A stretch of DNA of 64,000 bases, from assembly GCA_036263495.1 (NCBI GenBank), contig DATAGU010000224.1, positions 55,408 through 119,407 of the forward strand. The letters run 5' to 3'. The stretch is from Polyangia bacterium. Lineage in GTDB: Bacteria; Myxococcota_A; Polyangia; Palsa-1104; SHYY01. Each line of letters opens with the position of its first letter. The first letter of the stretch is position 1. A model generated the notes under the pieces. It was not told where the DNA came from. It saw only the letters and a list, made by a program, of their open reading frames with translations, and did not search any database. Position numbers and translations under genes: made by a program. Below are positions 1 through 64,000 of the stretch, one piece after another.

Positions 1-929
1 TCATCCTCATCTCCGACGGTCTCAACGAGCGCATGGATCGCCAGACCTTCATCAAGCTCGGCGAGGACGCGGCGCGCCTGCGCATCCCCATCCACACCAT
101 CGCCTTCTCGCCCATCGACTCCCGCGGCCCCCTCCTCAACCTCGGCGACCTGTCCAAGCGTTCGGGCGGGACCTTCCGCTGGGCCGAGAACCTGGCCGAC
201 ATCAAGCACGAGTTCGGCACCCTCGCCGACGAGGTGCGGCGCCAGTATGTGCTCACCTTCAAGACCGACATCGACGCGCCGTCCCTCGAAAAATTCCACT
301 TCGCCCTGCAGTGCGGCGAGCTGCGCTCGAACGTCCTGACCGGCACGGGCGTCCGCGTCCTGCACGGGCCCGAGGGCGGCGGGCTCCGCTGGTACTGGTG
401 GGTCCTCATCGGCGTGGGCGGCGGCCTCGTCACGCTCTACCTCGTGGGTCTCCTCCTCATGCGTCGCGGGCGCGTGGCGCAACCCGGCGCGATGCCGGTG
501 ACCGCGGCGGCCGGCGGCCAGAGCGTGCCCGTCGGGCGCGCAGCGGCGGCCGCGCGCCCCTCGGCCCCCTTGGCCGCCGCCGTCTCGCAGAGGGCCCCCG
601 CCGCGGCACCAGCGGCGCATGCCCCGGGCGCGGCGAGCGGCGTCCTCGTCGCCGTCACCGGCCCGCTGGCGGGGCGGCGCTACCCCGCGCTCGAGCGGCT
701 CACCATCGGCCGAGGTGCCCAGAACACCATCGACACCGGCGAGGATCCCTCGGTCTCGCGCCAGCACTGCGAGGTGCGCCGCGAGGGCGGCGTCCTCGTG
801 GTCCAGGACCTCGGTTCGAGCGCGGGCACCTGGGTCAACGGTCGGCGCCTCGCCGCGCCGCACCGCCTCGCCGACAACGACCTCGTGCGCGTCGGCGAGA
901 ACACGCAGTTCAAGTTCCGGGTCGAGTAG
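1..929 (+). CDS. VWA domain - single TM - FHA domain protein (3' part; N-terminus lies upstream of window)
   Basis: Frame runs in from position 1 (IILISDGLNE is a VWA-type MIDAS-region motif); hydrophobic TM segment WYWWVLIGVGGGLVTLYLVGLLL followed by basic MRRGR; Ala/Pro-rich linker; C-terminal FHA-like block (RLTIGRG..N.I.....VSRQHCEV....GGVLVVQDLGSSAGTWVNGRRL....L...DLVRVG); stop TAG 927-929. Confidence 0.75.
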   Translation, partial: ILISDGLNERMDRQTFIKLGEDAARLRIPIHTIAFSPIDSRGPLLNLGDLSKRSGGTFRWAENLADIKHEFGTLADEVRRQYVLTFKTDIDAPSLEKFHFALQCGELRSNVLTGTGVRVLHGPEGGGLRWYWWVLIGVGGGLVTLYLVGLLLMRRGRVAQPGAMPVTAAAGGQSVPVGRAAAAARPSAPLAAAVSQRAPAAAPAAHAPGAASGVLVAVTGPLAGRRYPALERLTIGRGAQNTIDTGEDPSVSRQHCEVRREGGVLVVQDLGSSAGTWVNGRRLAAPHRLADNDLVRVGENTQFKFRVE

Positions 930-937
930 GCGGAGCC

Positions 938-2887
938 ATGAGCGAGAACTCCAGCATCATCATCTGCGACCAGCGCTTCGACGTCGGGCAGCGGGTCATC
1001 ACCTGGCAAGAAGACCCCATGTACAGCGCCTACACGCCGCACTGCGTGTTCAATCCCAATCAGGTGGGACCCGACAACCCGGCCATCCCCGGCGGCAACA
1101 CCCTGCGCTACCGCGAGCGCCGCCTGCTCGGCGCCGACCGCTCCCTCGGCCGCCTGCAGCAGATCTTGAAGCAGTTCGTCCTCCATCTCGACGGCCTCAC
1201 CAACTCGCGCGACACCTTCAAGGTCCTGCACGACGAGCGCGGCCTGTCGGTGCACTTCCTCATCGACAACAACGGCGACATCTACCAGACGCTCGACCTG
1301 CGCGACTGCGGCTTTCACGCCTCGGGCGTCAACGAGATCTCGATCGGCGTCGAGATCTGCAACCGCGGCGACGCGAAAAAGGACACGCGGGACGTCTATC
1401 ACGGCAAACGCGACAAGGTGAACTGCGTCATCAACGGCTACCAGTACCTGTCCTACGCGTTCACCGAGGCGCAGATGCAGGCCATGGTGAACCTCGGCCG
1501 CTGCCTGGCGCGCGTCCTGCCCGGCCTGCCCCAGGAGTATCCGCGCGACCCCGGGGGCGGGCAGCTCTGGGACACCATCAACGGCGACCCGCGCGACTTC
1601 GCCGGCTACCTCGGCCACTACCACACCACCGCGCGCAAGTGGGATCCGGGCCCCTTCGACTTCCAGAAGTTCGTCTCCCAGATCCGCGGCCGGCTGTACT
1701 TCCCCCTCGTCCCCGGCCAGGACCAGGCCGAGGTGCCCGACGACAAGGCCGCGGCCGAGAGCGAGGCCCAGGCGCTCTACGACAACAACGAGAAGGGGGG
1801 CGACGGCGGCTACTACCCCGTCGGCCCGCTCGGCGCGAGCAAGCTTTGGCACGGCGGCGTCCACCTGCGCGCCGATCGCGGGCGGTCCGTGGTGGCGCCC
1901 CTCGGCGGTCGGATCGTGGCCGCGCGCATGAAGGCCGAGGACGACTGGCCGGCCATCGGCTCGAACAACATGGTGCTCCTGCGCCACGACGTCGCCGTGG
2001 GCGCCGCGCAGATCCGGTTCTGGACCCTGCTCCACCACCTCGACGCCGAGAGCGAGGACAACGCCGAGGCCCCCGGGTGGCTGCGCAACGGCCGCGGCCG
2101 GCCCTGGTGGAACGCGCTCAAGGGCGGCGAGGTGGCGCTCCTCGACGAGCCGGTGAACGCCGGCGAGGTCGTCGGACACTTCGGCGAGGCCGGCCCGCGC
2201 TCGGCGCGCACCGGGCAGATCCACTTCGCCATCTTCGCCGCCGACGAGATCCACGCCCAGGTGGACCCGAGCTTCTGGGCGCGGGTCGACGGCGTGCGCG
2301 GCGGGCGCTTCTGTGCCGAAGAGAGCATCACCGCGTACATGGACTTCAACCGCAACGGGATCCTCCAGCCCAGGGAACTGGTGGGGTTCTTCCGCGATCC
2401 CTCGCCGCAGTCGAAGAAGGCGCGTGAGACCTTCCGTCGCCTGGCGGTGCGGCACCTGTCGGAGTGGGCGGACAACGGGGGCGACTTCCTCCGCGAGCTC
2501 ACCCGCTCGCGTGAGATCCGCGCCCTCATCCCCGGCTCCCCCTCCCGCATCCGCCAGGTCTACGCCGACCAGATCGAGTCCATGTTCTGGTGGACGGACG
2601 AGGTCGGGCAGCACGCCGGGCTGCCGCCCGACAAGCTCGTCTGGAGCTACCACCCGATCACCTTCATGCTGTGGCTGCACGACAAGCTCAAGGGCGAGCC
2701 CGTCGTCGCCAAGGCGCCGCCCAAGCAAGGCAAGGCGCCGCCGCCCGACATCCAGGGCGGCGACTTCGCCGAAGGCGAGAGCGACTCGGCCGGCGGCTTC
2801 TTCTTCGACGACGAAGACGCCCTCTTCGGCGAGGCCGCCAAGAACCTCACGCTGGAGCAGCTGGCCGGCGGCTACCCCGACAAGTAA
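938..2887 (+). CDS. cytoplasmic Amidase_2 (AmpD/PGRP-type N-acetylmuramoyl-L-alanine amidase) domain fused to degenerate LytM/M23-like domain, 649 aa
   Basis: ATG 8 nt after upstream stop with GGAG just before; motifs SVHFLIDNNGDIYQ, NEISIGVEI and GHYHTTARKWDPGPFDF match Amidase_2 zinc/active-site blocks; central segment WHGGVHL..LLHHL..GQIHFAIF resembles M23 but HxxxD and HxH positions are substituted; no signal peptide; C-terminal ~200 aa unassigned. Confidence 0.7.
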   Translation: MSENSSIIICDQRFDVGQRVITWQEDPMYSAYTPHCVFNPNQVGPDNPAIPGGNTLRYRERRLLGADRSLGRLQQILKQFVLHLDGLTNSRDTFKVLHDERGLSVHFLIDNNGDIYQTLDLRDCGFHASGVNEISIGVEICNRGDAKKDTRDVYHGKRDKVNCVINGYQYLSYAFTEAQMQAMVNLGRCLARVLPGLPQEYPRDPGGGQLWDTINGDPRDFAGYLGHYHTTARKWDPGPFDFQKFVSQIRGRLYFPLVPGQDQAEVPDDKAAAESEAQALYDNNEKGGDGGYYPVGPLGASKLWHGGVHLRADRGRSVVAPLGGRIVAARMKAEDDWPAIGSNNMVLLRHDVAVGAAQIRFWTLLHHLDAESEDNAEAPGWLRNGRGRPWWNALKGGEVALLDEPVNAGEVVGHFGEAGPRSARTGQIHFAIFAADEIHAQVDPSFWARVDGVRGGRFCAEESITAYMDFNRNGILQPRELVGFFRDPSPQSKKARETFRRLAVRHLSEWADNGGDFLRELTRSREIRALIPGSPSRIRQVYADQIESMFWWTDEVGQHAGLPPDKLVWSYHPITFMLWLHDKLKGEPVVAKAPPKQGKAPPPDIQGGDFAEGESDSAGGFFFDDEDALFGEAAKNLTLEQLAGGYPDK

Positions 2888-2919
2888 TCTGCTTCGCGGG
2901 AGGGGCGTGAGTGCGGGCG

Positions 2920-3504
2920 TTACTCGCCGACCGGTTTGAAGTAGGCGCCGATCAGGCCGGTTTTTTCGACCAGAGCCTTGAACTCGGCGGAGACGAGGTC
3001 ATGGAGCAGGCACTGCTTGCACTTGAAGAGATGGTGGCCGTCGGTGCTGCCGGGTTTGAAGACGTACTTCTTCACGCTCGAGATCTGCCCATCTGAGTAT
3101 CGATCAGTGATTGAGCGCTCTTCATCGAGGCAATCGACGATGTCGAGTATGTTCACAACCTGGAATCGCCCAGGCCCATCGTAGGTGAGCGGTAAGAGTT
3201 CGATCGCGTTTCCGAGCAGGGGCGCCAACACCTCCGCCGCACGATCCGAAAAAGCCAAGCCGAGGCCCATGAGGCCGATGAAATCGACCGGTTTGCCGCG
3301 ATTCTTCCGCACCCTGGCGGGCTTCCATTCCATGGGCACCGGCTGCCACCAGTCTGCACAACGCACGCCCTTACCCGACAGCTTATTGAAGACTTTGTAC
3401 CAGGAGACGCCCGGTCGCGAGATGGATGCCAGCAGATCGTCATGCTCGTCTGGATCCGGGTCCAGGAGAAAGATTTTCGATGATGGAGCGGTGTCTTTCG
3501 TCAT
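2920..3504 (-). CDS. putative immunity protein of toxin cassette (194 aa, no family recognised)
   Basis: ATG at 3504-3502 overlaps the TGA of the upstream toxin-like ORF (ATGA); markedly lower GC than flanks (about 50% in 3061-3120); genetic position typical of immunity gene; no family recognised by eye. Confidence 0.5.
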   Translation of the reverse strand: MTKDTAPSSKIFLLDPDPDEHDDLLASISRPGVSWYKVFNKLSGKGVRCADWWQPVPMEWKPARVRKNRGKPVDFIGLMGLGLAFSDRAAEVLAPLLGNAIELLPLTYDGPGRFQVVNILDIVDCLDEERSITDRYSDGQISSVKKYVFKPGSTDGHHLFKCKQCLLHDLVSAEFKALVEKTGLIGAYFKPVGE

Positions 3505-4343
3505 GGGGGGAAGGCCCCGTTCTGTATCTCTCGCGCTAGCTTCTGCAGTTCCTCGAGGATCTTCATGCGCCCGCCGCTTTCCTCGGCCCGCCGGAGGCGA
3601 AAAATGACTGTACGAATCGCCTTGTCCGTATGGAGCCCGTGCCCCACATGCTGGCTCGGCGTGAGCACGACGCCATTGTCTATGCTGTTGATGTCGATGC
3701 CATAGTCGTCGAAGAGCACGCGGCCTTGCTCCGCCTCGCGGTGCGTGCTTGGCACGATATGGTGCACCTCCTCGCTGGAGGTCAACTGCCTGCCGAGTTT
3801 CTTCTCCAGCGCAGCGCGTAGCCGGGTGGCGTTGCCAGTCGTATTCCACTGCTGCGTCGACACGAAGCCAGGCGGCCGACCACTACCGCCACTGACCGAG
3901 TTGGTGCCGCGCAATCCCTGAGCCCGTGCCGTCTGCGCTGGCGTGAGTTCGCGCAGCGCGACGTGAAGCATCGCCGTCGCCTGTCCGAGCCGGCGAGCCT
4001 CCACGAGCGCCCAGATCTCGACTTCACTGAGCGCCAGGGTCTTGGCTGCCGCTCCGGTGCCGACCACGAGCGCCAGAGGACCGCCACCTGTGCCGGTGGT
4101 GGTCAGCGCCCAATATGCCTCCCCCGCACCCGGCCCTCGAGAGGCGCCATCCCGCAAGAACCCCACCAACCGACCGAGTCCCGACAGCTTGCCGACTTCC
4201 TTGAGGAGCTCCGGGCCATGACCCACCAGCCGGGCGGCCGTCCACGTGGTACTGACCAGCACCGCGGCCTGGATACCGGCGTTGCCGGTCGCGATGCCCT
4301 TGATCGTGTTGACGAGGCTCGCCAGGCCATGCTTCACCTCCAT
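3501..4343 (-). CDS. polymorphic-toxin C-terminal module, HNH/EndoVII-fold nuclease of AHH-like type (281 aa from first ATG)
   Basis: C-terminal block EEVHHIVPSTH...NGVVLTPSQHVGHGLH resembles the AHH family signature ([AG]HHIvP plus downstream His residues); N-terminal ~180 aa Gly/Ala/Thr-rich with no housekeeping similarity; stop overlaps downstream gene start; the longer 3501..4478 ORF prefix is Arg-rich read-through and probably not coding. Confidence 0.5.
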   Translation of the reverse strand: MEVKHGLASLVNTIKGIATGNAGIQAAVLVSTTWTAARLVGHGPELLKEVGKLSGLGRLVGFLRDGASRGPGAGEAYWALTTTGTGGGPLALVVGTGAAAKTLALSEVEIWALVEARRLGQATAMLHVALRELTPAQTARAQGLRGTNSVSGGSGRPPGFVSTQQWNTTGNATRLRAALEKKLGRQLTSSEEVHHIVPSTHREAEQGRVLFDDYGIDINSIDNGVVLTPSQHVGHGLHTDKAIRTVIFRLRRAEESGGRMKILEELQKLAREIQNGAFPP

Positions 4344-4420
4344 GCGGTGGTCAAGAGGGACCGCTCTTCGTCGAGGCAATCGACGATATCGAGCATGTTG
4401 ACGGCCTGAAAGTGCCCAGG
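4334..4420 (-). pseudogene. remnant of a second immunity-gene copy (fragment only)
   Basis: 4361-4420 aligns to 3115-3174 of the intact immunity gene at about 50 of 60 identical nt (hand alignment); in that frame it encodes FQAVNMLDIVDCLDEERS versus GRFQVVNILDIVDCLDEERS in the intact gene; frame ends at TGA 4336-4334 overlapping the toxin ATG. Confidence 0.45.
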
Positions 4421-4514
4421 ATGCCAAGCATCGCGGTCGCGCTTCTCGATCGCAGGCCGTTGCGCTCGGCACATACAAGGCACATGAAACTAAGGAGGCC
4501 GCGGCAGCCTAGCT

Positions 4515-4537
4515 AAGTCCCTGCGGCGCAGGGACTT
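4515..4537 (-). terminator. perfect 10-bp stem hairpin (aagtccctgc-ggc-gcagggactt), possible terminator of the upstream minus-strand oxidase genes
   Basis: Inverted repeat seen directly; located about 135 nt downstream of the small ORF stop on minus strand; no U-tract. Confidence 0.3.
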
Positions 4538-4671
4538 CATGAAATACCACCCAGGGAGGCAGCCCCGCTCCCCAGGAAAGCCACCGCTCTCCCGGGGGCT
4601 CACACTACCCCTAACGAGGATCTAGAACGTGACCCAGGAGAACCCAGGCAAGGCTTTTCGACTGAAGGTGT

Positions 4672-4827
4672 TCAGGTCTCGTGGGGCTGGGCGACCTGGC
4701 GGATGACCAGGTAGATGATGCCGACGATGAGGAAGGGCACGAGCAGGAAGGCGCTCACGAGCTTCAAGATGGACGAGAACTTGTCGGCGGCGGGCTGGCA
4801 GGCGCAGGCGAGGATGAGGTCGTACAT
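4672..4827 (-). CDS. small hydrophobic protein (51 aa) downstream of oxidase subunits
   Basis: Hand-translated MYDLILACACQPAADKFSSILKLVSAFLLVPFLIVGIIYLVIRQVAQPHET; one predicted TM; below ORF-track length cutoff; 22 nt after coxIV-like stop; no clear SD. Confidence 0.3.
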   Translation of the reverse strand: MYDLILACACQPAADKFSSILKLVSAFLLVPFLIVGIIYLVIRQVAQPHET

Positions 4828-4849
4828 GGCGTGACTCTACTGGGCTCGA

Positions 4850-5158
4850 TCAGTGACCCGGGAAGCGGGCGATGGCCTCGATGATGAGGACGACCGCATA
4901 GATCGGCGGAAACAGCATCGGGATCCCCACCGTCAGCTTGAGTCCGCGACGCTCGTCGGCCAGGTGCATGTAGTAGAGCGCGACGCAGCCGGCCTTGACC
5001 AGGGCCAGCGAGATGAGGAGCGCGATCATCGTGGCGCGCTGCTCCTTGAGCACCTGGGCCACGGCCACTTCGAGGGCCGTGAGGGCCGTGAGCGCCACGA
5101 AGACGATGAGGTACTTCTTCTTGTGGGAGTGCTGACCGCTTGCAGTGTGTTCCGACAT
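4850..5158 (-). CDS. cytochrome c oxidase subunit IV (prokaryotic COX4_pro family), 102 aa
   Basis: MSEHTASGQHSHKKKYLIVFVALTALTALEVAVAQ....KAGCVALYYMHL matches the bacterial subunit IV pattern; immediately downstream of subunit III. Confidence 0.65.
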   Translation of the reverse strand: MSEHTASGQHSHKKKYLIVFVALTALTALEVAVAQVLKEQRATMIALLISLALVKAGCVALYYMHLADERRGLKLTVGIPMLFPPIYAVVLIIEAIARFPGH

Positions 5159-5180
5159 GGAAGCCTCGGCCTCGAGATGA

Positions 5181-5816
5181 TCAGATGAGATAGATGAAGG
5201 TGAACACCAGGATCCACACCAGATCGACGAAGTGCCAGAACAGGCCGGCGACCTCGACGTGGCTGGCGGGCGGATGCGGGCCATCGGTGTACTTGCCGCG
5301 GAGCGCAAAGAGGAGGACCACGCTCAGATAGATGACACCCGTCAGCACGTGGAGACCGTGGAACCCGGTCACCGTGAAGAACGTCCCCGGGAAGCGGATG
5401 TCGCCTCCTTGGAAGATGGAGCCGGAGAGCGTCATGTGCTGCTCATGGATGAGGTGCGTGTACTCGAAGACCTGGCCGCAGAGGAAGAACAGGCCGCCCA
5501 GGACCGTGAGGCCGAGGTAGGTGCACAGCGCCTTCTTGTTCCGCTCCTGCGCCCCGGCCAGCGCCATGACCATCGTCACGCTGGAACAGATGAGCACGAA
5601 GGTCATGAGGGCCGTGAAGTTGATCCCGAGGTGCCGCGTGGGGTCGGGCCAGGAGTGCGAACCAGAGCGCTGAATGCCGTAGTTGAGCAGCAAGCCGGCG
5701 AAGGACATTCCGTCCGTCAGGAGGAAGATCCACATCCCGACCTTGCCGTGGGTCGCTCCTTCGAAGCTGAAGCCCTCCTCGCGGTGCATCGAGGGCGCGG
5801 CGGCGGATTGGCTCAT
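5181..5816 (-). CDS. ctaE: cytochrome c oxidase subunit III
   Basis: Seven-TM protein ending LFWHFVDLVWILVFTFIYLI (classic Cox3 C-terminal motif), GMWIFLLTD near N-terminus; ATG at 5816 preceded by GGAGG; ORF-track start 5825 is TTG. Confidence 0.85.
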   Translation of the reverse strand: MSQSAAAPSMHREEGFSFEGATHGKVGMWIFLLTDGMSFAGLLLNYGIQRSGSHSWPDPTRHLGINFTALMTFVLICSSVTMVMALAGAQERNKKALCTYLGLTVLGGLFFLCGQVFEYTHLIHEQHMTLSGSIFQGGDIRFPGTFFTVTGFHGLHVLTGVIYLSVVLLFALRGKYTDGPHPPASHVEVAGLFWHFVDLVWILVFTFIYLI

Positions 5817-6090
5817 TGCGGTCAAGACCTCCGGTATCGGGGTTCAGGGACGGGCGGACACTATCACACTCATCCGCAGGGGACAACTCCGCCGCGCACC
5901 TCCCCGAACGTAGAGATCTCATGGAGTTGGGCCCACATCCGGGGTCTTGGGCCCATGCCCTCGTCCACCCCTTGGAGGGGGCTCGGGGGGAGGTCGAAGG
6001 CTCGGGTGAGCCCCCCTGGAATGTCCGGTGGCGAATACGGCAGACAGGCTGATGGCGGCCCGATCCGATCCTTTCGGGCCGGGCCCGGCC

Positions 6091-7320
6091 TCAAAGGAGG
6101 TAGTGCTTGGCCTCGTTCTGGCGTGCGATGACCTGCAGCAGGTCCTGCTCCCGCACCGTGGCCACCTGCTTGAGGTGCTCCAGGACCGCGGGGAACTCCT
6201 GGGCGATCGCCTCGAAGTCGGCGCGGCACACCGTGAGCGTGACCGCCGTGGTGATGGCCCGCACCGTGGCCGTCGCCGGGCGCAGCGTCAGCACCGAGAT
6301 CTCGCCCACCACGTCGCCCGGGTGGAGCACCGCGACCTGGAAGGCCGCCTGCCGCTCGGTCGCCTTCTCCACCGACAGCTGCCCCGAGGCCAAGACGAAC
6401 AGCGTGTCATTGGCCGCGCCCTCCTCGATGACGACCTGACCGGCATCGAAGGTCCGGGGCGTGAAGCGGCGCAGGAGCGCCTCGCGCGCGGACATGCCGA
6501 GCCCTGCCAGGAGCGGCGAGGTGAGCGCCAGGTTATGCAGCAGGCGCTCGCGGGTATGCTCGGCCAAGACCGCCTTGAACGAGGGCTCGGCCGCCGCCAG
6601 CTCCTCCAGCCCCTGGCGCGTCAGCTCGAGCAGCAGGCAATCCACCTCGCACGTCGCGCGCGCCGAGCGCGGCGTATTGGTGAGGAGCGCCATCTCGCCG
6701 AAGAACGCGCCCGGACCGAGCAGGTTGAGCGGCACCTCGACCGGCGACTCGGAGGAGGCCGGCCGAGAGATGCGCACGTGGCCGTTGGCGATGATGTAGC
6801 AGGTCTCGCCCTGCGAGTTGAGCTCGATGAGCCGCGTCCCCGCCGGGCAATCGAGGATCTGAAGGAACGAGACCAGGCGGCGGAAGTGCTCCTTGCTGAG
6901 CGAGTGGAAGAGCGGATAGGGCCGATGCAGCCGCGCGAACGCGCTCTGGAGCGCGGCCACCGCGCGGTCCTTGCCCTGCGGCGACGGCGGCGCGGCCAGC
7001 GGCGCCCCCGTCGGCATCACCGGCGGCGCCGGCGGGACCACGGCCTCGACATAACGCGACGCCTTGCCAAAGGACTCGGCCAGATCATCGATCAGCCGCT
7101 CGCTCGCCGTGCGGTCGAGCGCCGACAGCTCCTTGGCCGCGACCACCGCCATCGGCAGGTGGCCCGAGATCATGAACGCGCGCCCCGCCAACTGGAGAGC
7201 GAGGGCCGCGTGCTGCGTGTCCTGATCGAGCTGCAGTTGCTGAGCGAGCGCGCGGTAGGCCACGCCGTCGAGTGGATTGCCGTCGATACGGGAGGCCAGC
7301 TCCGTGTACGAGGTCAACAT
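6091..7320 (-). CDS. protein with N-terminal unknown domain and two cyclic-nucleotide-binding (cNMP/CAP-type) domains, 409 aa
   Basis: Two occurrences of the FGE.AL-type phosphate-binding cassette (GPGAFFGEMALL; GDVVGEISVL); upstream part of the 663-aa ORF is Arg-rich junk; GGCCCGA/TCGGGCC hairpin just downstream of stop. Confidence 0.7.
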   Translation of the reverse strand: MLTSYTELASRIDGNPLDGVAYRALAQQLQLDQDTQHAALALQLAGRAFMISGHLPMAVVAAKELSALDRTASERLIDDLAESFGKASRYVEAVVPPAPPVMPTGAPLAAPPSPQGKDRAVAALQSAFARLHRPYPLFHSLSKEHFRRLVSFLQILDCPAGTRLIELNSQGETCYIIANGHVRISRPASSESPVEVPLNLLGPGAFFGEMALLTNTPRSARATCEVDCLLLELTRQGLEELAAAEPSFKAVLAEHTRERLLHNLALTSPLLAGLGMSAREALLRRFTPRTFDAGQVVIEEGAANDTLFVLASGQLSVEKATERQAAFQVAVLHPGDVVGEISVLTLRPATATVRAITTAVTLTVCRADFEAIAQEFPAVLEHLKQVATVREQDLLQVIARQNEAKHYLL

Positions 7321-7360
7321 ACGGCCATCATAACGAAAGCCGCGAGTTTTGCAGGAGATT

Positions 7361-8134
7361 TCAGAAACGGAAGAGCGGGGCCCCGGTCTGCGAGGGCCCG
7401 CCCGGCAGGGCCGTGAGGTCGAAGTCGGGGTAGTGGCGCGGGCGTGAGGCGCTCGAAGCCCCGGCCACGAGCGCGACGATCCCCACCGTCGCCGCAGCGC
7501 CCGCGACGACCGGAAACACGATCCACCAGCGACTCTTCTTGACCTTGGTCTGCGCCACCACCACCGGCCGCGGCGCCGCACCCCGACCGACGCCAGCGAC
7601 CGCCGGCCTCCCCGGAGCAGCCACGAACGGCGGCCGAGCATACGCCCCTCCCACCGGCGCCGTGCCCGGAGGCGCCACAGCCCCCACCGGAGCCGCCCCC
7701 GAAGGGGCCACCGCAACCCCCGGCGTCCCCACCGGAGGCGCCCCGGTCCCGAGCGGCGGGACCGCGGCCTGGGCCCCATCGCAATGGAGCCGGGTCTCGA
7801 TCTCCGCGCGCTCGGGCGCCTGCGGCACCTGCTCGAAGTAGCGGCGATAATACTTACAAGCCGCGTTGACCCTCCCCAGCTGCTCGTAGGCGAGAGCGAT
7901 ATTGAAATCGAGCAGCGGCGCCGGCTTGAGGAGCTGCGCCGCCTTCCACTCCTGGATCGCCGTCGTGAAATCGCCCGCCTCATACGCCGCGCTCCCCGCC
8001 TGGAAGCGAAGCTGCGCCTCGTCACCGCCCGCCGCCTGCGCCGCCTGCGGTTCCCCGCGCGCCGCCAGCGGAGCCAGAACAAAGAGCGACGCGCAGAGCG
8101 CCACCCGCCAAAGAGACTGCCGATAACCCATCAA
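7361..8134 (-). CDS. secreted TPR-like/Pro-rich protein with C-terminal TM anchor
   Basis: Signal-peptide-like N-terminus (LWRVALCASLFVLAPLAARG), TPR-like helix pair (AAYEAGDFTTAIQEWKAA...ALAYEQLGR), Pro/Ala/Gly-rich spacer, KKSRWWIVFPVVAGAAATVGIVALVAG TM. Confidence 0.5.
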   Translation of the reverse strand: MMGYRQSLWRVALCASLFVLAPLAARGEPQAAQAAGGDEAQLRFQAGSAAYEAGDFTTAIQEWKAAQLLKPAPLLDFNIALAYEQLGRVNAACKYYRRYFEQVPQAPERAEIETRLHCDGAQAAVPPLGTGAPPVGTPGVAVAPSGAAPVGAVAPPGTAPVGGAYARPPFVAAPGRPAVAGVGRGAAPRPVVVAQTKVKKSRWWIVFPVVAGAAATVGIVALVAGASSASRPRHYPDFDLTALPGGPSQTGAPLFRF

Positions 8135-8319
8135 GGACCTCCTCCGGGCGAGGCGAGAGCTTACTTACAAATGTAGCGAGCGATTATCCCGCCACACCCC
8201 CTCCTTGGCAACCCAGCAGGACAGCGATGGCGCCCGCGCCGCGCGGGCAGCGACCCGACAGCGCCGCGCAGGGGGCGGCGACCCGCCAGCGGCGCGACCA
8301 GCCGTGCTATCTTTCCGCC

Positions 8320-8958
8320 ATGCCGCGCACCAAGACCGAGGAGGCCCTAGCCGCAGCGGAGCGAGCGCACTCCGACGACCCCGAGCGGGCCGACCTCCTG
8401 GCCCGGGCCCGGCGCTTCAAGGCCAGCTGGCTGGAGCTCGCCGAATCCCTCGCCTCCGTCCGCCGCAGCGGCCAGTGGAAGCAGTGGGGCTATGCCAGCT
8501 TCGAAGACTACACCCGCAAGGAGCTGCACCTCCGCCAGGAGACCGTCGACAAACTGACCGGCTCCTACGTCTTCCTGCAGCGCCGCGCCCCCGAGGTCCT
8601 CGACCGCGACGGCGTCGCCGCCCCGGTCCCGAGCTACCAGGCCATCGACTTCCTGCGCCGCGCCGAAGAGACCGAGGCCGCGCCCCCCGAGACCCTGGCC
8701 GAGCTCCGCCGCCGCGTCATCGACGAGGGCGCCCCCCTGCCGACCCTCTCGCGCAAGTACCGCGAGGTCGTCTTCCCGCTCGACGACAGCGCGCGCCGCG
8801 AGCGCGACCTCGGCCAGCTGCGCGCCACCGCCAAGCGGCTCCACGAGCTCCTCACCGGCAGCGAGGCCGCGCCGCGCCCGCTCCGGCGCGAGCTCGAACG
8901 CCTGCTCACCGAGCTCCTCGAGGCCCTCGCGCCCGGCGAAGAAGAGCAGGCCGCATGA
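8320..8958 (+). CDS. hypothetical protein (possible ParB-like/DNA-binding fold)
   Basis: Coding-like composition from MPRTKTEE onward; WKQWGYASFEDYTRKELHL segment; no confident family assignment; start chosen at first ATG after Arg-rich prefix. Confidence 0.4.
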   Translation: MPRTKTEEALAAAERAHSDDPERADLLARARRFKASWLELAESLASVRRSGQWKQWGYASFEDYTRKELHLRQETVDKLTGSYVFLQRRAPEVLDRDGVAAPVPSYQAIDFLRRAEETEAAPPETLAELRRRVIDEGAPLPTLSRKYREVVFPLDDSARRERDLGQLRATAKRLHELLTGSEAAPRPLRRELERLLTELLEALAPGEEEQAA

Positions 8959-8965
8959 AGTCGCC

Positions 8966-10468
8966 ATGACCCCGGAGCGCGCCAAGCCCCTCGATGTGGC
9001 CCCCGCCGAAGCGCGACACGGCAGCCCCGCCGAAGCGCGACACGGCAGCCCCGCCGGAGCGCAGCGTACATCATCCCAGGGCCCCCTCGGCCCCCGGAGC
9101 CCGCGGAGCCCGAGCCCCCACCGCCCCGCCGGGACCCTCGGCCGCCTGACCGCCCTCGGCCGCCGCCTGCACGCCCCCGACCCCACCACCGTCATCGGCT
9201 GGGTGTGGCGCGTCGGCGTCCAGACCGCCCGCCGCTGGCGGGGCGACGGCTGCTCCCGCCAGGCCGCCTCGCTCGCCTACAAGAGCATGCTCGGCCTCGT
9301 CCCGCTCGCCGCCTTCTCCTTCACCCTCCTGCGCTCGATGGGCACCCTCGGCGCCCGCTCCGCCCTCATCGAGTTCTTTGCCGGCAACCTCTTCCCGGCG
9401 CAGGGAGAGCGCGAGGCCGTGAGCACCGCGCTCCTCCAGTTCGCCGACCGCCTGGCCGAAGACGCCATCGGCCCCATCGGCCTCGGCGTCCTCATCGTCA
9501 TCGTGTTCCTCCTGTTCCTCGAGATCGAGTCCTTCTGGAACGGCATCTGGTCCACCCCCCGGCCGCGCTCGCTCGTCTCCAAGTTCTTCGTCTTCTATGC
9601 CCTCGCCACGCTCGTGCCCTTCCTCATGGCCGTGTCGCTCTATCACACCGCCCATTACTGGCGGAGCGGCCTCGCCGCCTACGTGGCGCCCTGGGGCTCC
9701 GTCTTCGTCGCCCTGCTCCTCGCCAACCGGCTCCTCCCGGCCGTGCGCGTGCGCTGGCACTACGCCGGCCTCGGGGCCGCCGTGTCGGCCGTCCTCTACG
9801 AGCTCGCCAAGTTCAGCTTCAGCCACTACGCCGCCCTCGTCCTCGGCCGCTACCAGTCGGTCTACGGCGCGCTCGGCCTCCTGCCGCTCCTCCTCGTGTG
9901 GATCTACGTCTCGTGGCTGGTCGTGCTGCTCGGCGCCGAGGTGGCCCACGCCGCGCAGCGGCTCAGCGCGCTCGAGGCCGCCGAGCGACGGCAGCACCGG
10001 AGCGACGATCAATGGCGTCTCGTCTCCGGGCCCACGGCCGCGCGGCTCCTCCTGGAGATGACGCGCGCCTTCTCCCAGGGCCTCGCGCCGCCCACCACGG
10101 CCGAGCTCGTGGAGCGCTTCGGCCTGCCCGAGGAGGTGGTGATGCGGGTGCTCGATCGTCTGCGCGAGAAGCGCCTGGTCCTCGAAGCCGGCGGCGACGG
10201 TCTGGACGGCGTCACGCCCGGCTGGGTGCCGGGGCGTCCGCCGTCGACGATCCTGCTCGGCGACGTGCTCGGGCTCTTCCGTCCCGCCGATCCCGAAGGC
10301 AGCGCCGACGCGCTCGGCCGCCTCCTCCGCGAGCTGGCGGCCCACGAGACCCAGGAGACCGACCTGTCCCTGGCGGAGCTGTTCGAAGCCTCCAGTGGCG
10401 GCGGGGAGGGTCGGGCCGAAGAGGGGCGTGATCACGGCAAGCGCCGGGAAGCGCGCTCCGGCGGCTGA
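8966..10468 (+). CDS. YihY/BrkB family inner-membrane protein with long N-terminal extension and C-terminal cytoplasmic tail
   Basis: ASLAYKSMLGLVPLAAFSFTLL and multiple TM helices typical of YihY/BrkB family; start uncertain; 24-bp direct repeat at 9001-9058 in the 5' region. Confidence 0.7.
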   Translation: MTPERAKPLDVAPAEARHGSPAEARHGSPAGAQRTSSQGPLGPRSPRSPSPHRPAGTLGRLTALGRRLHAPDPTTVIGWVWRVGVQTARRWRGDGCSRQAASLAYKSMLGLVPLAAFSFTLLRSMGTLGARSALIEFFAGNLFPAQGEREAVSTALLQFADRLAEDAIGPIGLGVLIVIVFLLFLEIESFWNGIWSTPRPRSLVSKFFVFYALATLVPFLMAVSLYHTAHYWRSGLAAYVAPWGSVFVALLLANRLLPAVRVRWHYAGLGAAVSAVLYELAKFSFSHYAALVLGRYQSVYGALGLLPLLLVWIYVSWLVVLLGAEVAHAAQRLSALEAAERRQHRSDDQWRLVSGPTAARLLLEMTRAFSQGLAPPTTAELVERFGLPEEVVMRVLDRLREKRLVLEAGGDGLDGVTPGWVPGRPPSTILLGDVLGLFRPADPEGSADALGRLLRELAAHETQETDLSLAELFEASSGGGEGRAEEGRDHGKRREARSGG

Positions 10469-10599
10469 CGTTTCGTGTGCCAGCCCACAGTCCCACGGCG
10501 GGGACGGCGATTTGCGCCATCCGTCGCTGCGAGACCGCATGGTGCTTGAGCGATAGAAATGCGCTAGGGGGCGGCTGATGGAGGTCGTAGCCTGGAGCG

Positions 10600-11133
10600 A
10601 TGTCAGCCTCTCCGCGCCTCGTGGTCTATCTCGACGGCAGGCCGTGCGCCGAGGTGGCGCCGCCGGTGCCCTTTCCGCCACGCGCCTGGCTGCTCGGGGT
10701 GGTGGCCGTGCAAGCCACGGTGGAGGCGAACCGGCCGGTGGCACGGCTGCGCGTTCATGTGACGGGGGCGCCGCAGCCGACGGTGGTGCCGCTCGGCAGG
10801 ACGGCGCTCGTGCAGGTGGCGCTCTGCGAGGCGCTGGCGCCGCCGCTGCCCGCGATCGCGGGGCCGGGGACGGACGAGGCGGTGGCGCGGCTCGTGCTCC
10901 TGCGGGGCGGTGAGCGGCTCGCGGAGGCGCGGCTCCTCCCGGGAGGGCTCGCGGCGGAGCCGGCGCCGCGCGCCTTCAGTCACGTGTTCTGCCGCTGGCT
11001 CCGCGACGGGGGGATCGAGCCGGGCTGCGATCTGACGGACTTCCTCAGTCTGCCCGAGGGGACCAAGTACGAACGCCTGGTGAGCGCGCCGCTCGACGTC
11101 GGGGAGGTGGTCTCCATCGCCTGGTGGGCGTGA
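10600..11133 (+). CDS. hypothetical protein
   Basis: 177-aa ORF with non-Arg-biased composition; no recognisable motif. Confidence 0.35.
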   Translation: MSASPRLVVYLDGRPCAEVAPPVPFPPRAWLLGVVAVQATVEANRPVARLRVHVTGAPQPTVVPLGRTALVQVALCEALAPPLPAIAGPGTDEAVARLVLLRGGERLAEARLLPGGLAAEPAPRAFSHVFCRWLRDGGIEPGCDLTDFLSLPEGTKYERLVSAPLDVGEVVSIAWWA

Positions 11134-11214
11134 GGCCCGCGGGGCGTGGATCGTTGAGCACGAGGGGAAGGAGGGGGGCCTGCTGGGATAGGCGAGGCGA
11201 GCCGGGAGGGGCCG

Positions 11215-11620
11215 TCAGGGGGTCTGGGTGGGGTTTCGCAGCCAAGCGCGAGCGGACTCGAGGTCGGGGAAGTTGGTGATCACCATATCGATGCCGTTGA
11301 TCCGGTTCAGGATCTGCTTTATGGAGAGGCGCGCGATCGAGGATTGCGGGAGGACGAGGGCCATCCAGCGGGTTCCCGCCGCGGCCATGCGCGGCAGCCA
11401 ATCCTCATTCGTCCACGCCTGATCGATCTGCCGGATGGGGCCCATGAGCCGGGTATCCGCGAGCCAGCGGCTCGATCCTTTGGTGCGCAGCAGGTGGAGT
11501 CCCGTGTCGAGCGCCCCACGGAAGTCATCCCCTTCGGCGTAGCCCTTCCATTCCGCCCAGACCGCCTGGCACGTCTCGTCCCAGTGGAGGGTCACGAAGC
11601 TCTTGTCGTAATGGATCACG
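11215..11620 (-). CDS. hypothetical protein, divergent from che cluster (135 aa if GTG start)
   Basis: Conserved-looking core FVIHYDKSFVTLHWDE....RWLADTRLMGPI...W..G.RWMALVLPQSSIARLS; GTG at 11620 preceded by GGAGA; longer ORF-track version has Arg/Ser-rich prefix. Confidence 0.4.
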
Positions 11621-11898
11621 AATCCGTCTCCCTCGCCCGCGCTGTCTCGGGAACGCGAGCATCGTAACAAGGGCGGGCGGCGCAGGGAAGCGGGCAACGA
11701 CACGTTCCTGCGCGCAGGGAACGCGCGGCACCGTCGGATGTCTGAGCGGGTGGGGCGAAGAGGGAGGGGACCGCGGGATCCGGCCGTCTTGGACTCTTTG
11801 GGGAGGGGGCCGGTCCATCGGGTGGTTTCATGGGGCTCCAAGGATGGAGTTGCAATCATCCGGTGGTTCTGCTGAACTGGCAGATACCTTTTGAGACT

Positions 11899-11918
11899 GT
11901 TCTGGACTGATCCAGAAC
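11899..11918. promoter_or_regulatory. perfect palindrome gttctgga-ctga-tccagaac about 30 nt upstream of cheW start; candidate operator
   Basis: Seen directly; 8-bp arms, 4-bp spacer; lies in the 330-bp divergent intergenic region. Confidence 0.3.
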
Positions 11919-11948
11919 TTGCTTGGCTTACGCCCAGGGACGCGGTCG

Positions 11949-12428
11949 ATGTCGAGCATTGCCGGAGATGCGATCGAGCGCCGTTTCCTTTTGCTTCGGG
12001 TGGGCCCCCGATTATGTACGGTTTCATTGGAATCTGTCATTGAGACCTTGCGGCCCTTGCCCATCGAGGGGCTGGCCGATGCGCCCCGGTTCATCGAGGG
12101 GTTGAGCGTCGTGCGGGGGGAGCCGGTGCCGGTGGTGAACCTGGCGGCGCTCCTCGGGGACGCGACGATCCGGCCGGCACGACGCTTCGTCATGGTGCGG
12201 GCGGGGCACGGACGGCGGATCGCGCTGGCCGTGGAGGACGTGGTGAGCGTGGTGCGCCTCGACGAGGCGATGTTCCGGGAGAGGCCGCCGCTCCTGCAGG
12301 AGGCGCTGCCCGGGTGCGTGGAGCGGCTCGGGGCACTCGACGGCAAGCTGGTCGCGACGCTGGCGACGATGCGCATCCTGCCCGAGGAGGCCTGGGGCGG
12401 GATGGCCCTCGCGGGGGGCGGCCGATGA
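11949..12428 (+). CDS. cheW: chemotaxis coupling protein CheW
   Basis: CheW-like domain (RRFLLLRVGPRLCTVSLESVIE...FIEGLSVVRGEPVPVVNL); ATG at 11949; stop overlaps cheR start (ATGA). Confidence 0.8.
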   Translation: MSSIAGDAIERRFLLLRVGPRLCTVSLESVIETLRPLPIEGLADAPRFIEGLSVVRGEPVPVVNLAALLGDATIRPARRFVMVRAGHGRRIALAVEDVVSVVRLDEAMFRERPPLLQEALPGCVERLGALDGKLVATLATMRILPEEAWGGMALAGGGR

Positions 12429-13918
12429 CCCCCGTGATGGGAGGGGACGGGCTGGCGCTCCTGCAGGCCCGCATCGAGGAGCGTTTTGGTCTGTGCTGCT
12501 CGGAGTGGCAGCGGGAGCGGCTCGCCGCGCTGATGGCGCGCCGCGGTTCGGCGGGAGGCCCAGGGCGGGAAGCGGAGGAGGAGCCTTCTTCGCAGGCGCT
12601 GCACGGGGCGGCGATGCAGCTGGTGGTGGGCGAGACGCACTTCTTCCGCGACGTGGCGCAGCTCGATCTCGTGGCCGAGGTGGCACTGCCGGCGCTGCTC
12701 GCGGCGCGCGGCGGGCCGGTGCGGATCCTGTCGGTGGGCTGCTCCTCGGGGGAGGAGCTGTATTCGCTGGCGATCCTATTGCGGGAGCGGGGGCTGCTCG
12801 GGCCGGAGCGCGTGGTCCTGCGGGGGATGGATCTCAACCCCGGGGCGATCCGCGCGGCCCGGCGCGCGCGCTACGACGCCTGGGCGCTGCGGGGTCTGTG
12901 TCCGGCGCGGCGCGACCGCTGGTTCGAGCGCCACGGCGACGAGTATCGGCTCGTGGAGGAGATCCGGGCGGCGGCGAGCTTCGAGGAGCGCAACCTCTTC
13001 GCGCCGGATCTCGCGCGCTGGCTGCCCGGCAGCGTCGATGTCCTCCTATGCCGGAACGTGATGATCTATTTCTCCGAGCGGGCGATGCGGCGGGCCATCG
13101 CCTGCTTCACCGAGGCGCTCGTGCCGGGCGGTTTCTTGTTCCTCGGGGCGAGCGAGACGCTGCGCGGCGTCTCGGATGCGTACGAGGTGGCGTTCGCGAA
13201 GGACGCCTGTTACTACCGCCGTCGCCGCGAGCCGGTGTCGCGGCCGGCGCGGCTCACGCCCCGGACCGAGGAGGCGCTCCAGCCGCCGTTCGTGCCTGCC
13301 AGGGTGGGGGGAGAGGCAGCGCACCCGGGCCGGGCGCCGCTCGAGCGGGTGGGGCGAGGGTCGGACGGAGCGGGAGAGGCGCTGTGGAGCGCACGACCTG
13401 AGGCGGGGGCCGAGCGAGCGCTGCTCGGGCCGCTCCTCGATCTCTTCGAGGCTGAGCGCTTCGACGCCGCGCTCGCGCACATCGCCGCGCTGCCGGCGCG
13501 CGAGGCGACACGGCCTGGGGTGCAGCTGGCGCGCGCCGCCGCGCTCACGACCTGCGGCCGCCTCGGGGAGGCGGAGCACGTCTGCGCGGAGCTACTGATG
13601 AAGGAGGGGTACGCGGCCAAGGTGCACTTCCTGCTCGGGCTATGCCACGAGGCGGGCGGCGATCCCGGGGCCGCGCTGCGGCACTACCGGGAGGCCACCC
13701 TCCGCGATCCGGGCTTTGCCATGGGGCACCTGCATCTGGGTCTCCTCGCCGGGCGGCGGGGGGACACGGTCACGGAGCGCATGGCCCTGCGGGTCGCCGC
13801 GAGCCAGCTGCCGTATGAGCGGCGCGACCGGCTCCTCCTCTTCGGAGGCGGCTTTGGCCGGGGCGCTCTCATCGAGATGGCGCGCGCGCGGCTGTGCGCG
13901 CTGGGAGAGGTGCATTGA
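12425..13918 (+). CDS. cheR: chemotaxis protein methyltransferase CheR with C-terminal TPR region
   Basis: CheR N-terminal domain and SAM-binding fold (VRILSVGCSSGEELYSLAILL, LLCRNVMIYF); C-terminal TPR-like repeats (HFLLGLCHEAGGDPGAALRHYREA). Confidence 0.85.
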   Translation: MTPVMGGDGLALLQARIEERFGLCCSEWQRERLAALMARRGSAGGPGREAEEEPSSQALHGAAMQLVVGETHFFRDVAQLDLVAEVALPALLAARGGPVRILSVGCSSGEELYSLAILLRERGLLGPERVVLRGMDLNPGAIRAARRARYDAWALRGLCPARRDRWFERHGDEYRLVEEIRAAASFEERNLFAPDLARWLPGSVDVLLCRNVMIYFSERAMRRAIACFTEALVPGGFLFLGASETLRGVSDAYEVAFAKDACYYRRRREPVSRPARLTPRTEEALQPPFVPARVGGEAAHPGRAPLERVGRGSDGAGEALWSARPEAGAERALLGPLLDLFEAERFDAALAHIAALPAREATRPGVQLARAAALTTCGRLGEAEHVCAELLMKEGYAAKVHFLLGLCHEAGGDPGAALRHYREATLRDPGFAMGHLHLGLLAGRRGDTVTERMALRVAASQLPYERRDRLLLFGGGFGRGALIEMARARLCALGEVH

Positions 13919-14475
13919 AGAGTCGATCGGGTTCGCCAGAGGAGCAGCTCGCGGCCCTGCGCCGGAGTTTCGACGAGTCGTTTGCCTCGCCGCCCGCGGT
14001 CGACGACCGGGTGCGACAGAACATGCTGGCGATCCGCGCCGGCGGCCGGCGTCTGGTCGTCCCGGTGGCGCGGCTGGCGGGGGTGGAGGCGAGGCGGAAG
14101 ATCGTGGCCTTGCCCGGCGCGAGCGGGGGGCTGCTCGGGGTCGCCGGGGTGCGCCGGCGACTGGTCGCGGTCTATGGGCTGGCGGAGCTGCTCGGGGAGG
14201 CGCGGGGCCAGACCGAGCCGCGCTGGTTCCTCCTGGTCGGCCGCAACGCCGATACGGCCCTCGCGATCGAGGAGCTGGTGTCCTACCTGCAGGTGGATGA
14301 CAGCGTGCTGCGGCCGGCGGCGGAGGCGGCGGCGGGCCACCGCTATGTGCGCGAGGTGCTGGCGCGCGGCACGGCGCTGTGGAGCGTGCTCGACGTGCCG
14401 CTCGTGCTCGAGGATCTGGCGCGAGCGCGGCCGGCCGAGGGTCTGCACCCGCTCGACGCCGGGACGCCCTCATGA
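13894..14475 (+). CDS. second CheW-like coupling protein
   Basis: CheW-like fold (RQNMLAIRAGGRRLVVPVARLAGVEA...); GTG start per ORF track, start uncertain; stop overlaps mcp ATG (ATGA). Confidence 0.7.
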   Translation: MRAGRGALKSRSGSPEEQLAALRRSFDESFASPPAVDDRVRQNMLAIRAGGRRLVVPVARLAGVEARRKIVALPGASGGLLGVAGVRRRLVAVYGLAELLGEARGQTEPRWFLLVGRNADTALAIEELVSYLQVDDSVLRPAAEAAAGHRYVREVLARGTALWSVLDVPLVLEDLARARPAEGLHPLDAGTPS

Positions 14476-15941
14476 AGCGCTGGACCCTGGGACAGCAGAT
14501 CGGGATCGGTCTCCTCCTGCCGATCCTGGTCCTGGCCGGCCTCGGCCTGTTCTCCTACTGGAGCACGCAGCACCTGCTCCAGATGAACAACGGGGTGGGC
14601 CAATCGCACGACGCGCTGGCCGCGGTGAATCAGGTGGTGTTGACGCTCACGGAGGTGGAGACCGGGCAGCGGGGGTACATCATCACCGGCAAGGAGGAGT
14701 ACCTCGAGCCGAGGCGCGAGGCGCTCGAGAGGCTCGAGACTCACCTCGAGCGGCTGCGGAAGCTGATAGAGGACCATCCGGGGCAACAGCGGCGCCTCGA
14801 GGAGCTGCGCGGGTCCATCCAGAGCCGGATGGCCGAGCTGGTCAAGGTCCTCGAGCTGCGGCAGCGCGAGGGGCTGGAGTCGGCGGCGCGGCGGCTCTCG
14901 GAGGGGCGCGGCAAGAGGGACATGGACAGGATTTACGGCGTGGCCCGCGAGATGGCCCGCGCCGAGGAGGAGCGGCTGCAGGAGCGCGTCCAGGACGCCG
15001 ACGCCGCGGCCCGTCGGGTGACGAGCGTCCTCCTCTTCGGGTCGTTGTTCGCGGTGCTGGTGGTGTTCTCCGCCGGCCTGTTCATCGTGCGCGGCCTCGA
15101 CCTGCAGATCGGCACGGTGGTGCACCACCTGCAAAGCTCGGCGGCCGAGCTGCAAGCCTCGGCCACGCAGCAGGTGCGGGGGGCCAAGGGGCAGGCGGCG
15201 ACGACGACCGAGGTGTCGACGACGATGCACGAGCTGGTCTCGACCTCGCGTCAGATCGCCGAGAGCGCGCAGCGGGTCACGGTGCTGGCGAACGAGACCA
15301 CGGCGGTGGCGCAGACGGGCGACGTGACGGTGCAGGCGGCGCAGGAGGCGATGGAGGTGGTGCGCCGGCAGATCGACCGGGTGGTGCTGCACATGCTGGA
15401 CCTCGGCAAGCGGTCGCAGGAGATCGGCGGGATCCTCGACATCATCAATGAGCTCGCGGAGCAGACCAACATCCTGGCCATCAACGCCACGATCGAAGCG
15501 GCCGGGGCGGGGGATTCGGGGCGGCGCTTCGCGGTGGTGGCGGACGAGATCCGCAAGCTGGCCGACCGCGTGGGCGGGTCGACCAAGGACATCCGCTCGC
15601 TCATCGAGGAGATCCGCGCGGCGGCCAACACGACGGTGATGGCGACCGAGGACGGCTCGAAGGCGGTGGAGGCGAGCGCGCGCAAGTTCGGGGAGGTGGC
15701 GCAGAACTTCCGCAACATTGCGGGGTACGTGGCCAACACGGCGCAGGCGTCGCGCGAGATCGAGCTCAGCACCAAGCAGCAGACCACGGCGGTCGAGCAG
15801 GTGAGCACGGCCGTGGGCGAGGTGGCGCAGACGGCGCGGGAGACGGAGGGGAGCTCGACGCGCACGACGCAGGCGGCGGGGCAGCTCGTGGAGTTGTCGA
15901 ACCAACTGCTACGGCTCATCCGGCGCGAGGCCAGGGTCTGA
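14472..15941 (+). CDS. methyl-accepting chemotaxis protein with CHASE3-type periplasmic sensor, HAMP and MCP signalling domain
   Basis: N-terminal TM, CHASE3-like coiled region (QVVLTLTEVETGQRGYIITGKEEYLEP), second TM, HAMP, highly conserved MCP hairpin (INELAEQTNILAINATIEAARAG..GRRFAVVADEIRKLA). Confidence 0.85.
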   Translation: MKRWTLGQQIGIGLLLPILVLAGLGLFSYWSTQHLLQMNNGVGQSHDALAAVNQVVLTLTEVETGQRGYIITGKEEYLEPRREALERLETHLERLRKLIEDHPGQQRRLEELRGSIQSRMAELVKVLELRQREGLESAARRLSEGRGKRDMDRIYGVAREMARAEEERLQERVQDADAAARRVTSVLLFGSLFAVLVVFSAGLFIVRGLDLQIGTVVHHLQSSAAELQASATQQVRGAKGQAATTTEVSTTMHELVSTSRQIAESAQRVTVLANETTAVAQTGDVTVQAAQEAMEVVRRQIDRVVLHMLDLGKRSQEIGGILDIINELAEQTNILAINATIEAAGAGDSGRRFAVVADEIRKLADRVGGSTKDIRSLIEEIRAAANTTVMATEDGSKAVEASARKFGEVAQNFRNIAGYVANTAQASREIELSTKQQTTAVEQVSTAVGEVAQTARETEGSSTRTTQAAGQLVELSNQLLRLIRREARV

Positions 15942-15965
15942 GCCCCGAGCCCCCGGACAAGAACG

Positions 15966-18083
15966 ATGGCAGATCTGGAGGTCTACTTCCGCGCAGAGGC
16001 CGCTGACCTCATCGAGCAGCTGACTCGGGGTTTATTGGATCTCGAGAAGGACGGCAGCCGGGTCGACGTGGTGGGGCATTGCTTCCGCCTCGCGCACACG
16101 CTCAAGGGGGCGGCGCGGGTGGTGGGCCGAATGCAGGTGGGGGAGCTGGCGCACGCGATGGAGGATGCGCTGGCCGCGTACCGCGATGGCTCGCTGCCGA
16201 TCGATCGGCAGTCGGTGAGCGACCTCTTGCGGCTGCTCGAGATCATTCGCCTCGAGGCGCTGGGAGAGGCGGCGCCTTCGCCGGTGGCCGCGGCGCCCGG
16301 GGCGGAGGCGGAGCACGAGGAGGCGTTCGAGACGGTCCGGGTGGCGATCGCGCAGATGGACGAGCTGCTCGATGGTCTGTCGGAGGTGGCGGTGCAGCTC
16401 GGGGCGCTGCAGGGGCGGGCGCAGCAGGTGGGCCAGATGGAGCGCCTGGCGGCGTCGTTGATCGAGCGCGTGGGCGCGGCGGGTGGGGCGGGGCTGTCGG
16501 GGCCGGCCGAGCTGCGCCCGCTGCTCGTCGAGCTGCACCGCACGTCGGGGCAGGTGCAGCGCGAGCTCGACGCGAGCCTGGCGCGCATGGCGCGCGAGCT
16601 CGGGGGGGCGCAGTCCCGGGCGAGCACGCTGCGTCTGATGCCGGTGAGCGCGATCTTCACGCCGCTCGAGCTGGCGGTGCGCGACGCCGCGCAGGCGCTC
16701 GGCAAGCGGGTGGAGTTCGAGACCGAGGGCGGGGACGCCCGGCTCGAGGGGCATGTGCTGGCCGCGGTGCACGACGCGCTCCTGCACGTGGTGCGCAACG
16801 CGGTGGCGCATGGCATCGAGGCGGAGGAGGTGCGGCGCGCGGCGGGGAAGCCGCCGGTGGGCCGCGTGCGCCTCCGGATCGAGGGTCGCGGGCGGCGCAT
16901 CGCGTTCCTGGTGACCGATGACGGCGGCGGGGTGGATCTGGCGGCGGTGCGGCAGGCGGCGGTGGCGCGGCAGGTGATCGGCGCCGCGGAGGCGGCGGCG
17001 CTCGGGGACGAGGCAGCGCTCGAGCTCGTGTTCCGCGGTGGGGTGAGCACGAGCGATACGGTGACGGGCGTGTCGGGGCGCGGGGTGGGGCTCGACGTGG
17101 TGCGCGAGACGGTGGCCCGGCTCAAGGGCGAGGCGCACATGCACACGACGCGGGGCCAGGGCGCGACGGTGACGATGGTGGTGCCGGTGTCGCTGTCGGC
17201 GATCCCGGTGCTGCTCATGGTGCAGGGGGGGGCGTCGGTGTTGATGCCGCTCGATGCGGTGCACGCGACGCGCCGCGTGGGCGGAGACGAGATCGGGCAG
17301 GGGGCGGACGGGGCGTTCCTCTTGCACGAGGGGGAGGTGGTCCCCTTTGTGCCTTTGTCGGCGCTGCTCGGCGGCGCGGTGGCCGAGCGCGCCCAGCCGG
17401 AACACCACGGTTGGATGCCGACGCTGGCTGGGCCGCAGCAGGCAGACAACCGTGGTGTTTCGGCTCAGGCGCGCTGGTCGGTGGTGATCGTGCAGGCGGG
17501 CGCGCGGCGGGTGGGGGTGGGCGTGGAGCGGCTGCTCGGTACGATGGACGTGGTGGTGAAGCCGCTGCCGCCCACGGCTCGGACGTCGGGGTTGGTGGCG
17601 GGGGCGGCCTTCGATGCGCAGGGGGACCCGCTGCTGGTGCTGGATCCGCGGGGGATCGGGGATGGGGCCCGGGTCGCGGCGGGGACACGGATGGAGAGGC
17701 CGGCGCCGCGACGCCGCCTGCCCATCCTGGTGATCGACGACTCGCTGACCACGCGGATGCTCGAGCGCAGCATCCTCGAATCGCTCGGGTACGAGGTGGA
17801 TCTGGCGGCCTCGGCCGAGGAGGGGCTCGAGCGGGCACGCCAGCGGCGCTACGGGCTCTTCATCGTGGATGTGCAGATGCCGGGCATGGACGGCTTCACG
17901 TTCACCGAGGTGACGCGGGCGGACGCCGAGCTCGGCGCGGTGCCGGTGATGCTGGTGACGTCGCAGTCCTCGCCGGCGGACCGGCACCGCGGCATGGCGG
18001 CGGGGGCCTCGGCCTACATCGTCAAGGGGGAGTTCGATCAGCGGCAGTTCGTCGGCCGGGTCGCGGAGCTCCTGGGAGGATGA
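15966..18083 (+). CDS. cheA: hybrid histidine kinase CheA with C-terminal receiver domain
   Basis: HPt (CFRLAHTLKGAARVVG), dimerisation, HATPase (GRGVGLDVVRE), CheW-like domain, and C-terminal REC (ILVIDDSLTTR...FIVDVQMPGMDG). Confidence 0.9.
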   Translation: MADLEVYFRAEAADLIEQLTRGLLDLEKDGSRVDVVGHCFRLAHTLKGAARVVGRMQVGELAHAMEDALAAYRDGSLPIDRQSVSDLLRLLEIIRLEALGEAAPSPVAAAPGAEAEHEEAFETVRVAIAQMDELLDGLSEVAVQLGALQGRAQQVGQMERLAASLIERVGAAGGAGLSGPAELRPLLVELHRTSGQVQRELDASLARMARELGGAQSRASTLRLMPVSAIFTPLELAVRDAAQALGKRVEFETEGGDARLEGHVLAAVHDALLHVVRNAVAHGIEAEEVRRAAGKPPVGRVRLRIEGRGRRIAFLVTDDGGGVDLAAVRQAAVARQVIGAAEAAALGDEAALELVFRGGVSTSDTVTGVSGRGVGLDVVRETVARLKGEAHMHTTRGQGATVTMVVPVSLSAIPVLLMVQGGASVLMPLDAVHATRRVGGDEIGQGADGAFLLHEGEVVPFVPLSALLGGAVAERAQPEHHGWMPTLAGPQQADNRGVSAQARWSVVIVQAGARRVGVGVERLLGTMDVVVKPLPPTARTSGLVAGAAFDAQGDPLLVLDPRGIGDGARVAAGTRMERPAPRRRLPILVIDDSLTTRMLERSILESLGYEVDLAASAEEGLERARQRRYGLFIVDVQMPGMDGFTFTEVTRADAELGAVPVMLVTSQSSPADRHRGMAAGASAYIVKGEFDQRQFVGRVAELLGG

Positions 18084-19210
18084 CGATGCGACGGATCCGA
18101 GTGCTGGTGGTCGAAGACTCGCTGACCATGCGCCGCTTCCTGACGGCGATGCTGGCCGGGGATCCGGAGTGCGAGGTGGTGGGGGAGGCGGCCGATGCGG
18201 CGGGGGCCATCCGCCAGTGCGAGGTGCTGCGGCCCGATGTGGTGACGCTCGACATGCTGCTCGCGGGCGAGAGCACGGGCCTCGAGGTGACCGAGCACGT
18301 CATGGCGCACTGCCCGACGCCGATCCTGATCGTCTCGTCGTCGTTCAACCGCGGGGAGGCGCTGAAGTCGCTGGACGCGCTCGCGGCCGGGGCGGTGGAC
18401 ATGCTGGAGAAGCCCACGGGGAAGGAGCCGGAAGGGGACTGGCGGCAGGCGTTCCTCGACCGGGTGAAGCTCGTGTCGCGCATCCGGGTGATCACGCACC
18501 TGCGCGGCCGGCGGCGGGCGCTCGGGCAGGGGGTGATGGGGGAGGCGGTGAGCGAGGGGGCGACGCGGGGGAGCGCGCTGGCGCGGCCCCGAGCGGGGCG
18601 CAGCGAGCCGCGGCTCATCGTCATGGGCGCCTCGACCGGGGGGCCCGGGGCGGTGGCCGAGATCCTGGGCGATCGCGCCCACCCGGTGCCGCTGCCGCTG
18701 CTGCTGGTGGTGCACCTGGCGCCGGGGTTCGGGCAAACGTTCGCGGCCTGGCTGGGCGAGATGGTGCCCATGCCGGTGCGGGAGGCGGTGCATGGCGCGC
18801 CGCTGCCGCGGCCCGACGAGCGCTGCGTGATCGTCGCGCCGGCGGAGGCCCACCTGCTCGTGGAGGGCGGGCTGCTGCGGCTCAGCAAGGGCCCGGAGCG
18901 GCACTCGTGCCGTCCCTCGATCGACGTGTTGTTCGAGTCGGTGGCGCGCGAGCTCGGGGCGGCGGCGATCGGTTGCCTGCTCACGGGGATGGGACGCGAT
19001 GGCGCCGAGGGCCTGCTGGCCATGAGGAACGCGGGGGCGGTCACGGTGGCGCAGGACGAGGCGTCCTCGGTGGTGTTTGGCATGCCGCGCGAGGCGATTC
19101 GTCTCGGCGCGGCGGGCCACGTCCTGTGCTTGCCGGCGATCGCGCCGGCGCTGGTTCATTTCGCTTCGAAGGGGGGCACGAGAGCGGCGGGAGTCAAGGA
19201 GAGCTCATGA
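18080..19210 (+). CDS. cheB: protein-glutamate methylesterase CheB (REC + methylesterase)
   Basis: REC domain (RVLVVEDSLTMR...VTLDMLLAGESTG) and CheB methylesterase domain (IVMGASTGGPGAV...HLAPGF); ATG overlaps cheA stop (ATGA). Confidence 0.85.
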   Translation: MTMRRIRVLVVEDSLTMRRFLTAMLAGDPECEVVGEAADAAGAIRQCEVLRPDVVTLDMLLAGESTGLEVTEHVMAHCPTPILIVSSSFNRGEALKSLDALAAGAVDMLEKPTGKEPEGDWRQAFLDRVKLVSRIRVITHLRGRRRALGQGVMGEAVSEGATRGSALARPRAGRSEPRLIVMGASTGGPGAVAEILGDRAHPVPLPLLLVVHLAPGFGQTFAAWLGEMVPMPVREAVHGAPLPRPDERCVIVAPAEAHLLVEGGLLRLSKGPERHSCRPSIDVLFESVARELGAAAIGCLLTGMGRDGAEGLLAMRNAGAVTVAQDEASSVVFGMPREAIRLGAAGHVLCLPAIAPALVHFASKGGTRAAGVKESS

Positions 19211-20340
19211 CCCGGGACATTCTTGTCGTCGAAGACAGCATCACGGTCAGCCTGTCGATCAGCAGTGCTCTCGGCGACGCCGGGTTCCGGACCACGGTGT
19301 GCGGGACCTGCGCGGCGGCGCGCGAGGCGCTCCGGGGAGAGGCCCGGTTCGCGCTGGTGATCCTCGACGTGGTGCTCCCCGACGGGGACGGGCGGGCGCT
19401 CTTGCGCGAGATCCGGAAGGACCCGGGGCTCCAGGGGCTGCCGGTCCTGCTCCTGTCGAGCGCGGCCGAGGTGGGCCACCGGATGTACGGTCTGAACGTC
19501 GGTGCGACCGGGTACATCGGCAAGCCGTGCGAAGCGGGGTACCTGGTGCGACGGGTGCAGGAGGCGCTGCGGATGCACGAGCAGGCGCCCGGGAGCGGGG
19601 CGGGGCCGGCGGGGGCCAAGATCCTGCTGGTCGATGACAGCCCGACGTTCCTGGCCTCGATGGCCGAGCATCTGCAGCAGGAGGGCCACGAGGTGGTGCA
19701 GGCGCGCTCGGGGGTGGACGCGCTCAACTTGCTGGCGGTGGATCAGGTGGACTGCGTGATCCTGGATCTGATGATGCCGCGTCTCGACGGCATCGAGACC
19801 TGCCGCCGGATCCGGGGCATGCCGGAGCGGGCGGGGCTGCCGATCATGATCCTCACGAGCAGCGACGAGCCGGCGGCGCGGAGCGCGGCCCGGAACGCGG
19901 GGGCCGATGAGTTCGGGCTCAAGTCGCAGCCGGTGGACGGGGAGCTGCGAAGGCTCCTGCAGAAGCGGCAGGGGGGGCGGCTGGTGACCGAGGGGACTGA
20001 GAGGGAGGCTTGGCCGGCGAGCGGTACGAGCGAGGGCGGCGGGTGGCCGATGAGCAACTTGTTCGAGCGGGTGGTGGCGGCCTGTGGGCTGCCGCCGCAA
20101 CTCGGCCGTCCGACGATCGAGCGGGCCTGTCAGGGCATGGGCGTCGACCCGGCGACGCTGTCGCCCGGCGATCTGCTGCGGGCGTTGTCGGCGATCACCG
20201 AGGCGCTGCGGCCGCACCTGGGCCATGAGCAGCTGCTGCAGCGGGTGCAGGTCATGACGGCGCTGGCCCGGCTGGCCGAGCGCAGCGCCAAGGGGACGGT
20301 GAACGAGGGGCCTCCCAGGGAGACGGACAAGGGCAACTGA
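19207..20340 (+). CDS. response regulator with two tandem receiver domains and uncharacterised ~130-aa C-terminal domain
   Basis: REC1 ([10 protein letters not shown]...[13 protein letters not shown]) and REC2 ([10 protein letters not shown]...[13 protein letters not shown]) both with acceptor Asp; C-terminal region has no recognised fold; ATG overlaps cheB stop (ATGA). Confidence 0.75.
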
Positions 20341-20401
20341 TCGGCGGGCGGCCGGCAGTCCTCGGTTGGCGCACGGCGTCGCCTACGCTACCTTCCCGGC
20401 G

Positions 20402-21439
20402 ATGAGCGCAAGGGATGGAGATCGTCTGAGTTACCGCACGAGCGGGGTCGATATCGACGCTGGCGATGCGCTGGTGGAACGTATCAAGCCGCTCGTCCGC
20501 GCCACGATGCGCCCGGAGGTGCTGGGCGATCTCGGGGGGTTCGCCGGGCTGTGTCGGATCCCGGGTCGCTATCGCGAGCCGGTGCTGGTCTCGGGCACGG
20601 ACGGGGTGGGGACCAAGCTCAAGATCGCGTTCGCCACGGGGCGGCACGACACGGTGGGGATCGATCTCGTGGCGATGTGCGTGAACGACGTGGCCACGAC
20701 GGGGGCGGAGCCGCTGTTCTTCCTCGATTACTTCGCGACCGGGCGCCTCGATGTGGGGGTGGCGGAGGCGGTGATCGGGGGGATCGCGCAGGGGTGCCGG
20801 CAGGCGGGCTGCGCGCTGGTGGGCGGGGAGACGGCCGAGATGCCCGGGATGTACGCCGACGGGGAGTATGATCTGGCGGGCTTCGCGGTGGGGGTGGTGG
20901 AGCGCGATCGGATCCTCGATGGGTCGCGCATCATGGTGGGCGACCAGGTGGTGGGGCTGGCGTCGAGCGGGGTGCACTCGAATGGGTACTCGCTCGTGCG
21001 CAAGGCGCTGCTCGAGCGCGCGGGGGTGCCGCTCGCCGAGGTGGCCGATGAGCTGCTCAAGCCGACGCGGATCTACGTGCGGGCGGTGCAGGCGGCGATC
21101 GCGGCCTGTGACGTGCGCGGCGCGGCGCACATCACGGGGGGCGGGCTGATCGAGAACCCGCCGCGGATGCTGCGGAGCGATCTGGCGATCCGTCTCGACG
21201 TGGGCAGCTGGCCGGTGCCGCCGATCTTCGCGCGGATCCAGGAGGCGGGGCCGGTGGCGCCCGAGGAGATGCGCCGCACGTTCAACATGGGGCTCGGGCT
21301 CTTGCTGGTGGTGGCGCGCGGCGGCGCGGAGGCTTGCATGGCGGCGTGCGCGATGGCGGGGGAGACGCCGTTCCTGGTCGGTGAGGTGGTGGCCGGGGCC
21401 GGGGAGCCGCACGTGCTGTTCGCCGGTGGGGGGCTCTGA
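20402..21439 (+). CDS. purM: phosphoribosylformylglycinamidine cyclo-ligase (AIR synthase)
   Basis: [21 protein letters not shown]...[12 protein letters not shown]...[10 protein letters not shown]... colinear with PurM family. Confidence 0.9.
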
Positions 21440-21499
21440 CGCCCATGCGCCTGCTGCCCATGAGCCTGGAGTGCAGATGTTGGGGATGAGGGGCGTGCC

Positions 21500-22126
21500 A
21501 TGAAGCTCGGTCTTCTGGCCTCGGGCCGCGGTTCGAACGTCCAGGCGATCCTCGATGCGGCGGCGGCGGGGCGGCTCGGGGGCGCCGAGCCGGCGGTGGT
21601 GATCGCCAATGTGGCGGGCGCGGTGGTGCTCGATCGTGCCCGCGCGGCCGGGGTGCCGGCGCGTACGATCCCGCATCAGGGGTTCTCGCGGCGCGAGGAC
21701 TTCGAGGCGGCGCTGGTCGAGGCGCTCGGTGAGTATCAGGTCGAGTGGGTGGCGCTGGCGGGCTTCATGCGGCTCCTCGGGCCGCGCTTTCTCACGACGT
21801 TTCCGGGGCGGGTGATCAACATCCATCCTTCTTTGCTGCCGGCGTTTCCGGGGGTGCGCTCGCAGGCGCAGGCGCTCGCGGCCGGGGTGAAGGTGTCGGG
21901 GTGTACGGTGCACTTCGTGGACGAGGGGCTCGACACCGGGCCGATCATCGCCCAGGCCGCGGTGCCGGTGCTGGAGGACGACGACGAGGCCTCGCTCGCG
22001 GCGCGGATCCTCGGCGAGGAGCATCGTCTCCTGCCGGAGGTGATCCGCTGGATCGCCGAGGGGCGGGTGGTGCGCGAGGGCCGGCGCGTGCGCGTGGGCG
22101 CTACGGCGCGGCCGGACCGATGCTGA
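21500..22126 (+). CDS. purN: phosphoribosylglycinamide formyltransferase
   Basis: [20 protein letters not shown]...[14 protein letters not shown]...[18 protein letters not shown] typical PurN. Confidence 0.85.
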
Positions 22127-22820
22127 TGGCGAGGTCGCCGACGCCGTCGATGTGTCCTTCGAGCCGGTCGCCTGGCCCAACGGGGCCCACGCCTTCGGGC
22201 GTCCCGGTGTAGATGAGATCGCCTGGGGCGAGCGCCACCAGGCCGGACAGGTGGGCGATCACCTCGGGCACGCTCCAGATGAGGTCGCCGAGATCGCCTT
22301 GCTGGCGCTGGGTCCCGTTGACCCGTAGCCAGATGGCGCCGCGCTCGGGATGTCCGACCCGGGCGACCGGCTGGATCGCCGAGCAGGGAGCCGAGTGGTC
22401 GAAGCCCTTGGCCATGTCCCACGGCCGGCCCGCGCGCTTGGCGTCGCTCTGCAGGTCGCGGCGGGTGAGGTCGATGCCGACGCCGTAGCCGTAGATGTGC
22501 TCGCGCGCCTGGGCCGCGGGGATGGCGCGACCGCCGCGGCCGATGGCCACGACCAGCTCGACCTCGTGGTGCAGGTCACGGGTCGCGGGCGGATAGGGGA
22601 TCGTCTCTCCGCTGGCGGCGACGGCGTCGCCGGGCTTGGAGAAGAAGAAGGGCGGCTCACGCGTGGGGTCGCTGCCCATCTCGCGGGCGTGCGCGGCGTA
22701 GTTGCGGCCCACGCAGAAGATCCGCCGTACCGGGAAGCGTCCTGCCTCCCCGGCGACGGACAGCGACGGTGTCACCGGGGCCGGCACGACCCAGACGGCT
22801 CGCTCACCTGACATGCTCAT
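22101..22820 (-). CDS. fumarylacetoacetate hydrolase (FAH) family protein
   Basis: [16 protein letters not shown]....[11 protein letters not shown]....[12 protein letters not shown] pattern of FAH/HpcE-like hydratases; convergent 26-nt overlap with purN. Confidence 0.75.
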
Positions 22821-22847
22821 GCTCCCTGTCCCATCGATAGCGGTCGG

Positions 22848-23252
22848 TTAGACGTGGGCGCGCAGCAGCTTGACCATCTCCTCGACCACCACGGCGACGG
22901 CCGAGCGGCGGGGGCGGTCGGTGGCGGCGCGGGGGGTGTACTCCGCCTCTTCCCAGAGCTTGCTCACCGCGTTGAAGCAGACCTTGGGGGCGGTGATGCG
23001 CTTGTCGCTCGTGCGCACGCACACGATGCGTCCCTCGTGCAGCGCCACGGCCACGGAGTCGCCCGCGGTCTGCCAGCGCACGACGCGCATGCCGTCGTCG
23101 TAGGTGCTCTGGAAGCCGCCCCGGCGGCCGACCTCCACCAGGGCGGCCAGGAGACCGTCGGTGGCGGCCTGCAGATCGGTCAGATCCGGTTCGAGCTCTC
23201 CCTTGGCCCTGCCAGCGATGTCGACCGCTTCGGCCAGGTCGTAATGCGACAT
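22848..23252 (-). CDS. hypothetical protein (134 aa)
   Basis: Starts MSHYDLAEAVDIAG; composition coding-like; upstream part of 206-aa ORF is Gly/Arg junk; no family recognised. Confidence 0.35.
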   Translation of the reverse strand: MSHYDLAEAVDIAGRAKGELEPDLTDLQAATDGLLAALVEVGRRGGFQSTYDDGMRVVRWQTAGDSVAVALHEGRIVCVRTSDKRITAPKVCFNAVSKLWEEAEYTPRAATDRPRRSAVAVVVEEMVKLLRAHV

Positions 23253-23418
23253 TCCACGCCCTCTCAGTATCAATAGTGAAGAGAAACGAAGCCCGGGGTG
23301 CTGCGAGGATCGCGCCGCCGGCGCGATTCTTCCCGAGAATACGCCGCCTCCGCCCCGGCGCCAAGAGGTCCCGTCCGGCGCATCGGAGAGAAGGTCCTCC
23401 AGCGAAGCGTGTCGATGA

Positions 23419-25008
23419 TCAGCGCCGGCGGGCGCTCCCGCCCAGCACGGCCGGCTCGTCGCCGACATAGAGCTCGAGGTCGATCTCGAGGTTCAGCTCT
23501 TCGGACGCGACGGCGACGCGCACGAGCAGGTCCACGAGGGCCTGCTCTTCTTCTCCGCCGCTGGCCGCGCGCGCCAGGCACGACACGTCCGCGCGGTCGA
23601 GGGGGAGCACGGCCCGCTCTTCGCCGATGTGGGCCACGAGCCCGAGGCCCGCTTCGTATCGCACCGAGAGCCGGGTCCGCGGCGTCTCGTTGAACGCCTC
23701 GCGCACCAGCACGAACGTGGCCTCTTCGAGGAGGACCCCCGCGGCCCGGCGCACGTCGGCCGCGACGGCGGCGCGCCGGGCGATGGTCTGGGGCGCCTGG
23801 GCGGCCTGGGATGTCTCGGGGGAGCCCTTGCGACGGCTCGCCCTGTCGTTCCGCGCTTCGGGCGGCACGACCACGTCCACGGGAAAGCCGATTTGCTGCG
23901 CGATGCGCAGCGCCGCCGTGTGCGAGGAGGCGGGCGCCTGGCGGCTGACCCGGACGCCATAGGCGTTGAGCACGCGCTTGGTGTCGTGATCGCCGAGCAC
24001 CCCTTCGGCCTCGTCCACGATGGCCTGGGCCCGCTTCCGGTCGGCCTGCACCTGCGGCAGCGGGGGGCCCGCGGGAGCGCGGCGTCCGGCCAGGACGGCG
24101 AGCAGCGCCCGCACGCGCTCGGGGGCCGTGACGTCGAGCGACAACACCGGCCGCCCGAGGGGCGGCAGCGACGCGCGCGGGATCCCGGCCACGAGGAGGA
24201 GGTCGGTCTCTTCGGCGGCGTGCCGCATGGCGGCGTCCAGCTCCTCGGGCTCGTCATCATCGACCGGGACGACGCGCAGATCGAGCCGGGCCGCGCGCGC
24301 CATCTGGGTGATCTGCGCCGCCCCGCCGCCCGCCACGAGCGCCAGCACGCGCCGCGGGTTGGACACGTCGGCCTCGGCGAGGAGGCCGAACGCGAGCCAC
24401 TCCTCGATGTCCTCGGTGGACAGCGAGCCTGGGCGACGCCGCGCCGCGGCCCGCAGGAGCGGCTCGCCGCCCAGCACGGCCACCGGCTTGTCGCCGAGCG
24501 CGCCGAGCACGTCGGGGCGCGCGCCCGCGCCAGGCGAGAACAGCACCGCCCGCGTGGCTGCATCCTGGCCGAGGAACCCGAGCGCCTCCTCGGGATCGCC
24601 ATCGCCGACCGAGATGATCCACGAGACCCCGAGGTCGTGCGCCAGCGCGAGCGGTCCCACGTCGACCATGGCCTCGCGTCGTGCGCACACCAGGGCCACC
24701 GGGCCCTGCCGCGGCCGCGCCGGCAGGGGCGCGGCCAGCGGCGCGACGCCCCGCCGGTTGTCGAGGAAGCCGAAGCTCTGGGGACCGAGCGTGCCGCGCG
24801 CGTCGCCCAGGCTCACCGAGGGAGCGCCGAGGGGCGGCAGGTCGGCGCCGATCCAGGCCACGGCGTTGTCATCGGCCACCCCGCCGTGGAGCTCGAGGTT
24901 CTTGGCCACGCGGGTGGTGTGGGGGCCCAGGCGGAAGCGGCTCGCGGAGAGGAGCTCCTCGAGCGGGGCGCGCACGCCCGGACGGCGATGGAGCCGCGGG
25001 ACGCTCAC
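23419..25008 (-). CDS. acyl-CoA synthetase (NDP-forming)-like CoA-binding/ATP-grasp domain protein
   Basis: CoA-binding-like N-terminal half and ATP-grasp-like segment (DHDTKRVLNAYGVRVSRQ); weak assignment; start uncertain. Confidence 0.5.
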   Translation of the reverse strand: MSVPRLHRRPGVRAPLEELLSASRFRLGPHTTRVAKNLELHGGVADDNAVAWIGADLPPLGAPSVSLGDARGTLGPQSFGFLDNRRGVAPLAAPLPARPRQGPVALVCARREAMVDVGPLALAHDLGVSWIISVGDGDPEEALGFLGQDAATRAVLFSPGAGARPDVLGALGDKPVAVLGGEPLLRAAARRRPGSLSTEDIEEWLAFGLLAEADVSNPRRVLALVAGGGAAQITQMARAARLDLRVVPVDDDEPEELDAAMRHAAEETDLLLVAGIPRASLPPLGRPVLSLDVTAPERVRALLAVLAGRRAPAGPPLPQVQADRKRAQAIVDEAEGVLGDHDTKRVLNAYGVRVSRQAPASSHTAALRIAQQIGFPVDVVVPPEARNDRASRRKGSPETSQAAQAPQTIARRAAVAADVRRAAGVLLEEATFVLVREAFNETPRTRLSVRYEAGLGLVAHIGEERAVLPLDRADVSCLARAASGGEEEQALVDLLVRVAVASEELNLEIDLELYVGDEPAVLGGSARRR

Positions 25009-25142
25009 CGCTTCCTCCCGATGCTGCCTTCTTTGGTCCCGCCGCCGTGGCGTCTCATGGGATCCGGATCTTCATTTTGGATGGGGGCGTGGGTGTCAGG
25101 GGTTTTTTTTCGCGCAGGCGCCGCGTCTCCGTGTCGATCGGG

Positions 25143-25940
25143 TCAGTGAGCCGTTTGCCCGCCGTCGATCACCAGGACCGAGCCCGTCATGTAGGCCGAC
25201 GCATCGGATGCGAGGTAGACGATGAGGGGGCCGAGCTCAGGGGCCTCGCCGAAGCGGCGGAGCGGGATCTCGCGCAGGAGCTTGGGCGCGATCTCGGGGT
25301 GGGACAGGGCCGCGGCGTTCATGTCGGTGGCGAAGTAGCCGGGCGCGAGCGCGTTGACCGTCACCTGATGACGCGCCCACTCGACCGACAGCGCGCGGGT
25401 GAAGGCGATGACCGCGCCCTTGGTGGCGCAGTAGCCGGTCAGGTTGTTCTCCCCGCCGAGCCCCGCCACCGAGGCCACGTTGATGATCCGTCCGCTCCGC
25501 TGCGCGACCATGGGCGCGCCAAAGGCCCGGGCGCACAGGAACATGCCCACCACGTTGACGTCGAACAGCTGACGAAAGTCGGCGAGCGAGGTGGAGAGGA
25601 GGGGCGAGACGCGGGCGATGCCGGCGTTGTTGATGAGGATGTCGATCCGGCCCAGGGCCGAGAGCGCGGTCTTGGCCGCTCGCTCGACCGCGGACTCATC
25701 CGTGACATCGGTCGGCAGGGCCAGCGCCCGGCGGCCCAGGCCCTCGACCTCGTGCGCAGCCTCGCTAAGCTGTTCGGCCGAACGCCCGAGCAGCACCAGA
25801 TCGGCCCCGGCCTCGGCCAGGGCTCGCACAGCAGCCCTTCCCAGGCCGCGCCCCGCTCCAGTTACCACTGCAACCCTGCCAGCGATTGGTGAGGTATCCA
25901 AAGTACCTACATGGTAGCCCCAAACGACGTTCTGGGGCAA
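25143..25940 (-). CDS. SDR family oxidoreductase
   Basis: GRVAVVTGAGRGLGRA (Rossmann TGxxxGxG), NNAG, S..YCATKGAV catalytic Tyr-Lys motif. Confidence 0.8.
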   Translation of the reverse strand: MPQNVVWGYHVGTLDTSPIAGRVAVVTGAGRGLGRAAVRALAEAGADLVLLGRSAEQLSEAAHEVEGLGRRALALPTDVTDESAVERAAKTALSALGRIDILINNAGIARVSPLLSTSLADFRQLFDVNVVGMFLCARAFGAPMVAQRSGRIINVASVAGLGGENNLTGYCATKGAVIAFTRALSVEWARHQVTVNALAPGYFATDMNAAALSHPEIAPKLLREIPLRRFGEAPELGPLIVYLASDASAYMTGSVLVIDGGQTAH

Positions 25941-26018
25941 ATTTTGGGGGATCTGCGAGGGCTTGGAGCGGGTGTCGGGAGGGTGTTCGGGCGAGGCGCT
26001 GGTGCCCTGGGAGGGGTG

Positions 26019-26525
26019 CTACGCGGCCTGGGTTTCCCAGCCCTCATCGCGGGGCATCAAACCAAGGCGGATGGGAATCGGCTGCCCCTGCGCGACGCGC
26101 GCCAGCGTCTCTGCCGGGTATTCCCCCACGGGACGGATGCGCGCGACGAGGAGGCGCAGGAGCCGCTCGGCCTGAGGCCCCATGGGCTGGGCCATCTTCT
26201 CACTCTCCCAGCGGGAGACCGTGGTCGCGTCGACCCCCATGAGCTCCGCGAAGCTCACGCCGGAGAGACCGAGATACTTGCGGAGATAGCGGATCTCGGC
26301 GGGGGTGAGGCGGGCGTGCTTCTTGATGATGGCGAACGCGATCTCGCGGTGCAGCGCCTCGACGTGGGGGATGTCAGGGATCTCCTCCCCGCAGTTCTTG
26401 CAGCGGCTCACCTCGACGTTCATCAAGGTGATGTTCGGCAAGCCGCACGCCGTGTACTTGTAGTTCTCGCGCCCCGATTGCAGCGTCCCTCCGCATCCCG
26501 GGCATATCCTGGTCTCGTTCGCCAT
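26019..26525 (-). CDS. MqsA-family transcriptional regulator (YgiT-type zinc finger + HTH-XRE)
   Basis: N-terminal CPGCGG...CKNCGE zinc ribbon and C-terminal HTH (LTPAEIRYLRKYLGLSGVSFAELMGVDATTVSRWE); no MqsR-like partner ORF in the 365-nt upstream region. Confidence 0.7.
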   Translation of the reverse strand: MANETRICPGCGGTLQSGRENYKYTACGLPNITLMNVEVSRCKNCGEEIPDIPHVEALHREIAFAIIKKHARLTPAEIRYLRKYLGLSGVSFAELMGVDATTVSRWESEKMAQPMGPQAERLLRLLVARIRPVGEYPAETLARVAQGQPIPIRLGLMPRDEGWETQAA

Positions 26526-26891
26526 GTCATCACGACCATCGCTGTGAGTGGCTCGTTCTCGATTTCAGCTCCAAGGAGGACGCGGACTGCTCATGTCCCC
26601 GCTAACACCAGGTGCCATTTGCTCATTCCAGGGGCCCATCCCCGGGCGACCCCTTGTGCGCAAGCGGGAGGAGTGACTGTAGGGATGATTAATCAATAGT
26701 TCGGGGTTGAAGACAACCTCCTGAGGCAGAACTTTGCACTTTTACTGGAGGCTGGCGGTCCAGGATGGAGGAGGGGCCGGGAGTCCAGGGGCTTGGGGTT
26801 CGGGGTCTACCTGTCAGTGAGGTAGAAGGCTTCTCCTGGCTGCAGATGCCCCTGGCGGACCTGGTGTTTTGCGGATGAGCGGCCGGCCGCT

Positions 26892-27899
26892 TCAGCGCAA
26901 GAAGGTGGCGGCCTGCGCGTTCTCGATGCAGCGCTGGGCCGTGGCGGGGTGGATCACGTTCTCCTGGAGGAGCAGGTTGAACTCGCTCCGCAGGTGCGTG
27001 TTGAGGAGGTAGGGACCATCGGTGTTGATGGTGTAGCGCACGCCGTGATCGTCGAAGCGTGAGAGGATCGACTTGAGCTCGCCGAGGTTCGCCACGGCGC
27101 GCGTGCGCAGGTTCGACGAGGGGCAGATCTCGAGGGTGATGCTGCGCTCGGCGAGCTGGGCCATGACGTCGTCGCTGGCGGCGGCGGCGAGGCCGTGGCC
27201 GATGCGCGAGGGCCGGAGCTGGTCGATCACGGCCTGCACGCCGCGCACCGAGGTGTGGGTGGTCTCGCCGGTGTGGACGGTGGTGCCGAGGCCGGCGGCG
27301 CGTGCGCGCGCGAACAGCTCGCGATAGGCGTCGACGTTCTCGCTGAGCTCCACGGTGTGCACCTCGGGGCCGGCGAGGTCGATGCCGATGACGCCGCGGG
27401 AGCGATACTTCTCGGCCTTGCGCACGAGGATCTCGTTGAGCTCGTAGCTGAACTCGCGCGCCAGACAGAACAGGAGGCCGGCGCGGCAGCCGTACTCCAG
27501 GCAGGCGCGATCCATGCCGCGCAGCGCCGCGTGGATGATGTGGTCGAGGTCGCGCTCGCCGCCGAGGTTGCGTTTCATCGGGTTGAAGCGCAGCTCGATG
27601 GCGGTCACCCGCGAGGAGCGGTACTCCTTGCCGATGATCTCGTAGACCGAGCGTTCGATGGCGTGGGGCGAGGATTGGATCTTCTCGGTCCACTGGTGGA
27701 GGATCTGGAGGTAGTCGCCCAGGGAGGCCACGGTCTCGGGCCGCGCCGTGACCAGATCGCGGAACTCCCAGAACGACTTGACCGGCAGCTTGAAGCCGTG
27801 TTCGTGCGCGATGGACCACAGGATGTGGGGGGCGACGGCGCCGCCCACGTGGATGTGGAGATCGAGGAGCTCGGTGGTGGGGTCGAGGGGTTGTGCCAT
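26892..27899 (-). CDS. add: adenosine deaminase family protein
   Basis: LLDLHIHVGG (metal-binding HxH), VHTGETT, TINTDGP (SLNTDDP-like) blocks of A_deaminase fold. Confidence 0.8.
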   Translation of the reverse strand: MAQPLDPTTELLDLHIHVGGAVAPHILWSIAHEHGFKLPVKSFWEFRDLVTARPETVASLGDYLQILHQWTEKIQSSPHAIERSVYEIIGKEYRSSRVTAIELRFNPMKRNLGGERDLDHIIHAALRGMDRACLEYGCRAGLLFCLAREFSYELNEILVRKAEKYRSRGVIGIDLAGPEVHTVELSENVDAYRELFARARAAGLGTTVHTGETTHTSVRGVQAVIDQLRPSRIGHGLAAAASDDVMAQLAERSITLEICPSSNLRTRAVANLGELKSILSRFDDHGVRYTINTDGPYLLNTHLRSEFNLLLQENVIHPATAQRCIENAQAATFLR

Positions 27900-27996
27900 G
27901 GCGCGATGCTAACACCAGAGCGCCAGGACCTCGGGAGGAAGAAAACGCCCTTCTGCTCGGGAAAACCGGCTGCTAGTATGCCGGAGTCGAGGAGGG

Positions 27997-29286
27997 GTGG
28001 TGGACTCGACGTATAGATTGGCTCGTCCGTGGACGACGACGGGGGGGAGAGCGACCGGCGAGGGGAGCGCGGCTGCGGTCTCCGAACTCGAGGGATATTT
28101 GCTCAAGGGGCGTTACCGTGTCGAGGCGCTTATCGGCCGCGGCGGGATGTCGCTCGTCTATGGGGCGACCGATCTGCTCTTCGGGCGCCGCTGCGTGGTC
28201 AAGGTGGCGCTCGGTGAATCGTGTCGCGCCCGCATCGAGCGGGAGGCGTTCATCGGCGCGAACCTGCGGGGGGATGGGTTGGTCGAGGTGTATGACCGCG
28301 GGTGTCTGCCCGATGGGGAGACCGCGTTCGTCGTGTTCGAGCGCCTCCAGGGCGAGACGCTCGGGCAGCGGCTCGGCCGGGGGGGGCTCCTGTCCTGGCA
28401 GGAGGCCTTTCATATCGCCCGGGAGGCGGCGGTCCCGCTCGCGATCGCCCACGAGGCCGGCGTCGTTCACCGGGACGTCAAACCGGAGAACCTGTTCCTG
28501 TGTGTCTCGGGCGAGGTGCGGCTGCTCGATTTCGGCATCGCTCGGGTGGCGGGCGATCCGCCGCTCACGGGCCCGGGGGAGCTTCCCGGGACGCCTCGCT
28601 ACATGGCCTACGAGCAGGTGGCGATGCCCCATGCGGTCGATCACCGGGCCGACATCTATGCGCTCGGATTGTTGCTCCGTGCCGCCGTGGCGGGCGACAT
28701 CGCCTTGCCCCAGCCGGGCGTGCTCGAGCCGCTCGCCTTTGCCCGCGTCCTGCGACAACAGCTCGACCTGCGGGTCCTCGCGCCCTGGCTGCCGCACAGC
28801 GTCGCCCTGGTGATCGAGCAGGCCTGTCACAGGGAGCGGGAGCGCCGGTATCAGACGATGCGCGAGTTCCGGCGCGCACTCGAGATCGAGCTCCGGCGCC
28901 AGGGGGGGATCGTGGAGTTCCAGGTGCCTCCGCCCCAGCATCCCCTCCTGAACTTGAAGGGGGCCCTGGGGCAGAGGATCGCGATCGGGTTGCTCGTGTG
29001 CCTGGGCGTCGCCGGCCTGCAAATGCTCCGGGGCCCGAGGGGGGGATCCGCCATCGTCTCCCCGGTGTGGGATCCGGCCGCGTCCTCCATCGCCCCGCCC
29101 GCGAAACGTCTTCCCCCGCGCCCGGCCCCGTGCGCCCCGGGAACGATGCCTCAGGGACAGGGCCAGGGGCAGGGGGGCCGGGAGCAGGGCCAGGGGGGAA
29201 AGAAGGTCCCTGCCGCGCGCGTACATGGGCAGGGCTCGAGAGCGCTTCACAACGAACTGATGGGTTTCGGGGGGGATCCCTTATGA
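27997..29286 (+). CDS. Ser/Thr protein kinase
   Basis: IGRGGMSLVY glycine loop, VVKV Lys, HRDVKPENLFL catalytic loop, DFG, APE-like (PRYMAYEQ); GTG start after GGAGG. Confidence 0.8.
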   Translation: MVDSTYRLARPWTTTGGRATGEGSAAAVSELEGYLLKGRYRVEALIGRGGMSLVYGATDLLFGRRCVVKVALGESCRARIEREAFIGANLRGDGLVEVYDRGCLPDGETAFVVFERLQGETLGQRLGRGGLLSWQEAFHIAREAAVPLAIAHEAGVVHRDVKPENLFLCVSGEVRLLDFGIARVAGDPPLTGPGELPGTPRYMAYEQVAMPHAVDHRADIYALGLLLRAAVAGDIALPQPGVLEPLAFARVLRQQLDLRVLAPWLPHSVALVIEQACHRERERRYQTMREFRRALEIELRRQGGIVEFQVPPPQHPLLNLKGALGQRIAIGLLVCLGVAGLQMLRGPRGGSAIVSPVWDPAASSIAPPAKRLPPRPAPCAPGTMPQGQGQGQGGREQGQGGKKVPAARVHGQGSRALHNELMGFGGDPL

Positions 29287-30197
29287 GATCGCTGTTTCTA
29301 CTCCTACTCCTGCTCCTGCTCCTGCCCGCTTCTGCCCGAGCGCAGGATGGAAAATCGTCGCAGTGGCATTTTCTGCGGGCCACCCGCCTGTTCGAGCACC
29401 ATCAGTTCCAGCGTGCGGCCGATGAGTTTCAGCGGGCCTTTCTGGCCGACCAGCAGCGGTCCTGGTTCCTCCAGAACATGGGATGGAGTTACGAGCGTCT
29501 CGCCGCAGAGGAGCCCGACCGCGCCATGGCCCTGCTGGACCTTCGGCGGGCCTTCGTGGCCTATCGCGACCACTACCTCGCGGTCTCGCAGCGTCTCCAG
29601 CTGAAGGCCCGCGAACTGATCTTCATGGGCCTGCCCCGCGGCCTGTGGCAGATGCCCGAGAAGCCCGACGGGCTCGAACGCGGCGATGGGGTGCTCCAGG
29701 CGACGTTGCTCTGGCCAGGCTCGCCTTCAGAGCCACCTTCCGATGCGCCGGTCGGTTCGCCGCCCGAGCCGATAAAAGATCCGCCGGCGCCGGGCTCTGC
29801 TCTGCACGCCAGGGAGCCGCCGGCGGAGCCTTCGGCGCAGGCGCCGCTCCAGGCGCTCCCCGGTGGAGAGTTCGATCGGGCCAGGGAATGCAGAGAACAG
29901 AAGATGCGGGCCGAGGAGGCGCAGCTCAAGCGTCGCGCCAGATGGCGGACCCGGCGGGTGGCGGGCCTGGCCACGCTGCTTCCAGGGGTGGGCATGGGCA
30001 TGCTCGGCGCCAATCTCCTCGGACGTCTCCCCGCGCTCCAGGAACGATTGGCCGGCCTGCCGCAAGGGACCGATACACCCGAGCTTCTCCCCCTCGTCCA
30101 GCGCATCGAGCGTCATTCCATCGCGAGCTCGGTCCTCCTGCCGGTGGGCCTGGCGCTGGTCAGTGTCGGGGTCGCCGTCCTCATCCCGTCCTGGTGA
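29283..30197 (+). CDS. secreted/membrane-anchored hypothetical protein
   Basis: MRSLFLLLLLLLLLPASARAQ signal peptide; C-terminal hydrophobic helix; ATG overlaps kinase stop codon region. Confidence 0.5.
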   Translation: MRSLFLLLLLLLLLPASARAQDGKSSQWHFLRATRLFEHHQFQRAADEFQRAFLADQQRSWFLQNMGWSYERLAAEEPDRAMALLDLRRAFVAYRDHYLAVSQRLQLKARELIFMGLPRGLWQMPEKPDGLERGDGVLQATLLWPGSPSEPPSDAPVGSPPEPIKDPPAPGSALHAREPPAEPSAQAPLQALPGGEFDRARECREQKMRAEEAQLKRRARWRTRRVAGLATLLPGVGMGMLGANLLGRLPALQERLAGLPQGTDTPELLPLVQRIERHSIASSVLLPVGLALVSVGVAVLIPSW

Positions 30198-30393
30198 CGG
30201 GGCCCCTGCGGGCTCGTTTTCCGGGACCGTTTTCGCTATCTTGCTGGCTACGTACGATGGCGTCCTGCCCCCGGGAATGCGCTGGCTGTCATCGGGGGGC
30301 GACGCGCCGCAGCCACCATCCATCGGTCCTGCTCGCATCCCTCGAGCAGGGGCCGTATCGGTCGTTCTCGTTCACCGAGTCACGGAGGACCTC

Positions 30394-32397
30394 ATGACAT
30401 CTCGCTGGATCTTGCCTCTCCTCCTCATGGGCTTTGGCGCCGCTGCCGCGGCTCCGCCCCGAGCCGCCACGCCCGCCGCGCCCGCCACGCCCTCGGCCAC
30501 GTACTCCGGCCATGGCGTGAGCAGCGTCTCTCCGGAGGTGTTGGCCAAGTTCGCACCGACCCCCCTGCCGCCCGAGCTCAGCCGGCGCATCCAGGCCATG
30601 CTCGACCTGCGCTCGCCCGCCGGCGGCCAGCTCACGCCCGACGGACGCCGGCTCTATTTCACCTGGACCGTCACCGGTGTCGCCCAGGTGTGGCGCCTCG
30701 ACGGGCCGCAGAAGTTCCCGATCCAGATGACCGGCGGCGAGGACGCCACCTCGCTCGCCGACATCACCCCCGACGGCAAGTACCTCGTCCTGTCGCGCGA
30801 CCGGCGCGGCGAGGAGAACCCGGGCGTGTACCTCCAGCCGGTCGAGGGCGGCGCGCTGCGCGTCGTCCAGCACAAGAGCGGCATCCAGACCAACTACTTC
30901 TTCACCAGCGACGACTCGCGCTACGTCTACTTCAACTCGAACGACGTCACGCCGGACTCCTACACCATCTATCGCTACGACATCACGACCGGGCAGCGCG
31001 AGCTCGTGTTCGGCGAGAAGGGGCTCTGGGAGGTGGACGATCATCAGAAGGACGGCCGCCTCCTCCTCGCCAAGCTGACCGGGGCGCTGTCTCGCGAGTA
31101 CTACGAGTACGATCCCGCCCAGAAGAAGCTCGTGCCGCTGTTCGGCCAGAACGAGAAGGAGGAGTACCGCGCGAACTACGGCGCCCAGCCGGGCGAGCTG
31201 CTCGTGCTGACCGCCAAATTCGGCGAGTTCCGCCGGCTCTACCGCTACCGCGGCGGCGACCGCTTCGAGCCCGTCACGCCCGACATCAAGAGCGACGTCG
31301 ACAACTACGCCATCGACGACGCGCGCCAGCACGTGCTCTACACCATCAACGACGGCGGCTACACCCGGCTCAAGGCCCTCGATGCCCGGACCCTCGCCCC
31401 GCTCGAGCTGCCGGCGTTCCCGGGCGCGGATCACGTCCGCATGGGTAGCCTGGCGATCAATGGCAGCCACGCCGTCCTCTCGATGGAGACGGCCAAGAGC
31501 CCACCGGTGAGCTACGTCTACGAGTGGCGGACCCGCAAGCTCACGCAGTGGGTCATGCCGAGCGCGCCCGAGGTCGACACGAGCCGGTTCGCCACGGCCA
31601 CGATCGAGACCTACCCGGCGCGCGATGGCACGCGCATCCCCATGCTGGTGCGGCGGCCCGAGCGCTGCGATGACGGCCCCTGCCCGGTGGTGGTGCACTT
31701 CCACGGCGGGCCCGAGGGGCAGAGCCGGCCCGGCTTCAACTCCCGCGCCCAGCTGTTCGTCGATGCCGGCTTCGTGTTCATCGAGCCCAATGTCCGCGGC
31801 AGCGAGGGGTACGGCAAGACCTGGCTGCACGCCGACGACGGCCCGCGCCGGCTCGATGTGATCACCGACATCGAGGACTGCGCCAAGTACGTGCGCCAGG
31901 CCTTTGCCAAGGACGGCAAGGCGCCCAAGGTGGGCATCTTCGGCGGCAGCTATGGCGGGTACTCGGTGCTCGTCGGTATGACCCTGTTCGCCGGGGCCTA
32001 CGACGCGGGCGTGTCCGTGGTCGGCATCAGCAGCCTGCTCACCTTCCTCAAGAACACCGCGCCCTACCGGCGCATCCTGCGCGTCACCGAGTACGGCGAT
32101 CCCGACAAGGACGCCGAGGCGCTGCGCAAGCTCTCCCCGACGACCTACATCGACCGGCTGAACGCCCCGCTCCTCATCATTCAGGGCGGCAGCGATCCGC
32201 GGGTGCCGGTGGGCGAGGCGCTGCAGATGCACGCCGCCCTCGAGTCGCGCAAGATCGCCTCGCCGCTCATCATCTTCGCCGATGAGGGGCACGGGGCGCG
32301 CAAGCGCGACAACCGGGTGCTCGAGCTCGGCCACTCGCTGCAGTTCTTCGAGACCCACCTCAAAGCCAAATCCCCGCCCGCCACCGCCGCCCGGTAA
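30394..32397 (+). CDS. S9 family serine peptidase (prolyl oligopeptidase/acylaminoacyl-peptidase type) with N-terminal beta-propeller
   Basis: Signal peptide, propeller region, GGSYGGY nucleophile elbow (GxSxGG), catalytic Asp/His region (IIQGGSDPRV...ADEGHG). Confidence 0.8.
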   Translation: MTSRWILPLLLMGFGAAAAAPPRAATPAAPATPSATYSGHGVSSVSPEVLAKFAPTPLPPELSRRIQAMLDLRSPAGGQLTPDGRRLYFTWTVTGVAQVWRLDGPQKFPIQMTGGEDATSLADITPDGKYLVLSRDRRGEENPGVYLQPVEGGALRVVQHKSGIQTNYFFTSDDSRYVYFNSNDVTPDSYTIYRYDITTGQRELVFGEKGLWEVDDHQKDGRLLLAKLTGALSREYYEYDPAQKKLVPLFGQNEKEEYRANYGAQPGELLVLTAKFGEFRRLYRYRGGDRFEPVTPDIKSDVDNYAIDDARQHVLYTINDGGYTRLKALDARTLAPLELPAFPGADHVRMGSLAINGSHAVLSMETAKSPPVSYVYEWRTRKLTQWVMPSAPEVDTSRFATATIETYPARDGTRIPMLVRRPERCDDGPCPVVVHFHGGPEGQSRPGFNSRAQLFVDAGFVFIEPNVRGSEGYGKTWLHADDGPRRLDVITDIEDCAKYVRQAFAKDGKAPKVGIFGGSYGGYSVLVGMTLFAGAYDAGVSVVGISSLLTFLKNTAPYRRILRVTEYGDPDKDAEALRKLSPTTYIDRLNAPLLIIQGGSDPRVPVGEALQMHAALESRKIASPLIIFADEGHGARKRDNRVLELGHSLQFFETHLKAKSPPATAAR

Positions 32398-32449
32398 CGC
32401 ACCGGCGAGATCCGCTCCCCCGGGAGCGTGAGCGGAGGCGGTAGCCGCC

Positions 32450-34606
32450 TCACCCCTCCCGCCGCATCAATCGCCAGCTGTTATGGATGCGCGGATCGCG
32501 CGCAAAGTCCTGCGGGATGGTCTGCCGCGTGATCTCCTCCACCACCATCTCCCGCAGCACCTCCTCGGCCATACGAAAGCGCCGGTAGTGGTTCGAGAAC
32601 ACCAGCACGCCGCCCGGTTCGAGGAGCGCCGCGGCGGCGCGCAGGAGCGCCTCGTGATCGCGCTGGACGTCGAAGGTCCCCTCCATGCGCTTGGAGTTCG
32701 AGAACGTGGGCGGGGCCACGAAGATGAGGCCGTAGCGCCGCTGCTCACGGCCGAGGAACTCGAGGCAGTCCGCGCGGACCCGCCGGTGCCGCCGCTCATC
32801 GAGCCCGTTGAGCGCGAAGTTGCGCCCCGCCCAGTCGAGGTACGTGTTCGATAGATCCACGCTGGTCGTGCTCCGCGCCCCGCCCGCCGCCGCGTACACC
32901 GAGGCCGTGCCGGTGTAGGCGTACAGGTTGAGGAACTCGCGCCCCGCGGCCCACTCGCGCAGCAAGGCGCGCAGCCGCCGGTGATCGAGGAACAGGCCGG
33001 TGTCGAGGTATTCGCTCAGGTTCACGAGGAAGCGCAGCCCGCCCTCGCGCACCTCGCGCCATGCGCCCTCCGCGGCCTGCCGCTCGTACTGCTCGAGCCC
33101 CCGCTGTCGGCGTCGCACCTTGACGAACATCACCTCGGGCCGGATCCCCAGCACCTCCGGCAGCACCGCCAGCGCGTCCGAGAGCCGCGCCGCGGCGCGC
33201 GCCGCATCCACCGTGGCCGGCGGCGCGTACTCCTGCACGTGCGCGGCGTCCTCGTAGAGATCCACCGCCACCGCGTACTCCGGCAGGTCGGCGTCGTAGA
33301 CCCGGTAGCAGCTCACCCCGTCGCGCCGCGCCCACTTGCCGAGGTGCCGCAGGTTCTTGCGCAGGCGGTTCTTGAATCCCTCCACCTCGGGTGAGGGCGG
33401 CCGCGGCCGCCGCCAGTGCGGCCCCTCCGCGTCTTTGGGTGGGGTCTCGTCCAGGGGATATTCGAGCAGCCGGCACTCGATGGCCCCGTTGTAGAGCACC
33501 CAGCGGCGCGACGGCCGGAGGCCCACCTGCTTGGCGAGCTCCCGCTCGCCCGTGAGCACGAGCGCGCGCCAGCCGGCGAACCGCCGCTTGAGCACGTCCC
33601 CGAGCGTGCGATAGAGCGCCGGGAGCGCCGCCGTCTCCCCAAGCCGTTCGCCATAGGGAGGATTGGTCACGAGGAGTCCCCGCGCCGGGAGATCCTCGGG
33701 CGGCGCCGCGTCGGCGATCGCGCGTTCTCCGAGCTCCACCCGGCCGCCCAGGCCCGCGCGGGCCACGTTGGCGCGCGCCAACCGCAGCACGGCCGCGTCG
33801 ATGTCATGGCCCAGGATCCGCGCCGTCGCGCCCGCCTGTCCGCGCCGTGCCCGCTCGCGCGCCTCGGTGCACAGGCGCGCCCACAGCGCGGCGTCGTGCC
33901 CGCGCCAGCCGAGGAAGCCGAAGTAGTCGCGCCCGAGCCCCGGCGCACGGTCCGTCGCCATGAGCGCCGCCTCGATGACCAGGGTCCCCGAGCCGCACAT
34001 CGGGTCCATGAGGGGCGCGCCTGCGGCGGCCAGGCGCGGCCAATCGCCGAGCAGGAGGATCGCGGCGGCCAGCGTCTCACGCAGCGGCGCCGCGCCCGCA
34101 TCGGTGCGGTAGCCGCGCCGGTGCAGCGCCTCGCCCGCCAGGTCGAGGCTCACCGTGGCGCTCTCCTCTTCGAGATGCACGTGCACGCGCACCGCCGGCC
34201 GCGCCGTGTCGATGGATGGCCGCGCGCCGTGCTGCTCGCGCAGCTGGTCCACGATCGCGTCCTTGGTGCGCAGCGCCCCGAAGTGGGTGTGCGTGATGGC
34301 CGCCGACGTCCCGGTGAAGTCGACCGCCAGGGTGCCGCGCGGGTCGATGTGGGCCGACCAGTCGATCCGACGCACCCCTTCGTAGAGCGCGTCCCCCGAT
34401 GGCGCGTCGAGGCGCCCAAGCATGAGGAGCACGCGGCTCGCCACCCGCGACCACAGACAGACCCGGTACCCGTCCTCGAGCGAGCCCGTGAACTCCACCC
34501 CGGCCCAACGCGGCGTCACATCGAGTGCCCCGAGCGCGCGCAGCTCCTCCGCCAGGACCTCTTCGGTCCCGCGGGCCGCCGTGACGAAATAGGAGAGCCT
34601 GCTCAT
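32450..34606 (-). CDS. rlmL: bifunctional 23S rRNA methyltransferase RlmKL (m2G2445/m7G2069)
   Basis: THUMP-like N-terminus, LVTNPPYGERLG (N6/N2 MTase motif IV), second MTase domain (FLNLYAYTGTASV); colinear with RlmKL. Confidence 0.85.
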   Translation of the reverse strand: MSRLSYFVTAARGTEEVLAEELRALGALDVTPRWAGVEFTGSLEDGYRVCLWSRVASRVLLMLGRLDAPSGDALYEGVRRIDWSAHIDPRGTLAVDFTGTSAAITHTHFGALRTKDAIVDQLREQHGARPSIDTARPAVRVHVHLEEESATVSLDLAGEALHRRGYRTDAGAAPLRETLAAAILLLGDWPRLAAAGAPLMDPMCGSGTLVIEAALMATDRAPGLGRDYFGFLGWRGHDAALWARLCTEARERARRGQAGATARILGHDIDAAVLRLARANVARAGLGGRVELGERAIADAAPPEDLPARGLLVTNPPYGERLGETAALPALYRTLGDVLKRRFAGWRALVLTGERELAKQVGLRPSRRWVLYNGAIECRLLEYPLDETPPKDAEGPHWRRPRPPSPEVEGFKNRLRKNLRHLGKWARRDGVSCYRVYDADLPEYAVAVDLYEDAAHVQEYAPPATVDAARAAARLSDALAVLPEVLGIRPEVMFVKVRRRQRGLEQYERQAAEGAWREVREGGLRFLVNLSEYLDTGLFLDHRRLRALLREWAAGREFLNLYAYTGTASVYAAAGGARSTTSVDLSNTYLDWAGRNFALNGLDERRHRRVRADCLEFLGREQRRYGLIFVAPPTFSNSKRMEGTFDVQRDHEALLRAAAALLEPGGVLVFSNHYRRFRMAEEVLREMVVEEITRQTIPQDFARDPRIHNSWRLMRREG

Positions 34607-34793
34607 GCGGATTCCTCCCCACCATAACCCGTCCTGAAGACTTCGCCGAAACACCGCGGTCATCATTTTCCTACCGCGGCGCCGCCAGCGACGGCGAGGA
34701 CAATGTGGGGTACAGCCGCTCGCTCGAATTCCTCGCTCGTCGCGCCGGAGCCTGCGCCAACTTCTCTTTCTTTAATAATGACTCGTGTTGGGC

Positions 34794-34891
34794 TCGTTCA
34801 CCCACGAAGATATTTTCGCAGTGATCTCGTTCACCCAAGAAGATATACTCACGGTGATTTCGTTCACCCGTGAAGATGACCCCTTTGCCCA
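34794..34891. repeat. three tandem 33-bp direct repeats (TCGTTCACCCANGAAGATA-core), third copy overlapping the P450 5' end
   Basis: Seen directly: ctcgttcacccacgaagatattttcgcagtgat / ctcgttcacccaagaagatatactcacggtgat / ttcgttcacccgtgaagatgacccc...; junctions create GTGAT-N5-TTCAC half-palindromes. Confidence 0.6.
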
Positions 34892-34905
34892 AAGGCAGTC
34901 CGTCC

Positions 34906-36330
34906 ATGTTCATATCCAAGACATCCGCCCTGTTGGATCCCTTGCGCCAGCGCCTCCTGTCTCGCCCCAAAGGCTATCCGCTCGTCGGACAGCTGCCCCA
35001 AGCCCTGGCCGATCCTCTGCACACCATCGTCCAGGCGGCGCTCAGCCGGCCGGGCGAGATCGCCACCGTGCGCCTTGGCCCCGCCACCATTTATCTGGTC
35101 AGCGAGCCCGAGCAGGTCCAAGAGATCCTCAGCGACAGCGGGCGGCGTTTTGCCAAGGGGGGGAGTATGTGGGAGCCCCTCCGGCGTCTGTTTGGATCCG
35201 GGCTGGTCACCGCCGATGGCGAAGAGTGGCTGCGCAACCGGCGTGTCATGCAGCCCATCTTCGTCTCCCGGCACATCACGGTGCTCGGGGACCTCGTGCT
35301 GCAGGTGGTCGAGGAGACCGCCGCGCGGCTCCAGCCCTACGCCGAGCGCGGCGCCAAGATCGATCTCGGCGCCGAGATGATGCTCCTCACGCAGCAGACC
35401 CTGGTTCGCGCCCTGTTCGGCGCCTCGGGCCTCCCCGGCAAGGCGGAGTCCGTCGGTGCAGCTATCCTGGAGGCCTTCCGCATCCTCAGCACCCGGCTCT
35501 TCGTCTACTTCCTCCCCAAGTGGGTACCCCTGCCCGGGGACACCGTGCTCGAGCGTGCCATTCGTACCATTGACGAGGGCGTGTTCTGGCTGCTCAGCGA
35601 GCGGCGTAACGACCCCGCGGACCACTCCGATCTCCTGTCGCTGCTCCTGGCCGCCCGCGACAACGAGACCCAGACCGGGATGACCGATCGACAGCTGCGG
35701 GACGAACTCGTGGTGCTGCTCGTGGCGGGCAACGAGACCACGGCACACACCATGAGCTGGCTGTGGTACCTGCTCGATCAGCATCCCGAGGTGGCTCGCC
35801 GGCTGCGCGCTGAGCTCGACGAGGTACTGGGCGACCGGGCGCCCACGGTCGCGGACCTGCCCAAGCTCAACTACATGAAGATGGTCCTGCAGGAGACGCT
35901 ACGGCTCTATCCCCCAGGCTGGATCCTGCCGCGCGCGGCCAAGGAGGATGTGACGCTCGGTGGTCGCTCGATCCCCAAGGGCTCCACGGTTCTGGTGTGT
36001 ACCTACGCGACGCATCACGATCCCCGGTGGTGGGACAACCCCGAGCACTTCGATCCCGAGCGGTTCGCTCCCGAGGCGGTCGCGCGCCGCTCGCGCTACA
36101 CATACTATCCCTTCGGTGGCGGGCCGCGCCAGTGCATCGGCATGCAGTTCGCGCTCCTCGAGGCGCAGCTCATCACCGCTATCCTGGCGCGGAGGTTCCG
36201 TTTCCGGCTGTCCCCCGGTCACCCGGTCGCCCCCGGCGTCGCGACCACGCTCAAGCCGCGCCATGGGATGCAGATGTACATCTCGCTGCCCCAGCCCGAG
36301 TCGAACGCCCGCGTCGCCATGCGAGGGTGA
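34906..36330 (+). CDS. cytochrome P450
   Basis: AGNETT (I-helix), ETLRLYPP (ExxR), FGGGPRQCIGMQFA heme-thiolate loop; start set at first ATG outside the repeat (ORF-track ATG 34870 lies inside repeat 3). Confidence 0.85.
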   Translation: MFISKTSALLDPLRQRLLSRPKGYPLVGQLPQALADPLHTIVQAALSRPGEIATVRLGPATIYLVSEPEQVQEILSDSGRRFAKGGSMWEPLRRLFGSGLVTADGEEWLRNRRVMQPIFVSRHITVLGDLVLQVVEETAARLQPYAERGAKIDLGAEMMLLTQQTLVRALFGASGLPGKAESVGAAILEAFRILSTRLFVYFLPKWVPLPGDTVLERAIRTIDEGVFWLLSERRNDPADHSDLLSLLLAARDNETQTGMTDRQLRDELVVLLVAGNETTAHTMSWLWYLLDQHPEVARRLRAELDEVLGDRAPTVADLPKLNYMKMVLQETLRLYPPGWILPRAAKEDVTLGGRSIPKGSTVLVCTYATHHDPRWWDNPEHFDPERFAPEAVARRSRYTYYPFGGGPRQCIGMQFALLEAQLITAILARRFRFRLSPGHPVAPGVATTLKPRHGMQMYISLPQPESNARVAMRG

Positions 36331-36348
36331 CGACCAATGAATGTAGAG

Positions 36349-40281
<3,933 letters not shown>

Positions 40282-40736
40282 AGAGAAAGCATATCTCAAG
40301 CCACACTCGAGGTGACGCATAACGGCAGATGACCTTATTGGCGCCGGGTGGGGCGGGGTGGATCGGAGGGTGCGGTGGGTGGGCCCCGGCCAAGGCGATG
40401 AGGCCGGTTACGTAGGAAACGACCCAGGCAAACCACCTCCGTCCCCGGGCGGCATCGCCACGACCCGCCGAGCGCCCCCACCGCCTCGTAAACCTCGCCC
40501 GGCCGCGCTTGGCGGTCGATCGCCAGTCCCACCAAGAGCGGCCCCGGAGTGATAAGCCTCCGCACGAGTGGGGGCCGACGATCCCGAGAGGCCCTTGCCC
40601 CCCGACCAGTTCCTCTCGACGGGCCTCCCTACCCCTGGGGCGGCTCGTCTCTGGCCTTCCCCTTGGGCCGATGCAATAATGGGCTGGTCCGACGGTGGCT
40701 CGAGGACAGAGCCGATGCGCGTACGAAGGAGAGGAT

Positions 40737-41726
40737 GTGCCAGATAGAGTCCCCGTGGTGATTCGCGGCACCAGCAGCACGGCCCTGGGGGCTCGCCACG
40801 AGACAGGAGCGCTGATCCGGGAGGCCCTGCCCGGGAGCGATGTGGCCAACCTCCAGGCGCGGATCGGGATCGCGACTCGCTACTGGTTGACGCCGGAGGA
40901 GACGGCGGCGACGCTCGGGGCAGCGGCGCTCGAGGGAGCGCTCGCCGCCGCCGGGTGCACGGCGCGCGATCTCCAGCGGATCATCTTCGTGAGCTCGACG
41001 GGCGGCGACTGGCTCATCCCGGCCACGGCCAACGACGTGGCCGCGCTCTGCGGTTGCGACGACACGTGTGACGCCTTCGACGTGAACAACTCGTGCGCGG
41101 GCTTCGTCACCGCGCTCGACCTCGCCACCCGCTCCATCGCCACGGGCATGAACCTGGTCGCGGTGGTCGCCGCAGAGACGTTCTCCCGTTACCTCTCGCC
41201 CGCCATGCCCCGTCCCTACCTCGTGCTCGGCGACGCGGCGGGCGCGGTGATCCTCGGACGGGGGCGGGAGCGGGAGGAGGGCGGGGTACTCGCGACCTGG
41301 CTGCGCAACTCGAGCGCCCTGCGCGGACAGATGTCGACGCCCCACCCAGGGCTGAGCCGCCAGCCGGAGCTCATCCGGTTCGCCGCCTCGACCCCGGAGC
41401 TGGTCTCGAGCGCGCTCGAGGCCATCCGCACCAGCGCGGCCGCGGTGCTGTCACAGGCCGGGCTCACCTGGGCCGACGTAGACTGGTTCTTGCCGCACCA
41501 GCCCAACGGCGAGATGCTGCGGCTCATCGCGGAGAGCTTCCCGGGGGGGAGGGAACGAATGATGCCCGTCGTCGAAGAGCTCGGCAGCGTGGGTGCGGCC
41601 TCCATCCCCTTCAGCCTGGACAGGCTCTTGCGCACCCGGCGACCCCGCCCCAGGGACCGCATCCTCATGGTGGGCTTCGGTTCTGGGACGGCCTATGGCG
41701 CCGCCCTCTATCAGGTCGCCCCGTAG
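40737..41726 (+). CDS. 3-oxoacyl-ACP synthase III (FabH/KAS III)-like protein
   Basis: Thiolase fold with active Cys ([10 protein letters not shown]) and His ([11 protein letters not shown]); third triad position reads [10 protein letters not shown] instead of canonical GNTSAASIP; start uncertain (GTG chosen after AGGAG). Confidence 0.65.
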
Positions 41727-41876
41727 ACCCCCGCATCGAAGAGCGCACTGCCATGGACCCATCCCTGCAGGGAGAGGATCGTGATCAATTGTTGGCGCCG
41801 CCCCCGCGAATGAAGACCGTGTTCCGGCTCCTGCACGAGACCCGCGGGCCGGGGGCCGCGCGCGCGCGAGGGACGA

Positions 41877-42731
41877 GTGTCTGAGCCACGAGACAGCGGG
41901 AGGGGGGGCAAGCAGTGGGCGGTCGTGCTGGGGGTGTCTTCGGGCACGGGAGCAGCGGTCGCGCGTGCGGTGGCGCGCGATCCAGGGCTGAACGTCTTCG
42001 GCGTGCACCGGGGTCACTACCCCGACCTCGCCGAAGGCGTGGCGCGCGACGTCCGCGCGACCGGGCACCAGGTTCATCTCCGGTGCGGTGACGCCGGGAC
42101 CCCCGAAGGGGTCGTCCAGGGGGCCGACGAGCTCCTCGCGGTGGTCGGAAAGCACAGCGTCCGGCTCATGGTGCACTCCATCGCCAACGCCGCCGTAGGG
42201 CTCTTGGCCTCGGGCGGAGAGACCCAGCTCCGCGTCCAGCAGGTGCACAAGACCTTCGACGCCATGGCCCACTCCTTCGTGTACTGGACGCAGGAGATGC
42301 TGGCGCGTGAGCTGCTCGCCCCCGGGGCGCAACTGCTCGGCCTCACCAACCCGATGGACGAGCAGGTGGTGCGCAACACCGCTCTCATCGGGGCCACCAA
42401 GGCGGCGCTCGCGGTCTACGTGCGGCACCTCGCCCACGAGCTCGGCCCGCTCGGCTATCGCGTCAACTTGATCCGGTTCGGCGCGGTGCGTACACATGCC
42501 GTGGAACGGACCTTCGGATCGGCACGGCTCGCCGCGCTCGAGCAAGCCCTGCAGCGCAGCATCCCGGCTCGCCGGCTATGCACACTCGAAGAGGTGGCGC
42601 GACTGGCGGCGCTGCTCGCGGGGGATACCTTGTCGTGGTTCAACGGCGCAGTCATCGATTTCACGGGCGGTGAGTCCCAAGGATTCTTTGACCCCCTGAT
42701 CGAAGCCCTGAGGGAAAAAGGCAATGGATGA
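41877..42731 (+). CDS. SDR-superfamily enoyl-ACP reductase-like protein (FabI/FabL-like)
   Basis: Rossmann N-terminus (VVLGVSSGTGAAVA); LIGATKAALAVYVRHLAHEL resembles the FabI MGxAKAxLEAxVRYLA block; assignment tentative. Confidence 0.55.
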   Translation: MSEPRDSGRGGKQWAVVLGVSSGTGAAVARAVARDPGLNVFGVHRGHYPDLAEGVARDVRATGHQVHLRCGDAGTPEGVVQGADELLAVVGKHSVRLMVHSIANAAVGLLASGGETQLRVQQVHKTFDAMAHSFVYWTQEMLARELLAPGAQLLGLTNPMDEQVVRNTALIGATKAALAVYVRHLAHELGPLGYRVNLIRFGAVRTHAVERTFGSARLAALEQALQRSIPARRLCTLEEVARLAALLAGDTLSWFNGAVIDFTGGESQGFFDPLIEALREKGNG

Positions 42732-43209
42732 GATGCTCGAGCCACAGGACGTCTGCCAGCTGCTCGGTCCCGAGGATCTGCTCGTCCTGCGGCGAGGCTT
42801 CCGGCGCGCCGTGTTGTCCCGCGCGGCCCACGCCGTGTGCGTCGGGCCCTACGCCGCGGCGGCACCGGCGGTGGAGGGGTGGCTGGGCCTGTTCTACGAG
42901 CAGGGGGCGCTGCTCGAGCCCGCGCAGCGCGAGCTCGTGCTCAATGCGCTCCTGGCCGCCGAGGGCCACCGCCGCGAAGTCGCGATCCACGTGTATTGGG
43001 GCCTCATGGAGGGGCTCGGCCCCGAGCAGCTCGCCGCCACCTTCCTCCTCATCGGCATGTACGCCGGCATCGACGCCTACCGGAGCGCCATCCGCGTGAT
43101 GCAGTCGGTCTGCCGGACGCTCCGCGAGCTGGCCGCCACGGGCGGGGTGGCCGTGGAGACCGAGAACGTCATTCGCGAGCTCGGGAGGCAGGACCTCCTG
43201 CCGACGTGA
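42724..43209 (+). CDS. carboxymuconolactone decarboxylase (CMD/AhpD-like) family protein
   Basis: All-helical 161-aa protein with CMD-like pattern; overlaps upstream gene by 8 nt. Confidence 0.6.
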   Translation: MDEMLEPQDVCQLLGPEDLLVLRRGFRRAVLSRAAHAVCVGPYAAAAPAVEGWLGLFYEQGALLEPAQRELVLNALLAAEGHRREVAIHVYWGLMEGLGPEQLAATFLLIGMYAGIDAYRSAIRVMQSVCRTLRELAATGGVAVETENVIRELGRQDLLPT

Positions 43210-44095
43210 TCTCGCCCGTGCCGGGCATGGAGAAGGTCAGGCAGTAGAAGAACCGATTGAGCTGCTCGGCCCGCACGTCCACGGCGCCGGGGGGGAGGTG
43301 CTCGACCGGGCAGTGCGGGGCGGGATCGTAGAACGTCACCAGGCGGAAGGTCAGCCGGTGATAGAGGCTCTGGCGACGCGAGCGATCGAGCTGCTCATCG
43401 ACGACCACGATGGGCGTGCCCGGCACCGCCACGCGCGCCATCTCGGCGAGCGCGCGCGCCGGCTCGCGATACCCCGCGATGCCGCCGACGTGAAACACAC
43501 GATCGAACACGCCATCGCCAAACGGCAGGGCATGGGCGTCTGCGAGCAGGAGGCGCGTCTCGCGGTCCCCGGCGCGGCGCAGCCGGTCGCGGCAGATGCG
43601 CAGCATCCCCCGGCTGAGATCGAGCCCCCAGATCTCGACCGCCTCGGCGGCCGCACCGGGCAGGCCCCCCGACAGGCTCGGTGGCAGGCGGCGCCGCACC
43701 AGCGGGAGATCCGCGCCCGTGCCCACGCCGATGTCGAGGATGCGCACCGGCCGGCCATCGCTGCGAGGGGTGAGGCGCTCGAGCGCCATCCGCGCGAGAT
43801 AGCCAGCGCGCATGTCGGCGGCGCTCCCGACCTGGAACAGGGGCAGCGTGTACTGCACCGCGGGATCATGCAGCGGGGCCAGGTGATCGTAGAGGAGACG
43901 CATGAAGCGATCCGAGCCTCGCACCGCGTCCTCGTCGTAGAGGCTGGGGAGCCCGTCCTCCACGGGCCACGCGACGCCGCAGTCGTGGCAGCGCAGCACG
44001 CCGGTGTCGAGGCGCGCCGCGACGCTCCCCTCGAACCCGAGCCCCCCGCGGCACCGCGGGCAGACGAGGTGCTGCACGTCGCCGGGGGCGATCAT
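43169..44095 (-). CDS. class I SAM-dependent methyltransferase with N-terminal Trm112-like zinc ribbon
   Basis: LVCPRCRGGL....LRCHDCG zinc ribbon; ILDIGVGTGADL (motif I), LLADAHALPFGDGVFDRV (motif II/post-II); ATG 44095 overlaps stop of upstream kinase gene (ATGA); the rest of the 821-aa ORF is antisense read-through. Confidence 0.7.
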   Translation of the reverse strand: MIAPGDVQHLVCPRCRGGLGFEGSVAARLDTGVLRCHDCGVAWPVEDGLPSLYDEDAVRGSDRFMRLLYDHLAPLHDPAVQYTLPLFQVGSAADMRAGYLARMALERLTPRSDGRPVRILDIGVGTGADLPLVRRRLPPSLSGGLPGAAAEAVEIWGLDLSRGMLRICRDRLRRAGDRETRLLLADAHALPFGDGVFDRVFHVGGIAGYREPARALAEMARVAVPGTPIVVVDEQLDRSRRQSLYHRLTFRLVTFYDPAPHCPVEHLPPGAVDVRAEQLNRFFYCLTFSMPGTGEITSAGGPASRARE

Positions 44096-47000
44096 ACGGC
44101 GGCGATGGTCCGCGCGACCGGCGCCGACAATGCCTCGCGGGCGCGTTCGAGGTCGTGCAGGGCGCCCACGCGTTCGAATAGCTGGCACGCGCGGGTGAGG
44201 TGCCGCTGTCGCTCCGCCGCCTCGAGGTGACGCCCGAGCTCGAAGTGGGCGCACCCCTGCTCGAAGGGCATGTTGAGACGCTCGGCCTCCCGCAGCGCCG
44301 CGTGCCACAGCCAGCGCGCGCGGATCGTCTGGCCGCCGAGCCATGCCCGCGTGCCCTCGCAGATCGAGGACCCGGGCCGGGCGAAGGGCAGCGCGCGGGC
44401 GAAGGTCCGGAAGATCCGGCAGGCGCGCTGCGCCCGTTCGCCGAGCTGGCGAGCCCGCTGGGCAGGCTCCCCTTGCGCCCGCTCCCACAGCGCGAGGTAT
44501 GTTTCGGCCACGCTCCACACGCTGCCTCCGAGGAAGAACTGCACGGGCGCCTGCTGCTCCATGCAGGCCAGCGCGCGCGCAGCGTAGTCCTCGGCCTCCT
44601 GCCATTCCTCGAGCTGGAGGTGGAGCATGCAGGCCGAGCCGTAGGTGTAGATGCGGGCCACGCTGCCGCCCTCTTCGTCGACCCACTCGCGCCCCTCCTG
44701 GAGGAGCTCCTTGGCCTCGAGCGCCTGGCCGAGGCGGCACAGGCACTGCGCCATGATGTTCCGCGCCCAGCACAGGGTCTGGAGATCGCCCCGCGCCTGC
44801 GCCAGGACCGCCATCTCGCGCGCCACGACGCCCCCTTCGTCGAAGCAGCCCTCCAGGTAGAGCCCGACGCTGTAGCTCGCCAACCCTTCTTCGAGCTGCC
44901 GGCGATCGCCGAGCTCGCGGGCGAGCGCGATCGCCAGCTCCAGGCGCTCCCGCGCCTCGTGCCAGCGTGCGACGCCGATGGCGTAGCAGCTCACGCGGTT
45001 GAGGCAGTAAATGCGCGTCACGTCCGAGTCGAGCTGGCCGGCGATGGTGAGCGCCCGCTCGAGCCAGCGCTGCGCCACGGTCTGCAGCGGCGTGAAGCCG
45101 ACGACGATGGTCATGAAGGCGTAGCCGCGGGCGAGCGCCGCCGAGGGCGGCAGCTGCTCCGCCAGGGCCAGGCAGCGCAGGCCGCAGTACGTACCCGCGA
45201 TGGGGTCGTTGGCCAAAAAGAAGGCCTCCATCATGCGGTTGAAGACATGGGCCGCCTCGCCGAGGAGCTCGCTCTCCTCCGGCGCGCTCTGGGCGAGGGG
45301 GGCCGGGCGCGACGGCAGCGTCTGGCCGAGGACACGCCGCAGCACCTGGTTGCCGAGGCCGAGCATCCACCCTGCCGGCGACGTGGGCATGGGCGTGCCG
45401 CAGTGACGAAGCGCGCGGTCGGCGTGCCGCCGCCCTGCCTCGGCCTGGCCGAGACCGAGGTGGGCCTCCACCAGCGCTCCCTCCCAGTGTGCCAGGCGCG
45501 CCCGGTCGACGGCCCCCGGGATGTAGGCGCTGAGCGCCAGCGCCTGGTTGAAGAGCTCCACGGCCTCGCGGTTCGAGAAGTCGTGCAGCGCCTGCTCCCC
45601 GGCGCGCTCGAAGTACTCGATCGCCCGGGCCCACGCCTGCGCCTGCTTGAGGTGATGCGCCAGGGCCCGGTAGTAGAGGGGGAACCGCTCCGAGCCGGCG
45701 TAGCGCCGCTCGATGGCCGAGGCCGCGACGTGGTGCAGTCGGCGGCGCTCGTCCTCGGGGATGCGGGCATAGGCCAGCTCCCGCAGCTTGTCGTGCACGA
45801 ACCGGTACGTCCCCTCGCCCGCAGGCTCGAAGATCTGCCGCGTGAAGAGCTCCCGCAGCCGCGCGAGCAGGGTCTCCTCGTCCGTGCCCCCCACGGCCTC
45901 GAGCAGGCCCGCCTCGAACTCGCGGCCGAGCACCGCCGCCGCGGCGAGGAGCTGCGCGGTGGCCTCGTTGAGCCCGGCCAGGCGGCGCCCGACCAGCTCA
46001 CGCAGCGAGCGCGGGAACAGGCGCTCGTAGCCCTCTCCGGTGTCCGCCACCTGCCACTGGCCGCCCTGGCGATAGAGGAGCCGCTCGCCCACCGCCGCCC
46101 GCAGGTACTCGGCGACGAGGAAGGGGTTGCCCTCGGTCTGCTGCGTCAGTGTCTCGACCAGGGCGCGCGGCGGCTCGGCGATGGCCAACATGTGCCCGAC
46201 CAGCGTGGCCACCATCGACTCCCCGAGGCGCCCGAGCTCGATGTGCTCGACACCGGGCCGCGCGGCCAGCTCCTCGAGCGAGTCGTTGCTCTCATCGGAC
46301 CGATGGGTGCCGAGGAAGAGCACGTGGTGCTGCTCGAAGTAGCTGCGCGGCAGCGAGGTGAGGAAGCTGAGCGACATCTCGTCCGCCCACTGCAGGTCGT
46401 CGAGGATGATGAGCAGGGGCTGCTCGACGGCCAGCGCGGCGATCGCCGCGGCCAGCGTCTCGAGCACGCGGCGCCGGGCCTCCTCGCCGGCGAGGTCCTC
46501 GGGCTCGAGCGCGTCGGCCTGCCCCGGCAGCTCGGCCAGCGCGGGCTCGTAGGCCGCGAGCAGGCGGCCGCCGTGGCCGAGCAGCCGGTGCGTCTCCTCG
46601 GCGCCGTTCTGCCGGCAGCGATCGGCCAGGGTCTGGAGCAGGCGGCTGAAGGGGTGGAGCGGCGCCCCGCGCGGCTGCTCGCCCCCGGCGCCCGGTCCGG
46701 CGATCGGCAGGCACTCCCCGGTCACGACCTGCATCCCATCGGCGACGGCCTGCCGGGCGATCTCGCTCGCCAGGTAGGTCTTGCCGATGCCGCTCTCGCC
46801 GACGAGGAGCACCAGGCCCCCCTGACGCCGGAGCTGTTTGAGGCGCCGCCGCAGCTGGAGGAGCGTGGTCTCGCGCCCCACGAGCTCGGGCCGGTAGAGG
46901 TACGGCTGCGCATCCGGCGACGCCGTGCCCGCAGACGGAGGCCGCGCCCCGAGCTGCTCGAGGACCACGGCCACGTCGTCGGCGTGGCCGATGCGGTCGC

Positions 47001-47988
47001 GCGGCCGCTTGGCGAGGAGCCCGAGGAGCAGCCGATCCAGCGCCTCCGGCAGGTCGGTCACGAGCTGCGAGGGCGGGCGCGCCTCGGCCCACAGGTGGAG
47101 CTCGAGCGTCTCGTGCAACGTCTTGCCGAGGAAGGGCAGCTGCCCGGTCACGAGCTCGTAGAGCATGCAGCCGAGGGCGTAGAGATCCGAGCGCGGATCG
47201 ACCCGCTGGCCGAGGATCTGTTCGGGGGCGATGTAGGCCGCGGTCCCGATCAGCGCCTCGGGGACCTCCAGCGTCTCGCGGCCGATGTTGTCGTGCGAGC
47301 GCGAGATGAGGCCGAAGTCGATGAGGACCGGCGTCCCGTCGGGCCGGAGGAACACGTTCTCCGGCTTGAGATCGCGGTGCACGACGCCGCGGCCATGCAG
47401 GTAGGCGAGCGGGTCGCACAGGCGACGTACGAAGTCGAGGACCTCAAGGAGATGACCGGCCGCGGCCGGCGGCCGCTCGCGCTGGCCGTCGCCGTTCCGG
47501 GCGCGCTCCGGCGCGTCGTTCCCACGCGCCCTGCCGCGCGAGCGTCCGAGCCGCCGCTCCAGGCGCATCTCGCCCGATGGCTCTCCGCCGAGGGGATCGG
47601 CGGCGTCCTCGGACGCCGACGCGATCCCGTCCTGATCGTTGCTGGTGGCAGAGCGAAGCAGGTGCTCGTAGCTCTTCCAGATCGACGTGCTGAAATCGTG
47701 CAGCGTCTTCCCGGTGAGCAGCTCCATCGCATACCAGGGGACACCGTCCTCGATCCCCTGGTCCACGATCCGCACCACCCCCGGGTGCTGGATCTGGCTC
47801 AAAGCGTGGATCTCGAGACGCAAGCCGGCGAGGCTCGCCTCCCGCGGCACCGGCACGGTCTTCAGCGCCACCCGCTCGCCCGTCTCGCGGTGCTCGGCGC
47901 AATAGACCACCCCCATCCCGCCCCGCCCTATCTCATCGAGGAGGCGGTAGGAACCGATGTCCGACAGCGTCATCCCTGCTTCCATCAT
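44092..47988 (-). CDS. Ser/Thr kinase - AAA/NB-ARC-like ATPase - TPR (STAND-type) protein, ~1298 aa
   Basis: Kinase domain (IGRGGMGVVY, HRDLKPENVFL, DFG), P-loop (LVGESGIGKTYLA), LDDLQWAD, long TPR C-terminus; paralogous architecture to 36349..40281; alternative start at 47973. Confidence 0.8.
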   Translation of the reverse strand: MMEAGMTLSDIGSYRLLDEIGRGGMGVVYCAEHRETGERVALKTVPVPREASLAGLRLEIHALSQIQHPGVVRIVDQGIEDGVPWYAMELLTGKTLHDFSTSIWKSYEHLLRSATSNDQDGIASASEDAADPLGGEPSGEMRLERRLGRSRGRARGNDAPERARNGDGQRERPPAAAGHLLEVLDFVRRLCDPLAYLHGRGVVHRDLKPENVFLRPDGTPVLIDFGLISRSHDNIGRETLEVPEALIGTAAYIAPEQILGQRVDPRSDLYALGCMLYELVTGQLPFLGKTLHETLELHLWAEARPPSQLVTDLPEALDRLLLGLLAKRPRDRIGHADDVAVVLEQLGARPPSAGTASPDAQPYLYRPELVGRETTLLQLRRRLKQLRRQGGLVLLVGESGIGKTYLASEIARQAVADGMQVVTGECLPIAGPGAGGEQPRGAPLHPFSRLLQTLADRCRQNGAEETHRLLGHGGRLLAAYEPALAELPGQADALEPEDLAGEEARRRVLETLAAAIAALAVEQPLLIILDDLQWADEMSLSFLTSLPRSYFEQHHVLFLGTHRSDESNDSLEELAARPGVEHIELGRLGESMVATLVGHMLAIAEPPRALVETLTQQTEGNPFLVAEYLRAAVGERLLYRQGGQWQVADTGEGYERLFPRSLRELVGRRLAGLNEATAQLLAAAAVLGREFEAGLLEAVGGTDEETLLARLRELFTRQIFEPAGEGTYRFVHDKLRELAYARIPEDERRRLHHVAASAIERRYAGSERFPLYYRALAHHLKQAQAWARAIEYFERAGEQALHDFSNREAVELFNQALALSAYIPGAVDRARLAHWEGALVEAHLGLGQAEAGRRHADRALRHCGTPMPTSPAGWMLGLGNQVLRRVLGQTLPSRPAPLAQSAPEESELLGEAAHVFNRMMEAFFLANDPIAGTYCGLRCLALAEQLPPSAALARGYAFMTIVVGFTPLQTVAQRWLERALTIAGQLDSDVTRIYCLNRVSCYAIGVARWHEARERLELAIALARELGDRRQLEEGLASYSVGLYLEGCFDEGGVVAREMAVLAQARGDLQTLCWARNIMAQCLCRLGQALEAKELLQEGREWVDEEGGSVARIYTYGSACMLHLQLEEWQEAEDYAARALACMEQQAPVQFFLGGSVWSVAETYLALWERAQGEPAQRARQLGERAQRACRIFRTFARALPFARPGSSICEGTRAWLGGQTIRARWLWHAALREAERLNMPFEQGCAHFELGRHLEAAERQRHLTRACQLFERVGALHDLERAREALSAPVARTIAAV

Positions 47989-48150
47989 TCTATCAAATCG
48001 CCGCCCGCGCCATCGGCGCCGCCCCGCACCGGCCCTGGAGAGTCGGCGCGCCGGGCCTCGCTGGATCCCAGCGTTGGATCCCTACCGCTGATAAACCCAT
48101 CAGCTATTCCCGCGCTTGCACCCATCGCTCGCAGCAAATTACTATGATCT

Positions 48151-49908
48151 ATGGTGCAACCTCTCGCCGTCGAGCGGCAGTTGTCGCCAGCGGCGCCCGG
48201 CGGGACCCTTGCCGACGGAGCCGAGCCGCAGGGAGACCCGATCCTCGGGACCCCGCAAGGGCGGCGCCTCACCTATTTCCTGCTGCTGCGCGTGCTCGTG
48301 ACCACGCTCCTCATGCTGGTGTCCTTTGCCAGCGAACTGGCGGAGCCGTCGCTCACGGTGACGCCCAAGGCCAAGCTGCTCTTCACGCTGATCGCGCTCG
48401 CCTACGCGACCGCCTTGATAGCGGCTCTGCTCCTCCGACAGGGGCGTGGGCTGCGCTGGCTCGTGCCGGCCCAAGCCGCCTTCGATATGGCCGCAATCAC
48501 CGTTGTTGTCCATGCCACCGGGGGGGCGGAGTCGGGATTCGTCTTCCTCTATCTCCTGTCGATCGTCGCCACGGCGCTGGTCCTACCCGGGCTGGGGATG
48601 GCCCTCGCGGCCTCTGGCGGCGCGCTCGCCTACGTGGGCATCAGCGTGGCCGGCCGGCTCGGCTGGGTCCCTCACCTTCCGGGAGAGCTCCACTTCGAGA
48701 CGCCGCTCGCCACCATGCTCCGCACGCTCTTCGCCAACCTGGTCGCGTTCGCCGCCACGACGGCGCTCGCGCGGCGCCTCACGACCGAGCTCGAGCGGGC
48801 GGGGGAGCGCCTCGCCGCGCAGGGGACGCGCCTCGCCGAGCTGCAGGCGCATCACGCCGAGGTCATCGAGTCCCTCACCTCCGGCCTCCTCACCGTGACG
48901 AACGATGGCCGGGTCGCCACCTGCAACCGGGCCGCGGCCGAGCTGCTCGGCCTCGAGGTGCCCGCCGGGATGGTGCTCGGGCGCCCGCTGGCCGAGCTGC
49001 TCCCTGGACTGCCCGAGGTCCCAGCCGGCGGGACGCTGCGCCGGGGCGAGGTGATCGTGCGGCGGAGCGATGGCAGCGAGCGCTGCTTCGGCGTGTCGAT
49101 CTCCCCGCTCCTCCCCGCCGCCTCCGGCGCCCCGCGGCCCGTGGGCTCAGTCGTGAACTTCCAGGACGTGACCGAGCTGCGGCGGATGCGCGAGCAGGTC
49201 CAGCGCGCCCAGCAGCTGGCAGCGCTCGGGCGCATGGCGGCCGGCGTGGCGCACGAGATCCGCAACCCGCTCGCCGCCATCTCGGGCGCCATCGAGCTCC
49301 TCGGCACCTCGGCCGGACAGGACGTCGAGGAGCAGCGCGAACTCATGGGCATCGTCACGCGCGAGGTGACTCGCCTCGACCACCTCATCGCCGAGCTCCT
49401 CGACTTCGCGCGGCCCCGCCCACCGCACCTCCATCCCGTGGAGCTGGCCGGGGCCATGCGCGAGTTCGCGCGCGTGCTCGCGGCCGATCGCCGGCTCGGG
49501 GAGCGGCGGCTCGAGCTGCGGCTTGAGGAGCCGGTGTGGATCCTGGTCGATCCCGGGCAGCTGCGTCAGGTGTTGTGGAACCTCGCGCGCAACGCCGCCG
49601 AAGCCTCGCCCCGCGATGCGCCGATCGTCCTCTCGGTCCGCACGCTCTCGGTGCACACCCTCGCTACCCAGAGGCGCTGGGCGGTCTTCTCGATCCGCGA
49701 CCACGGCCACGGCATCCCGGCCGAGGAGCGCGCGCGGCTGTTCGAGCCGTTCTTCACCACCAAACAGAGCGGGACCGGCCTCGGCCTCGCGATCGTGCAT
49801 CGCATCGTCGCTGAGCATCAGGGCGAGATCGACGTGCGCACGCCGCCCGACGGCGGCGCCGAGTTCGTGATTCACCTGCCGCTGGCCGAGCTCCCGGTCA
49901 GCGCCTGA
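48151..49908 (+). CDS. membrane sensor histidine kinase (multi-TM sensor, PAS, HisKA, HATPase_c)
   Basis: Six predicted TM helices, PAS-like segment, H-box (GVAHEIRNPLAAI), N/G-box (LARNA...GTGLGLAIV). Confidence 0.8.
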   Translation: MVQPLAVERQLSPAAPGGTLADGAEPQGDPILGTPQGRRLTYFLLLRVLVTTLLMLVSFASELAEPSLTVTPKAKLLFTLIALAYATALIAALLLRQGRGLRWLVPAQAAFDMAAITVVVHATGGAESGFVFLYLLSIVATALVLPGLGMALAASGGALAYVGISVAGRLGWVPHLPGELHFETPLATMLRTLFANLVAFAATTALARRLTTELERAGERLAAQGTRLAELQAHHAEVIESLTSGLLTVTNDGRVATCNRAAAELLGLEVPAGMVLGRPLAELLPGLPEVPAGGTLRRGEVIVRRSDGSERCFGVSISPLLPAASGAPRPVGSVVNFQDVTELRRMREQVQRAQQLAALGRMAAGVAHEIRNPLAAISGAIELLGTSAGQDVEEQRELMGIVTREVTRLDHLIAELLDFARPRPPHLHPVELAGAMREFARVLAADRRLGERRLELRLEEPVWILVDPGQLRQVLWNLARNAAEASPRDAPIVLSVRTLSVHTLATQRRWAVFSIRDHGHGIPAEERARLFEPFFTTKQSGTGLGLAIVHRIVAEHQGEIDVRTPPDGGAEFVIHLPLAELPVSA

Positions 49909-49961
49909 TCTATCCGAGGATGTGAGGGGGAAGGGCGTGGGCGGAGGGAGGCCGAGGCCGA

Positions 49962-51221
49962 CTACTCGAAGCGGTACCCCTTGGGGATCACGACGATGCC
50001 ATCGACGATCGGGAACCGGTGGCGATCCGCCTCCTCGTCGTAGCCGATCTCGGTCCCCGGCGGGATGCGCACGTCCTTGTCGATGATGGCGCGGCGCACC
50101 CGCGCATGCCGCCCCACGTCGACCCCCTCCATGAGGATGGAGTACTCGACCCGGGAGTAGCTGTTCACGCGCACCCGCGGGCCGAGCACCGCGTGATCCA
50201 CCTGACCGCCGGAGATGATGCTCCCCTCGGAGACCAGCGAGTAGGTGGCCGTGCCGACGCGCGCGTGCTCGGCGTCGGCGAACACGAACTTGGCCGGCGG
50301 GAGCGGCTTGTTCCAGGTGAGCACGGGCCAGCGCGGGTTGTAGAGGTCGAACACCGGCACCACCGCGATGAGGTCGAGGTTCGCCTGGTAGTAGGACTCG
50401 ATGGTGCCGACGTCGCGCCAGTAGCCGCGCTCGCGCTCGGCCATGCCCGGGACCTGGTTCTGCGAGAAGTCGTACACGTAGCAGCGGCGCTTGCGCTCCA
50501 TCATGGACGGCAGGATGTTGCGGCCGAAGTCGTGCGCCGACTCCGACTCGGCGTCCTGGCGCAGCTCGTGGACGAGCGCCGACGTCTCGAAGATGTAGTT
50601 GCCCATCGACGCCAGCGACCAGCCCGGCCGATCCGGGATCTCCGGCGGATCCTCCGGCTTCTCGACGAACGACACCATCCGCGACTCGCGGTCGACGCCG
50701 ATGACGCCGAAGGAGCGCGCCATCTCCCGCGGCACCGGGATGGCCGCCACCGTCAGCTCCGCCTCCCGTTCGAGATGGAAGTCGAGCATCTGGCTCACGT
50801 CCATCTTGTAGAGGTGGTCCCCGCCGAAGATGCACACGTGGTCGGGGTTCTCGTCGGTGATGATGTTGAGTGACTGGTAGAGCGCGTCGGCCGAGCCCTT
50901 GAACCATGCCGGCCCGCGCCGCTGCTGCGCCGGCACCACCTCGACGTAGAAGTCGAGCATGGCCGGGAGCCGCCAGCCGCGCGCGATGTGCGTGTTGAGC
51001 GAGTCCGACTTGTACTGCGTCAGGACCTTGATCTTGAGCAGGCCCGAGTTGACGAAGTTCGACAAGACGAAGTCGATCAGGCGGTAGCGCCCCCCGATCG
51101 GGACCGCGGGTTTGGCGCGATCCGCCGTCAGCGGCAAGAGCCGCCGTCCTTCCCCACCCGCCAAGACAACAGCCAAAACATGCGGAGATGGTCCCTTTCG
51201 GGACACCAGACTGAGTGGCAT
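49962..51221 (-). CDS. glgC: glucose-1-phosphate adenylyltransferase
   Basis: [13 protein letters not shown]...[17 protein letters not shown]-terminal signature and left-handed beta-helix C-terminus typical of GlgC. Confidence 0.9.
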
Positions 51222-51252
51222 GGGTCAAGCCCCCAGAAGAATTTGTTTGCGT

Positions 51253-52725
51253 TCAGTGACCGATGACGTTGTTGGTCACGAGATACAACACAGCCCCGCC
51301 CCCAGCGATCAAGACCAGGGCGCCCAGGGCGATCCACAGCCCGAAGCCGCCCTTCTTCTTCTTGCGCGAGGCCGCGGGCGCGGACTCCATCATCTCGCCG
51401 GGCGCGGGCATGCGCTCGGCTTGCGGGGCACCCTGCCATCCCGGATGACCGCCCGCCTCTCGGGCCACAGGAGCCCCACCGCCGTGCCCGTTCGGTGGTC
51501 CCTGGGCCAGGCTCCCCTGGATGGTGGCCATCTCCCGCGTGCTGTCCTTCAGACGATCAGCGAGATTCGGCTCGATGTCTACCGGTTCCTCAGTAGAGGG
51601 CTCCTCCTCGGCCCACTTCTGGGTATCGATGAAATCGATGAGCGGTTGTTGACCTGGCTGTTGATCCTGCTGGAGCTCATCGGGCGACAGCGGCTTGGCC
51701 GTCGATTCGAGCGAGGTGAACTTGAGGATCTCCTCGTTGATGAGCTCGTCGATGAGCTTCTTGGGTGCCACCTGCACGGGCTGGCTCTGCTGCCGCTCGC
51801 GGATGGTCTCCTGCACGAGCTGCGCGATGTCGCGGCTCGTCACCTTGAGTTTCTGCGAGAACAGGTAATGCGCCAGCGCGTCCTGCAGCTCGCCGGCGGT
51901 CTGGTACCGCTGCTCGGGATCGCGCGCCAGCGCCCGCCGCACCACCGCCTCGAGCTCCGCGTCCACCTCGGAGTTCTGCGCCGACAGCGAAGGCACGTGC
52001 GCCTGGCGCACCAGCTCGACCGTCTGATAATCGGTCTCGCCGTAGAACAGGCGCTTCCCCGTCAGCATCTCATAGAGGATGATGCCGACGGCGAAGATAT
52101 CGGCGCGCCGATCCACCTCCTTGCCCCAGGCCGCCTCGGGCGAGAGGTAGGAGAACTTGCCCTTGACCACCCCGGGATCGGTCTGTTCGAGCTGCGACGT
52201 CGCCTTGGCCAGCCCGAAGTCGACCAGCTTCACCTCGCCGTTGCGCGACATCAGGATGTTGGGCGGCGAGATGTCGCGATGGACGATGTTGAGCGGGCGC
52301 CCGGTCTCGTCGGTCACGTCGTGCGCATACGCGAGACCCTTACACACCTCCATCATCAGATAGAGGATGTGGGCCACGCGCACGCGCCGCCCTTGCCGCC
52401 GATGGGAATCGATCACCCCCTTGAGGTTCGATCCCTCGACGAACTCCATCACGATGAAGTAGGCGCCCGGATTGGCGCCATCGGGCGGAGCCTGCCCGAT
52501 GTCGAACACCGCCACGATGTTGGCGTGCTGCAGGTGCAGCGACAGCCGCGCCTCGTCGAGGAACATGGAGATGAACTTCTTGTTCTTCGTGAGGTGCGGA
52601 AGAATGCGCTTGATCGCGACGTTCTTCTTGAACCCTTGCAGGCTCTCGGCGACGCCACGGAACACCTCCGCCATACCACCGGCGTCGATGCGTTCCGTGA
52701 CCCGATATCTTTGGTGATCGGCCAT
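51253..52725 (-). CDS. Ser/Thr protein kinase with C-terminal TM anchor
   Basis: GGMAEVF, AIKR, HRDISPPNIL, DFG, SPE; C-terminal hydrophobic helix (LWIALGALVLIAGGGAVLYLV). Confidence 0.8.
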   Translation of the reverse strand: MADHQRYRVTERIDAGGMAEVFRGVAESLQGFKKNVAIKRILPHLTKNKKFISMFLDEARLSLHLQHANIVAVFDIGQAPPDGANPGAYFIVMEFVEGSNLKGVIDSHRRQGRRVRVAHILYLMMEVCKGLAYAHDVTDETGRPLNIVHRDISPPNILMSRNGEVKLVDFGLAKATSQLEQTDPGVVKGKFSYLSPEAAWGKEVDRRADIFAVGIILYEMLTGKRLFYGETDYQTVELVRQAHVPSLSAQNSEVDAELEAVVRRALARDPEQRYQTAGELQDALAHYLFSQKLKVTSRDIAQLVQETIRERQQSQPVQVAPKKLIDELINEEILKFTSLESTAKPLSPDELQQDQQPGQQPLIDFIDTQKWAEEEPSTEEPVDIEPNLADRLKDSTREMATIQGSLAQGPPNGHGGGAPVAREAGGHPGWQGAPQAERMPAPGEMMESAPAASRKKKKGGFGLWIALGALVLIAGGGAVLYLVTNNVIGH

Positions 52726-52791
52726 CAGGCGAGGAAGTGCGCGTCTGCGGGCACTCTACCAGAAGGCCTCGTAGCTGCCAAGGGAGGGGGG

Positions 52792-53280
52792 CTATTCTTC
52801 GCCGCCGCCGGCGTCTTCGCCCATGCCGAAATCGGAGTCGCCCATCGAACCGGCGCGACCGAGCTGGTTCTGGGCCTGCTCCTCGCGCTCGCGCTCTTCC
52901 TTGCAGTCGATGCACAGCGTCGTCACGGGCCGCGCGAGCAGGCGCTTGAACCCGATGGGCTCGCCGCAGTCCTCGCACTCATTGATGGTCCCGTTGTTGA
53001 GCCGCTCGATGGCATCGAGGATCTTGCCAAGGAGGAACTTCTCCCGGTCGCGCAGGCGCAGCTCGGTCGAGAACAGTTCCTCTTCCATGGACTCGTCGAT
53101 GGAGTCGCGGCCGATGTTGCGCTCGCGGTTCATCGCGAACGAGAGCCCTTCCTGCGCGTTGTGCAGGAGGCGCTGCTTCTCGGCCATCAGGGCCTCGCGG
53201 ATCTTCTCGCGCTCTGTCTCCTTGAGTTGGTTCACGGGGGCAGGACTGGTCTCTCGAGCAGTAGTAGGCTTCATGGGCAC
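52792..53280 (-). CDS. dksA: DksA/TraR family C4-type zinc-finger transcription factor
   Basis: Coiled-coil N-terminus and CEDCGEPIG...CIDC zinc finger. Confidence 0.75.
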   Translation of the reverse strand: MPMKPTTARETSPAPVNQLKETEREKIREALMAEKQRLLHNAQEGLSFAMNRERNIGRDSIDESMEEELFSTELRLRDREKFLLGKILDAIERLNNGTINECEDCGEPIGFKRLLARPVTTLCIDCKEEREREEQAQNQLGRAGSMGDSDFGMGEDAGGGEE

Positions 53281-53412
53281 GCAGGAGTTTATAGAGGGCT
53301 CATTCGGACTGTCAATGTCAAGAGCGGGGGGCCGCGAAAATACTCCCTGAGGGAGAGGATGGCGGGAACCCGAGGGGGCCGCGGCCTCGCTCGGATCGAC
53401 AAATAAGAGAGG

Positions 53413-54618
<1,206 letters not shown>

Positions 54619-54828
54619 CCAGCCCTCAGTCTTGCACGAAGCGCCGCGGGTGCCAACACCGATGCTGCAAGTCTCTCGCGTCTCCGGGAATCCTCTGTCG
54701 CGGCAGAGCTTTCGCCGCCGGAGCAGGGGATCGCGGGGGAGCCGCAAGGCTGCACGAGCACCGCGGCTGCGTGCCCTCGCCCTGCCGTCTCCGCGAGAGG
54801 CGCTCTCCGCCCGCCGCCGCTCCCCGAC

Positions 54829-55746
54829 TCACGGCGAGATCCCTCCCGAGGAGTCGTAGGTCCTCGAACGAGCGGGCTCCTGCCGCACCCGCGAGCCGGC
54901 CCCGCCCTCGACGCCGGCCGGCGCATCGCCGGGCGGAATGTAGCTCATGAGCTCGAGCCGTCCCTCGCCGAGATCCGTGTCCCCGGTGAGACGGCAGGGG
55001 ATGCGCCGTTCATCATCGGAGAGCCAGATGCGGAAGCGACGCGGCGGCTGGGAGGTCGGCCGCCCGAGGTCGTCGATCCGCTGCGCCTGGGCCTCGATGT
55101 GGATGGCGCGGATCGTCCGTGGCGGCGCCGGGTCCTGCTCGCTGCCCAGGCGCAGCTCCTCGCGCGCGACCACCGTGCAGCTCACCCGGTAGAGCGCGAC
55201 ACCGTCGAGCATCAACTGATCGATCCGCTCCCCTTCGGCGAGCGGCGCGGCGCGCAGCGCGAACAGCGCCGCCACCGGATCCCGTGCCAGCCCCGGCAGC
55301 ACGCGCTGATATTGCTGGTCCTCCTTCGGCGTCGTGAACCGCAGCTTCACCCGGTGTCCTTCGAGCTCGGCGCGGATCGAACGCTCGCGCAGGCCCGTCT
55401 CGTTGCTCACCACCCGCCGCGGCAGCAGGCGATCGGCCTCCAGGATCACCTGATATGTGTCGTCGAGCCGCACGAGCAACCCGAGCCACGGCAGGCTGTG
55501 CGCGTCGGCCTGGATCGCCACCAGCCGCGATCCCTCGTGACGCTCCGGGATCCCCACGGACATGCGCGCCTGCCCCGCCTCGATGGTGCCGACCGAGAAC
55601 TTGTAGACGAAGGCCTCGCCCGCCTGGAACGCGGCCCGGACGGCGCGCGCCTCGGCCACCTCACCCGTGAGCCCGAGCCCGCCGAGGAGGACTCCCAGGA
55701 ACACCCCCCGTCCCCTCTTTCTATAGATGCGTCCCTGTCCGCTCAT
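54829..55746 (-). CDS. DUF3108-like secreted hypothetical protein
   Basis: Signal peptide (VFLGVLLGGLGLTGEVAEA) and GEAFVYKFSVGTIEAGQARMSVG pattern reminiscent of DUF3108; weak. Confidence 0.4.
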   Translation of the reverse strand: MSGQGRIYRKRGRGVFLGVLLGGLGLTGEVAEARAVRAAFQAGEAFVYKFSVGTIEAGQARMSVGIPERHEGSRLVAIQADAHSLPWLGLLVRLDDTYQVILEADRLLPRRVVSNETGLRERSIRAELEGHRVKLRFTTPKEDQQYQRVLPGLARDPVAALFALRAAPLAEGERIDQLMLDGVALYRVSCTVVAREELRLGSEQDPAPPRTIRAIHIEAQAQRIDDLGRPTSQPPRRFRIWLSDDERRIPCRLTGDTDLGEGRLELMSYIPPGDAPAGVEGGAGSRVRQEPARSRTYDSSGGISP

Positions 55747-55771
55747 CGTCTTCACGATACTATGCTCCCTC

Positions 55772-56749
55772 ATGACCATCGGGGTGACACTGGGTGATCC
55801 GGCCGGCGTAGGGCCAGAGCTGGTGGTACGCGCTCTCGCGCAGGAGGGCCAGGGTGACGTCGTCGTCTTCGGCGACCGCCACGTGCTCGAGCACGCCGCG
55901 CGACTGTCGCAGGTCGAGCCGCCGCGGCGCATCGTGCCGGTGACCGAGCTGTCCTCCATTCCGCCCCCCCGCAGCGCTGCGGGCGGGCGCGCCCAGGTCG
56001 CCTACCTCGAAGCGGCCGTCCTCGCCGCGCGCGGCGGCGAGATCGACGGCCTGGTCACCGCTCCCATCCACAAGGCGGCGTGCCGCGAGGCGGGCTTCCA
56101 GTTCCCGGGTCACACAGAGTTCTTGGCCTGGCACCTCGAGCGGCGCAACCGCGTGGCCATGATGCTCGCCGGCCCCCGCCTGCGCGTCGTGCCGGTCACC
56201 ACCCACGTCGCGCTCGCCGACGTCCCGCGCGCCCTCTCCATCGACGGCATCGCGCGCGCCGCCGCGCTCACCCTCATGGCCCTGCGCGAGGACTTCGGCA
56301 TCGAGCGGCCGCGCGTCGCCGTGTGCGGGCTCAACCCCCACGCCGGCGAGGGCGGCCACTTCGGCGACGAGGAGCAGACCGTCATCGCGCCGGCCATCGA
56401 GTCCGTGGCCGGCGGGCCGCTCGCGCACGCCTTCTCCTTCGAGCTCAGCGGCCCGCACGTCCCCGACGCCGTGTTCCGCCAGGCCGCGGCGCCCCCCGTG
56501 GGCGAAGGCCGCTTCGACGCGGTCCTCGCCATGTACCACGATCAGGGCCTCATTCCGCTCAAGCTCGTCGACTTCGAAGAGGGCGTGAACGTGACGCTCG
56601 GCCTGCCCATCGTGCGCACCTCACCGGATCACGGCGTGGCCTACGACATCGCCGGCACCGGCCAGGTCCGCGACACGAGCTTCCGCGCCGCCCTGCGGCT
56701 CGCCCGCGAGCTCGTCGCGCGCCGCCGCCTGCGCGCCCAGACGCACTAG
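55772..56749 (+). CDS. pdxA: 4-hydroxythreonine-4-phosphate dehydrogenase
   Basis: GDPAGVGPE N-terminus, CGLNPHAGEGGHFG, MYHDQGLIP, GLPIVRTSPDHG blocks typical of PdxA. Confidence 0.85.
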   Translation: MTIGVTLGDPAGVGPELVVRALAQEGQGDVVVFGDRHVLEHAARLSQVEPPRRIVPVTELSSIPPPRSAAGGRAQVAYLEAAVLAARGGEIDGLVTAPIHKAACREAGFQFPGHTEFLAWHLERRNRVAMMLAGPRLRVVPVTTHVALADVPRALSIDGIARAAALTLMALREDFGIERPRVAVCGLNPHAGEGGHFGDEEQTVIAPAIESVAGGPLAHAFSFELSGPHVPDAVFRQAAAPPVGEGRFDAVLAMYHDQGLIPLKLVDFEEGVNVTLGLPIVRTSPDHGVAYDIAGTGQVRDTSFRAALRLARELVARRRLRAQTH

Positions 56750-56887
56750 GCAAGCATCTCGATCCCCGCAGGGCCGACGCCGGAGCCGTCGAGCGCCTAC
56801 CCTGCCAGGTAGCGCTTGCCGTCGCTGAAGCGGCTGGCGTTGCGAGCAGCCTGCGCTACGATTTGCCAGGTTGCCGGTAGAAGACTC

Positions 56888-58327
56888 ATGCGCGAACAGG
56901 ACCTGACCCTCCAGATCACGACCGAGGCGCTCCCCGCGCACCTGCGGGTCGCCGTCATCGACGGCCCCGACAGCGGGGCGGTGGCCATCATCGGTGAGGG
57001 GTCGGTGCTCGTCGGGAGCGATCCCGCGGCCCACCTGATCCTCACCGATCCGGCCGTGTCCCGGCAGCACGTCATGCTGGAGCGCGCGGGCGAGAGCGTG
57101 GTGGTCCGCGACTGCGGCTCGCGCAACGGCACCTTCCTCGGGGGCCAGCGCGTGAACCAGGCCGTGGCCACCATCGGCTCGGTGCTGCGCGTCGGTCGCT
57201 CGACCCTGGCGCTGCTGCGGGACGGCATGCCGCAGCCCATCGACCCGGGTCCGCCGAGCCTCGGACACATGATCGGCTCCTCCTCGGTGATGCGGCGGCT
57301 GTTCGGCCTGCTCGGTCGCCTCGCGGCGAGTGACGCCACGGTGCTCGTGTGGGGCGAGACCGGCTCGGGCAAGGAGCTCGTGGCGCGCACGCTCCACGAG
57401 CAGAGCCGCCGCGCGAGCGGGCCGTTCGTGGTCTTCGACTGCGCGGCCGTGCCCGAGTCGCTCATCGCGGGCGAGCTGTTCGGGCACGTGCGCGGCGCCT
57501 TCACCGGCGCGCACCGCGACCACGCCGGGGCGTTCGAACGCGCCCACGGCGGCACGCTCTTCATCGACGAGATCGGCGAGCTCCTCCCCGAGCTCCAGCC
57601 CAAGCTCCTGCGCGCGCTCGAGACGCGCACCGTGCGCCGCATCGGCGATCGCGACGAGCAGCAGATCGACGTCCGGATCGTGGCCGCCACCCACCGCGAC
57701 CTGTGGTCGATGGTGGCGGAGCGACGCTTCCGCGAGGACCTCCTCTATCGCCTCGCCGTGGTCACGGTCTCGGTGCCGCCGCTCCGCGATCGGCGCCAGG
57801 ACATCGCCGATCTCATCGCCCACTTCGCGTCCCAGCTGGATCCGCCGCCGCCGGCCCTGCCGGCCGACGTGCTCGTCCGGCTCCAGGAGCACCACTGGCC
57901 GGGCAACCTGCGCGAGCTCCGCAACCTGGTGGAGCGCGCGGCGGCGCTCGGCTCCTGGCGCGAGGGGCTGTTCGTCCCCACGATACAGCAGCCGGTCGTG
58001 ACGCCGTCTTCGATGTCCTCCTTGTCGGGCGTGGCGGCCGAGATGGGGCCGGCGGCGGTGCTCACGGCCGCGCGCGGCGGCGAGGGGGCGCCGGTCGCAC
58101 ACCCCATGTCGGTGCCTTTCTCCCCGCTGAATCGTCCCCTCGCCGAGCAGCCCTTCCGCGAGGCCAAGGAGCACGCGATGACCTCCTTCGAGCGTGTGTA
58201 CCTGACCGAGCTGCTACGCACCCATCAGTGGAATCTCTCGCGCGCGGCGCGCGCGGCGGGCATGGACCGGAGCCATCTGTCGACGCTCGTGCGCAAGCAC
58301 GGGCTGCGTGACCGCGGGCTCGACTGA
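56888..58327 (+). CDS. sigma-54-dependent transcriptional activator with N-terminal FHA domain
   Basis: FHA (SVLVGSDPAAHLILTDPAVSRQHVML...VVVRDCGSRNGTFLGG), AAA+ sigma54 module (GETGSGKELVARTLH, GAFTGA, ESELFGH-like GELFGH), C-terminal Fis-type HTH. Confidence 0.85.
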   Translation: MREQDLTLQITTEALPAHLRVAVIDGPDSGAVAIIGEGSVLVGSDPAAHLILTDPAVSRQHVMLERAGESVVVRDCGSRNGTFLGGQRVNQAVATIGSVLRVGRSTLALLRDGMPQPIDPGPPSLGHMIGSSSVMRRLFGLLGRLAASDATVLVWGETGSGKELVARTLHEQSRRASGPFVVFDCAAVPESLIAGELFGHVRGAFTGAHRDHAGAFERAHGGTLFIDEIGELLPELQPKLLRALETRTVRRIGDRDEQQIDVRIVAATHRDLWSMVAERRFREDLLYRLAVVTVSVPPLRDRRQDIADLIAHFASQLDPPPPALPADVLVRLQEHHWPGNLRELRNLVERAAALGSWREGLFVPTIQQPVVTPSSMSSLSGVAAEMGPAAVLTAARGGEGAPVAHPMSVPFSPLNRPLAEQPFREAKEHAMTSFERVYLTELLRTHQWNLSRAARAAGMDRSHLSTLVRKHGLRDRGLD

Positions 58328-58360
58328 GCCCGGCTCCTCTCCTCGTCGCTGCTGGTCACC

Positions 58361-58622
58361 GCGAGGTCCCTGGCTCTGCAGGACCCTTCGCGCTCCAGGT
58401 CCTCGGCTCACGCTGGTGGCGTTGCTCTGGAGATGCGGTCCCATGCCTGCGGAGTCGCGCTGCGGGTCCTGCAGAGCCAGGGACCTCGCACACGCTGGAT
58501 CGATGGTGACGGTATTAAAGAACCCAAGTTTCCGGCGGCGGGAGGAGGGAAACTTGGGTTGTTGAATACCGTCACCGCGACCCTGCAGAGCCAGGGACCT
58601 CACACACGCTGGATCGATGGAT
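58361..58622. repeat. composite intergenic element: 20-bp inverted repeat arms (58363-58382 / 58468-58487), two 39-bp direct repeats (58468-58506, 58582-58620) flanking a ~30-bp-stem hairpin (58504-58578)
   Basis: Seen directly between convergent EBP and ffh genes. Confidence 0.5.
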
Positions 58623-58660
58623 GGGGTTGGGAGGGAGGAAGGGGAGGAGGGCGGGGTGGG

Positions 58661-60256
<1,596 letters not shown>

Positions 60257-60396
60257 GTCGTAGGTCCTCGGGAAAAAACGGCTTCTACTAACACGGACGG
60301 GGGGCAGCCACAAGCGACGCGCCGTGGGCCCCGAGCGCGCGCGAATCGCGTATAAAGAGACGCTCCATCCCGCTCAAGGAGAGGCCGAGACCCCCG

Positions 60397-61122
60397 ATGC
60401 ACGCCCACCGCACCAGCACCCTCGACCGCGCCGCGCGCGTCTTCTTCGCCCTCGGCGGCCTCTTCCTCACCTGCCTGGTCGTCTCCGACATCATCGGCGG
60501 GGCCAAGCTGGCCCACATCGGCGAGATCGCCGGCCGGCCCATCATCATCTCGGTCGGCATGCTGGCCTTCCCCATCACCTTCGTCCTCACCGACCTCGTG
60601 AACGAGTTCTATGGCGGCGCCGCCACCCGGTTCCTCAGCTACGTGGGCCTCGGCATGCTGCTCCTCACGCTCGGCGTCCTCCTCCTCGCCACCGCGCTCC
60701 CGCCCGCGGCCCACACCCCCTTCCCCGACGAGATGTTCGGCCGCATCTTCGGCTCCTCGCTGCGCGGCATCCTGGCCTCGGCCACGGCCTACTTCGTGGG
60801 GCAGCTCATCGACATCTTCCTCTTCGGCGTGCTCCGGCGCCTCGCCCGCGGCCGCTACATCTGGCTGCGCGCCACCGGCTCGACCGTCGTCTCGCAGCTC
60901 GTCGACACCCTGGTCGTGCAGTTCATCATCTGGGGCGGCCGCCTGCCGCAGCAGGAGATCTGGGACCTCGCGGCCAACAGCTACGTGCTCAAGTTCCTCC
61001 TCGCCCTGGCCGCGACGCCGGCCATCTATCTCGGCCACGGCGTCCTCGGCCGGCTCCTCCACATGGAGCCCACGCCCGAGGCCCTGGAGGAGGCCGCCCC
61101 GGCGGGCAGCTCCGCGGGCTGA
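60397..61122 (+). CDS. queuosine-precursor transporter family (YhhQ/Vut_1) membrane protein
   Basis: FVLTDLVNEFYG signature and multiple TM helices. Confidence 0.7.
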   Translation: MHAHRTSTLDRAARVFFALGGLFLTCLVVSDIIGGAKLAHIGEIAGRPIIISVGMLAFPITFVLTDLVNEFYGGAATRFLSYVGLGMLLLTLGVLLLATALPPAAHTPFPDEMFGRIFGSSLRGILASATAYFVGQLIDIFLFGVLRRLARGRYIWLRATGSTVVSQLVDTLVVQFIIWGGRLPQQEIWDLAANSYVLKFLLALAATPAIYLGHGVLGRLLHMEPTPEALEEAAPAGSSAG

Positions 61123-61254
61123 GCCGCGCGCGCCCACCGGCGCTGCGCGCCCGCGCGGCCCCGGTGCAAGGAGGGGGACAGTTTGCTAGTTTCGTCCCGC
61201 TTTCATTGATCCGGCAGGGCCGCTCGCCGGCGCGCGCCGGAAGGAGATCGATCG

Positions 61255-61563
61255 ATGCCCAAGTTCGTTGCCGTTGCCAAAGCCGCACAGATCGCCGAGG
61301 GGACCGTCCGCTGCGTCGAGACCGAAGGCAAGCGCATCGCCCTCCTCCGCAAGGGCGGAGAGTTCTTCGCGCTCGCCGACGAATGCACCCACGAGGGCGC
61401 GCCCCTCAGCGAGGGCACGGTCGACGGCGACGAGCTGCGCTGCCCGTGGCACGACGCCTGTTTCAACATCCGCACCGGCGAGGCCACGGCCCCGCCCGCC
61501 GACACCGGGGTGGCCCGCTACAACGTGCGCGTCGCCGGCGACGACGTCGAAGTCGAGGTCTGA
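61255..61563 (+). CDS. Rieske [2Fe-2S] ferredoxin-type protein (NirD/oxygenase ferredoxin-like)
   Basis: CTHEG...(17)...CPWHD Rieske motifs. Confidence 0.75.
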   Translation: MPKFVAVAKAAQIAEGTVRCVETEGKRIALLRKGGEFFALADECTHEGAPLSEGTVDGDELRCPWHDACFNIRTGEATAPPADTGVARYNVRVAGDDVEVEV

Positions 61564-61681
61564 CCCGGGTCCGCCGGGGTCGCCCGGATCGCCCGGGTCC
61601 GCCGGGGTCGCCCGGGTCGGCGGGGCCTGCCCGGTCCGCCGCTCAAATGGACAGCCCCTGGGGCTCGCGTTAGCATCGGCC

Positions 61682-63139
61682 GTGCCCCGCCCAAGACTTC
61701 TTTCTTATCTCCTCACTGCCACCTTCACCTTCTCCTGGCCCGGGTTCGGGTCCGTGCCCGCGGCGCAGGCCACCGCGCCGCCCGGCGCCGGTCCTCCGGC
61801 GGCCGACGCGTCCGGCGTCGAGGCCGAGGCGCGCGCCATCCTCGAGGAGCTCCTCGTGGTCGACACCTCGGCGGGCGACGAGACCAAGGCGTTAAAGCCC
61901 CTCGCCGAGCGCTTCCGCCAGGCCGGCGTGGCCGCGGAGCTCATCGAGTCCGCGCCCGGGCGCGGCAACCTCATCGCCCGCCTCAAGAGCACGAGCAAGA
62001 AGCCGCGCCGGCCGCTCCTGCTTCTCGCCCACATCGACGTGGTGCCCACCGCGGGCCAGCCCTGGACCTCCTCGCCCTTCCAGCCGGTGCTGCGCGACGG
62101 CTACCTCGTGGCGCGCGGCGTGGCCGACGACAAGTCCATGGCCGCCTCGATCGCCGCCGTGGCCCTCGACCTCGCGCGGACGCGGGCCCCGCTCGGCCGC
62201 GACGTCATCGTGGCCCTCACGGCCGGCGAGGAGACCGGCGGCGACGCGGGGGTGCGCTGGCTGCTCGCGCACCGGCGCGAGCTCCTCGACGCCGAGCTCG
62301 CGCTCAACGAGGGCGGCGCGCTCCTCCTCGACGAGCAGGGCGAGCGCGTGGTGAGCGTCCAGCTGCAGGCGGCGGAGAAGAGCTACCAGAGCTACCAGGT
62401 GACGGCCCGCGCCGGCGGCGGCCACTCGTCGGTGCCGGACGCGGCCACGGACCCGGTGACGCGCCTCTCGCGCGCGCTCGTGCGCCTCGGCGAGTTCCGC
62501 TTCCCAGCGCACGTCGAGCCCTCGGTGCGCGACGAGATCGCCCGCCTGTCCACGGTCGAGGCCGCGCCGCTCGGCGAGGTCCTGCGCCGCGTCGCCGCCG
62601 CCCCGCCCGCGGCCCCGATCGCCCCGGCCGACGAGGCTCTCCTCGCCGCCGACCGCCGCGTCAACGCCCTCACCCACACGACGTGCGTGGCCACCATGCT
62701 CGCCGCTGCCCCCCAGGACAACGTCCTGCCCACGAGCGCGAGCGCCACCATCAACTGCCGCATCCTGCCGAGCGAGACGCGCGAGGGCACGCTGGCCACG
62801 CTGCGCCGCGTGCTCGGGGACGACAAGCTCGAGATCCAGCCCCTGTCCGACATCGGCGTGGCCCCGCCCTCGCCGGCGGGCGGGGTGGTGTCCGAGGCGG
62901 TGCGGCGGGTGGCGGCGCGGATGTTCCCGGAGGCGCGCGTGGTGCACACGATGGGGCTCGGCGCGAGCGACTCGCGCCACCTGCGCGGGGTGGGCGTAGC
63001 GGCGTACGGCATCGCCACCGCGCCCGCCACGCCCAAGGAGCTCTTCACCGCCCACGGCCCCGACGAGCGCCGCCGGGAGCGCTGGCTCGCGCCCGGCACG
63101 CGCTTTTTCCGCGAGCTGGTCCGCGAGCTCACGCGCTAG
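61682..63139 (+). CDS. secreted M20 family metallopeptidase
   Basis: Signal-peptide-like LLSYLLTATFTFSWPGFGSVPAAQA; HIDVVP, ARGVADDKS, ALTAGEETGG metal-ligand blocks of M20/M28; GTG start (no in-frame ATG near signal peptide). Confidence 0.7.
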   Translation: MPRPRLLSYLLTATFTFSWPGFGSVPAAQATAPPGAGPPAADASGVEAEARAILEELLVVDTSAGDETKALKPLAERFRQAGVAAELIESAPGRGNLIARLKSTSKKPRRPLLLLAHIDVVPTAGQPWTSSPFQPVLRDGYLVARGVADDKSMAASIAAVALDLARTRAPLGRDVIVALTAGEETGGDAGVRWLLAHRRELLDAELALNEGGALLLDEQGERVVSVQLQAAEKSYQSYQVTARAGGGHSSVPDAATDPVTRLSRALVRLGEFRFPAHVEPSVRDEIARLSTVEAAPLGEVLRRVAAAPPAAPIAPADEALLAADRRVNALTHTTCVATMLAAAPQDNVLPTSASATINCRILPSETREGTLATLRRVLGDDKLEIQPLSDIGVAPPSPAGGVVSEAVRRVAARMFPEARVVHTMGLGASDSRHLRGVGVAAYGIATAPATPKELFTAHGPDERRRERWLAPGTRFFRELVRELTR

Positions 63140-63289
63140 CCCCCCCCCGCGCCGGATCCACCTCCCCGCGTCCCGCCAGAACCACCTCCCACCCCCCTCG
63201 GACCGTCCTCTTCGCCCGCCGGCTGATCGTGCATAAGTAACGGTACTTCTTCGTATCTGGATCCCATTTCGCGCAATTTGAAAATGGGA

Positions 63290-63750
63290 CTATGCGCATT
63301 GAAAGGGCCGCTATGCGCACTGAAAGTGCCACTGCGCGCACTGAAAGTGCCACTGCGCGCACTGAAAGCGCCGCTGCGCGCACTGAAAGCGCCACTACGC
63401 GCACTAGAAGCGCCACTACGCGCACTGAAAGGGCCACTGCGCGCACTGAAAGCGCCGCTATGCGCACCGAAAGCGGCACTACGCGCACTGAAAGCGCCAC
63501 TGCGCGCACCGAAAACGCCCCTGTGCACACCGAAAGCGCCTCCGCCGCGCGCTCAGGCGCCTCCGCCGCGCGCTCAGGCGCCCCCACCGCGCGCTCAGGC
63601 GCCTCCGCCGCACGCTCAGGTGCCGTCACCGCGTGCGCAGGCGCCTCCGCCGCATGGCCAGGCGCCTCCGCCACACGGCCAGGCGCCTCCGCCGCACGGC
63701 CAAGCGCCTCCCCACCAACAGGAAGCGCCTCCGTGCGCGGCTCAGTTGGC
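63290..63750. repeat. two adjacent 21-bp tandem repeat arrays (about 12 x gcgcactgaaagcgccactgc, then about 10 x tccgccgcgcgctcaggcgcc with drift)
   Basis: Seen directly; period 21 keeps all three forward and three reverse frames open, generating heptad-repeat ORFs on both strands (e.g. 63278..63961 +, 63129..63794 -); coding status unresolved. Confidence 0.7.
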
Positions 63751-64000
63751 CCCACCGGGCCGTTGGCCGACCCCATCAGATGAAGCGCCGCCAAAGCGAG
63801 GGTCTATGGGGTCCCCTCGCAGGCGAGTTCCGCAGGACCGGCCTTCCTTTGATCCTTTCGGGCATCGAAGGCCGGTCCGAGGACCTGACTATGAAGCGGC
63901 CTCCTCGTCAAGGCCCGTTTTGTCGATGTTCTGTCTGATGTCCTCTTGCTTCTGGGCATAGCTCTCCCTTCGGCTCTTCAGGAGCCGCTGAAAAATGGCA

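Follow-up and report, generated by a model that had tools for sequence, protein, structure and literature searches.

A conserved two-gene envelope module of Polyangia pairs a membrane-spanning VWA-FHA protein with a signal-less murein hydrolase-like protein

Two adjacent genes open the window, a stretch of 64,000 nucleotides from a Polyangia bacterium, and both of them, with all their parts, lie on the plus strand. The 3' part of gene A (3..929, frame 3) holds 308 codons and a stop codon, TAG at 927-929 according to a reading-frame check, and its 5' end lies beyond the left window edge. Gene B (938..2887) starts with ATG at 938, stops with TAA at 2885-2887 and encodes a soluble, signal-less, three-domain murein hydrolase-like protein of 649 aa. 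The two genes are separated by an 8-nt gap, gcGGAGcc (930..937), with GGAG at 932-935. Gene coordinates and reading frames had been given in an initial annotation made from the sequence alone, and re-reading of the sequence confirmed them. Co-translation had also been claimed. The 8-nt gap and the GGAG stand, but the spacing of 2 nt between GGAG and ATG is short for a Shine-Dalgarno sequence. A stronger argument for operon coupling is that A is kept directly upstream of B across loci, and on such sequence evidence A and B are supported as a tightly coupled operon pair. No T6SS, kinase or PP2C genes were found near the pair in the window, and profile searches gave no tss, hcp, vgrG or clpV matches within its 64 kb. 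PADLOC models of anti-phage defence matched neither A, nor B, nor one full-length A orthologue.

Gene A had been read as a VWA-TM-FHA protein with the VWA domain outside and the FHA domain inside. Of the VWA domain, only the C-terminal half falls within the window (3..338), i.e., the last ~110 residues, which include the most conserved periplasmic motif of the A family, IAFSPIDSRGPLLNLGDLSKRSGGTFRW (alignments of 63 and 41 orthologues). This remnant is weakly detectable (TIGR03436, E=0.0017). Full-length orthologues score 29.0 and 25.6 bits with the Pfam VWA model (PF00092), above its cut-off of 23.8. Those of 491 and 511 aa carry a signal peptide, VWA and FHA. The single TM helix, WYWWVLIGVGGGLVTLYLVGLLL, is found at 390..458 (aa 130-152), has a Kyte-Doolittle 19-residue mean of 2.31 and is followed by MRRGR, as expected from the positive-inside rule. 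A Pro/Ala-rich linker connects it to the FHA domain. An N-terminal hydrophobic segment is present in 51 of the 58 full-length orthologues and an internal TM in all 58. Because full-length orthologues carry an N-terminal signal peptide and an internal TM, the VWA domain is placed outside and the FHA domain inside, and the residues MRRGR after the helix agree with this topology. The domain reading is likewise borne out by the Pfam FHA match, the TM helix and the VWA scores of the orthologues. The MIDAS positions of gene A fall outside the window and were judged from the orthologues: among 63 of them, the canonical DxSxS is not conserved, and Q/E-x-T/S/A/G-x-D/L/E is found instead. In the AF2 model of one orthologue (pLDDT 85.8), the periplasmic part resembles the VWA modules of ITIH1, ArnB and BatB, and the VWA of CMG2 was also matched.

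The FHA domain (702..896, aa 234-298) matches Pfam FHA (PF00498) at 69.9 bits (cut-off 20.7; E=2.5e-19). The FHA domain of the orthologue model resembles GarA and OdhI, with 38-39% identity and an rmsd of 1.1 A. Within the phosphothreonine pocket of the window's FHA, GR, SxxH (SRQH) and the second Asn are present, and the loop Asn is replaced by Ala (SAG instead of TNG). A census of the pocket in the set of 63 orthologues found GK for GR in 44/60, S in 53/61, H in 60/61 and N in 49/60. Two known families were tried and rejected for A, namely T6SS Fha/TagH (TIGR03354 VI_FHA, 28.9 bits against a cut-off of 120.25, with the FHA core alone aligned) and FhaB/FipA (NF049868, 57.4 bits against 125). 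A is a bitopic inner-membrane protein: behind a Sec signal, a beta-sandwich and the VWA domain make up the periplasmic part, and one TM helix and a disordered linker lead to the GarA-like FHA domain in the cytoplasm. FHA and VWA modules also occur as a pair in ArnA (FHA) and ArnB (VWA) of Sulfolobus, which are separate cytoplasmic proteins binding each other (PMC6509490; PDB 8s05, 5a8i) and are both among the best fold matches of A. In contrast, the VWA and FHA domains of A lie on opposite sides of the membrane and cannot touch.

For gene B, the initial annotation proposed an amidase fusion that lacks a signal peptide, and this description holds. The Amidase_2 domain (AmpD/PGRP/T7-lysozyme type; 1175..1654, aa 80-239) matches PF01510 with 63.8 bits against 26 (E=2.6e-17), and no signal peptide or TM was detected among 83 B proteins (family maximum KD19 1.38). 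A twin-arginine signal is also absent from B's own N-terminus. H83, H227, D236, E139 and K234 are invariant in 34 B sequences, and Y116 is also conserved. From the AmpD/T7 lysozyme motif pattern, we take H83, H227 and D236 to be the Zn-ligand positions and E139, K234 and Y116 to be catalytic. The AmpD-type K-x-D-P-G motif is intact, and the best fold match of the domain is AmpD (2y2b). AmpD likewise has no signal peptide and agrees with B in the Zn-ligand and K-x-D-P-G pattern, but it consists of one domain of ~185 aa, whereas B adds an N-terminal extension, a ~60-residue insertion and two further domains. As an AmpD equivalog, B was rejected (NF008758, 17.9 bits against a cut-off of 143).

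Next to the amidase lies a LytM/M23-like domain (1823..2287) with fold matches to DipM, EnvC, Csd2, LytM and lysostaphin. Against PF01551, it scores 21.9 bits, below the cut-off of 28.7, with a match limited to the first 40 positions of the profile. In its site, H305-x3-H309 replaces HxxxD and Q427-x-H429 replaces HxH; H367 and H414 also belong to it, and all of these are invariant or nearly so. As judged from the alignment, the site is altered, not decayed. A helical C-terminal domain (2315..2695) without Pfam family follows, with the conserved motifs SEW, WWTDE and YHPITF. The protein ends in a disordered tail (2747..2884) with the motif FxDDEDxLFGEA...LxLxxLxxGYPD, of which the LxLxxLxxG[YF] part is kept in all B tails inspected, Kofleriaceae type included. 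The AF2 model of B has a pLDDT of 81.8 and a pTM of 0.70, and pLDDT drops below 50 from residue 604. No conserved Thr was seen in alignments of the disordered loop and tail, and DDED may be preceded by T, M, I, F or V. A CwlM-type regulator was considered and discarded, with no Amidase_3 match and a tail without conserved Thr. B is a soluble signal-less protein in which an amidase with a complete catalytic set is packed against the LytM/M23-like and helical domains. These last two domains recur as a module in distant, signal-less multi-hydrolase relatives with M15, SLT, pesticin-lysozyme or SpoIID domains. The substrates of these relatives are polymeric murein, which is absent from the cytoplasm, and this points to an action of B outside the cytoplasm.

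Conservation of the neighbourhood across Myxococcota had been named as a check on the pairing. Among Myxococcota MAGs, an A homologue is found directly upstream of B on the same strand in 55 of the 72 testable loci. The gap has a median of 10 nt in these 55 loci, several pairs overlap by 1-4 nt, and the genes are held 0-20 nt apart across lineages in which B is only 35-60% identical to the window's B. The flanks of the pairs are unrelated between loci, with housekeeping genes flanking the standalone pairs in 55 loci. As the pairing is kept at a median of 10 nt despite unrelated flanks, A and B are not neighbours by chance. The pair occurs on both sides of the deepest split in the B tree, and the inheritance of B looks vertical, with a single orthologue and stable synteny across the whole class. 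No division or elongation genes are conserved beside the pair. The Kofleriaceae-type block consists of envelope proteins throughout, i.e., a DUF1287 lipoprotein, A, B, a mini-ORF and an OMP-like protein. Taken together, the A-B pair is a conserved envelope module of two genes in Polyangia (Myxococcota).

The mini-ORF is a tiny ORF with a Tat signal, ending in WIGHx, which lies downstream of B in ~53 loci, the window not among them. Its start overlaps the stop codon of B as ATGA or GTGA in ~30/45, and it is present after B even without A, and even when inverted. The product of 45-80 aa comprises the signal, a linker and WIGHx, and nothing else. TIGR01409 (TAT_signal_seq) scored above cut-off for two of the six mini-ORFs tested. 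The window, its closest relative (L087), L001 and L004-L009 have no mini-ORF beside B. Tat is known to export murein amidases, for instance AmiA and AmiC. Tat hitchhiker export has been described for PaoABC and HybOC (PMC4273604, PMC6708511), and B, as a signal-less protein that would be folded and metal-loaded, could putatively cross with a twin-arginine partner in a similar manner. The known signal-bearing partners are full enzyme subunits, whereas the candidate partner here is a mini-protein. The arrangement of the genes suggests that B in most clades probably reaches the periplasm by riding on the mini-ORF protein.

A link to type VI secretion (T6SS) emerged from other relatives. In eight of them, from two separate B clades, B lies inside T6SS clusters. 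B adjoins TssE-TssF-TssG in L021, L027, L040, L085 and L086, and Hcp was also detected in L040, L085 and L086. The order in L035/L084 is Hcp-TagJ-TssE-TssF...ClpV-VgrG...B, and L060 and L054 show a coiled-coil protein, B, a lipoprotein and TssK. L060 has in addition a divergent upstream operon, TssC-TssB-TssA-TagJ-A; the L054 stretch is too short to show such an operon. Three of the eight clusters (L021, L040, L060) also carry the VWA-TM gene, but its FHA is missing or degenerate. The VWA-TM homologue of L021 and L040 ends a few residues past the membrane without any cytoplasmic domain, and the link between VWA and B must therefore be in the membrane or periplasm there. A Ser/Thr kinase is encoded directly upstream of B in L086 and L027. 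No PAAR, MIX, DUF4123 or Eag-type adaptor was seen near B in the T6SS loci. Within 6-10 kb of the 55 standalone pairs, T6SS genes were found at none. In one MAG, a standalone B (L029) occurs alongside one embedded in a T6SS cluster (L054), and the standalone form may therefore have a separate role.

The resemblance, pointed out in the initial annotation, to PpkA with its periplasmic VWA and to Fha of type VI secretion is supported. In the Thr-phosphorylation pathway of the T6SS, PpkA (kinase-TM-periplasmic VWA) works with Fha1/Fha/TagH (PMC3953482, PMC7817224, PMC6082577, PMC12607579). A likewise has a periplasmic VWA and a cytoplasmic FHA on the two sides of the inner membrane, and the A-like genes in T6SS clusters and the kinase genes beside B add to the likeness. 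On the other hand, A fuses VWA and FHA in one chain, has no kinase domain and has a non-canonical MIDAS. Its conserved partner is a murein hydrolase, which is not part of the known pathway, and the window is devoid of T6SS genes. It had also been considered that the locus might be a T6SS Fha-type locus with the amidase as an unrelated neighbour. Sister clades do show a T6SS link, yet it is the amidase that makes up the conserved core of this association. Docking of the FHA domain on the amidase is probably not central to the pairing, since VWA-TM proteins of T6SS clusters have no FHA or a degenerate one and B has no conserved Thr.

It is fairly probable that the module acts on murein outside the cytoplasm. 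Whether the window's pair works with a T6SS is more doubtful, somewhat short of an even chance. The best explanation overall, held tentatively and at slightly under even, is that B cuts murein outside the cytoplasm and that A ties B to Thr-phosphorylation signalling, likely in a T6SS context. B would open the sacculus of the producer itself at sites where an envelope-spanning machine, most likely a T6SS, assembles or fires, or B itself would be delivered; given the T6SS link, opening of the own wall and firing as cargo are about evenly balanced. A would couple murein cutting to Ser/Thr-kinase signalling. Its FHA domain might bind a kinase or a machine component at a phosphothreonine, in the way Fha docks on phospho-TssL, and its periplasmic VWA domain might bind or sense B or B's surroundings, as proposed for the VWA of PpkA. 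In most clades, the Tat mini-protein, with its Tat signal and WIGHx tail, would carry B across the inner membrane; the window's lineage has no mini-ORF beside B. The opening of the own sacculus by B would be comparable to the action of TagX and MltE. TagX of Acinetobacter (PMC5061870) and MltE of EAEC are T6SS-dedicated murein hydrolases that would let the machine through the wall. As with B, a murein-cutting enzyme is encoded in or with the T6SS cluster. However, TagX and MltE are membrane-anchored enzymes or lipoproteins, each of which brings its own export signal and has one catalytic domain (L,D-endopeptidase or lytic transglycosylase), while B has no signal, two metallo-domains of other families and a VWA-FHA partner. 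Against the best explanation speak the absence of T6SS genes from the window and from the surroundings of the standalone pairs, the MAG with both forms of B, the mini-ORF missing beside B in the window and some other loci, the Ala at the loop Asn of the window's FHA, the GK pocket in most orthologues and the fact that the best fold match of the amidase domain, AmpD, is a cytoplasmic enzyme. A bolder version, quite unlikely as a whole, is a three-part trans-envelope device: a signal peptide in trans would carry B, its WIGHx tail gripping it, the VWA domain would hold or switch B, and FHA would read a kinase mark on the type VI machine, so that opening of the wall would be confined to the site and time of firing.

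The module might also serve periplasmic murein remodelling independently of the T6SS, which we consider unlikely. B would be exported, in lineages with the mini-ORF by Tat hitchhiking, and switched on or positioned by A across the membrane, and the T6SS copies would be a secondary recruitment. The housekeeping flanks of the 55 standalone pairs, the apparently vertical inheritance, the purely envelope-related Kofleriaceae-type block, the mini-ORF translationally coupled to B and the two paralogues in one MAG all fit such a role. By analogy, and with the same low probability, it could resemble FtsEX-EnvC-AmiA/B, in the service of growth, division, sporulation or envelope repair. In that system, a membrane complex relays a cytoplasmic signal to the periplasm and licenses an amidase via LytM (PMC10214136, PMC7668044). 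Within a single chain, B mirrors the pairing of an amidase with a LytM activator in EnvC-AmiB (fold matches 4bh5 and 8c0j; PMC10214136), and the LytM domain of EnvC is among its fold matches. The amidases differ (Amidase_3 versus Amidase_2 in B), as do the cytoplasmic inputs (ATP hydrolysis versus FHA), and the LytM domain of EnvC lost its metal site, whereas that of B keeps an invariant His-rich site. Moreover, the presence of two separate B clades in T6SS clusters with a VWA gene is hard to call a coincidence, no division or elongation genes accompany the pair, and the mini-ORF is absent beside B in the window's lineage.

In the first reading of the locus, B was cytoplasmic. As an AmpD-like enzyme or as a regulator, B would then act on imported muropeptides or precursors, held at the membrane by the FHA domain of A after Thr phosphorylation. 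The precedent is CwlM in mycobacteria, bound by FhaA under the control of PknB, where the regulation of the cell wall links a signal-less amidase-family protein functionally to an FHA protein and to phosphorylation on Thr (PMC6180346). The FHA domain of A is cytoplasmic, is close to GarA and OdhI and folds like those of FhaA, GarA and FipA. B resembles CwlM and AmpD in its missing signal, a trait of all 83 B proteins, and AmpD in fold and K-x-D-P-G motif; the lack of the mini-ORF in the window's lineage also fits. Nevertheless, CwlM is an Amidase_3 regulator with a phosphorylated Thr in its tail, whereas B is an Amidase_2 protein that keeps its active site and lacks a conserved Thr in loop and tail, and its FHA partner A is bitopic, with the VWA domain in the periplasm. 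The low AmpD equivalog score, the T6SS-cluster VWA-TM homologues without any FHA, the mini-ORF coupled to B in most clades and the association of the M23-like and helical module with SLT, lysozyme, SpoIID and M15 domains, all needing polymeric murein, also stand against it. The cytoplasmic location had been inferred from the missing signal alone, and mini-ORF, T6SS clusters and multi-hydrolase relatives point outside; this reading is improbable.

Least likely of all, and very unlikely in itself, is that B is a T6SS toxin against neighbouring bacteria, with the mini-ORF as a periplasmic immunity peptide and A as a merely co-regulated T6SS regulator: B is signal-less with two lytic domains and lies beside hcp or vgrG in several clusters, a small secreted or lipoprotein ORF downstream occupies the usual immunity position, and the modular relatives swap hydrolase heads as polymorphic toxins do, but B is a single vertical orthologue in stable synteny, unlike typical effectors, adaptors were not seen nearby, a mature peptide of 20-35 residues is unusual as an immunity protein, lineages without mini-ORF, the window included, would have no immunity, and the tight A-B coupling would be left unexplained.

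How wall-cutting enzymes are kept harmless until needed and how envelope-spanning machines pass through murein are questions still open outside a few model species. The A-B module is a compact, conserved candidate answer in a predator group rich in uncultured members. It links a phosphothreonine reader, a periplasmic VWA and a double hydrolase, and its evolutionary tie to the T6SS is directly testable. If it is true that the Tat mini-protein escorts B, this would be a new form of protein export, with a detachable signal peptide as its own gene. The initial annotation had not recognised the pairing as a described system, and literature searches found no description of it. Neither family is described, and their database entries are named only 'FHA domain-containing protein' and 'N-acetylmuramoyl-L-alanine amidase'. 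The mini-ORF likewise carries only a generic name in databases.

The coordinates and Pfam matches agree with the initial annotation, which had read at the left edge of the window a protein with VWA, TM and FHA segments, then 8 nt containing GGAG, then a signal-less amidase fusion of 649 aa. The 3' part of the first gene, here called A, occupies 3..929 (plus strand, frame 3, TAG stop 927-929) and is cut by the window edge. Gene B runs on the same strand from the ATG at 938 to the TAA at 2885-2887 (649 aa), leaving a plus-strand gap of 8 nt (gcGGAGcc) between the A stop at 929 and the B start. The GGAG motif lies only 2 nt ahead of the ATG, and the coupling originally deduced from this gap is better supported by comparative data. 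Homology searches detected 676 homologues of B, the best 120 of which are full-length (~640 aa), and 310 homologues of A. These relatives are found on MAG or metagenome contigs throughout, and the named ones are all Myxococcota MAGs with generic names only (Polyangia, Kofleriaceae, Haliangium, Nannocystineae or 'Myxococcales'). The census covered 80 genome loci and three metagenome loci, and 72 of them extend for 1.6 kb or more ahead of B. In 55 of these 72 loci, a same-strand A homologue with an FHA domain stops fewer than 400 nt before B, at a median distance of 10 nt and with several overlaps of 1-7 nt. The neighbourhood is thus conserved, and chance adjacency is ruled out. The B proteins of paired loci are just 35-60% identical to that of the window, and their flanks are unlike. 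The pair is found on either side of the deepest split in a quick, midpoint-rooted neighbour-joining tree of B; in one nested clade, A is missing within 6-10 kb of B.

B consists of three packed domains in its AF2 model (pLDDT 81.8, pTM 0.70), with a tail disordered from residue 604. Residues 80-239 match Amidase_2 (Pfam, E=2.6e-17), and AmpD (2y2b) is the top PDB match of this first domain, with PGRPs and amidase endolysins next. The Zn-ligand and catalytic positions of the amidase (H83, H227, D236, E139 and K234) are invariant in 34 aligned B homologues, and the catalytic set is complete. The second domain matches the fold of the LytM domains of DipM, EnvC, Csd2, LytM and lysostaphin, and Pfam gives only a weak Peptidase_M23 hit (21.9 bits, under the 28.7 cut-off). 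Its M23-like site has H305-x3-H309 for HxxxD and Q427-x-H429 for HxH, together with H367 and H414. All of these are invariant or nearly so, and the site is altered rather than decayed. The third domain is helical, has no Pfam family and carries the motifs SEW, WWTDE and YHPITF. The tail bears the motif FxDDEDxLFGEA...LxLxxLxxGYPD, the LxLxxLxxG[YF] portion of which is present in all tails inspected. No conserved phospho-acceptor Thr that might be an FHA ligand was found in the disordered loop or tail of B. The residue preceding DDED is T, M, I, F or V, and the Thr of 'NLTLEQL' in the window is E or D in other homologues.

The window fragment of A comprises the C-terminal ~110 residues of the VWA domain, a TM helix, an Ala/Pro-rich linker of ~80 residues and the FHA domain (nt 702-896, plus strand; Pfam E=2.5e-19). 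The helix (nt 390-458, plus strand; WYWWVLIGVGGGLVTLYLVGLLL) is single and strongly hydrophobic, and MRRGR comes right after it. Full-length orthologues, of 491 and 511 aa, have a Sec-type signal peptide at the N-terminus, and their VWA and FHA matches exceed the Pfam thresholds. The AF2 model of one orthologue (pLDDT 85.8) begins with a beta-sandwich and VWA module, which a long TM helix and then a disordered linker connect to the FHA domain. The periplasmic module has fold matches to ITIH1, ArnB and BatB, and the FHA domain is closest to GarA/OdhI (38-39% identity, rmsd 1.1 A), with FhaA and ArnA also matched. The N-terminus is signal-like in 51 of 58 orthologues and an internal TM segment is present in all 58; the predicted topology, with VWA outside and FHA inside, is that of the initial annotation. 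The 63 aligned orthologues do not retain the canonical MIDAS (DxSxS), and a different periplasmic motif, AFSPIDxRGPLLNLGELSKRSNGTFRW, is almost invariant. The FHA pocket is mostly canonical (S in 53/61, H in 60/61, N in 49/60), and its phosphate-binding Arg is replaced by Lys (G-K) in 44 of 60 orthologues. Compared with the 63 orthologues, the FHA domain of the window is the sole copy with the canonical G-R, yet its loop Asn has become Ala.

Neither a signal peptide nor a TM segment was found in the window's B or in 83 family members. A profile of the rear module (end of the LytM-like domain, helical domain and tail) matched 471 representatives at E<=1e-3; a search by the C-terminal 195 aa of B alone returned seven truncated B fragments only. 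The distant relatives are proteins of 700-1445 aa that combine the module with Peptidase_M15_4, SLT, pesticin-type lysozyme, SpoIID, PG_binding_1 or SH3_3, and no signal peptide was found among those inspected. Since several of these partner domains act on the glycan strands of intact murein, their architecture argues that the family may work outside the cytoplasm though signal-less. Phage lysins share domain types with these distant relatives, but a prophage origin of the pair is ruled out by its housekeeping flanks.

A mini-ORF of 45-100 aa comes directly after B. It lies on the B strand in about 49 loci (e.g., L044 7998-8177, L079 7977-8138, L086 5599-5799 and L035 7859-7990; L numbers denote related loci with B homologues) and on the opposite strand in four (L002 12267-12440, L010 6807-6971, L014 7760-7927, and L011). 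In about 30 of 45 cases its start overlaps the B stop (ATGA or GTGA). The N-terminus is a twin-arginine region with the consensus PTRRAFVAMLGAAAAALA, and T6SS-linked versions have a lipobox; the C-terminus is an invariant [R/K/L/V]-W-I/F-G-H-x-stop. TIGR01409 TAT_signal_seq scored above its cut-off in two of six mini-ORFs tested, and no Pfam or NCBIfam family spanning the whole protein was found. Its presence beside B in loci where A is absent (L018, L027, L035, L085 and L086) shows that the mini-ORF belongs with B rather than A. As the peptide has a Tat signal but no part that could fold, it may allow hitchhiking, and B, folded and loaded with zinc, would then be the true Tat cargo. Alternatively, the peptide may be an immunity or inhibitor peptide instead of an escort. 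Six scattered columns of B track mini-ORF presence; they are confounded by phylogeny and give no binding-pocket signal. The mini-ORF was not found beside B in the window, in L001, in L004-L009 or in L087, the 3.9-kb contig with the nearest relative of the window's B (86% identity), and a scan of all 64 kb of the window with loose patterns gave no WIGHx mini-ORF. Two candidates were rejected: the 61-aa ORF at 2911..3096 is unrelated, and the 51-aa product encoded behind B in L087 is a cox-operon membrane peptide.

In loci without the standard pair, B lies repeatedly within T6SS clusters, namely in eight distinct loci from two clades. The L040 cluster reads TssB/C fusion, VWA-TM, PPC-domain lipoprotein, lipoprotein, B, mini-ORF, Hcp, TssE, TssF, TssG and ClpV, and those of L021, L027, L085 and L086 resemble it. 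In L035/L084, the order is Hcp, TagJ, TssE, TssF ... ClpV, VgrG ... B. In the second, separate B clade (L060 and L054), B lies between genes for a coiled-coil protein and a lipoprotein, the latter followed by TssK; upstream in L060 there is a divergent TssC-TssB-TssA-TagJ-A operon, whose A-like gene matches VWA and FHA weakly. Three of the eight loci have a VWA gene alongside B. In L021 and L040, the VWA-TM protein stops a few residues past the membrane, without FHA. A Ser/Thr kinase (Pkinase and PEGA) is encoded immediately upstream of B in L086 (928-3483) and L027 (3948-4994). The two kinases are 70% identical and could represent the missing kinase of the system.

Taken together, B probably acts outside the cytoplasm, where it would cut murein, and A would connect this cutting to Ser/Thr-kinase signalling. 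The cytoplasmic FHA domain would bind a phosphothreonine, in the way that Fha recognises phospho-TssL (PMC3953482). The periplasmic VWA domain may hold or sense B or the envelope, a role proposed for the periplasmic VWA of PpkA (PMC7817224). The module would serve a T6SS or derive from one, comparable to TagX (PMC5061870). For the window pair, a tie to the T6SS is a tentative reading with slightly less than an even chance. The initial annotation had asked whether the pair belongs to a T6SS locus; B is embedded in this way in the eight related loci, but T6SS genes are absent from the 64 kb of the window, as far as it reaches, and from the 6-10 kb around standalone pairs. It is rather unlikely that the module is independent of the T6SS and serves remodelling in the manner of FtsEX-EnvC-amidase (PMC10214136). 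One MAG (MAG_MBR_AS.52) carries two B paralogues, one standalone without A or mini-ORF (L029) and one within a T6SS cluster (L054), which suggests that the two contexts may reflect distinct jobs. Lower still stands the cytoplasmic, CwlM/FhaA-like B (PMC6180346) of the initial annotation. AmpD as best fold match and a window lineage without mini-ORF would suit it, but B has no conserved Thr in its loop or tail, the VWA-TM homologues of T6SS clusters lack FHA, the rear-module relatives act on polymeric murein and most clades couple B to the Tat mini-ORF. That B is an effector in an effector and immunity arrangement is very improbable.

A and B are built from domains of known families, and the proposed working of the module resembles known T6SS phospho-regulation and amidase licensing. 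A falls short of the cut-offs for TagH/Fha (28.9 vs 120 bits) and FipA (57 vs 125 bits) and belongs to neither, B is not AmpD (17.9 vs 143 bits), and the PADLOC defence-system models gave no match. The pairing had been noted as unfamiliar, and a literature search indeed found no description of it. The VWA-TM-FHA fusion, its fixed signal-less amidase-LytM partner and the Tat mini-ORF are undescribed.

Other genes within 23 kb of the window's left edge are those of an AHH/Imm11 toxin pair, a cNMP-binding protein and a CheR/MCP/CheA cluster, together with cox genes and purM/purN. The AHH-family HNH nuclease toxin (ORF 3501-4478) and the Imm11 immunity gene (within 2920-3849) lie on the minus strand between B and the cox operon. 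This islet looks like an insertion, since in L087, the closest relative, a 51-aa membrane ORF and COX4 come directly after B. The conserved 51-aa peptide of the window (4671-4826, minus; MYDLILACACQPAAD...) is ahead of COX4_pro and COX3 of the cytochrome oxidase operon (4850-5308 and 5181-5825, minus). A scan of 1..5000 for promoters and terminators gave nothing informative. Further on are a 663-aa protein with two cNMP-binding domains (6091-8082, minus) and the chemosensory cluster (12314-20337, plus) of CheR-TPR, CHASE3-MCP, a CheA-like Hpt-HATPase-CheW-receiver protein and a 723-aa double-receiver protein. A lower-GC stretch at about 2900-4660 covers the AHH/Imm11 islet (2920-4478).

Several minor observations were made on the related loci. 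Where B lies in a Polyangia T6SS cluster, the sheath gene is a TssB-TssC fusion, and two lipoproteins are encoded between the VWA-TM gene and B, one Cys-rich with a PPC domain (~360 aa) and the other of ~190 aa (fusion and lipoprotein coordinates: L040 1392-3197, 4325-5398; L021 1448-2539, 2544-3122; L018 4885-5973; L035 4930-5868). Kofleriaceae-type loci share a block around the pair, with a TolB-like PD40 protein on the opposite strand (23 loci), a DUF1287 lipoprotein upstream of A (30 loci) and, downstream of the mini-ORF, a signal-peptide protein of ~350-370 aa with an outer-membrane-barrel-like end (34 loci); examples are L070 1351-2388 and 6135-7256, and L082 1928-3091. B tails of this type (L077-L083 and similar) read ...AEDPCNKKLxLNDLVQGFDAPEC, with two Cys missing in other clades, and most of the corresponding mini-ORFs have H-C at the C-terminus. 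A metal or disulfide link common to both ends is conceivable. In L090, which is of the L023/L088 type, the gene of a 595-aa polytopic membrane protein (11967-13754) overlaps the B stop by 14 nt. Four same-strand ORFs without Pfam matches come next, some of which resemble pieces of one frameshifted gene.

Follow-up and report, generated by a model that had tools for sequence, protein, structure and literature searches.

The gene at 938-2887 on the forward strand of the window (the whole 64-kb stretch of DNA that was analysed) encodes a 649-aa protein in which a predicted peptidoglycan amidase and a LytM (M23) domain are joined in cis, and it lies directly behind a gene for a membrane protein with VWA and FHA domains. 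It is tentatively proposed that the protein works as an active amidase on peptidoglycan, that a non-peptidolytic LytM domain controls it in cis and its membrane partner in trans, and that it takes part in T6SS-related cell-wall work. Judging from its homologues the protein is a member of a large uncharacterised Myxococcota family of several hundred proteins, which may constitute an undescribed cell-wall factor of the T6SS.

Gene, domains and family

The ORF starts with an ATG located 8 nt past the stop codon of the upstream gene and its coordinates include its own stop codon. It is a real gene with a native GC3 of 0.96 (GC per codon position 0.68/0.44/0.96); the long antisense and off-frame ORFs that cover the same stretch reach a GC3 of only 0.50-0.71 and are therefore taken to be GC-rich artefacts. 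An in-frame upstream extension to a GTG at 311 was dropped as it would run into the FHA gene in a different reading frame and the alignment of the family begins at M1. The whole protein was modelled with AlphaFold2 (pLDDT 89.1, pTM 0.82) and comprises four parts, namely a small beta domain, Amidase_2, an M23/LytM fold that is complete, and an alpha domain peculiar to the family and followed by an acidic tail, and the pTM value points to a fixed mutual arrangement of these domains. The features are as follows.

3-929, forward strand: 3' part of the upstream partner gene, the start of which lies beyond the left window edge; codes for the last part of a VWA-like periplasmic domain, a TM segment and an FHA domain; GC3 0.94
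390-461, forward strand: TM helix of the partner, within 3-929
702-896, forward strand: cytoplasmic FHA domain of the partner (Pfam FHA, E 2.5e-19)
938-2887, forward strand: amidase-LytM-CTD gene; GC3 0.96, homologues nearly all full-length, AlphaFold2 model
938-1117, forward strand: N-terminal small beta domain, residues 1-60, 'SSIIICDQRFDVG.RV'; strands 6-9, 12-15, 20-22 and 58-60 in the model
1121-1723, forward strand: Amidase_2 domain of AmpD/AmpDh2/PGRP type, residues ~62-262 (Pfam PF01510; Foldseek AmpDh2 4bol, AmpD 2y2b)
1745-1795, forward strand: linker, a helix in the model, residues 270-286, ending in a conserved NNE motif with E285
1805-2257, forward strand: M23/LytM-fold domain, residues ~290-440, with H305-x3-H309, H367 and Q427-x-H429 (partial Pfam M23, DipM profile, Foldseek)
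2039-2134, forward strand: family-specific insertion of ~30 aa in the LytM fold, residues 368-399, with invariant W381; helices 380-383 and 391-395 in the model
2258-2695, forward strand: mostly alpha-helical C-terminal domain, residues 441-586, with invariant E509, W510, L562, P563, Y571 and P573
2696-2884, forward strand: low-confidence linker and acidic tail, residues 587-649 (pLDDT 44-72)
2807-2881, forward strand: tail end DDEDALFG...LTLEQLAGGYPD, within residues 587-649

Homology searches retrieved 676 proteins at E<=0.001 and 149 clusters at E<=1e-30, and the 120 homologues listed of the 676 are nearly all full-length with identities of 40-86%. A rough neighbour-joining tree resolves the family into a few large clades in which the local gene order is conserved. 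An earlier note, made from the sequence of the window, had described an intact Amidase_2 domain, a non-canonical LytM domain, a C-terminal region of no known family and no signal peptide, and this architecture was confirmed. The note had further considered the cis fusion of LytM and Amidase_2 unusual, but it is no one-off as it recurs in several hundred Myxococcota proteins, and M23 and Amidase_2 domains are also combined in phage lysins. A defence-system or phage origin of the protein was rejected: PADLOC returned no defence-system match, the PHROGs matches are confined to generic amidase and endolysin families, and viral contigs contain relatives of the amidase domain and never the three-domain protein.

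The N-terminal beta module recurs behind a lipoprotein signal peptide in two short relatives (P0236 and P0241). The C-terminal ~210 aa match no Pfam family, either in the 649-aa protein or in residues 440-649 of the 21 members scanned, and have no PDB match, in agreement with the first description of this region. The C-terminal domain is modelled with a pLDDT of 89-98 in the context of the full-length protein and of 52 when modelled alone; a profile search with it returned only short proteins encoded on short contigs and devoid of other Pfam domains, which are probably fragments of family members. In a 28-sequence alignment of the tail D624, L637, L639, L642 and G645 are invariant, and no conserved Thr is found there or across the subfamilies. 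The ending L.L..L..G[YF] is present in nearly all signal-less subfamilies and is missing from the relatives with a Sec signal.

None of 121 family members contains a signal-peptide-like, hydrophobic N-terminal or TM segment, which upholds the earlier observation for the single protein. Three-domain relatives with Sec signal peptides do exist and are found inside T6SS clusters. In 41 of 72 loci, moreover, the 3' end of the gene shares sequence with a small ORF that specifies an export signal; the product of this ORF, ~60 aa long, carries a TAT signal, ends in WIGH and is encoded across the stop codon of the amidase gene. This ORF is absent from the clade to which the protein of the window belongs.

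Amidase and LytM domains

Pfam Amidase_2 (PF01510) matches residues 80-239 with an E-value of 2.6e-17 and a score of 63.8 bits (cut-off 26) over positions 8-131 of the 131 in the profile, and the sequence blocks on which the domain had been recognised as intact are all present. The Zn ligands H83, H227 and D236 together with the catalytic residues E139 and K234 are kept in 119-120 of the 120 homologues listed, which argues for selection for catalysis. In an alignment with AmpD, E139, H227, K234 and D236 pair with E116, H154, K162 and D164, and the third Zn ligand is an Asp as in AmpD. The best Foldseek matches are AmpDh2 (4bol) and AmpD (2y2b) and they are accompanied by several PGRPs, all with a probability of 1.0. 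The domain is predicted to be a catalytically competent AmpD/AmpDh2-type N-acetylmuramoyl-L-alanine amidase, a prediction that forms part of the tentative reading given above. It is not an AmpD orthologue, as the NCBIfam AmpD equivalog NF008758 scores 17.9 bits against a cut-off of 143, and the nearest single-domain relatives are exported lipoproteins and phage amidases. AmpD, AmpDh2 and AmpDh3 share with it the Amidase_2 fold and the His/His/Asp zinc ligands with Glu and Lys, and AmpD and AmpDh3 likewise lack a signal peptide; unlike this group the 649-aa protein adds N-terminal beta, LytM and C-terminal domains, and its family is accompanied by a VWA-TM-FHA partner and T6SS clusters rather than by recycling genes.

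The M23-like segment reads WHGGVH (304-309) and GQIHF (426-430), so that the HGGVH and QIHF noted earlier in place of the canonical motifs are borne out by the translation. Pfam Peptidase_M23 (PF01551) gives a partial match of 21.9 bits against a cut-off of 28.7 over profile positions 3-42 of 96. The M23 similarity of region 300-440 nonetheless holds, as the LytM domain of DipM is the best match in a PDB profile search (E 1e-4) and Foldseek pairs the segment with DipM 7qrl, Csd2 5j1k, lysostaphin 4qpb, LytM 2b13 and EnvC 4bh5; in the structural model the M23/LytM fold is confirmed as complete. The ~30-aa insertion disrupts both the Pfam and the hhalign alignments, and once it is removed the segment aligns with LytM from end to end. 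An hhalign comparison of the intact LytM profile with LytM, in which the strand of the catalytic His fell on the insertion, was discarded in favour of the alignment after insertion removal.

M23 enzymes possess three Zn ligands, the His and Asp of HxxxD and the second His of HxH, as well as two catalytic His residues, the first of HxH and an additional conserved one, that position the nucleophilic water (PMC5053510). In the present domain HxxxD has become H305-G-G-V-H309 with an invariant His at the Asp position, HxH has become Q427-I-H429 with the ligand His kept and the catalytic His replaced (by Q here and by L, V, M or E in relatives), and the additional catalytic His is kept as H367, which aligns with LytM H260 after insertion removal. 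The counterparts in LytM, segments of which were corroborated by the PDB profile search, are H305/H210, H309/D214, H367/H260, Q427/H291 and H429/H293. Of the ~90-96 distant representatives 82-91 retain the four His residues H305, H309, H367 and H429, and position 427 is Q, L, E, V or M among them. Among the members with an intact N-terminus this position is Gln in 143 of 170 and hydrophobic in others, and all three exported relatives with an intact N-terminus have a Glu. E285, which together with the 30-aa insertion flanks the LytM site, is invariant in the 120 homologues listed and present in 81 of 96 distant representatives.

Because it is conserved across the family the pattern of the LytM site is neither chance nor decay, and on this conservation the site is judged to be remodelled rather than decayed. 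The domain had been called degenerate, which is correct insofar as the canonical HxxxD and HxH are absent, but four of the five site positions are His residues conserved family-wide. The substitutions of Asp by His and of the first HxH His by Gln are real in the M23 alignment, yet both ligand His residues are retained; the earlier count of two lost out of four metal ligands does not stand, since M23 has three ligands, of which H305 and H429 are kept and the Asp is exchanged for the invariant H309. In the literature searched there is no mention of an HxxxH variant of LytM, and a single paper, unrelated in content, brings together LytM, AmpD and the Myxococcota.

The domain had also been likened to the EnvC/NlpD class of amidase activators. 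EnvC, NlpD and DipM indeed have an M23 fold that lacks the canonical motifs HxxxD and HxH as well as a functional tie to an amidase, and DipM has the 'Q-x-H-F-E' motif in common. The class assignment fails on location, on the Amidase_3 partner and on ligand loss: the present protein has no export signal, its LytM domain is fused in cis to an Amidase_2 instead of acting on an Amidase_3 with an auto-inhibitory helix, and its site conserves four His and a Glu, with two of the three ligand positions kept and the third an invariant His. The domain would no longer cut peptide bonds and would instead act in cis, either by holding a stem peptide or partner or by regulating the amidase.

Membrane partner and T6SS linkage

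Gene order shows the amidase gene to be part of a predicted operon in which it would be co-transcribed with a gene for a bitopic membrane protein with VWA on the periplasmic side of its TM helix and FHA on the cytoplasmic side. In at least 44 of ~70 related loci the partner gene immediately precedes the family gene in the same orientation (median gap 9 nt), and the full-length homologues of the partner, ~520 aa long, consist of a signal peptide, VWA, TM and FHA, with both the FHA and the VWA domain recognised by Pfam. In some lineages the partner is reduced to VWA-TM or the FHA domain is encoded by a separate gene, and in one locus (L027) a Ser/Thr kinase occupies the position of the partner.

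PpkA carries a periplasmic VWA sensor domain (PMC3224232), and the partner joins a sensor domain of this kind to an output domain like that of Fha1/TagH; both PpkA and Fha1 belong to the T6SS threonine-phosphorylation pathway. The resemblance to PpkA (TagE), Fha1 (TagH) and TagF extends to the PpkA-type periplasmic VWA and Fha1-type cytoplasmic FHA of the partner and to the family relatives that have TagF, FHA proteins and a Ser/Thr kinase as neighbours in T6SS clusters; unlike that pathway the partner has no kinase domain and carries VWA and FHA on one polypeptide. In mycobacteria CwlM and FhaA likewise bring together a signal-less amidase homologue and an FHA-domain protein (PMC4946905, PMC6180346), the likeness here being one of adjacency only. 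CwlM is an Amidase_3 whose phosphorylation at T382 and T386 drives FhaA binding (PMC4946905, PMC6180346), whereas the 649-aa protein is an Amidase_2 with invariant catalytic residues and without a conserved tail Thr. Docking of a phosphorylated tail Thr onto the FHA domain was rejected on the lack of such a Thr and of any Ser/Thr kinase enrichment among the family neighbours.

Members of the wider family are embedded in T6SS clusters at several loci (L002, L021, L027, L040, L066/L076, L116 and L117/118). On the neighbour-joining tree these loci fall in the sister clade of the window's clade, in a lineage basal within a second clade and in an outgroup clade of Sec-exported proteins, and the genes beside the sister and basal lineages include Hcp, TssE/F/G, TssJ/K/L/M and TagF. 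The family gene is located two genes past VgrG in L002 and directly before Hcp in L027 and L040. Several observations count against a T6SS role of the present protein: the 64-kb window contains no T6SS genes, T6SS genes are missing within 10 kb of ~90% of the family loci, the neighbours in Kofleriaceae are DUF1287, PD40 and housekeeping genes, and the FHA domain of the window has an Ala at the conserved Asn of the S-T-N-G motif.

The earlier note left out the gene context, that is both the VWA-TM-FHA operon and the T6SS clusters. A downstream AHH/Imm11 pair was rejected as a component of the system; its GC3 is 0.74 against 0.96, it is encoded on the other strand and none of the related loci contains it.

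Proposed function and alternatives

It is proposed that the amidase and its partner would form an ancestrally T6SS-associated cell-wall module that in the source genome would now be a detached two-gene operon. The amidase would be rigidly fused to a LytM domain with a rebuilt metal site, in which three His are joined by a fourth His and an invariant Glu nearby and the first HxH His is gone, and the partner would tether or gate it at the inner membrane, so that the cutting or processing of peptidoglycan could be timed to the assembly or firing of the T6SS. Such a function would resemble that of TagX (Acinetobacter, Burkholderia), a VanY-type L,D-endopeptidase, and MltE (enteroaggregative E. coli), the two peptidoglycan remodelers described for T6SS assembly (PMC13584744). 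Like these it combines a peptidoglycan-cleaving domain with a T6SS link, TagX and MltE being encoded in or functionally tied to T6SS loci; unlike them it represents a different enzymatic class and has a dedicated VWA-TM-FHA partner, and whereas TagX is membrane-anchored with its catalytic domain in the periplasm and MltE a lipoprotein, the 649-aa protein lacks an export signal. The terms amidase, LytM, M23 and von Willebrand do not occur in a 2026 review of T6SS accessory factors. For most T6SS it is, to our knowledge, not known how the apparatus gets through the cell wall.

If this proposal is correct, the family would provide a third and enzymatically different solution to T6SS wall remodelling besides TagX and MltE, and the remodeler would come with its own membrane partner made of parts of the PpkA/Fha1 pathway. 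It would also define a new LytM class, neither canonical nor decayed, with a conserved HxxxH, H, xxH arrangement, as well as the first cis pairing of LytM and Amidase_2 in a cellular protein.

Access to peptidoglycan is a difficulty for the proposed role because none of the 121 close members has a signal peptide or TM segment and the window's clade also lacks the TAT-signal ORF. In a further reading, considered improbable, the signal-less protein is a cytoplasmic PGRP-like detector and processor of peptidoglycan fragments: its LytM-like His3 pocket would capture muropeptides from an attacked wall, the amidase would cleave them, and the state would be relayed via the acidic tail to the FHA domain or the basic cytoplasmic tail of the partner, which would license T6SS assembly. 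The protein would then be a bacterial sensor of damage to the wall that gates a contractile weapon. An alternative that is about equally unorthodox is that, in the 41 of 72 loci with the ~60-aa TAT-signal peptide, the folded enzyme hitchhikes on it over the membrane. Taken together, the lack of a signal peptide, the Glu427 of the exported relatives and the overlapping TAT-signal ORF make the export route directly testable.

A secreted effector using a non-Sec route had been among the suggestions of the earlier note, and this gains partial support from the operon with the VWA-TM-FHA protein and the repeated T6SS embedding, but the context does not single out an effector over a remodeler or a cytoplasmic enzyme. 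In its specific form the amidase would be carried on the spike or tube and injected into the periplasm of a competitor, where it would strip stem peptides, with the LytM domain active or not and the C-terminal domain and tail as loading determinant. The myxobacterial lineage is predatory. The location of members near VgrG and before Hcp would fit such a role, as would the small export-signal ORF over the 3' end, a layout like that of effector and immunity genes. Furthermore T6SS effectors are devoid of signal sequences (PMC11582642), as is this family. Delivery as an antibacterial effector is nevertheless held to be unlikely: the Sec-signal three-domain relatives in T6SS clusters point to the producer's own periplasm, the gene is found among regulatory, membrane-complex and baseplate genes rather than in vgrG/PAAR islands, and its partner is a conserved signalling-type membrane protein. 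The few large clades, the conserved local gene order and the native GC3 also argue against it, and the window's clade has no conserved downstream gene and no candidate immunity gene. No Pfam loading domain (MIX, FIX, PAAR, Rhs) is found in the 649-aa protein and vgrG/hcp-type genes are absent from the window. AmpDh3, the sole Amidase_2 precedent known to us, is disputed (Colautti 2023, cited in PMC11582642).

The other option raised at the outset, a cytoplasmic AmpD-like amidase that acts independently of the T6SS and cleaves imported anhydro-muropeptides in recycling, is also rather doubtful. Its LytM-like and C-terminal domains would bind peptide or regulate, and the FHA partner would tether it near the membrane. 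The absence of a signal peptide, the closeness to the AmpD and AmpDh2 structures with the Asp ligand, the invariant catalytic residues, the distance of most loci from T6SS genes and the CwlM-FhaA precedent of a cytoplasmic amidase homologue with an FHA protein (PMC4946905, PMC6180346) are all consistent with it. However, the failed AmpD equivalog match and the exported or phage-borne nearest single-domain relatives speak against a recycling enzyme, ampG, nagZ and ldcA are not among the conserved neighbours, and the recurrent T6SS embedding and exported three-domain relatives would be left unexplained.

Whether the LytM domain still cuts bears on a further alternative, according to which the protein is a bifunctional hydrolase that cleaves both the MurNAc-L-Ala bond and a peptide bond, with a His3 zinc site, H367 and, where the first HxH His is replaced, a Gln, a Glu or water. 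Many metalloenzymes have a competent Zn site made up of three His, and the strict conservation of H305, H309, H367 and H429 agrees with this, as does the Glu427 of the three exported relatives, a possible general base. Active M23 and Amidase_2 domains are paired in phage endolysins (staphylococcal phage 2638A, actinophage Lysin A), but in contrast to the present protein these have canonical M23 motifs, another domain order and an attached cell-wall-binding domain. Bifunctionality is considered quite improbable since the catalytic first HxH His (PMC5053510 for its role) is missing and position 427 is predominantly Gln or hydrophobic; LECT2 illustrates that an M23 fold without one catalytic His can be non-enzymatic (PMC9662197), and the 30-aa insertion and E285 could occlude the site in the way that Glu74 occludes the active site of latent Csd3 (PMC5053510). 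Finally, a CwlM-like regulator or scaffold, enzymatically irrelevant and acting only by protein contacts with the adjacent FHA partner, has the CwlM precedent in its favour and is very improbable given a tail devoid of conserved Thr and amidase catalytic residues that are maintained almost without exception among the homologues listed.

A family of three-domain amidases

The amidase gene (positions 938-2887, plus strand) encodes a 649 aa protein and begins at an ATG 8 nt past the stop of the upstream gene. Its GC content by codon position is 0.68/0.44/0.96, a signature shared by the upstream partner gene (GC3 0.94); long antisense and off-frame ORFs across 938-2887 have a GC3 of 0.50-0.71 and were rejected as artefacts of 70% GC DNA. 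Of 676 homologues returned by a word-indexed search with the protein, the best 120, almost all of them full-length (594-672 aa, one of 540 aa), have identities of 40-86% and coverage of 85-100%, mostly 99-100%. An earlier note had called the fusion unusual; the architecture it described is confirmed, but with these homologues the fusion is not a one-off. When 50%-identity representatives were searched exhaustively, 1,524 proteins scored E<=1e-3, of which 149 reached E<=1e-30. Species-representative genomes hold 151 loci with a relative, and the best 80 of these are all in metagenome-assembled genomes labelled almost entirely as Myxococcota (Polyangia, Kofleriaceae, Haliangiales, Nannocystineae). 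Source annotations of the homologues go no further than 'amidase', 'AmpD' or 'hypothetical'. The AlphaFold2 model of the full-length protein, built from 121 sequences, is confident (pLDDT 89.1, pTM 0.82).

Every Amidase_2 and M23-like motif quoted in the earlier note is present in the sequence. Pfam Amidase_2 covers residues 80-239 (E 2.6e-17, 63.8 bits against a cut-off of 26), and H83, E139, H227, K234 and D236 are retained in 119-120 of 120 homologues; in the family profile the amidase-site residues align with E. coli AmpD at E116, H154, K162 and D164. In Foldseek the model's top PDB matches are AmpDh2 and AmpD; phage amidases and PGRPs come next. Because its catalytic residues are invariant, the amidase domain is presumably active. 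An AmpD orthologue was ruled out (NCBIfam equivalog 17.9 bits against a cut-off of 143).

Pfam finds nothing credible beyond residue 440, and residues 441-586 have no Pfam or PDB relative, in keeping with the C-terminal region of unknown type described earlier. They make up a largely helical domain, predicted with confidence in the full-length model only, and its profile matches only apparent fragments of family members. The tail is acidic and its terminal motif, L.L..L..G[YF], is invariant. Kofleriaceae tails (e.g. loci L044, L047, L074) carry a conserved G-T-S-M-R-S motif, and two cysteines (DPC...PEC) flank their L.L..L..G[FY] motif; neither the G-T-S-M-R-S motif nor the Cys pair is found in the window protein.

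The LytM domain and its site

Pfam Peptidase_M23 gives only a sub-threshold, half-length match (residues 305-351, 21.9 bits against 28.7). The M23/LytM fold after the amidase domain is real: the best PDB hit of the family profile is the LytM domain of DipM (E 1e-4), with lysostaphin and LytM next, and Foldseek matches for this region are Csd2, DipM, lysostaphin, LytM and EnvC, which upholds the M23 similarity first read from the motifs. A 30-aa family-specific insertion (residues 368-399) interrupts profile alignments; with it deleted from the profile, the alignment with the LytM catalytic domain runs end to end and pairs H305 with H210, H309 with D214, H367 with H260, Q427 with H291 and H429 with H293.

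Work on the Csd1/Csd2 structures has M23 zinc bound by both HxxxD residues (His and Asp) together with the second HxH histidine, and assigns catalysis to the first HxH histidine plus one other His (PMC5053510). Under this scheme both ligand histidines, H305 and H429, are in place and the Asp is replaced by an invariant His (H309), so the claim that two of four metal ligands are lost is wrong. The additional catalytic His is likewise retained (H367), and the sole catalytic His replaced is the first of HxH (Q427), a position that varies between Q, L, E, V and M among family members. The four histidines are retained in 82-91 of about 90-96 distant representatives; the site taken for degenerate is instead remodelled and under selection. 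E285, at the end of the helix preceding the domain, is invariant in close homologues.

DipM, Csd2 and SpoIIQ have lost ligands, whereas this family retains its His ligands. The nearest analogy is LECT2, a non-enzymatic M23 fold in which one catalytic His is missing (PMC9662197). The site probably still binds metal and the domain probably does not cut peptides; it may serve as a binding or regulatory module. No mention of an HxxxH LytM variant was found in the literature searched.

The membrane partner and T6SS neighbours

The left window edge cuts the partner gene, leaving a TM helix and an FHA domain (Pfam). Full-length homologues comprise a signal peptide, VWA domain (above the Pfam threshold in locus L040), TM helix and cytoplasmic FHA domain. 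In at least 44 of about 70 loci the partner is the gene immediately upstream, in the same orientation, and the median gap between the two genes is 9 nt. In some lineages the partner is VWA-TM only with a short basic tail; elsewhere separate genes encode VWA-TM and zinc-ribbon-FHA, or a PEGA-domain Ser/Thr kinase takes its position. The T6SS kinase PpkA has a periplasmic VWA sensor domain (PMC3224232), and in its pathway Fha1/TagH is the FHA effector and TagF the antagonist (PMC13584744). With a VWA domain like that of PpkA and an FHA domain like that of Fha1, the partner looks like a PpkA sensor joined to an Fha1 output. The window FHA domain (702-896) retains the G-R and S-x-x-H motifs and reads S-S-A-G-T against the family consensus S-T-N-G-T, lacking the conserved Asn.

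Several relatives lie among T6SS genes:

L002: family member after Hcp, TagJ, TssE, TssF, ClpV and VgrG
L021, L027, L040: family member directly before Hcp, TssE, TssF and TssG (L040 also has ClpV, TssB and TssC)
L066/L076: family member between TssB/C/E/F and TssK/L/M
L116: Sec-signal three-domain relative beside TagF, TssM, TssL and TssK
L117/118: Sec-signal three-domain relative beside TssJ, TssK, TssL and several FHA proteins, including VWA-TM-FHA

The 64-kb window holds no T6SS genes. A rough neighbour-joining tree places the T6SS-embedded loci as sister clade to the window's clade, at the base of a second Polyangia clade and as the Sec-signal outgroup. This pattern points to an ancestral linkage with later detachment.

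Kofleriaceae-type loci (e.g. L045, L047, L063) conserve the order PD40 beta-propeller (minus), small TM protein (minus), DUF1287 (plus), VWA-TM-FHA (plus), amidase-LytM (plus), mini-ORF (plus), a secreted protein of about 350 aa with no Pfam match (plus), DUF5924/DUF2914 membrane protein (minus) and an aminotransferase-like gene (minus) identified by eye. Distant members at L084-L086 (P0210, P0173; 770-820 aa) have a much longer LytM insertion and tails ending in W..W.QGEW; their VWA-TM partner has a short basic cytoplasmic tail, extremely Lys-rich in L086, a charge complement to the amidase's acidic tail.

Proposed role and access to peptidoglycan

The best-supported, if tentative, reading is that the LytM-like domain and the membrane partner would hold and control an active amidase performing cell-wall work linked to the T6SS, a role comparable to that of TagX or MltE (PMC13584744). 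A 2026 review of T6SS accessory factors mentions neither 'amidase', 'LytM', 'M23' nor 'von Willebrand'.

The main weakness of this reading is access to peptidoglycan: an N-terminal hydrophobic segment or TM helix is found in 0 of 121 family members, confirming the reported lack of a signal peptide. Short relatives with the same beta-plus-amidase module have lipoprotein signals. Two observations bear on the question. Three-domain relatives P0151, P0158 and P0172 (L115-L118; 34-38% identity) bear Sec signal peptides, have no acidic tail and carry Glu at the Q427 equivalent (E-x-H); among members with an intact N-terminus, position 427 is Glu in 3/3 Sec-signal relatives, and in 167 signal-less proteins it is Gln in 143 and Glu in 2. 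The other is a small ORF (about 40-80 aa) overlapping the amidase gene at its 3' end; 41 of 72 loci have it, for example:

L083: 2911-3132
L027: 11910-12122
L021: 5158-5400
L002: ~11883-12014

The ORF encodes a TAT-type signal, (P)TRRAF(V/L)..GAAAAA, and an invariant C-terminal W-I-G-H-x before the stop; it has no Pfam match and is absent from the window's clade and a second Polyangia clade. Possible roles for its product are immunity protein, inhibitor or TAT 'hitchhiker' carrier.

That the protein is itself a T6SS effector would fit the missing signal peptide and the hcp and vgrG neighbours in related loci, but is unlikely because some relatives are exported, local gene order is conserved, the amidase gene has a native GC3 and the window locus lacks an immunity gene; the AmpDh3 precedent is also disputed. 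A cytoplasmic muropeptide amidase independent of the T6SS is just as improbable. More doubtful still is a bifunctional hydrolase with an active His3 peptidase, and a pure regulator of the CwlM kind is very improbable.

Other genes of the window include:

2920-3510, minus: Imm11 immunity gene, convergent to the amidase gene
3501-4478, minus: AHH HNH/EndoVII nuclease toxin gene, convergent to the amidase gene
4850-5825, minus: cytochrome oxidase subunits IV and III
11919-18083: chemotaxis cluster (CheW, CHASE3-MCP, CheA-CheW-receiver hybrid)

The Imm11/AHH pair is a horizontally acquired toxin-immunity cassette, because its GC3 of 0.74 deviates from the 0.94-0.96 of neighbouring genes and none of the related loci has it. 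The cytochrome oxidase and chemotaxis genes are ordinary chromosomal context. The intervals 27913-29286, 36349-40407, 44092-48081, 51253-52755 and 56813-58327 encode four Ser/Thr protein kinases, two as fusions with AAA_16/TPR regions of more than 1,300 aa, and an FHA-sigma54 activator; an activator of this type also sits immediately upstream of P0158, an exported relative, in L115.

Follow-up and report, generated by a model that had tools for sequence, protein, structure and literature searches.

AHH-Imm11 toxin-immunity pairs have already been studied in myxobacteria. The pairing of Tox-AHH with Imm11 has been catalogued, together with the conserved Tox-AHH motif residues, [AG]HH, N, H and H (Y), and Imm11 is among the families that form homogeneous polyimmunity loci (Zhang et al. 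2012, PMC3482391). In Myxococcus xanthus, toxin-immunity function, cross-immunity and multiplicity are established for AHH-Imm11 (PMC12077181; PMC12077131), and additional imm11 genes are documented beside the multiple cassettes (PMC12077181, PMC3482391). Many paralogous loci are found per genome, with roles in kin discrimination and cross-immunity between paralogs (PMC12077181, PMC12077131), and delivery is by type VI secretion (T6SS) or, in the SitA5/SitI5 family, by outer-membrane exchange.

We describe an AHH-Imm11 cassette in a 64-kb stretch of DNA from a Polyangia bacterium (64,000 nucleotides; hereafter the window). This cassette is an ordinary member of the family already studied in myxobacteria and no new kind of system. 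It belongs to a group of relatives that has PF14412 and PF07791 in common with MXAN_0050/MXAN_0049 and their M. xanthus paralogs, shares their phylum, and likewise places the immunity gene directly after the toxin gene. The Polyangia clade differs from the Myxococcus pairs in carrying Val at the first AHH position, and the window copy is also broken by an internal deletion. We propose that the locus is probably the relic of a tandem toxin-immunity array, in which the toxin is a recently inactivated pseudogene and the immunity gene has been retained.

Approximately 1.5 kb of cassette DNA (roughly 2888-4420, minus strand) sits with the cox operon on one side and an amidase gene on the other. A program-made list of open reading frames contains two tandem minus-strand ORFs here, 3501-4343 followed by 2920-3504, and a preliminary description of this DNA had placed them correctly, in coordinates and lengths, between the oxidase genes and the amidase gene. 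That description called the ORFs convergent, which holds only for the pair as a whole relative to the amidase gene; both ORFs run in the same direction as the cox genes. The overlap it noted between toxin stop and immunity start is present, as plus-strand 3501-3504 reads TCAT and the minus strand ATGA, joining the toxin TGA to the Imm11 ATG. The low GC content was likewise borne out: the Imm11 gene (0.578) is the lowest 600-nt stretch of the window (mean 0.705, s.d. 0.038), positions 3061-3120 have 51.7% GC, and GC3 is 0.74-0.78 in the cassette genes against 0.89-0.98 in the flanking genes. These values mark the cassette as compositionally foreign.

Past the Imm11 stop codon, direct comparison of the window with L003 and L089 delimits a short 3' flank common to the paralogs (CGCCCGCACTCACGCCCCTCCCGCGAA..., 2888..2919, minus strand), which runs up to the amidase stop codon. 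At the other end, a unique spacer downstream of the cox operon (4421..4671, minus strand) matches no family locus. It contains hairpins (e.g. AAGTCCCTGCGCCGCAGGGACTT) that are terminator-like but weak, has a fold z-score of -1.4, and is probably cox 3' UTR and terminators, not cassette-derived sequence. Scans of 2700-5000 returned nothing above threshold in Rfam and no sigma-70-like promoter, and tblastn of the full-length toxin and Imm11 against the whole window located no further copies outside 2920-4420. Neither an empty site nor an intact ortholog of the cox-amidase locus was found in genome-contig and metagenome scans. Amidase relatives in the metagenomes reach at most 59% identity (full-length matches 52%), with none near cox, toxin or Imm11 genes, and a profile scan of genome contigs with the toxin alignment had a distant Anaerolineales AHH-Imm11 locus as its sole find.

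The upstream ORF preserves the 3' two-thirds of a toxin gene, codons 192-463 and the stop (3501..4319, minus strand). Two full-length relatives, P0002 and P0008, align to the window by tblastn only over residues 192-463, at 4319->3504, a span that comprises half of a helical pre-toxin region and then the AHH nuclease domain. Base-by-base comparison with L090, the closest intact gene, and with L002, L092 and L004 places a deletion junction at 4319..4320 (minus strand), where toxin coding nucleotides 13-574, the signal peptide and N-terminal region, are gone. The deletion measures 562 nt, which is not a multiple of three, shifts the frame by +1 and has GA microhomology at its junction. The preliminary description regarded the module as decayed, and this frameshifting lesion gives that view a concrete basis.

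The native start of the gene survives the deletion. ATG 4330-4328 is kept together with 12 nt of coding sequence (MAWR; 4320..4330, minus strand) and preceded by the proximal 27 nt of the conserved family leader (4331..4357, minus strand), with a Shine-Dalgarno GGAGG at 4341-4337 on the minus strand. Over 28-38 nt, leader plus start are 89-96% identical to L002, L003, L004, L006, L090 and L091; a further ~110 nt conserved upstream in L002, L090 and L091 is absent from the window copy. If ribosomes use the native Shine-Dalgarno and ATG, the expected product is a 75-aa out-of-frame peptide (MAWRASSTRS..., 4103..4330, minus strand), as identified from the ORF list and frame comparison. The 280-aa ORF (3501-4343) starts instead from ATG 4343, which sits inside the ATGGAGG of the Shine-Dalgarno region, and its open frame reaches back to TTG 4478 (325-aa frame). 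The 280-aa protein from ATG 4343 is annotated at NCBI as well as at JGI; both assemblies of the locus derive from the same sample and are therefore not independent. The deposited 280-aa 'AHH domain-containing protein' is an annotation problem, being most likely a pseudogene product that starts within a ribosome-binding site.

The AHH-like nuclease and the immunity gene proposed in the preliminary description were both recovered by the HMM searches. PF14412 matches residues 234-318 of the 325-aa frame (3525..3779, minus strand) with a score of 40.2 bits (cut-off 22.3; E 3.7e-10). The VHH...N...H..H motifs of this HNH/EndoVII-fold domain are intact, reading EEVHHIVPSTH...DNGVVL...QHVGHGLH, and the family alignment shows V238, H239, H240, N268, H277 and H283 as invariant; motif position 1 is Val, not Ala or Gly, throughout the clade. 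The profile match supports assignment of the window toxin as an AHH-type HNH/EndoVII nuclease, for which the characterised Myxococcus pairs suggest DNase activity. NCBIfam matched neither the toxin nor the Imm11 protein, a PDB sequence search found no relative, and an AlphaFold2 model of full-length P0008 (11 sequences, mean pLDDT 53) was too poor for fold comparison. The 272 codons of the toxin part are open, its catalytic residues are all there, and it carries 2 private substitutions at otherwise invariant columns. Its dN/dS in pairwise comparisons is 0.22-0.28, like that of intact paralogs, so neither measure reveals an excess indicative of relaxed selection on the shortened toxin. Given this constraint, either the deletion occurred very recently or the 280-aa ORF remains in use.

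The downstream gene (2920..3504, minus strand) encodes an intact Imm11 (DUF1629) protein of 194 aa. PF07791 matches at 36.9 bits against a cut-off of 22.1 (E 3e-9), covering the C-terminal half only (residues 113-193); the protein is 100 to 69% identical to relatives of 192-195 aa, and 40 of 40 Imm11 relatives have a precomputed PF07791 assignment. With no private substitutions at 52 family-invariant columns and dN/dS of 0.10-0.24 against paralogs, sequence comparison shows purifying selection on the window Imm11. By analogy with Myxococcus homologs, for which binding and neutralisation of the cognate nuclease have been demonstrated (PMC12077181, PMC12077131), the protein would bind and neutralise its nuclease. 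The ATGA overlap recurs in L002, L088, L091, L092 and L006, and the two genes are adjacent in L004, L003 and L007. No Shine-Dalgarno sequence is obvious for Imm11 itself, which throughout the family seems to rely on translational coupling; in the window copy the frameshift would disrupt this coupling. The native promoter region of the cassette is gone as well. We infer that Imm11 is expressed at the window locus.

A 62-nt piece of a second Imm11 gene, codons ~111-132, lies upstream (4359..4420, minus strand; blastn and tblastn). The repeat of about 83% over 60 nt that had been aligned by hand is real: 4361-4420 and 3115-3174 agree ungapped at 50 of 60 positions, and blastn extends the match to 52/62 (83.9%, E 7e-16). 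The fragment is in frame, reading GHFQAVNMLDIVDCLDEERS where the adjacent Imm11 gene has GRFQVVNILDIVDCLDEERS, and tblastn assigns it to Imm11 residues 111-132 (82%, E 5e-8). It is closer to the Imm11 gene of L006 (90%, 56/62) than to its neighbour (84%); other Imm11 genes match at 81-84% over 62-69 nt, and that of L088 at 82% over 45 nt. The fragment is joined directly to the toxin leader, and both of its ends are sharp, since permissive local alignments of 4421-4560 with seven Imm11 genes gave only noise and no homology upstream of 4420. The comparisons support a true remnant of another Imm11 gene, in keeping with the earlier reading of a cassette remnant, although the block is not a copy of the adjacent gene as that reading had assumed.

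Related loci show the same asymmetry between toxin and immunity. Imm11 is intact in all ten distinct family loci examined, and four of these carry a toxin that is deleted or fragmented. Besides the window copy, residues 144-299 are missing from the L006 toxin, with a shift of frame, residues 158-227 are missing in frame from the L091 toxin, and three pieces remain of the L089 toxin. Imm11 is followed by leader-plus-start stubs in L003 and L091 and by an AHH fragment in L006. A DUF1287 gene adjoins both the decayed L089 and the intact L092, which by this shared neighbour are the same locus in two states. On these alignments, toxin decay with Imm11 kept is a recurrent pattern in the family.

The full-length relatives are stand-alone 463-aa toxins with a basic, hydrophobic N-terminus ending in A-x-A, a predicted signal peptide of Sec type; they score 36.8-51.6 bits with the AHH profile (PF14412), and the N-terminal 370 residues match no Pfam domain. 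The loci of P0006 and P0009 were reached through their neighbouring Imm11 proteins. Several paralogous cassettes, full-length toxins among them, very likely reside in the same Polyangia metagenome-assembled genome (MAG), because NCBI accessions HEX2570192-HEX2573750, which include full-length toxins of 428 and 430 aa, all carry the name 'Polyangia bacterium' and a single JGI sample is involved. The suggestion that the window pair works with a distant toxin gains from these paralogs, which are very probably encoded in the same MAG, but each has its own immunity gene.

The segment corresponding to residues ~57-330 of the 463-aa proteins is found again in combination with AHH, DUF2380 or unassigned C-termini, and either a signal peptide or an eCIS_core domain precedes it. 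With a shared N-terminal part and alternative C-termini, the family classifies as polymorphic toxins; the window copy is without the trafficking part. Two eCIS_core (DUF4157, PF13699) toxins, P0123 and P0160, share this helical region, placed before, for example, DUF2380/PF09533; the window copy keeps its distal half, and its family has a signal peptide in place of eCIS_core and AHH as the toxin. The predicted cleavable signal peptide lacks a conserved lipobox cysteine, as the corresponding signal-region position is C, F, L or Y across the full-length relatives in an alignment inspected by eye. This sets the Polyangia family apart from SitA lipoproteins and may distinguish it from T6SS effectors, which have no signal peptide and are recognised by PAAR, VgrG or an adaptor; T6SS genes flank neither L002, L092 nor the window cassette. 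We infer the export route of the family toxin from these features. It is conceivable, at long odds, that they mark a third class of myxobacterial AHH-Imm11 systems, delivered by a Sec-dependent route beside T6SS and outer-membrane exchange, with the leader block as a recombination site. Its defining traits may be the helical pre-toxin module common to eCIS_core-led toxins and two small secreted accessory proteins, encoded as a conserved divergent pair in the intact L002, L090 and L092. The conserved leader-plus-start block of ~50 nt, which abuts the Imm11 fragment in the window, may be where cassettes recombine, first stacking and then being pruned.

The relic reading can be framed against the intact unit, in which a 463-aa toxin would comprise a predicted Sec signal peptide, the N-terminal region, the helical pre-toxin region and a C-terminal AHH DNase, its stop overlapping the start of a cytoplasmic Imm11 that would neutralise the nuclease. 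The ancestral order would have been immunity A, leader, toxin B, immunity B. Immunity A would have been reduced to the 62-nt piece, the cassette's upstream region past -27 lost, and nucleotides 13-574 of toxin B removed by an illegitimate, frameshifting deletion, leaving immunity B fully intact. The native ribosome-binding site and ATG would now yield a 75-aa nonsense peptide, making the toxin a recent pseudogene whose product could not be exported. The retained Imm11 may protect the cell from related AHH toxins of neighbours or of paralogous loci, as orphan or cross-immunity. Polyimmunity loci (PMC3482391) similarly contain immunity genes that outlast a functional cognate toxin, but the window has one intact Imm11 and a 62-nt fragment, with the remnant of the cognate toxin still attached.

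We consider it unlikely, though deserving of weight, that the 280-aa ORF from ATG 4343 is functional. It would then encode a cytoplasmic, signal-less AHH nuclease held in check by the coupled Imm11, and the pair, at similarly low probability, would serve as a toxin-antitoxin or addiction module or as a recombination reservoir and not as an exported weapon. The frame from 4343 is open and continuous with codons 192-463, the ATGA coupling and catalytic motifs are preserved, dN/dS is indistinguishable from that of intact paralogs, and Myxococcus AHH toxins truncated at the N-terminus remain active DNases in vitro (PMC12077131). However, ATG 4343 has no Shine-Dalgarno of its own and lies within that of the native ATG 13 nt downstream; full-length paralogs have the same out-of-frame ATG, so it is no new adaptation. 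The different, unrelated toxin deletions in three other copies point to decay rather than design, and half of the pre-toxin region is kept without an evident role. An assembly artefact, in which pieces of 75-90% identical paralogs were joined and the real locus is an intact cassette or full tandem array, appears highly improbable. The same metagenome or MAG contains at least six related cassettes, the agreeing JGI contig (L001) comes from the same sample as the window contig and is not independent, and no part of the family is more conserved than the short blocks around the junctions, namely the Imm11 62-mer and the leader. Mis-joining by a de Bruijn or overlap assembler requires a shared k-mer, and neither junction lies inside sequence common to its two sides: at GAGCGGTCC|CTCTTGACC, codon 132 of Imm11 meets position -27 of the leader, and GGCGA|GCCTC has only 2 nt in common. 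Moreover, the Imm11 fragment is identical to no recovered paralog (best 90%), and similar deletions and stubs occur in other samples, such as L091 from sample 3300073104.

Equally improbable is the origin favoured in the preliminary description, a displaced orphan C-terminal tip of the Rhs, CDI or MafB kind, kept with its immunity gene for recombination into a large delivery protein elsewhere. The resemblance is genuine: the toxin domain has lost its trafficking part, an immunity gene follows and an immunity fragment precedes it, composition is atypical, relatives carry toxin stubs 3' of immunity genes, and AHH also occurs at the C-termini of large polymorphic toxins, such as a 1035-aa Anaerolineales protein in L007. 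Those orphans, however, are tips of very large delivery proteins, and a conserved segment that they have in common with the main gene equips them for recombination, whereas the parent here is a 463-aa stand-alone gene with a predicted signal peptide; the search for full-length proteins found no large delivery protein sharing the retained region in the close family. The window copy keeps its native leader, Shine-Dalgarno and start codon, so the loss was internal and not a 5' displacement, and no Rhs, CdiA, PAAR or VgrG match to toxin N-terminal parts was found in the window.

The decay of a tandem toxin-immunity array, which remains our preferred reading, can here be followed at base resolution: one frameshifting deletion disables an exported weapon, and Imm11 stays under purifying selection. 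In the family, at least four copies have arrived independently at loss of the toxin with retention of immunity. If the leader block does act as a recombination site, recombination there would let genomes shed toxins and accumulate immunities. Collectively, these observations support the view that in social bacteria immunity genes outlive their toxins and guard against neighbours.

We identify, on the minus strand of the window, an AHH-type toxin ORF with an ATGA-coupled Imm11 immunity gene, and show that the toxin gene has suffered an internal, frameshifting deletion. The cassette sits between cox genes (COX3, 5181-5816; COX4, 4850-5158; a 51-aa ORF at 4672-4827 is listed with them) and a convergent plus-strand amidase gene (938-2887), whose 649-aa protein has a precomputed Pfam Amidase_2 match. 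The toxin ORF (3501-4343) encodes 280 aa from an ATG at 4343, in a frame open up to 4478, and stands in tandem with the 194-aa Imm11 ORF (2920-3504); plus-strand positions 3501-3504 read TCAT, so the two overlap by ATGA. Their products match Pfam AHH (PF14412; 40.2 bits, cut-off 22.3, E 3.7e-10) and Imm11 (PF07791; 36.9 bits, cut-off 22.1, E 3e-9), respectively. No other 600-nt stretch of the window has a GC content as low as that of the Imm11 gene (0.587-0.592; window mean 0.705, sd 0.038), and GC3 is 0.74-0.78 in the cassette genes versus 0.89-0.98 in neighbouring genes. The 3′ flank directly abuts the amidase gene, whose stop lies ~32 nt from that of Imm11; ~30 nt of this flank, extending to the amidase stop codon, are common to L003 and L089, two of the database loci with related cassettes (designated L). 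The preliminary description had claimed a decayed orphan toxin-immunity cassette, and all factual elements of its observation (the ORFs, ATGA junction, AHH-type and immunity assignments, upstream repeat and low GC of the immunity gene) are borne out.

Elsewhere in the window, a 33-nt tandem repeat (34793-34877; 2.6 copies, consensus CTCGTTCACCCAAGAAGATATACTCACAGTGAT) sits in a patch unusually AT-rich for a 70% GC window and may serve in regulation or as an array of binding sites. Long ORFs on both strands overlap two adjoining 21-nt repeat arrays (63294-63733; 11.8 and 8.4 copies, 85% matches), which probably encode a 7-residue repeat protein.

Aligning the DNA to intact loci replaces the view of a 5′-truncated orphan with that of an internally deleted gene. 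Minus-strand positions 4357 to 4320 read CTCTTGACCACCGC ATGGAGGTGAAGC ATGGCCTGGCGA, a block 89-96% identical over 28-38 nt to the toxin leader and start in L002, L003, L004, L006, L090 and L091. It keeps the Shine-Dalgarno GGAGG (4341-4337) and native ATG (4330; first codons MAWR) conserved in the family. After nt 12 the coding sequence resumes at nt 575 of the reference gene, with 562 nt (13-574; codons 5-191) missing relative to L090, L002 and L092; the junction shows GA microhomology. As 562 equals 3 × 187 + 1, the native start now reads a 75-aa out-of-frame minus-strand ORF (4103-4330; MAWRASSTRS...). The 280-aa ORF exists only because the ATG at 4343, 13 nt upstream of the native one, happens to share the frame of the retained toxin part; it lies within the conserved ATGGAGG that holds the Shine-Dalgarno, and its equivalent is also present, out of frame, in intact paralogs. 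NCBI annotates 3501-4343 as a 280-aa 'AHH domain-containing protein' (HEX2572006.1), probably a mis-annotated pseudogene because the start codon it uses falls within the Shine-Dalgarno region that serves the native ATG.

Upstream sequence is conserved over ~135 nt among L002, L090 and L091, of which the window keeps only the proximal 27 nt. Directly 5′ of this leader, with no spacer, is a 62-nt Imm11 fragment with sharp ends (4359-4420); its in-frame translation is GHFQAVNMLDIVDCLDEERS versus GRFQVVNILDIVDCLDEERS. The repeat matches the adjacent Imm11 gene at 50/60 positions ungapped and holds under blastn (52/62, E 7e-16), and the fragment is closer to the Imm11 of L006 (90% identity) than to its neighbour (84%). 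Past 4420 comes unique sequence rich in hairpins, presumably the 3′ region of cox. The earlier interpretation is partly supported: it stands as to toxin family, decay and the remnant of a second immunity gene, but its rhs/CDI/MafB orphan-tip model for the lost front fails, since the native leader and ATG are kept and the deletion is internal.

Toxin decay recurs among the paralogs, and every case is different. L006 lacks residues 144-299, leaving two pieces in different frames; L091 lacks residues 158-227, in frame; and L089 retains three short pieces only (residues 43-154, 276-304 and 434-463) ahead of an intact Imm11. Full-length Imm11 is present in 10/10 distinct loci examined. Just 3′ of the Imm11 stop, L003 (1453-1490) and L091 (3130-3162) carry the toxin leader and first ~25-30 nt of the CDS, and L006 has an AHH fragment 3′ of Imm11; these are leftovers of tandem toxin-immunity arrays after deletions. 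A DUF1287 gene adjoins both L089 (284-765, decayed) and L092 (4613-6004, intact 463-aa toxin), so these are one locus in two states of decay. Six cassette loci have NCBI accessions within HEX2570192-HEX2573750, all named 'MAG TPA: Polyangia bacterium', and are also present in JGI sample 3300037473; the simplest reading, inferred from accession numbering, is that a single MAG carries six or more paralogous cassettes and that some of these have full-length toxins (428-430 aa as annotated).

Relatives of the toxin in the databases share 69-85% identity and are mostly 463 aa long, and the window protein aligns to their residues 192-463 only. Full-length members start MAWRRWRT..., then a hydrophobic stretch ending A-x-A ahead of EPPP, which by eye reads as a cleavable signal peptide. 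Intact pairs likewise overlapping by ATGA occur in L002, L004/L005, L090, L092 and L088, and the first position of the AHH motif is Val, not Ala or Gly, throughout the clade. No Pfam domain besides AHH was detected in the 463-aa toxins. In an exhaustive HMMER search, their helical region (residues ~57-330) recurs in other proteins behind eCIS_core (PF13699) and before other C-termini, including DUF2380/PF09533, and looks like an unnamed pre-toxin module common to several toxins. Given this recurrence, the 463-aa family is a genuine modular polymorphic toxin, small and stand-alone; we rejected the view of it as a tip of a giant like Rhs or CdiA because full-length relatives have this small, stand-alone form. 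Of the proteins in which the helical region recurs, P0160 joins the helical region to DUF2380/PF09533, and P0123 and P0182 have C-termini without an assigned domain.

Beside three intact cassettes lies an upstream, divergently transcribed gene pair (L002 8856-9814, L092 3479-4503, L090 2-501) encoding ~95-aa Cys-rich and ~220-aa coiled-coil proteins, both with signal-peptide-like N-termini, 64-82% identical among these loci and with no Pfam match on record. The pair appears to duplicate along with toxin-Imm11 and may supply small secreted accessory factors. A different phylum also has this toxin-immunity pairing, there on a large carrier: in an Anaerolineales MAG (JALUDX010000130.1; L007 776-4502), a 221-aa Imm11-like ORF follows the gene for a 1035-aa protein that has a signal-peptide-like N-terminus, long Arg/Trp-rich repeats and, at its C-terminal end, an AHH domain (WHVHHIVPSTH).

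By profile the window cassette belongs with both AHH and Imm11, but it does not show what defines Rhs/CDI/MafB orphan tips or SitA lipoproteins; as judged by eye from an alignment, the N-termini of full-length relatives have no conserved lipobox cysteine. AHH-Imm11 cassettes, their multiplicity and surplus imm11 genes are already established, with 14 ahh and 20 imm11 genes in M. xanthus DK1622 (PMC12077181), and the window cassette is a degraded addition to them. Three modestly new points concern the family and not the window: its apparent leader of Sec type, a pre-toxin region also present in eCIS_core-led toxins, and the conserved pair of divergently encoded small secreted proteins beside intact L002, L090 and L092.

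Pairwise dN/dS (NG86) between the window and paralogs is 0.10-0.24 for Imm11, and the window Imm11 has no private substitutions at 52 family-invariant columns; it therefore looks fully functional. For the retained toxin part dN/dS is 0.22-0.28, compared with 0.16-0.25 for the toxin among intact paralogs, and it carries 2 private substitutions at invariant columns (intact members, 0-9). Neither measure detects decay in this part, so either the deletion is young compared with the divergence among paralogs (dS 0.4-0.7), or what remains of the toxin is still in use; this is the main uncertainty. The absence of detectable decay sustains the idea that the 280-aa product is a cytoplasmic short toxin still in use; we consider this unlikely, as its ATG at 4343 lies inside the native Shine-Dalgarno region and has no Shine-Dalgarno of its own. 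In the window copy, translation of the nuclease is improbable because it is frameshifted relative to the native start, and export is impossible because the signal peptide is gone.

By analogy with Myxococcus AHH-Imm11 pairs examined by experiment (PMC12077181; PMC12077131) and with a comparative catalogue (PMC3482391), an intact unit would export the toxin, whose AHH domain would degrade DNA in recipients without matching immunity, and Imm11 would bind and block the nuclease in the producer and its kin. In the window, Imm11 could be expressed by cox-operon read-through, residual coupling or its own initiation. Imm11 cross-protection is reported down to 46% identity (PMC12077181), and Imm11 paralogs of this Polyangia family are 68-85% identical. 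The window Imm11 is most plausibly kept as protection against related toxins.
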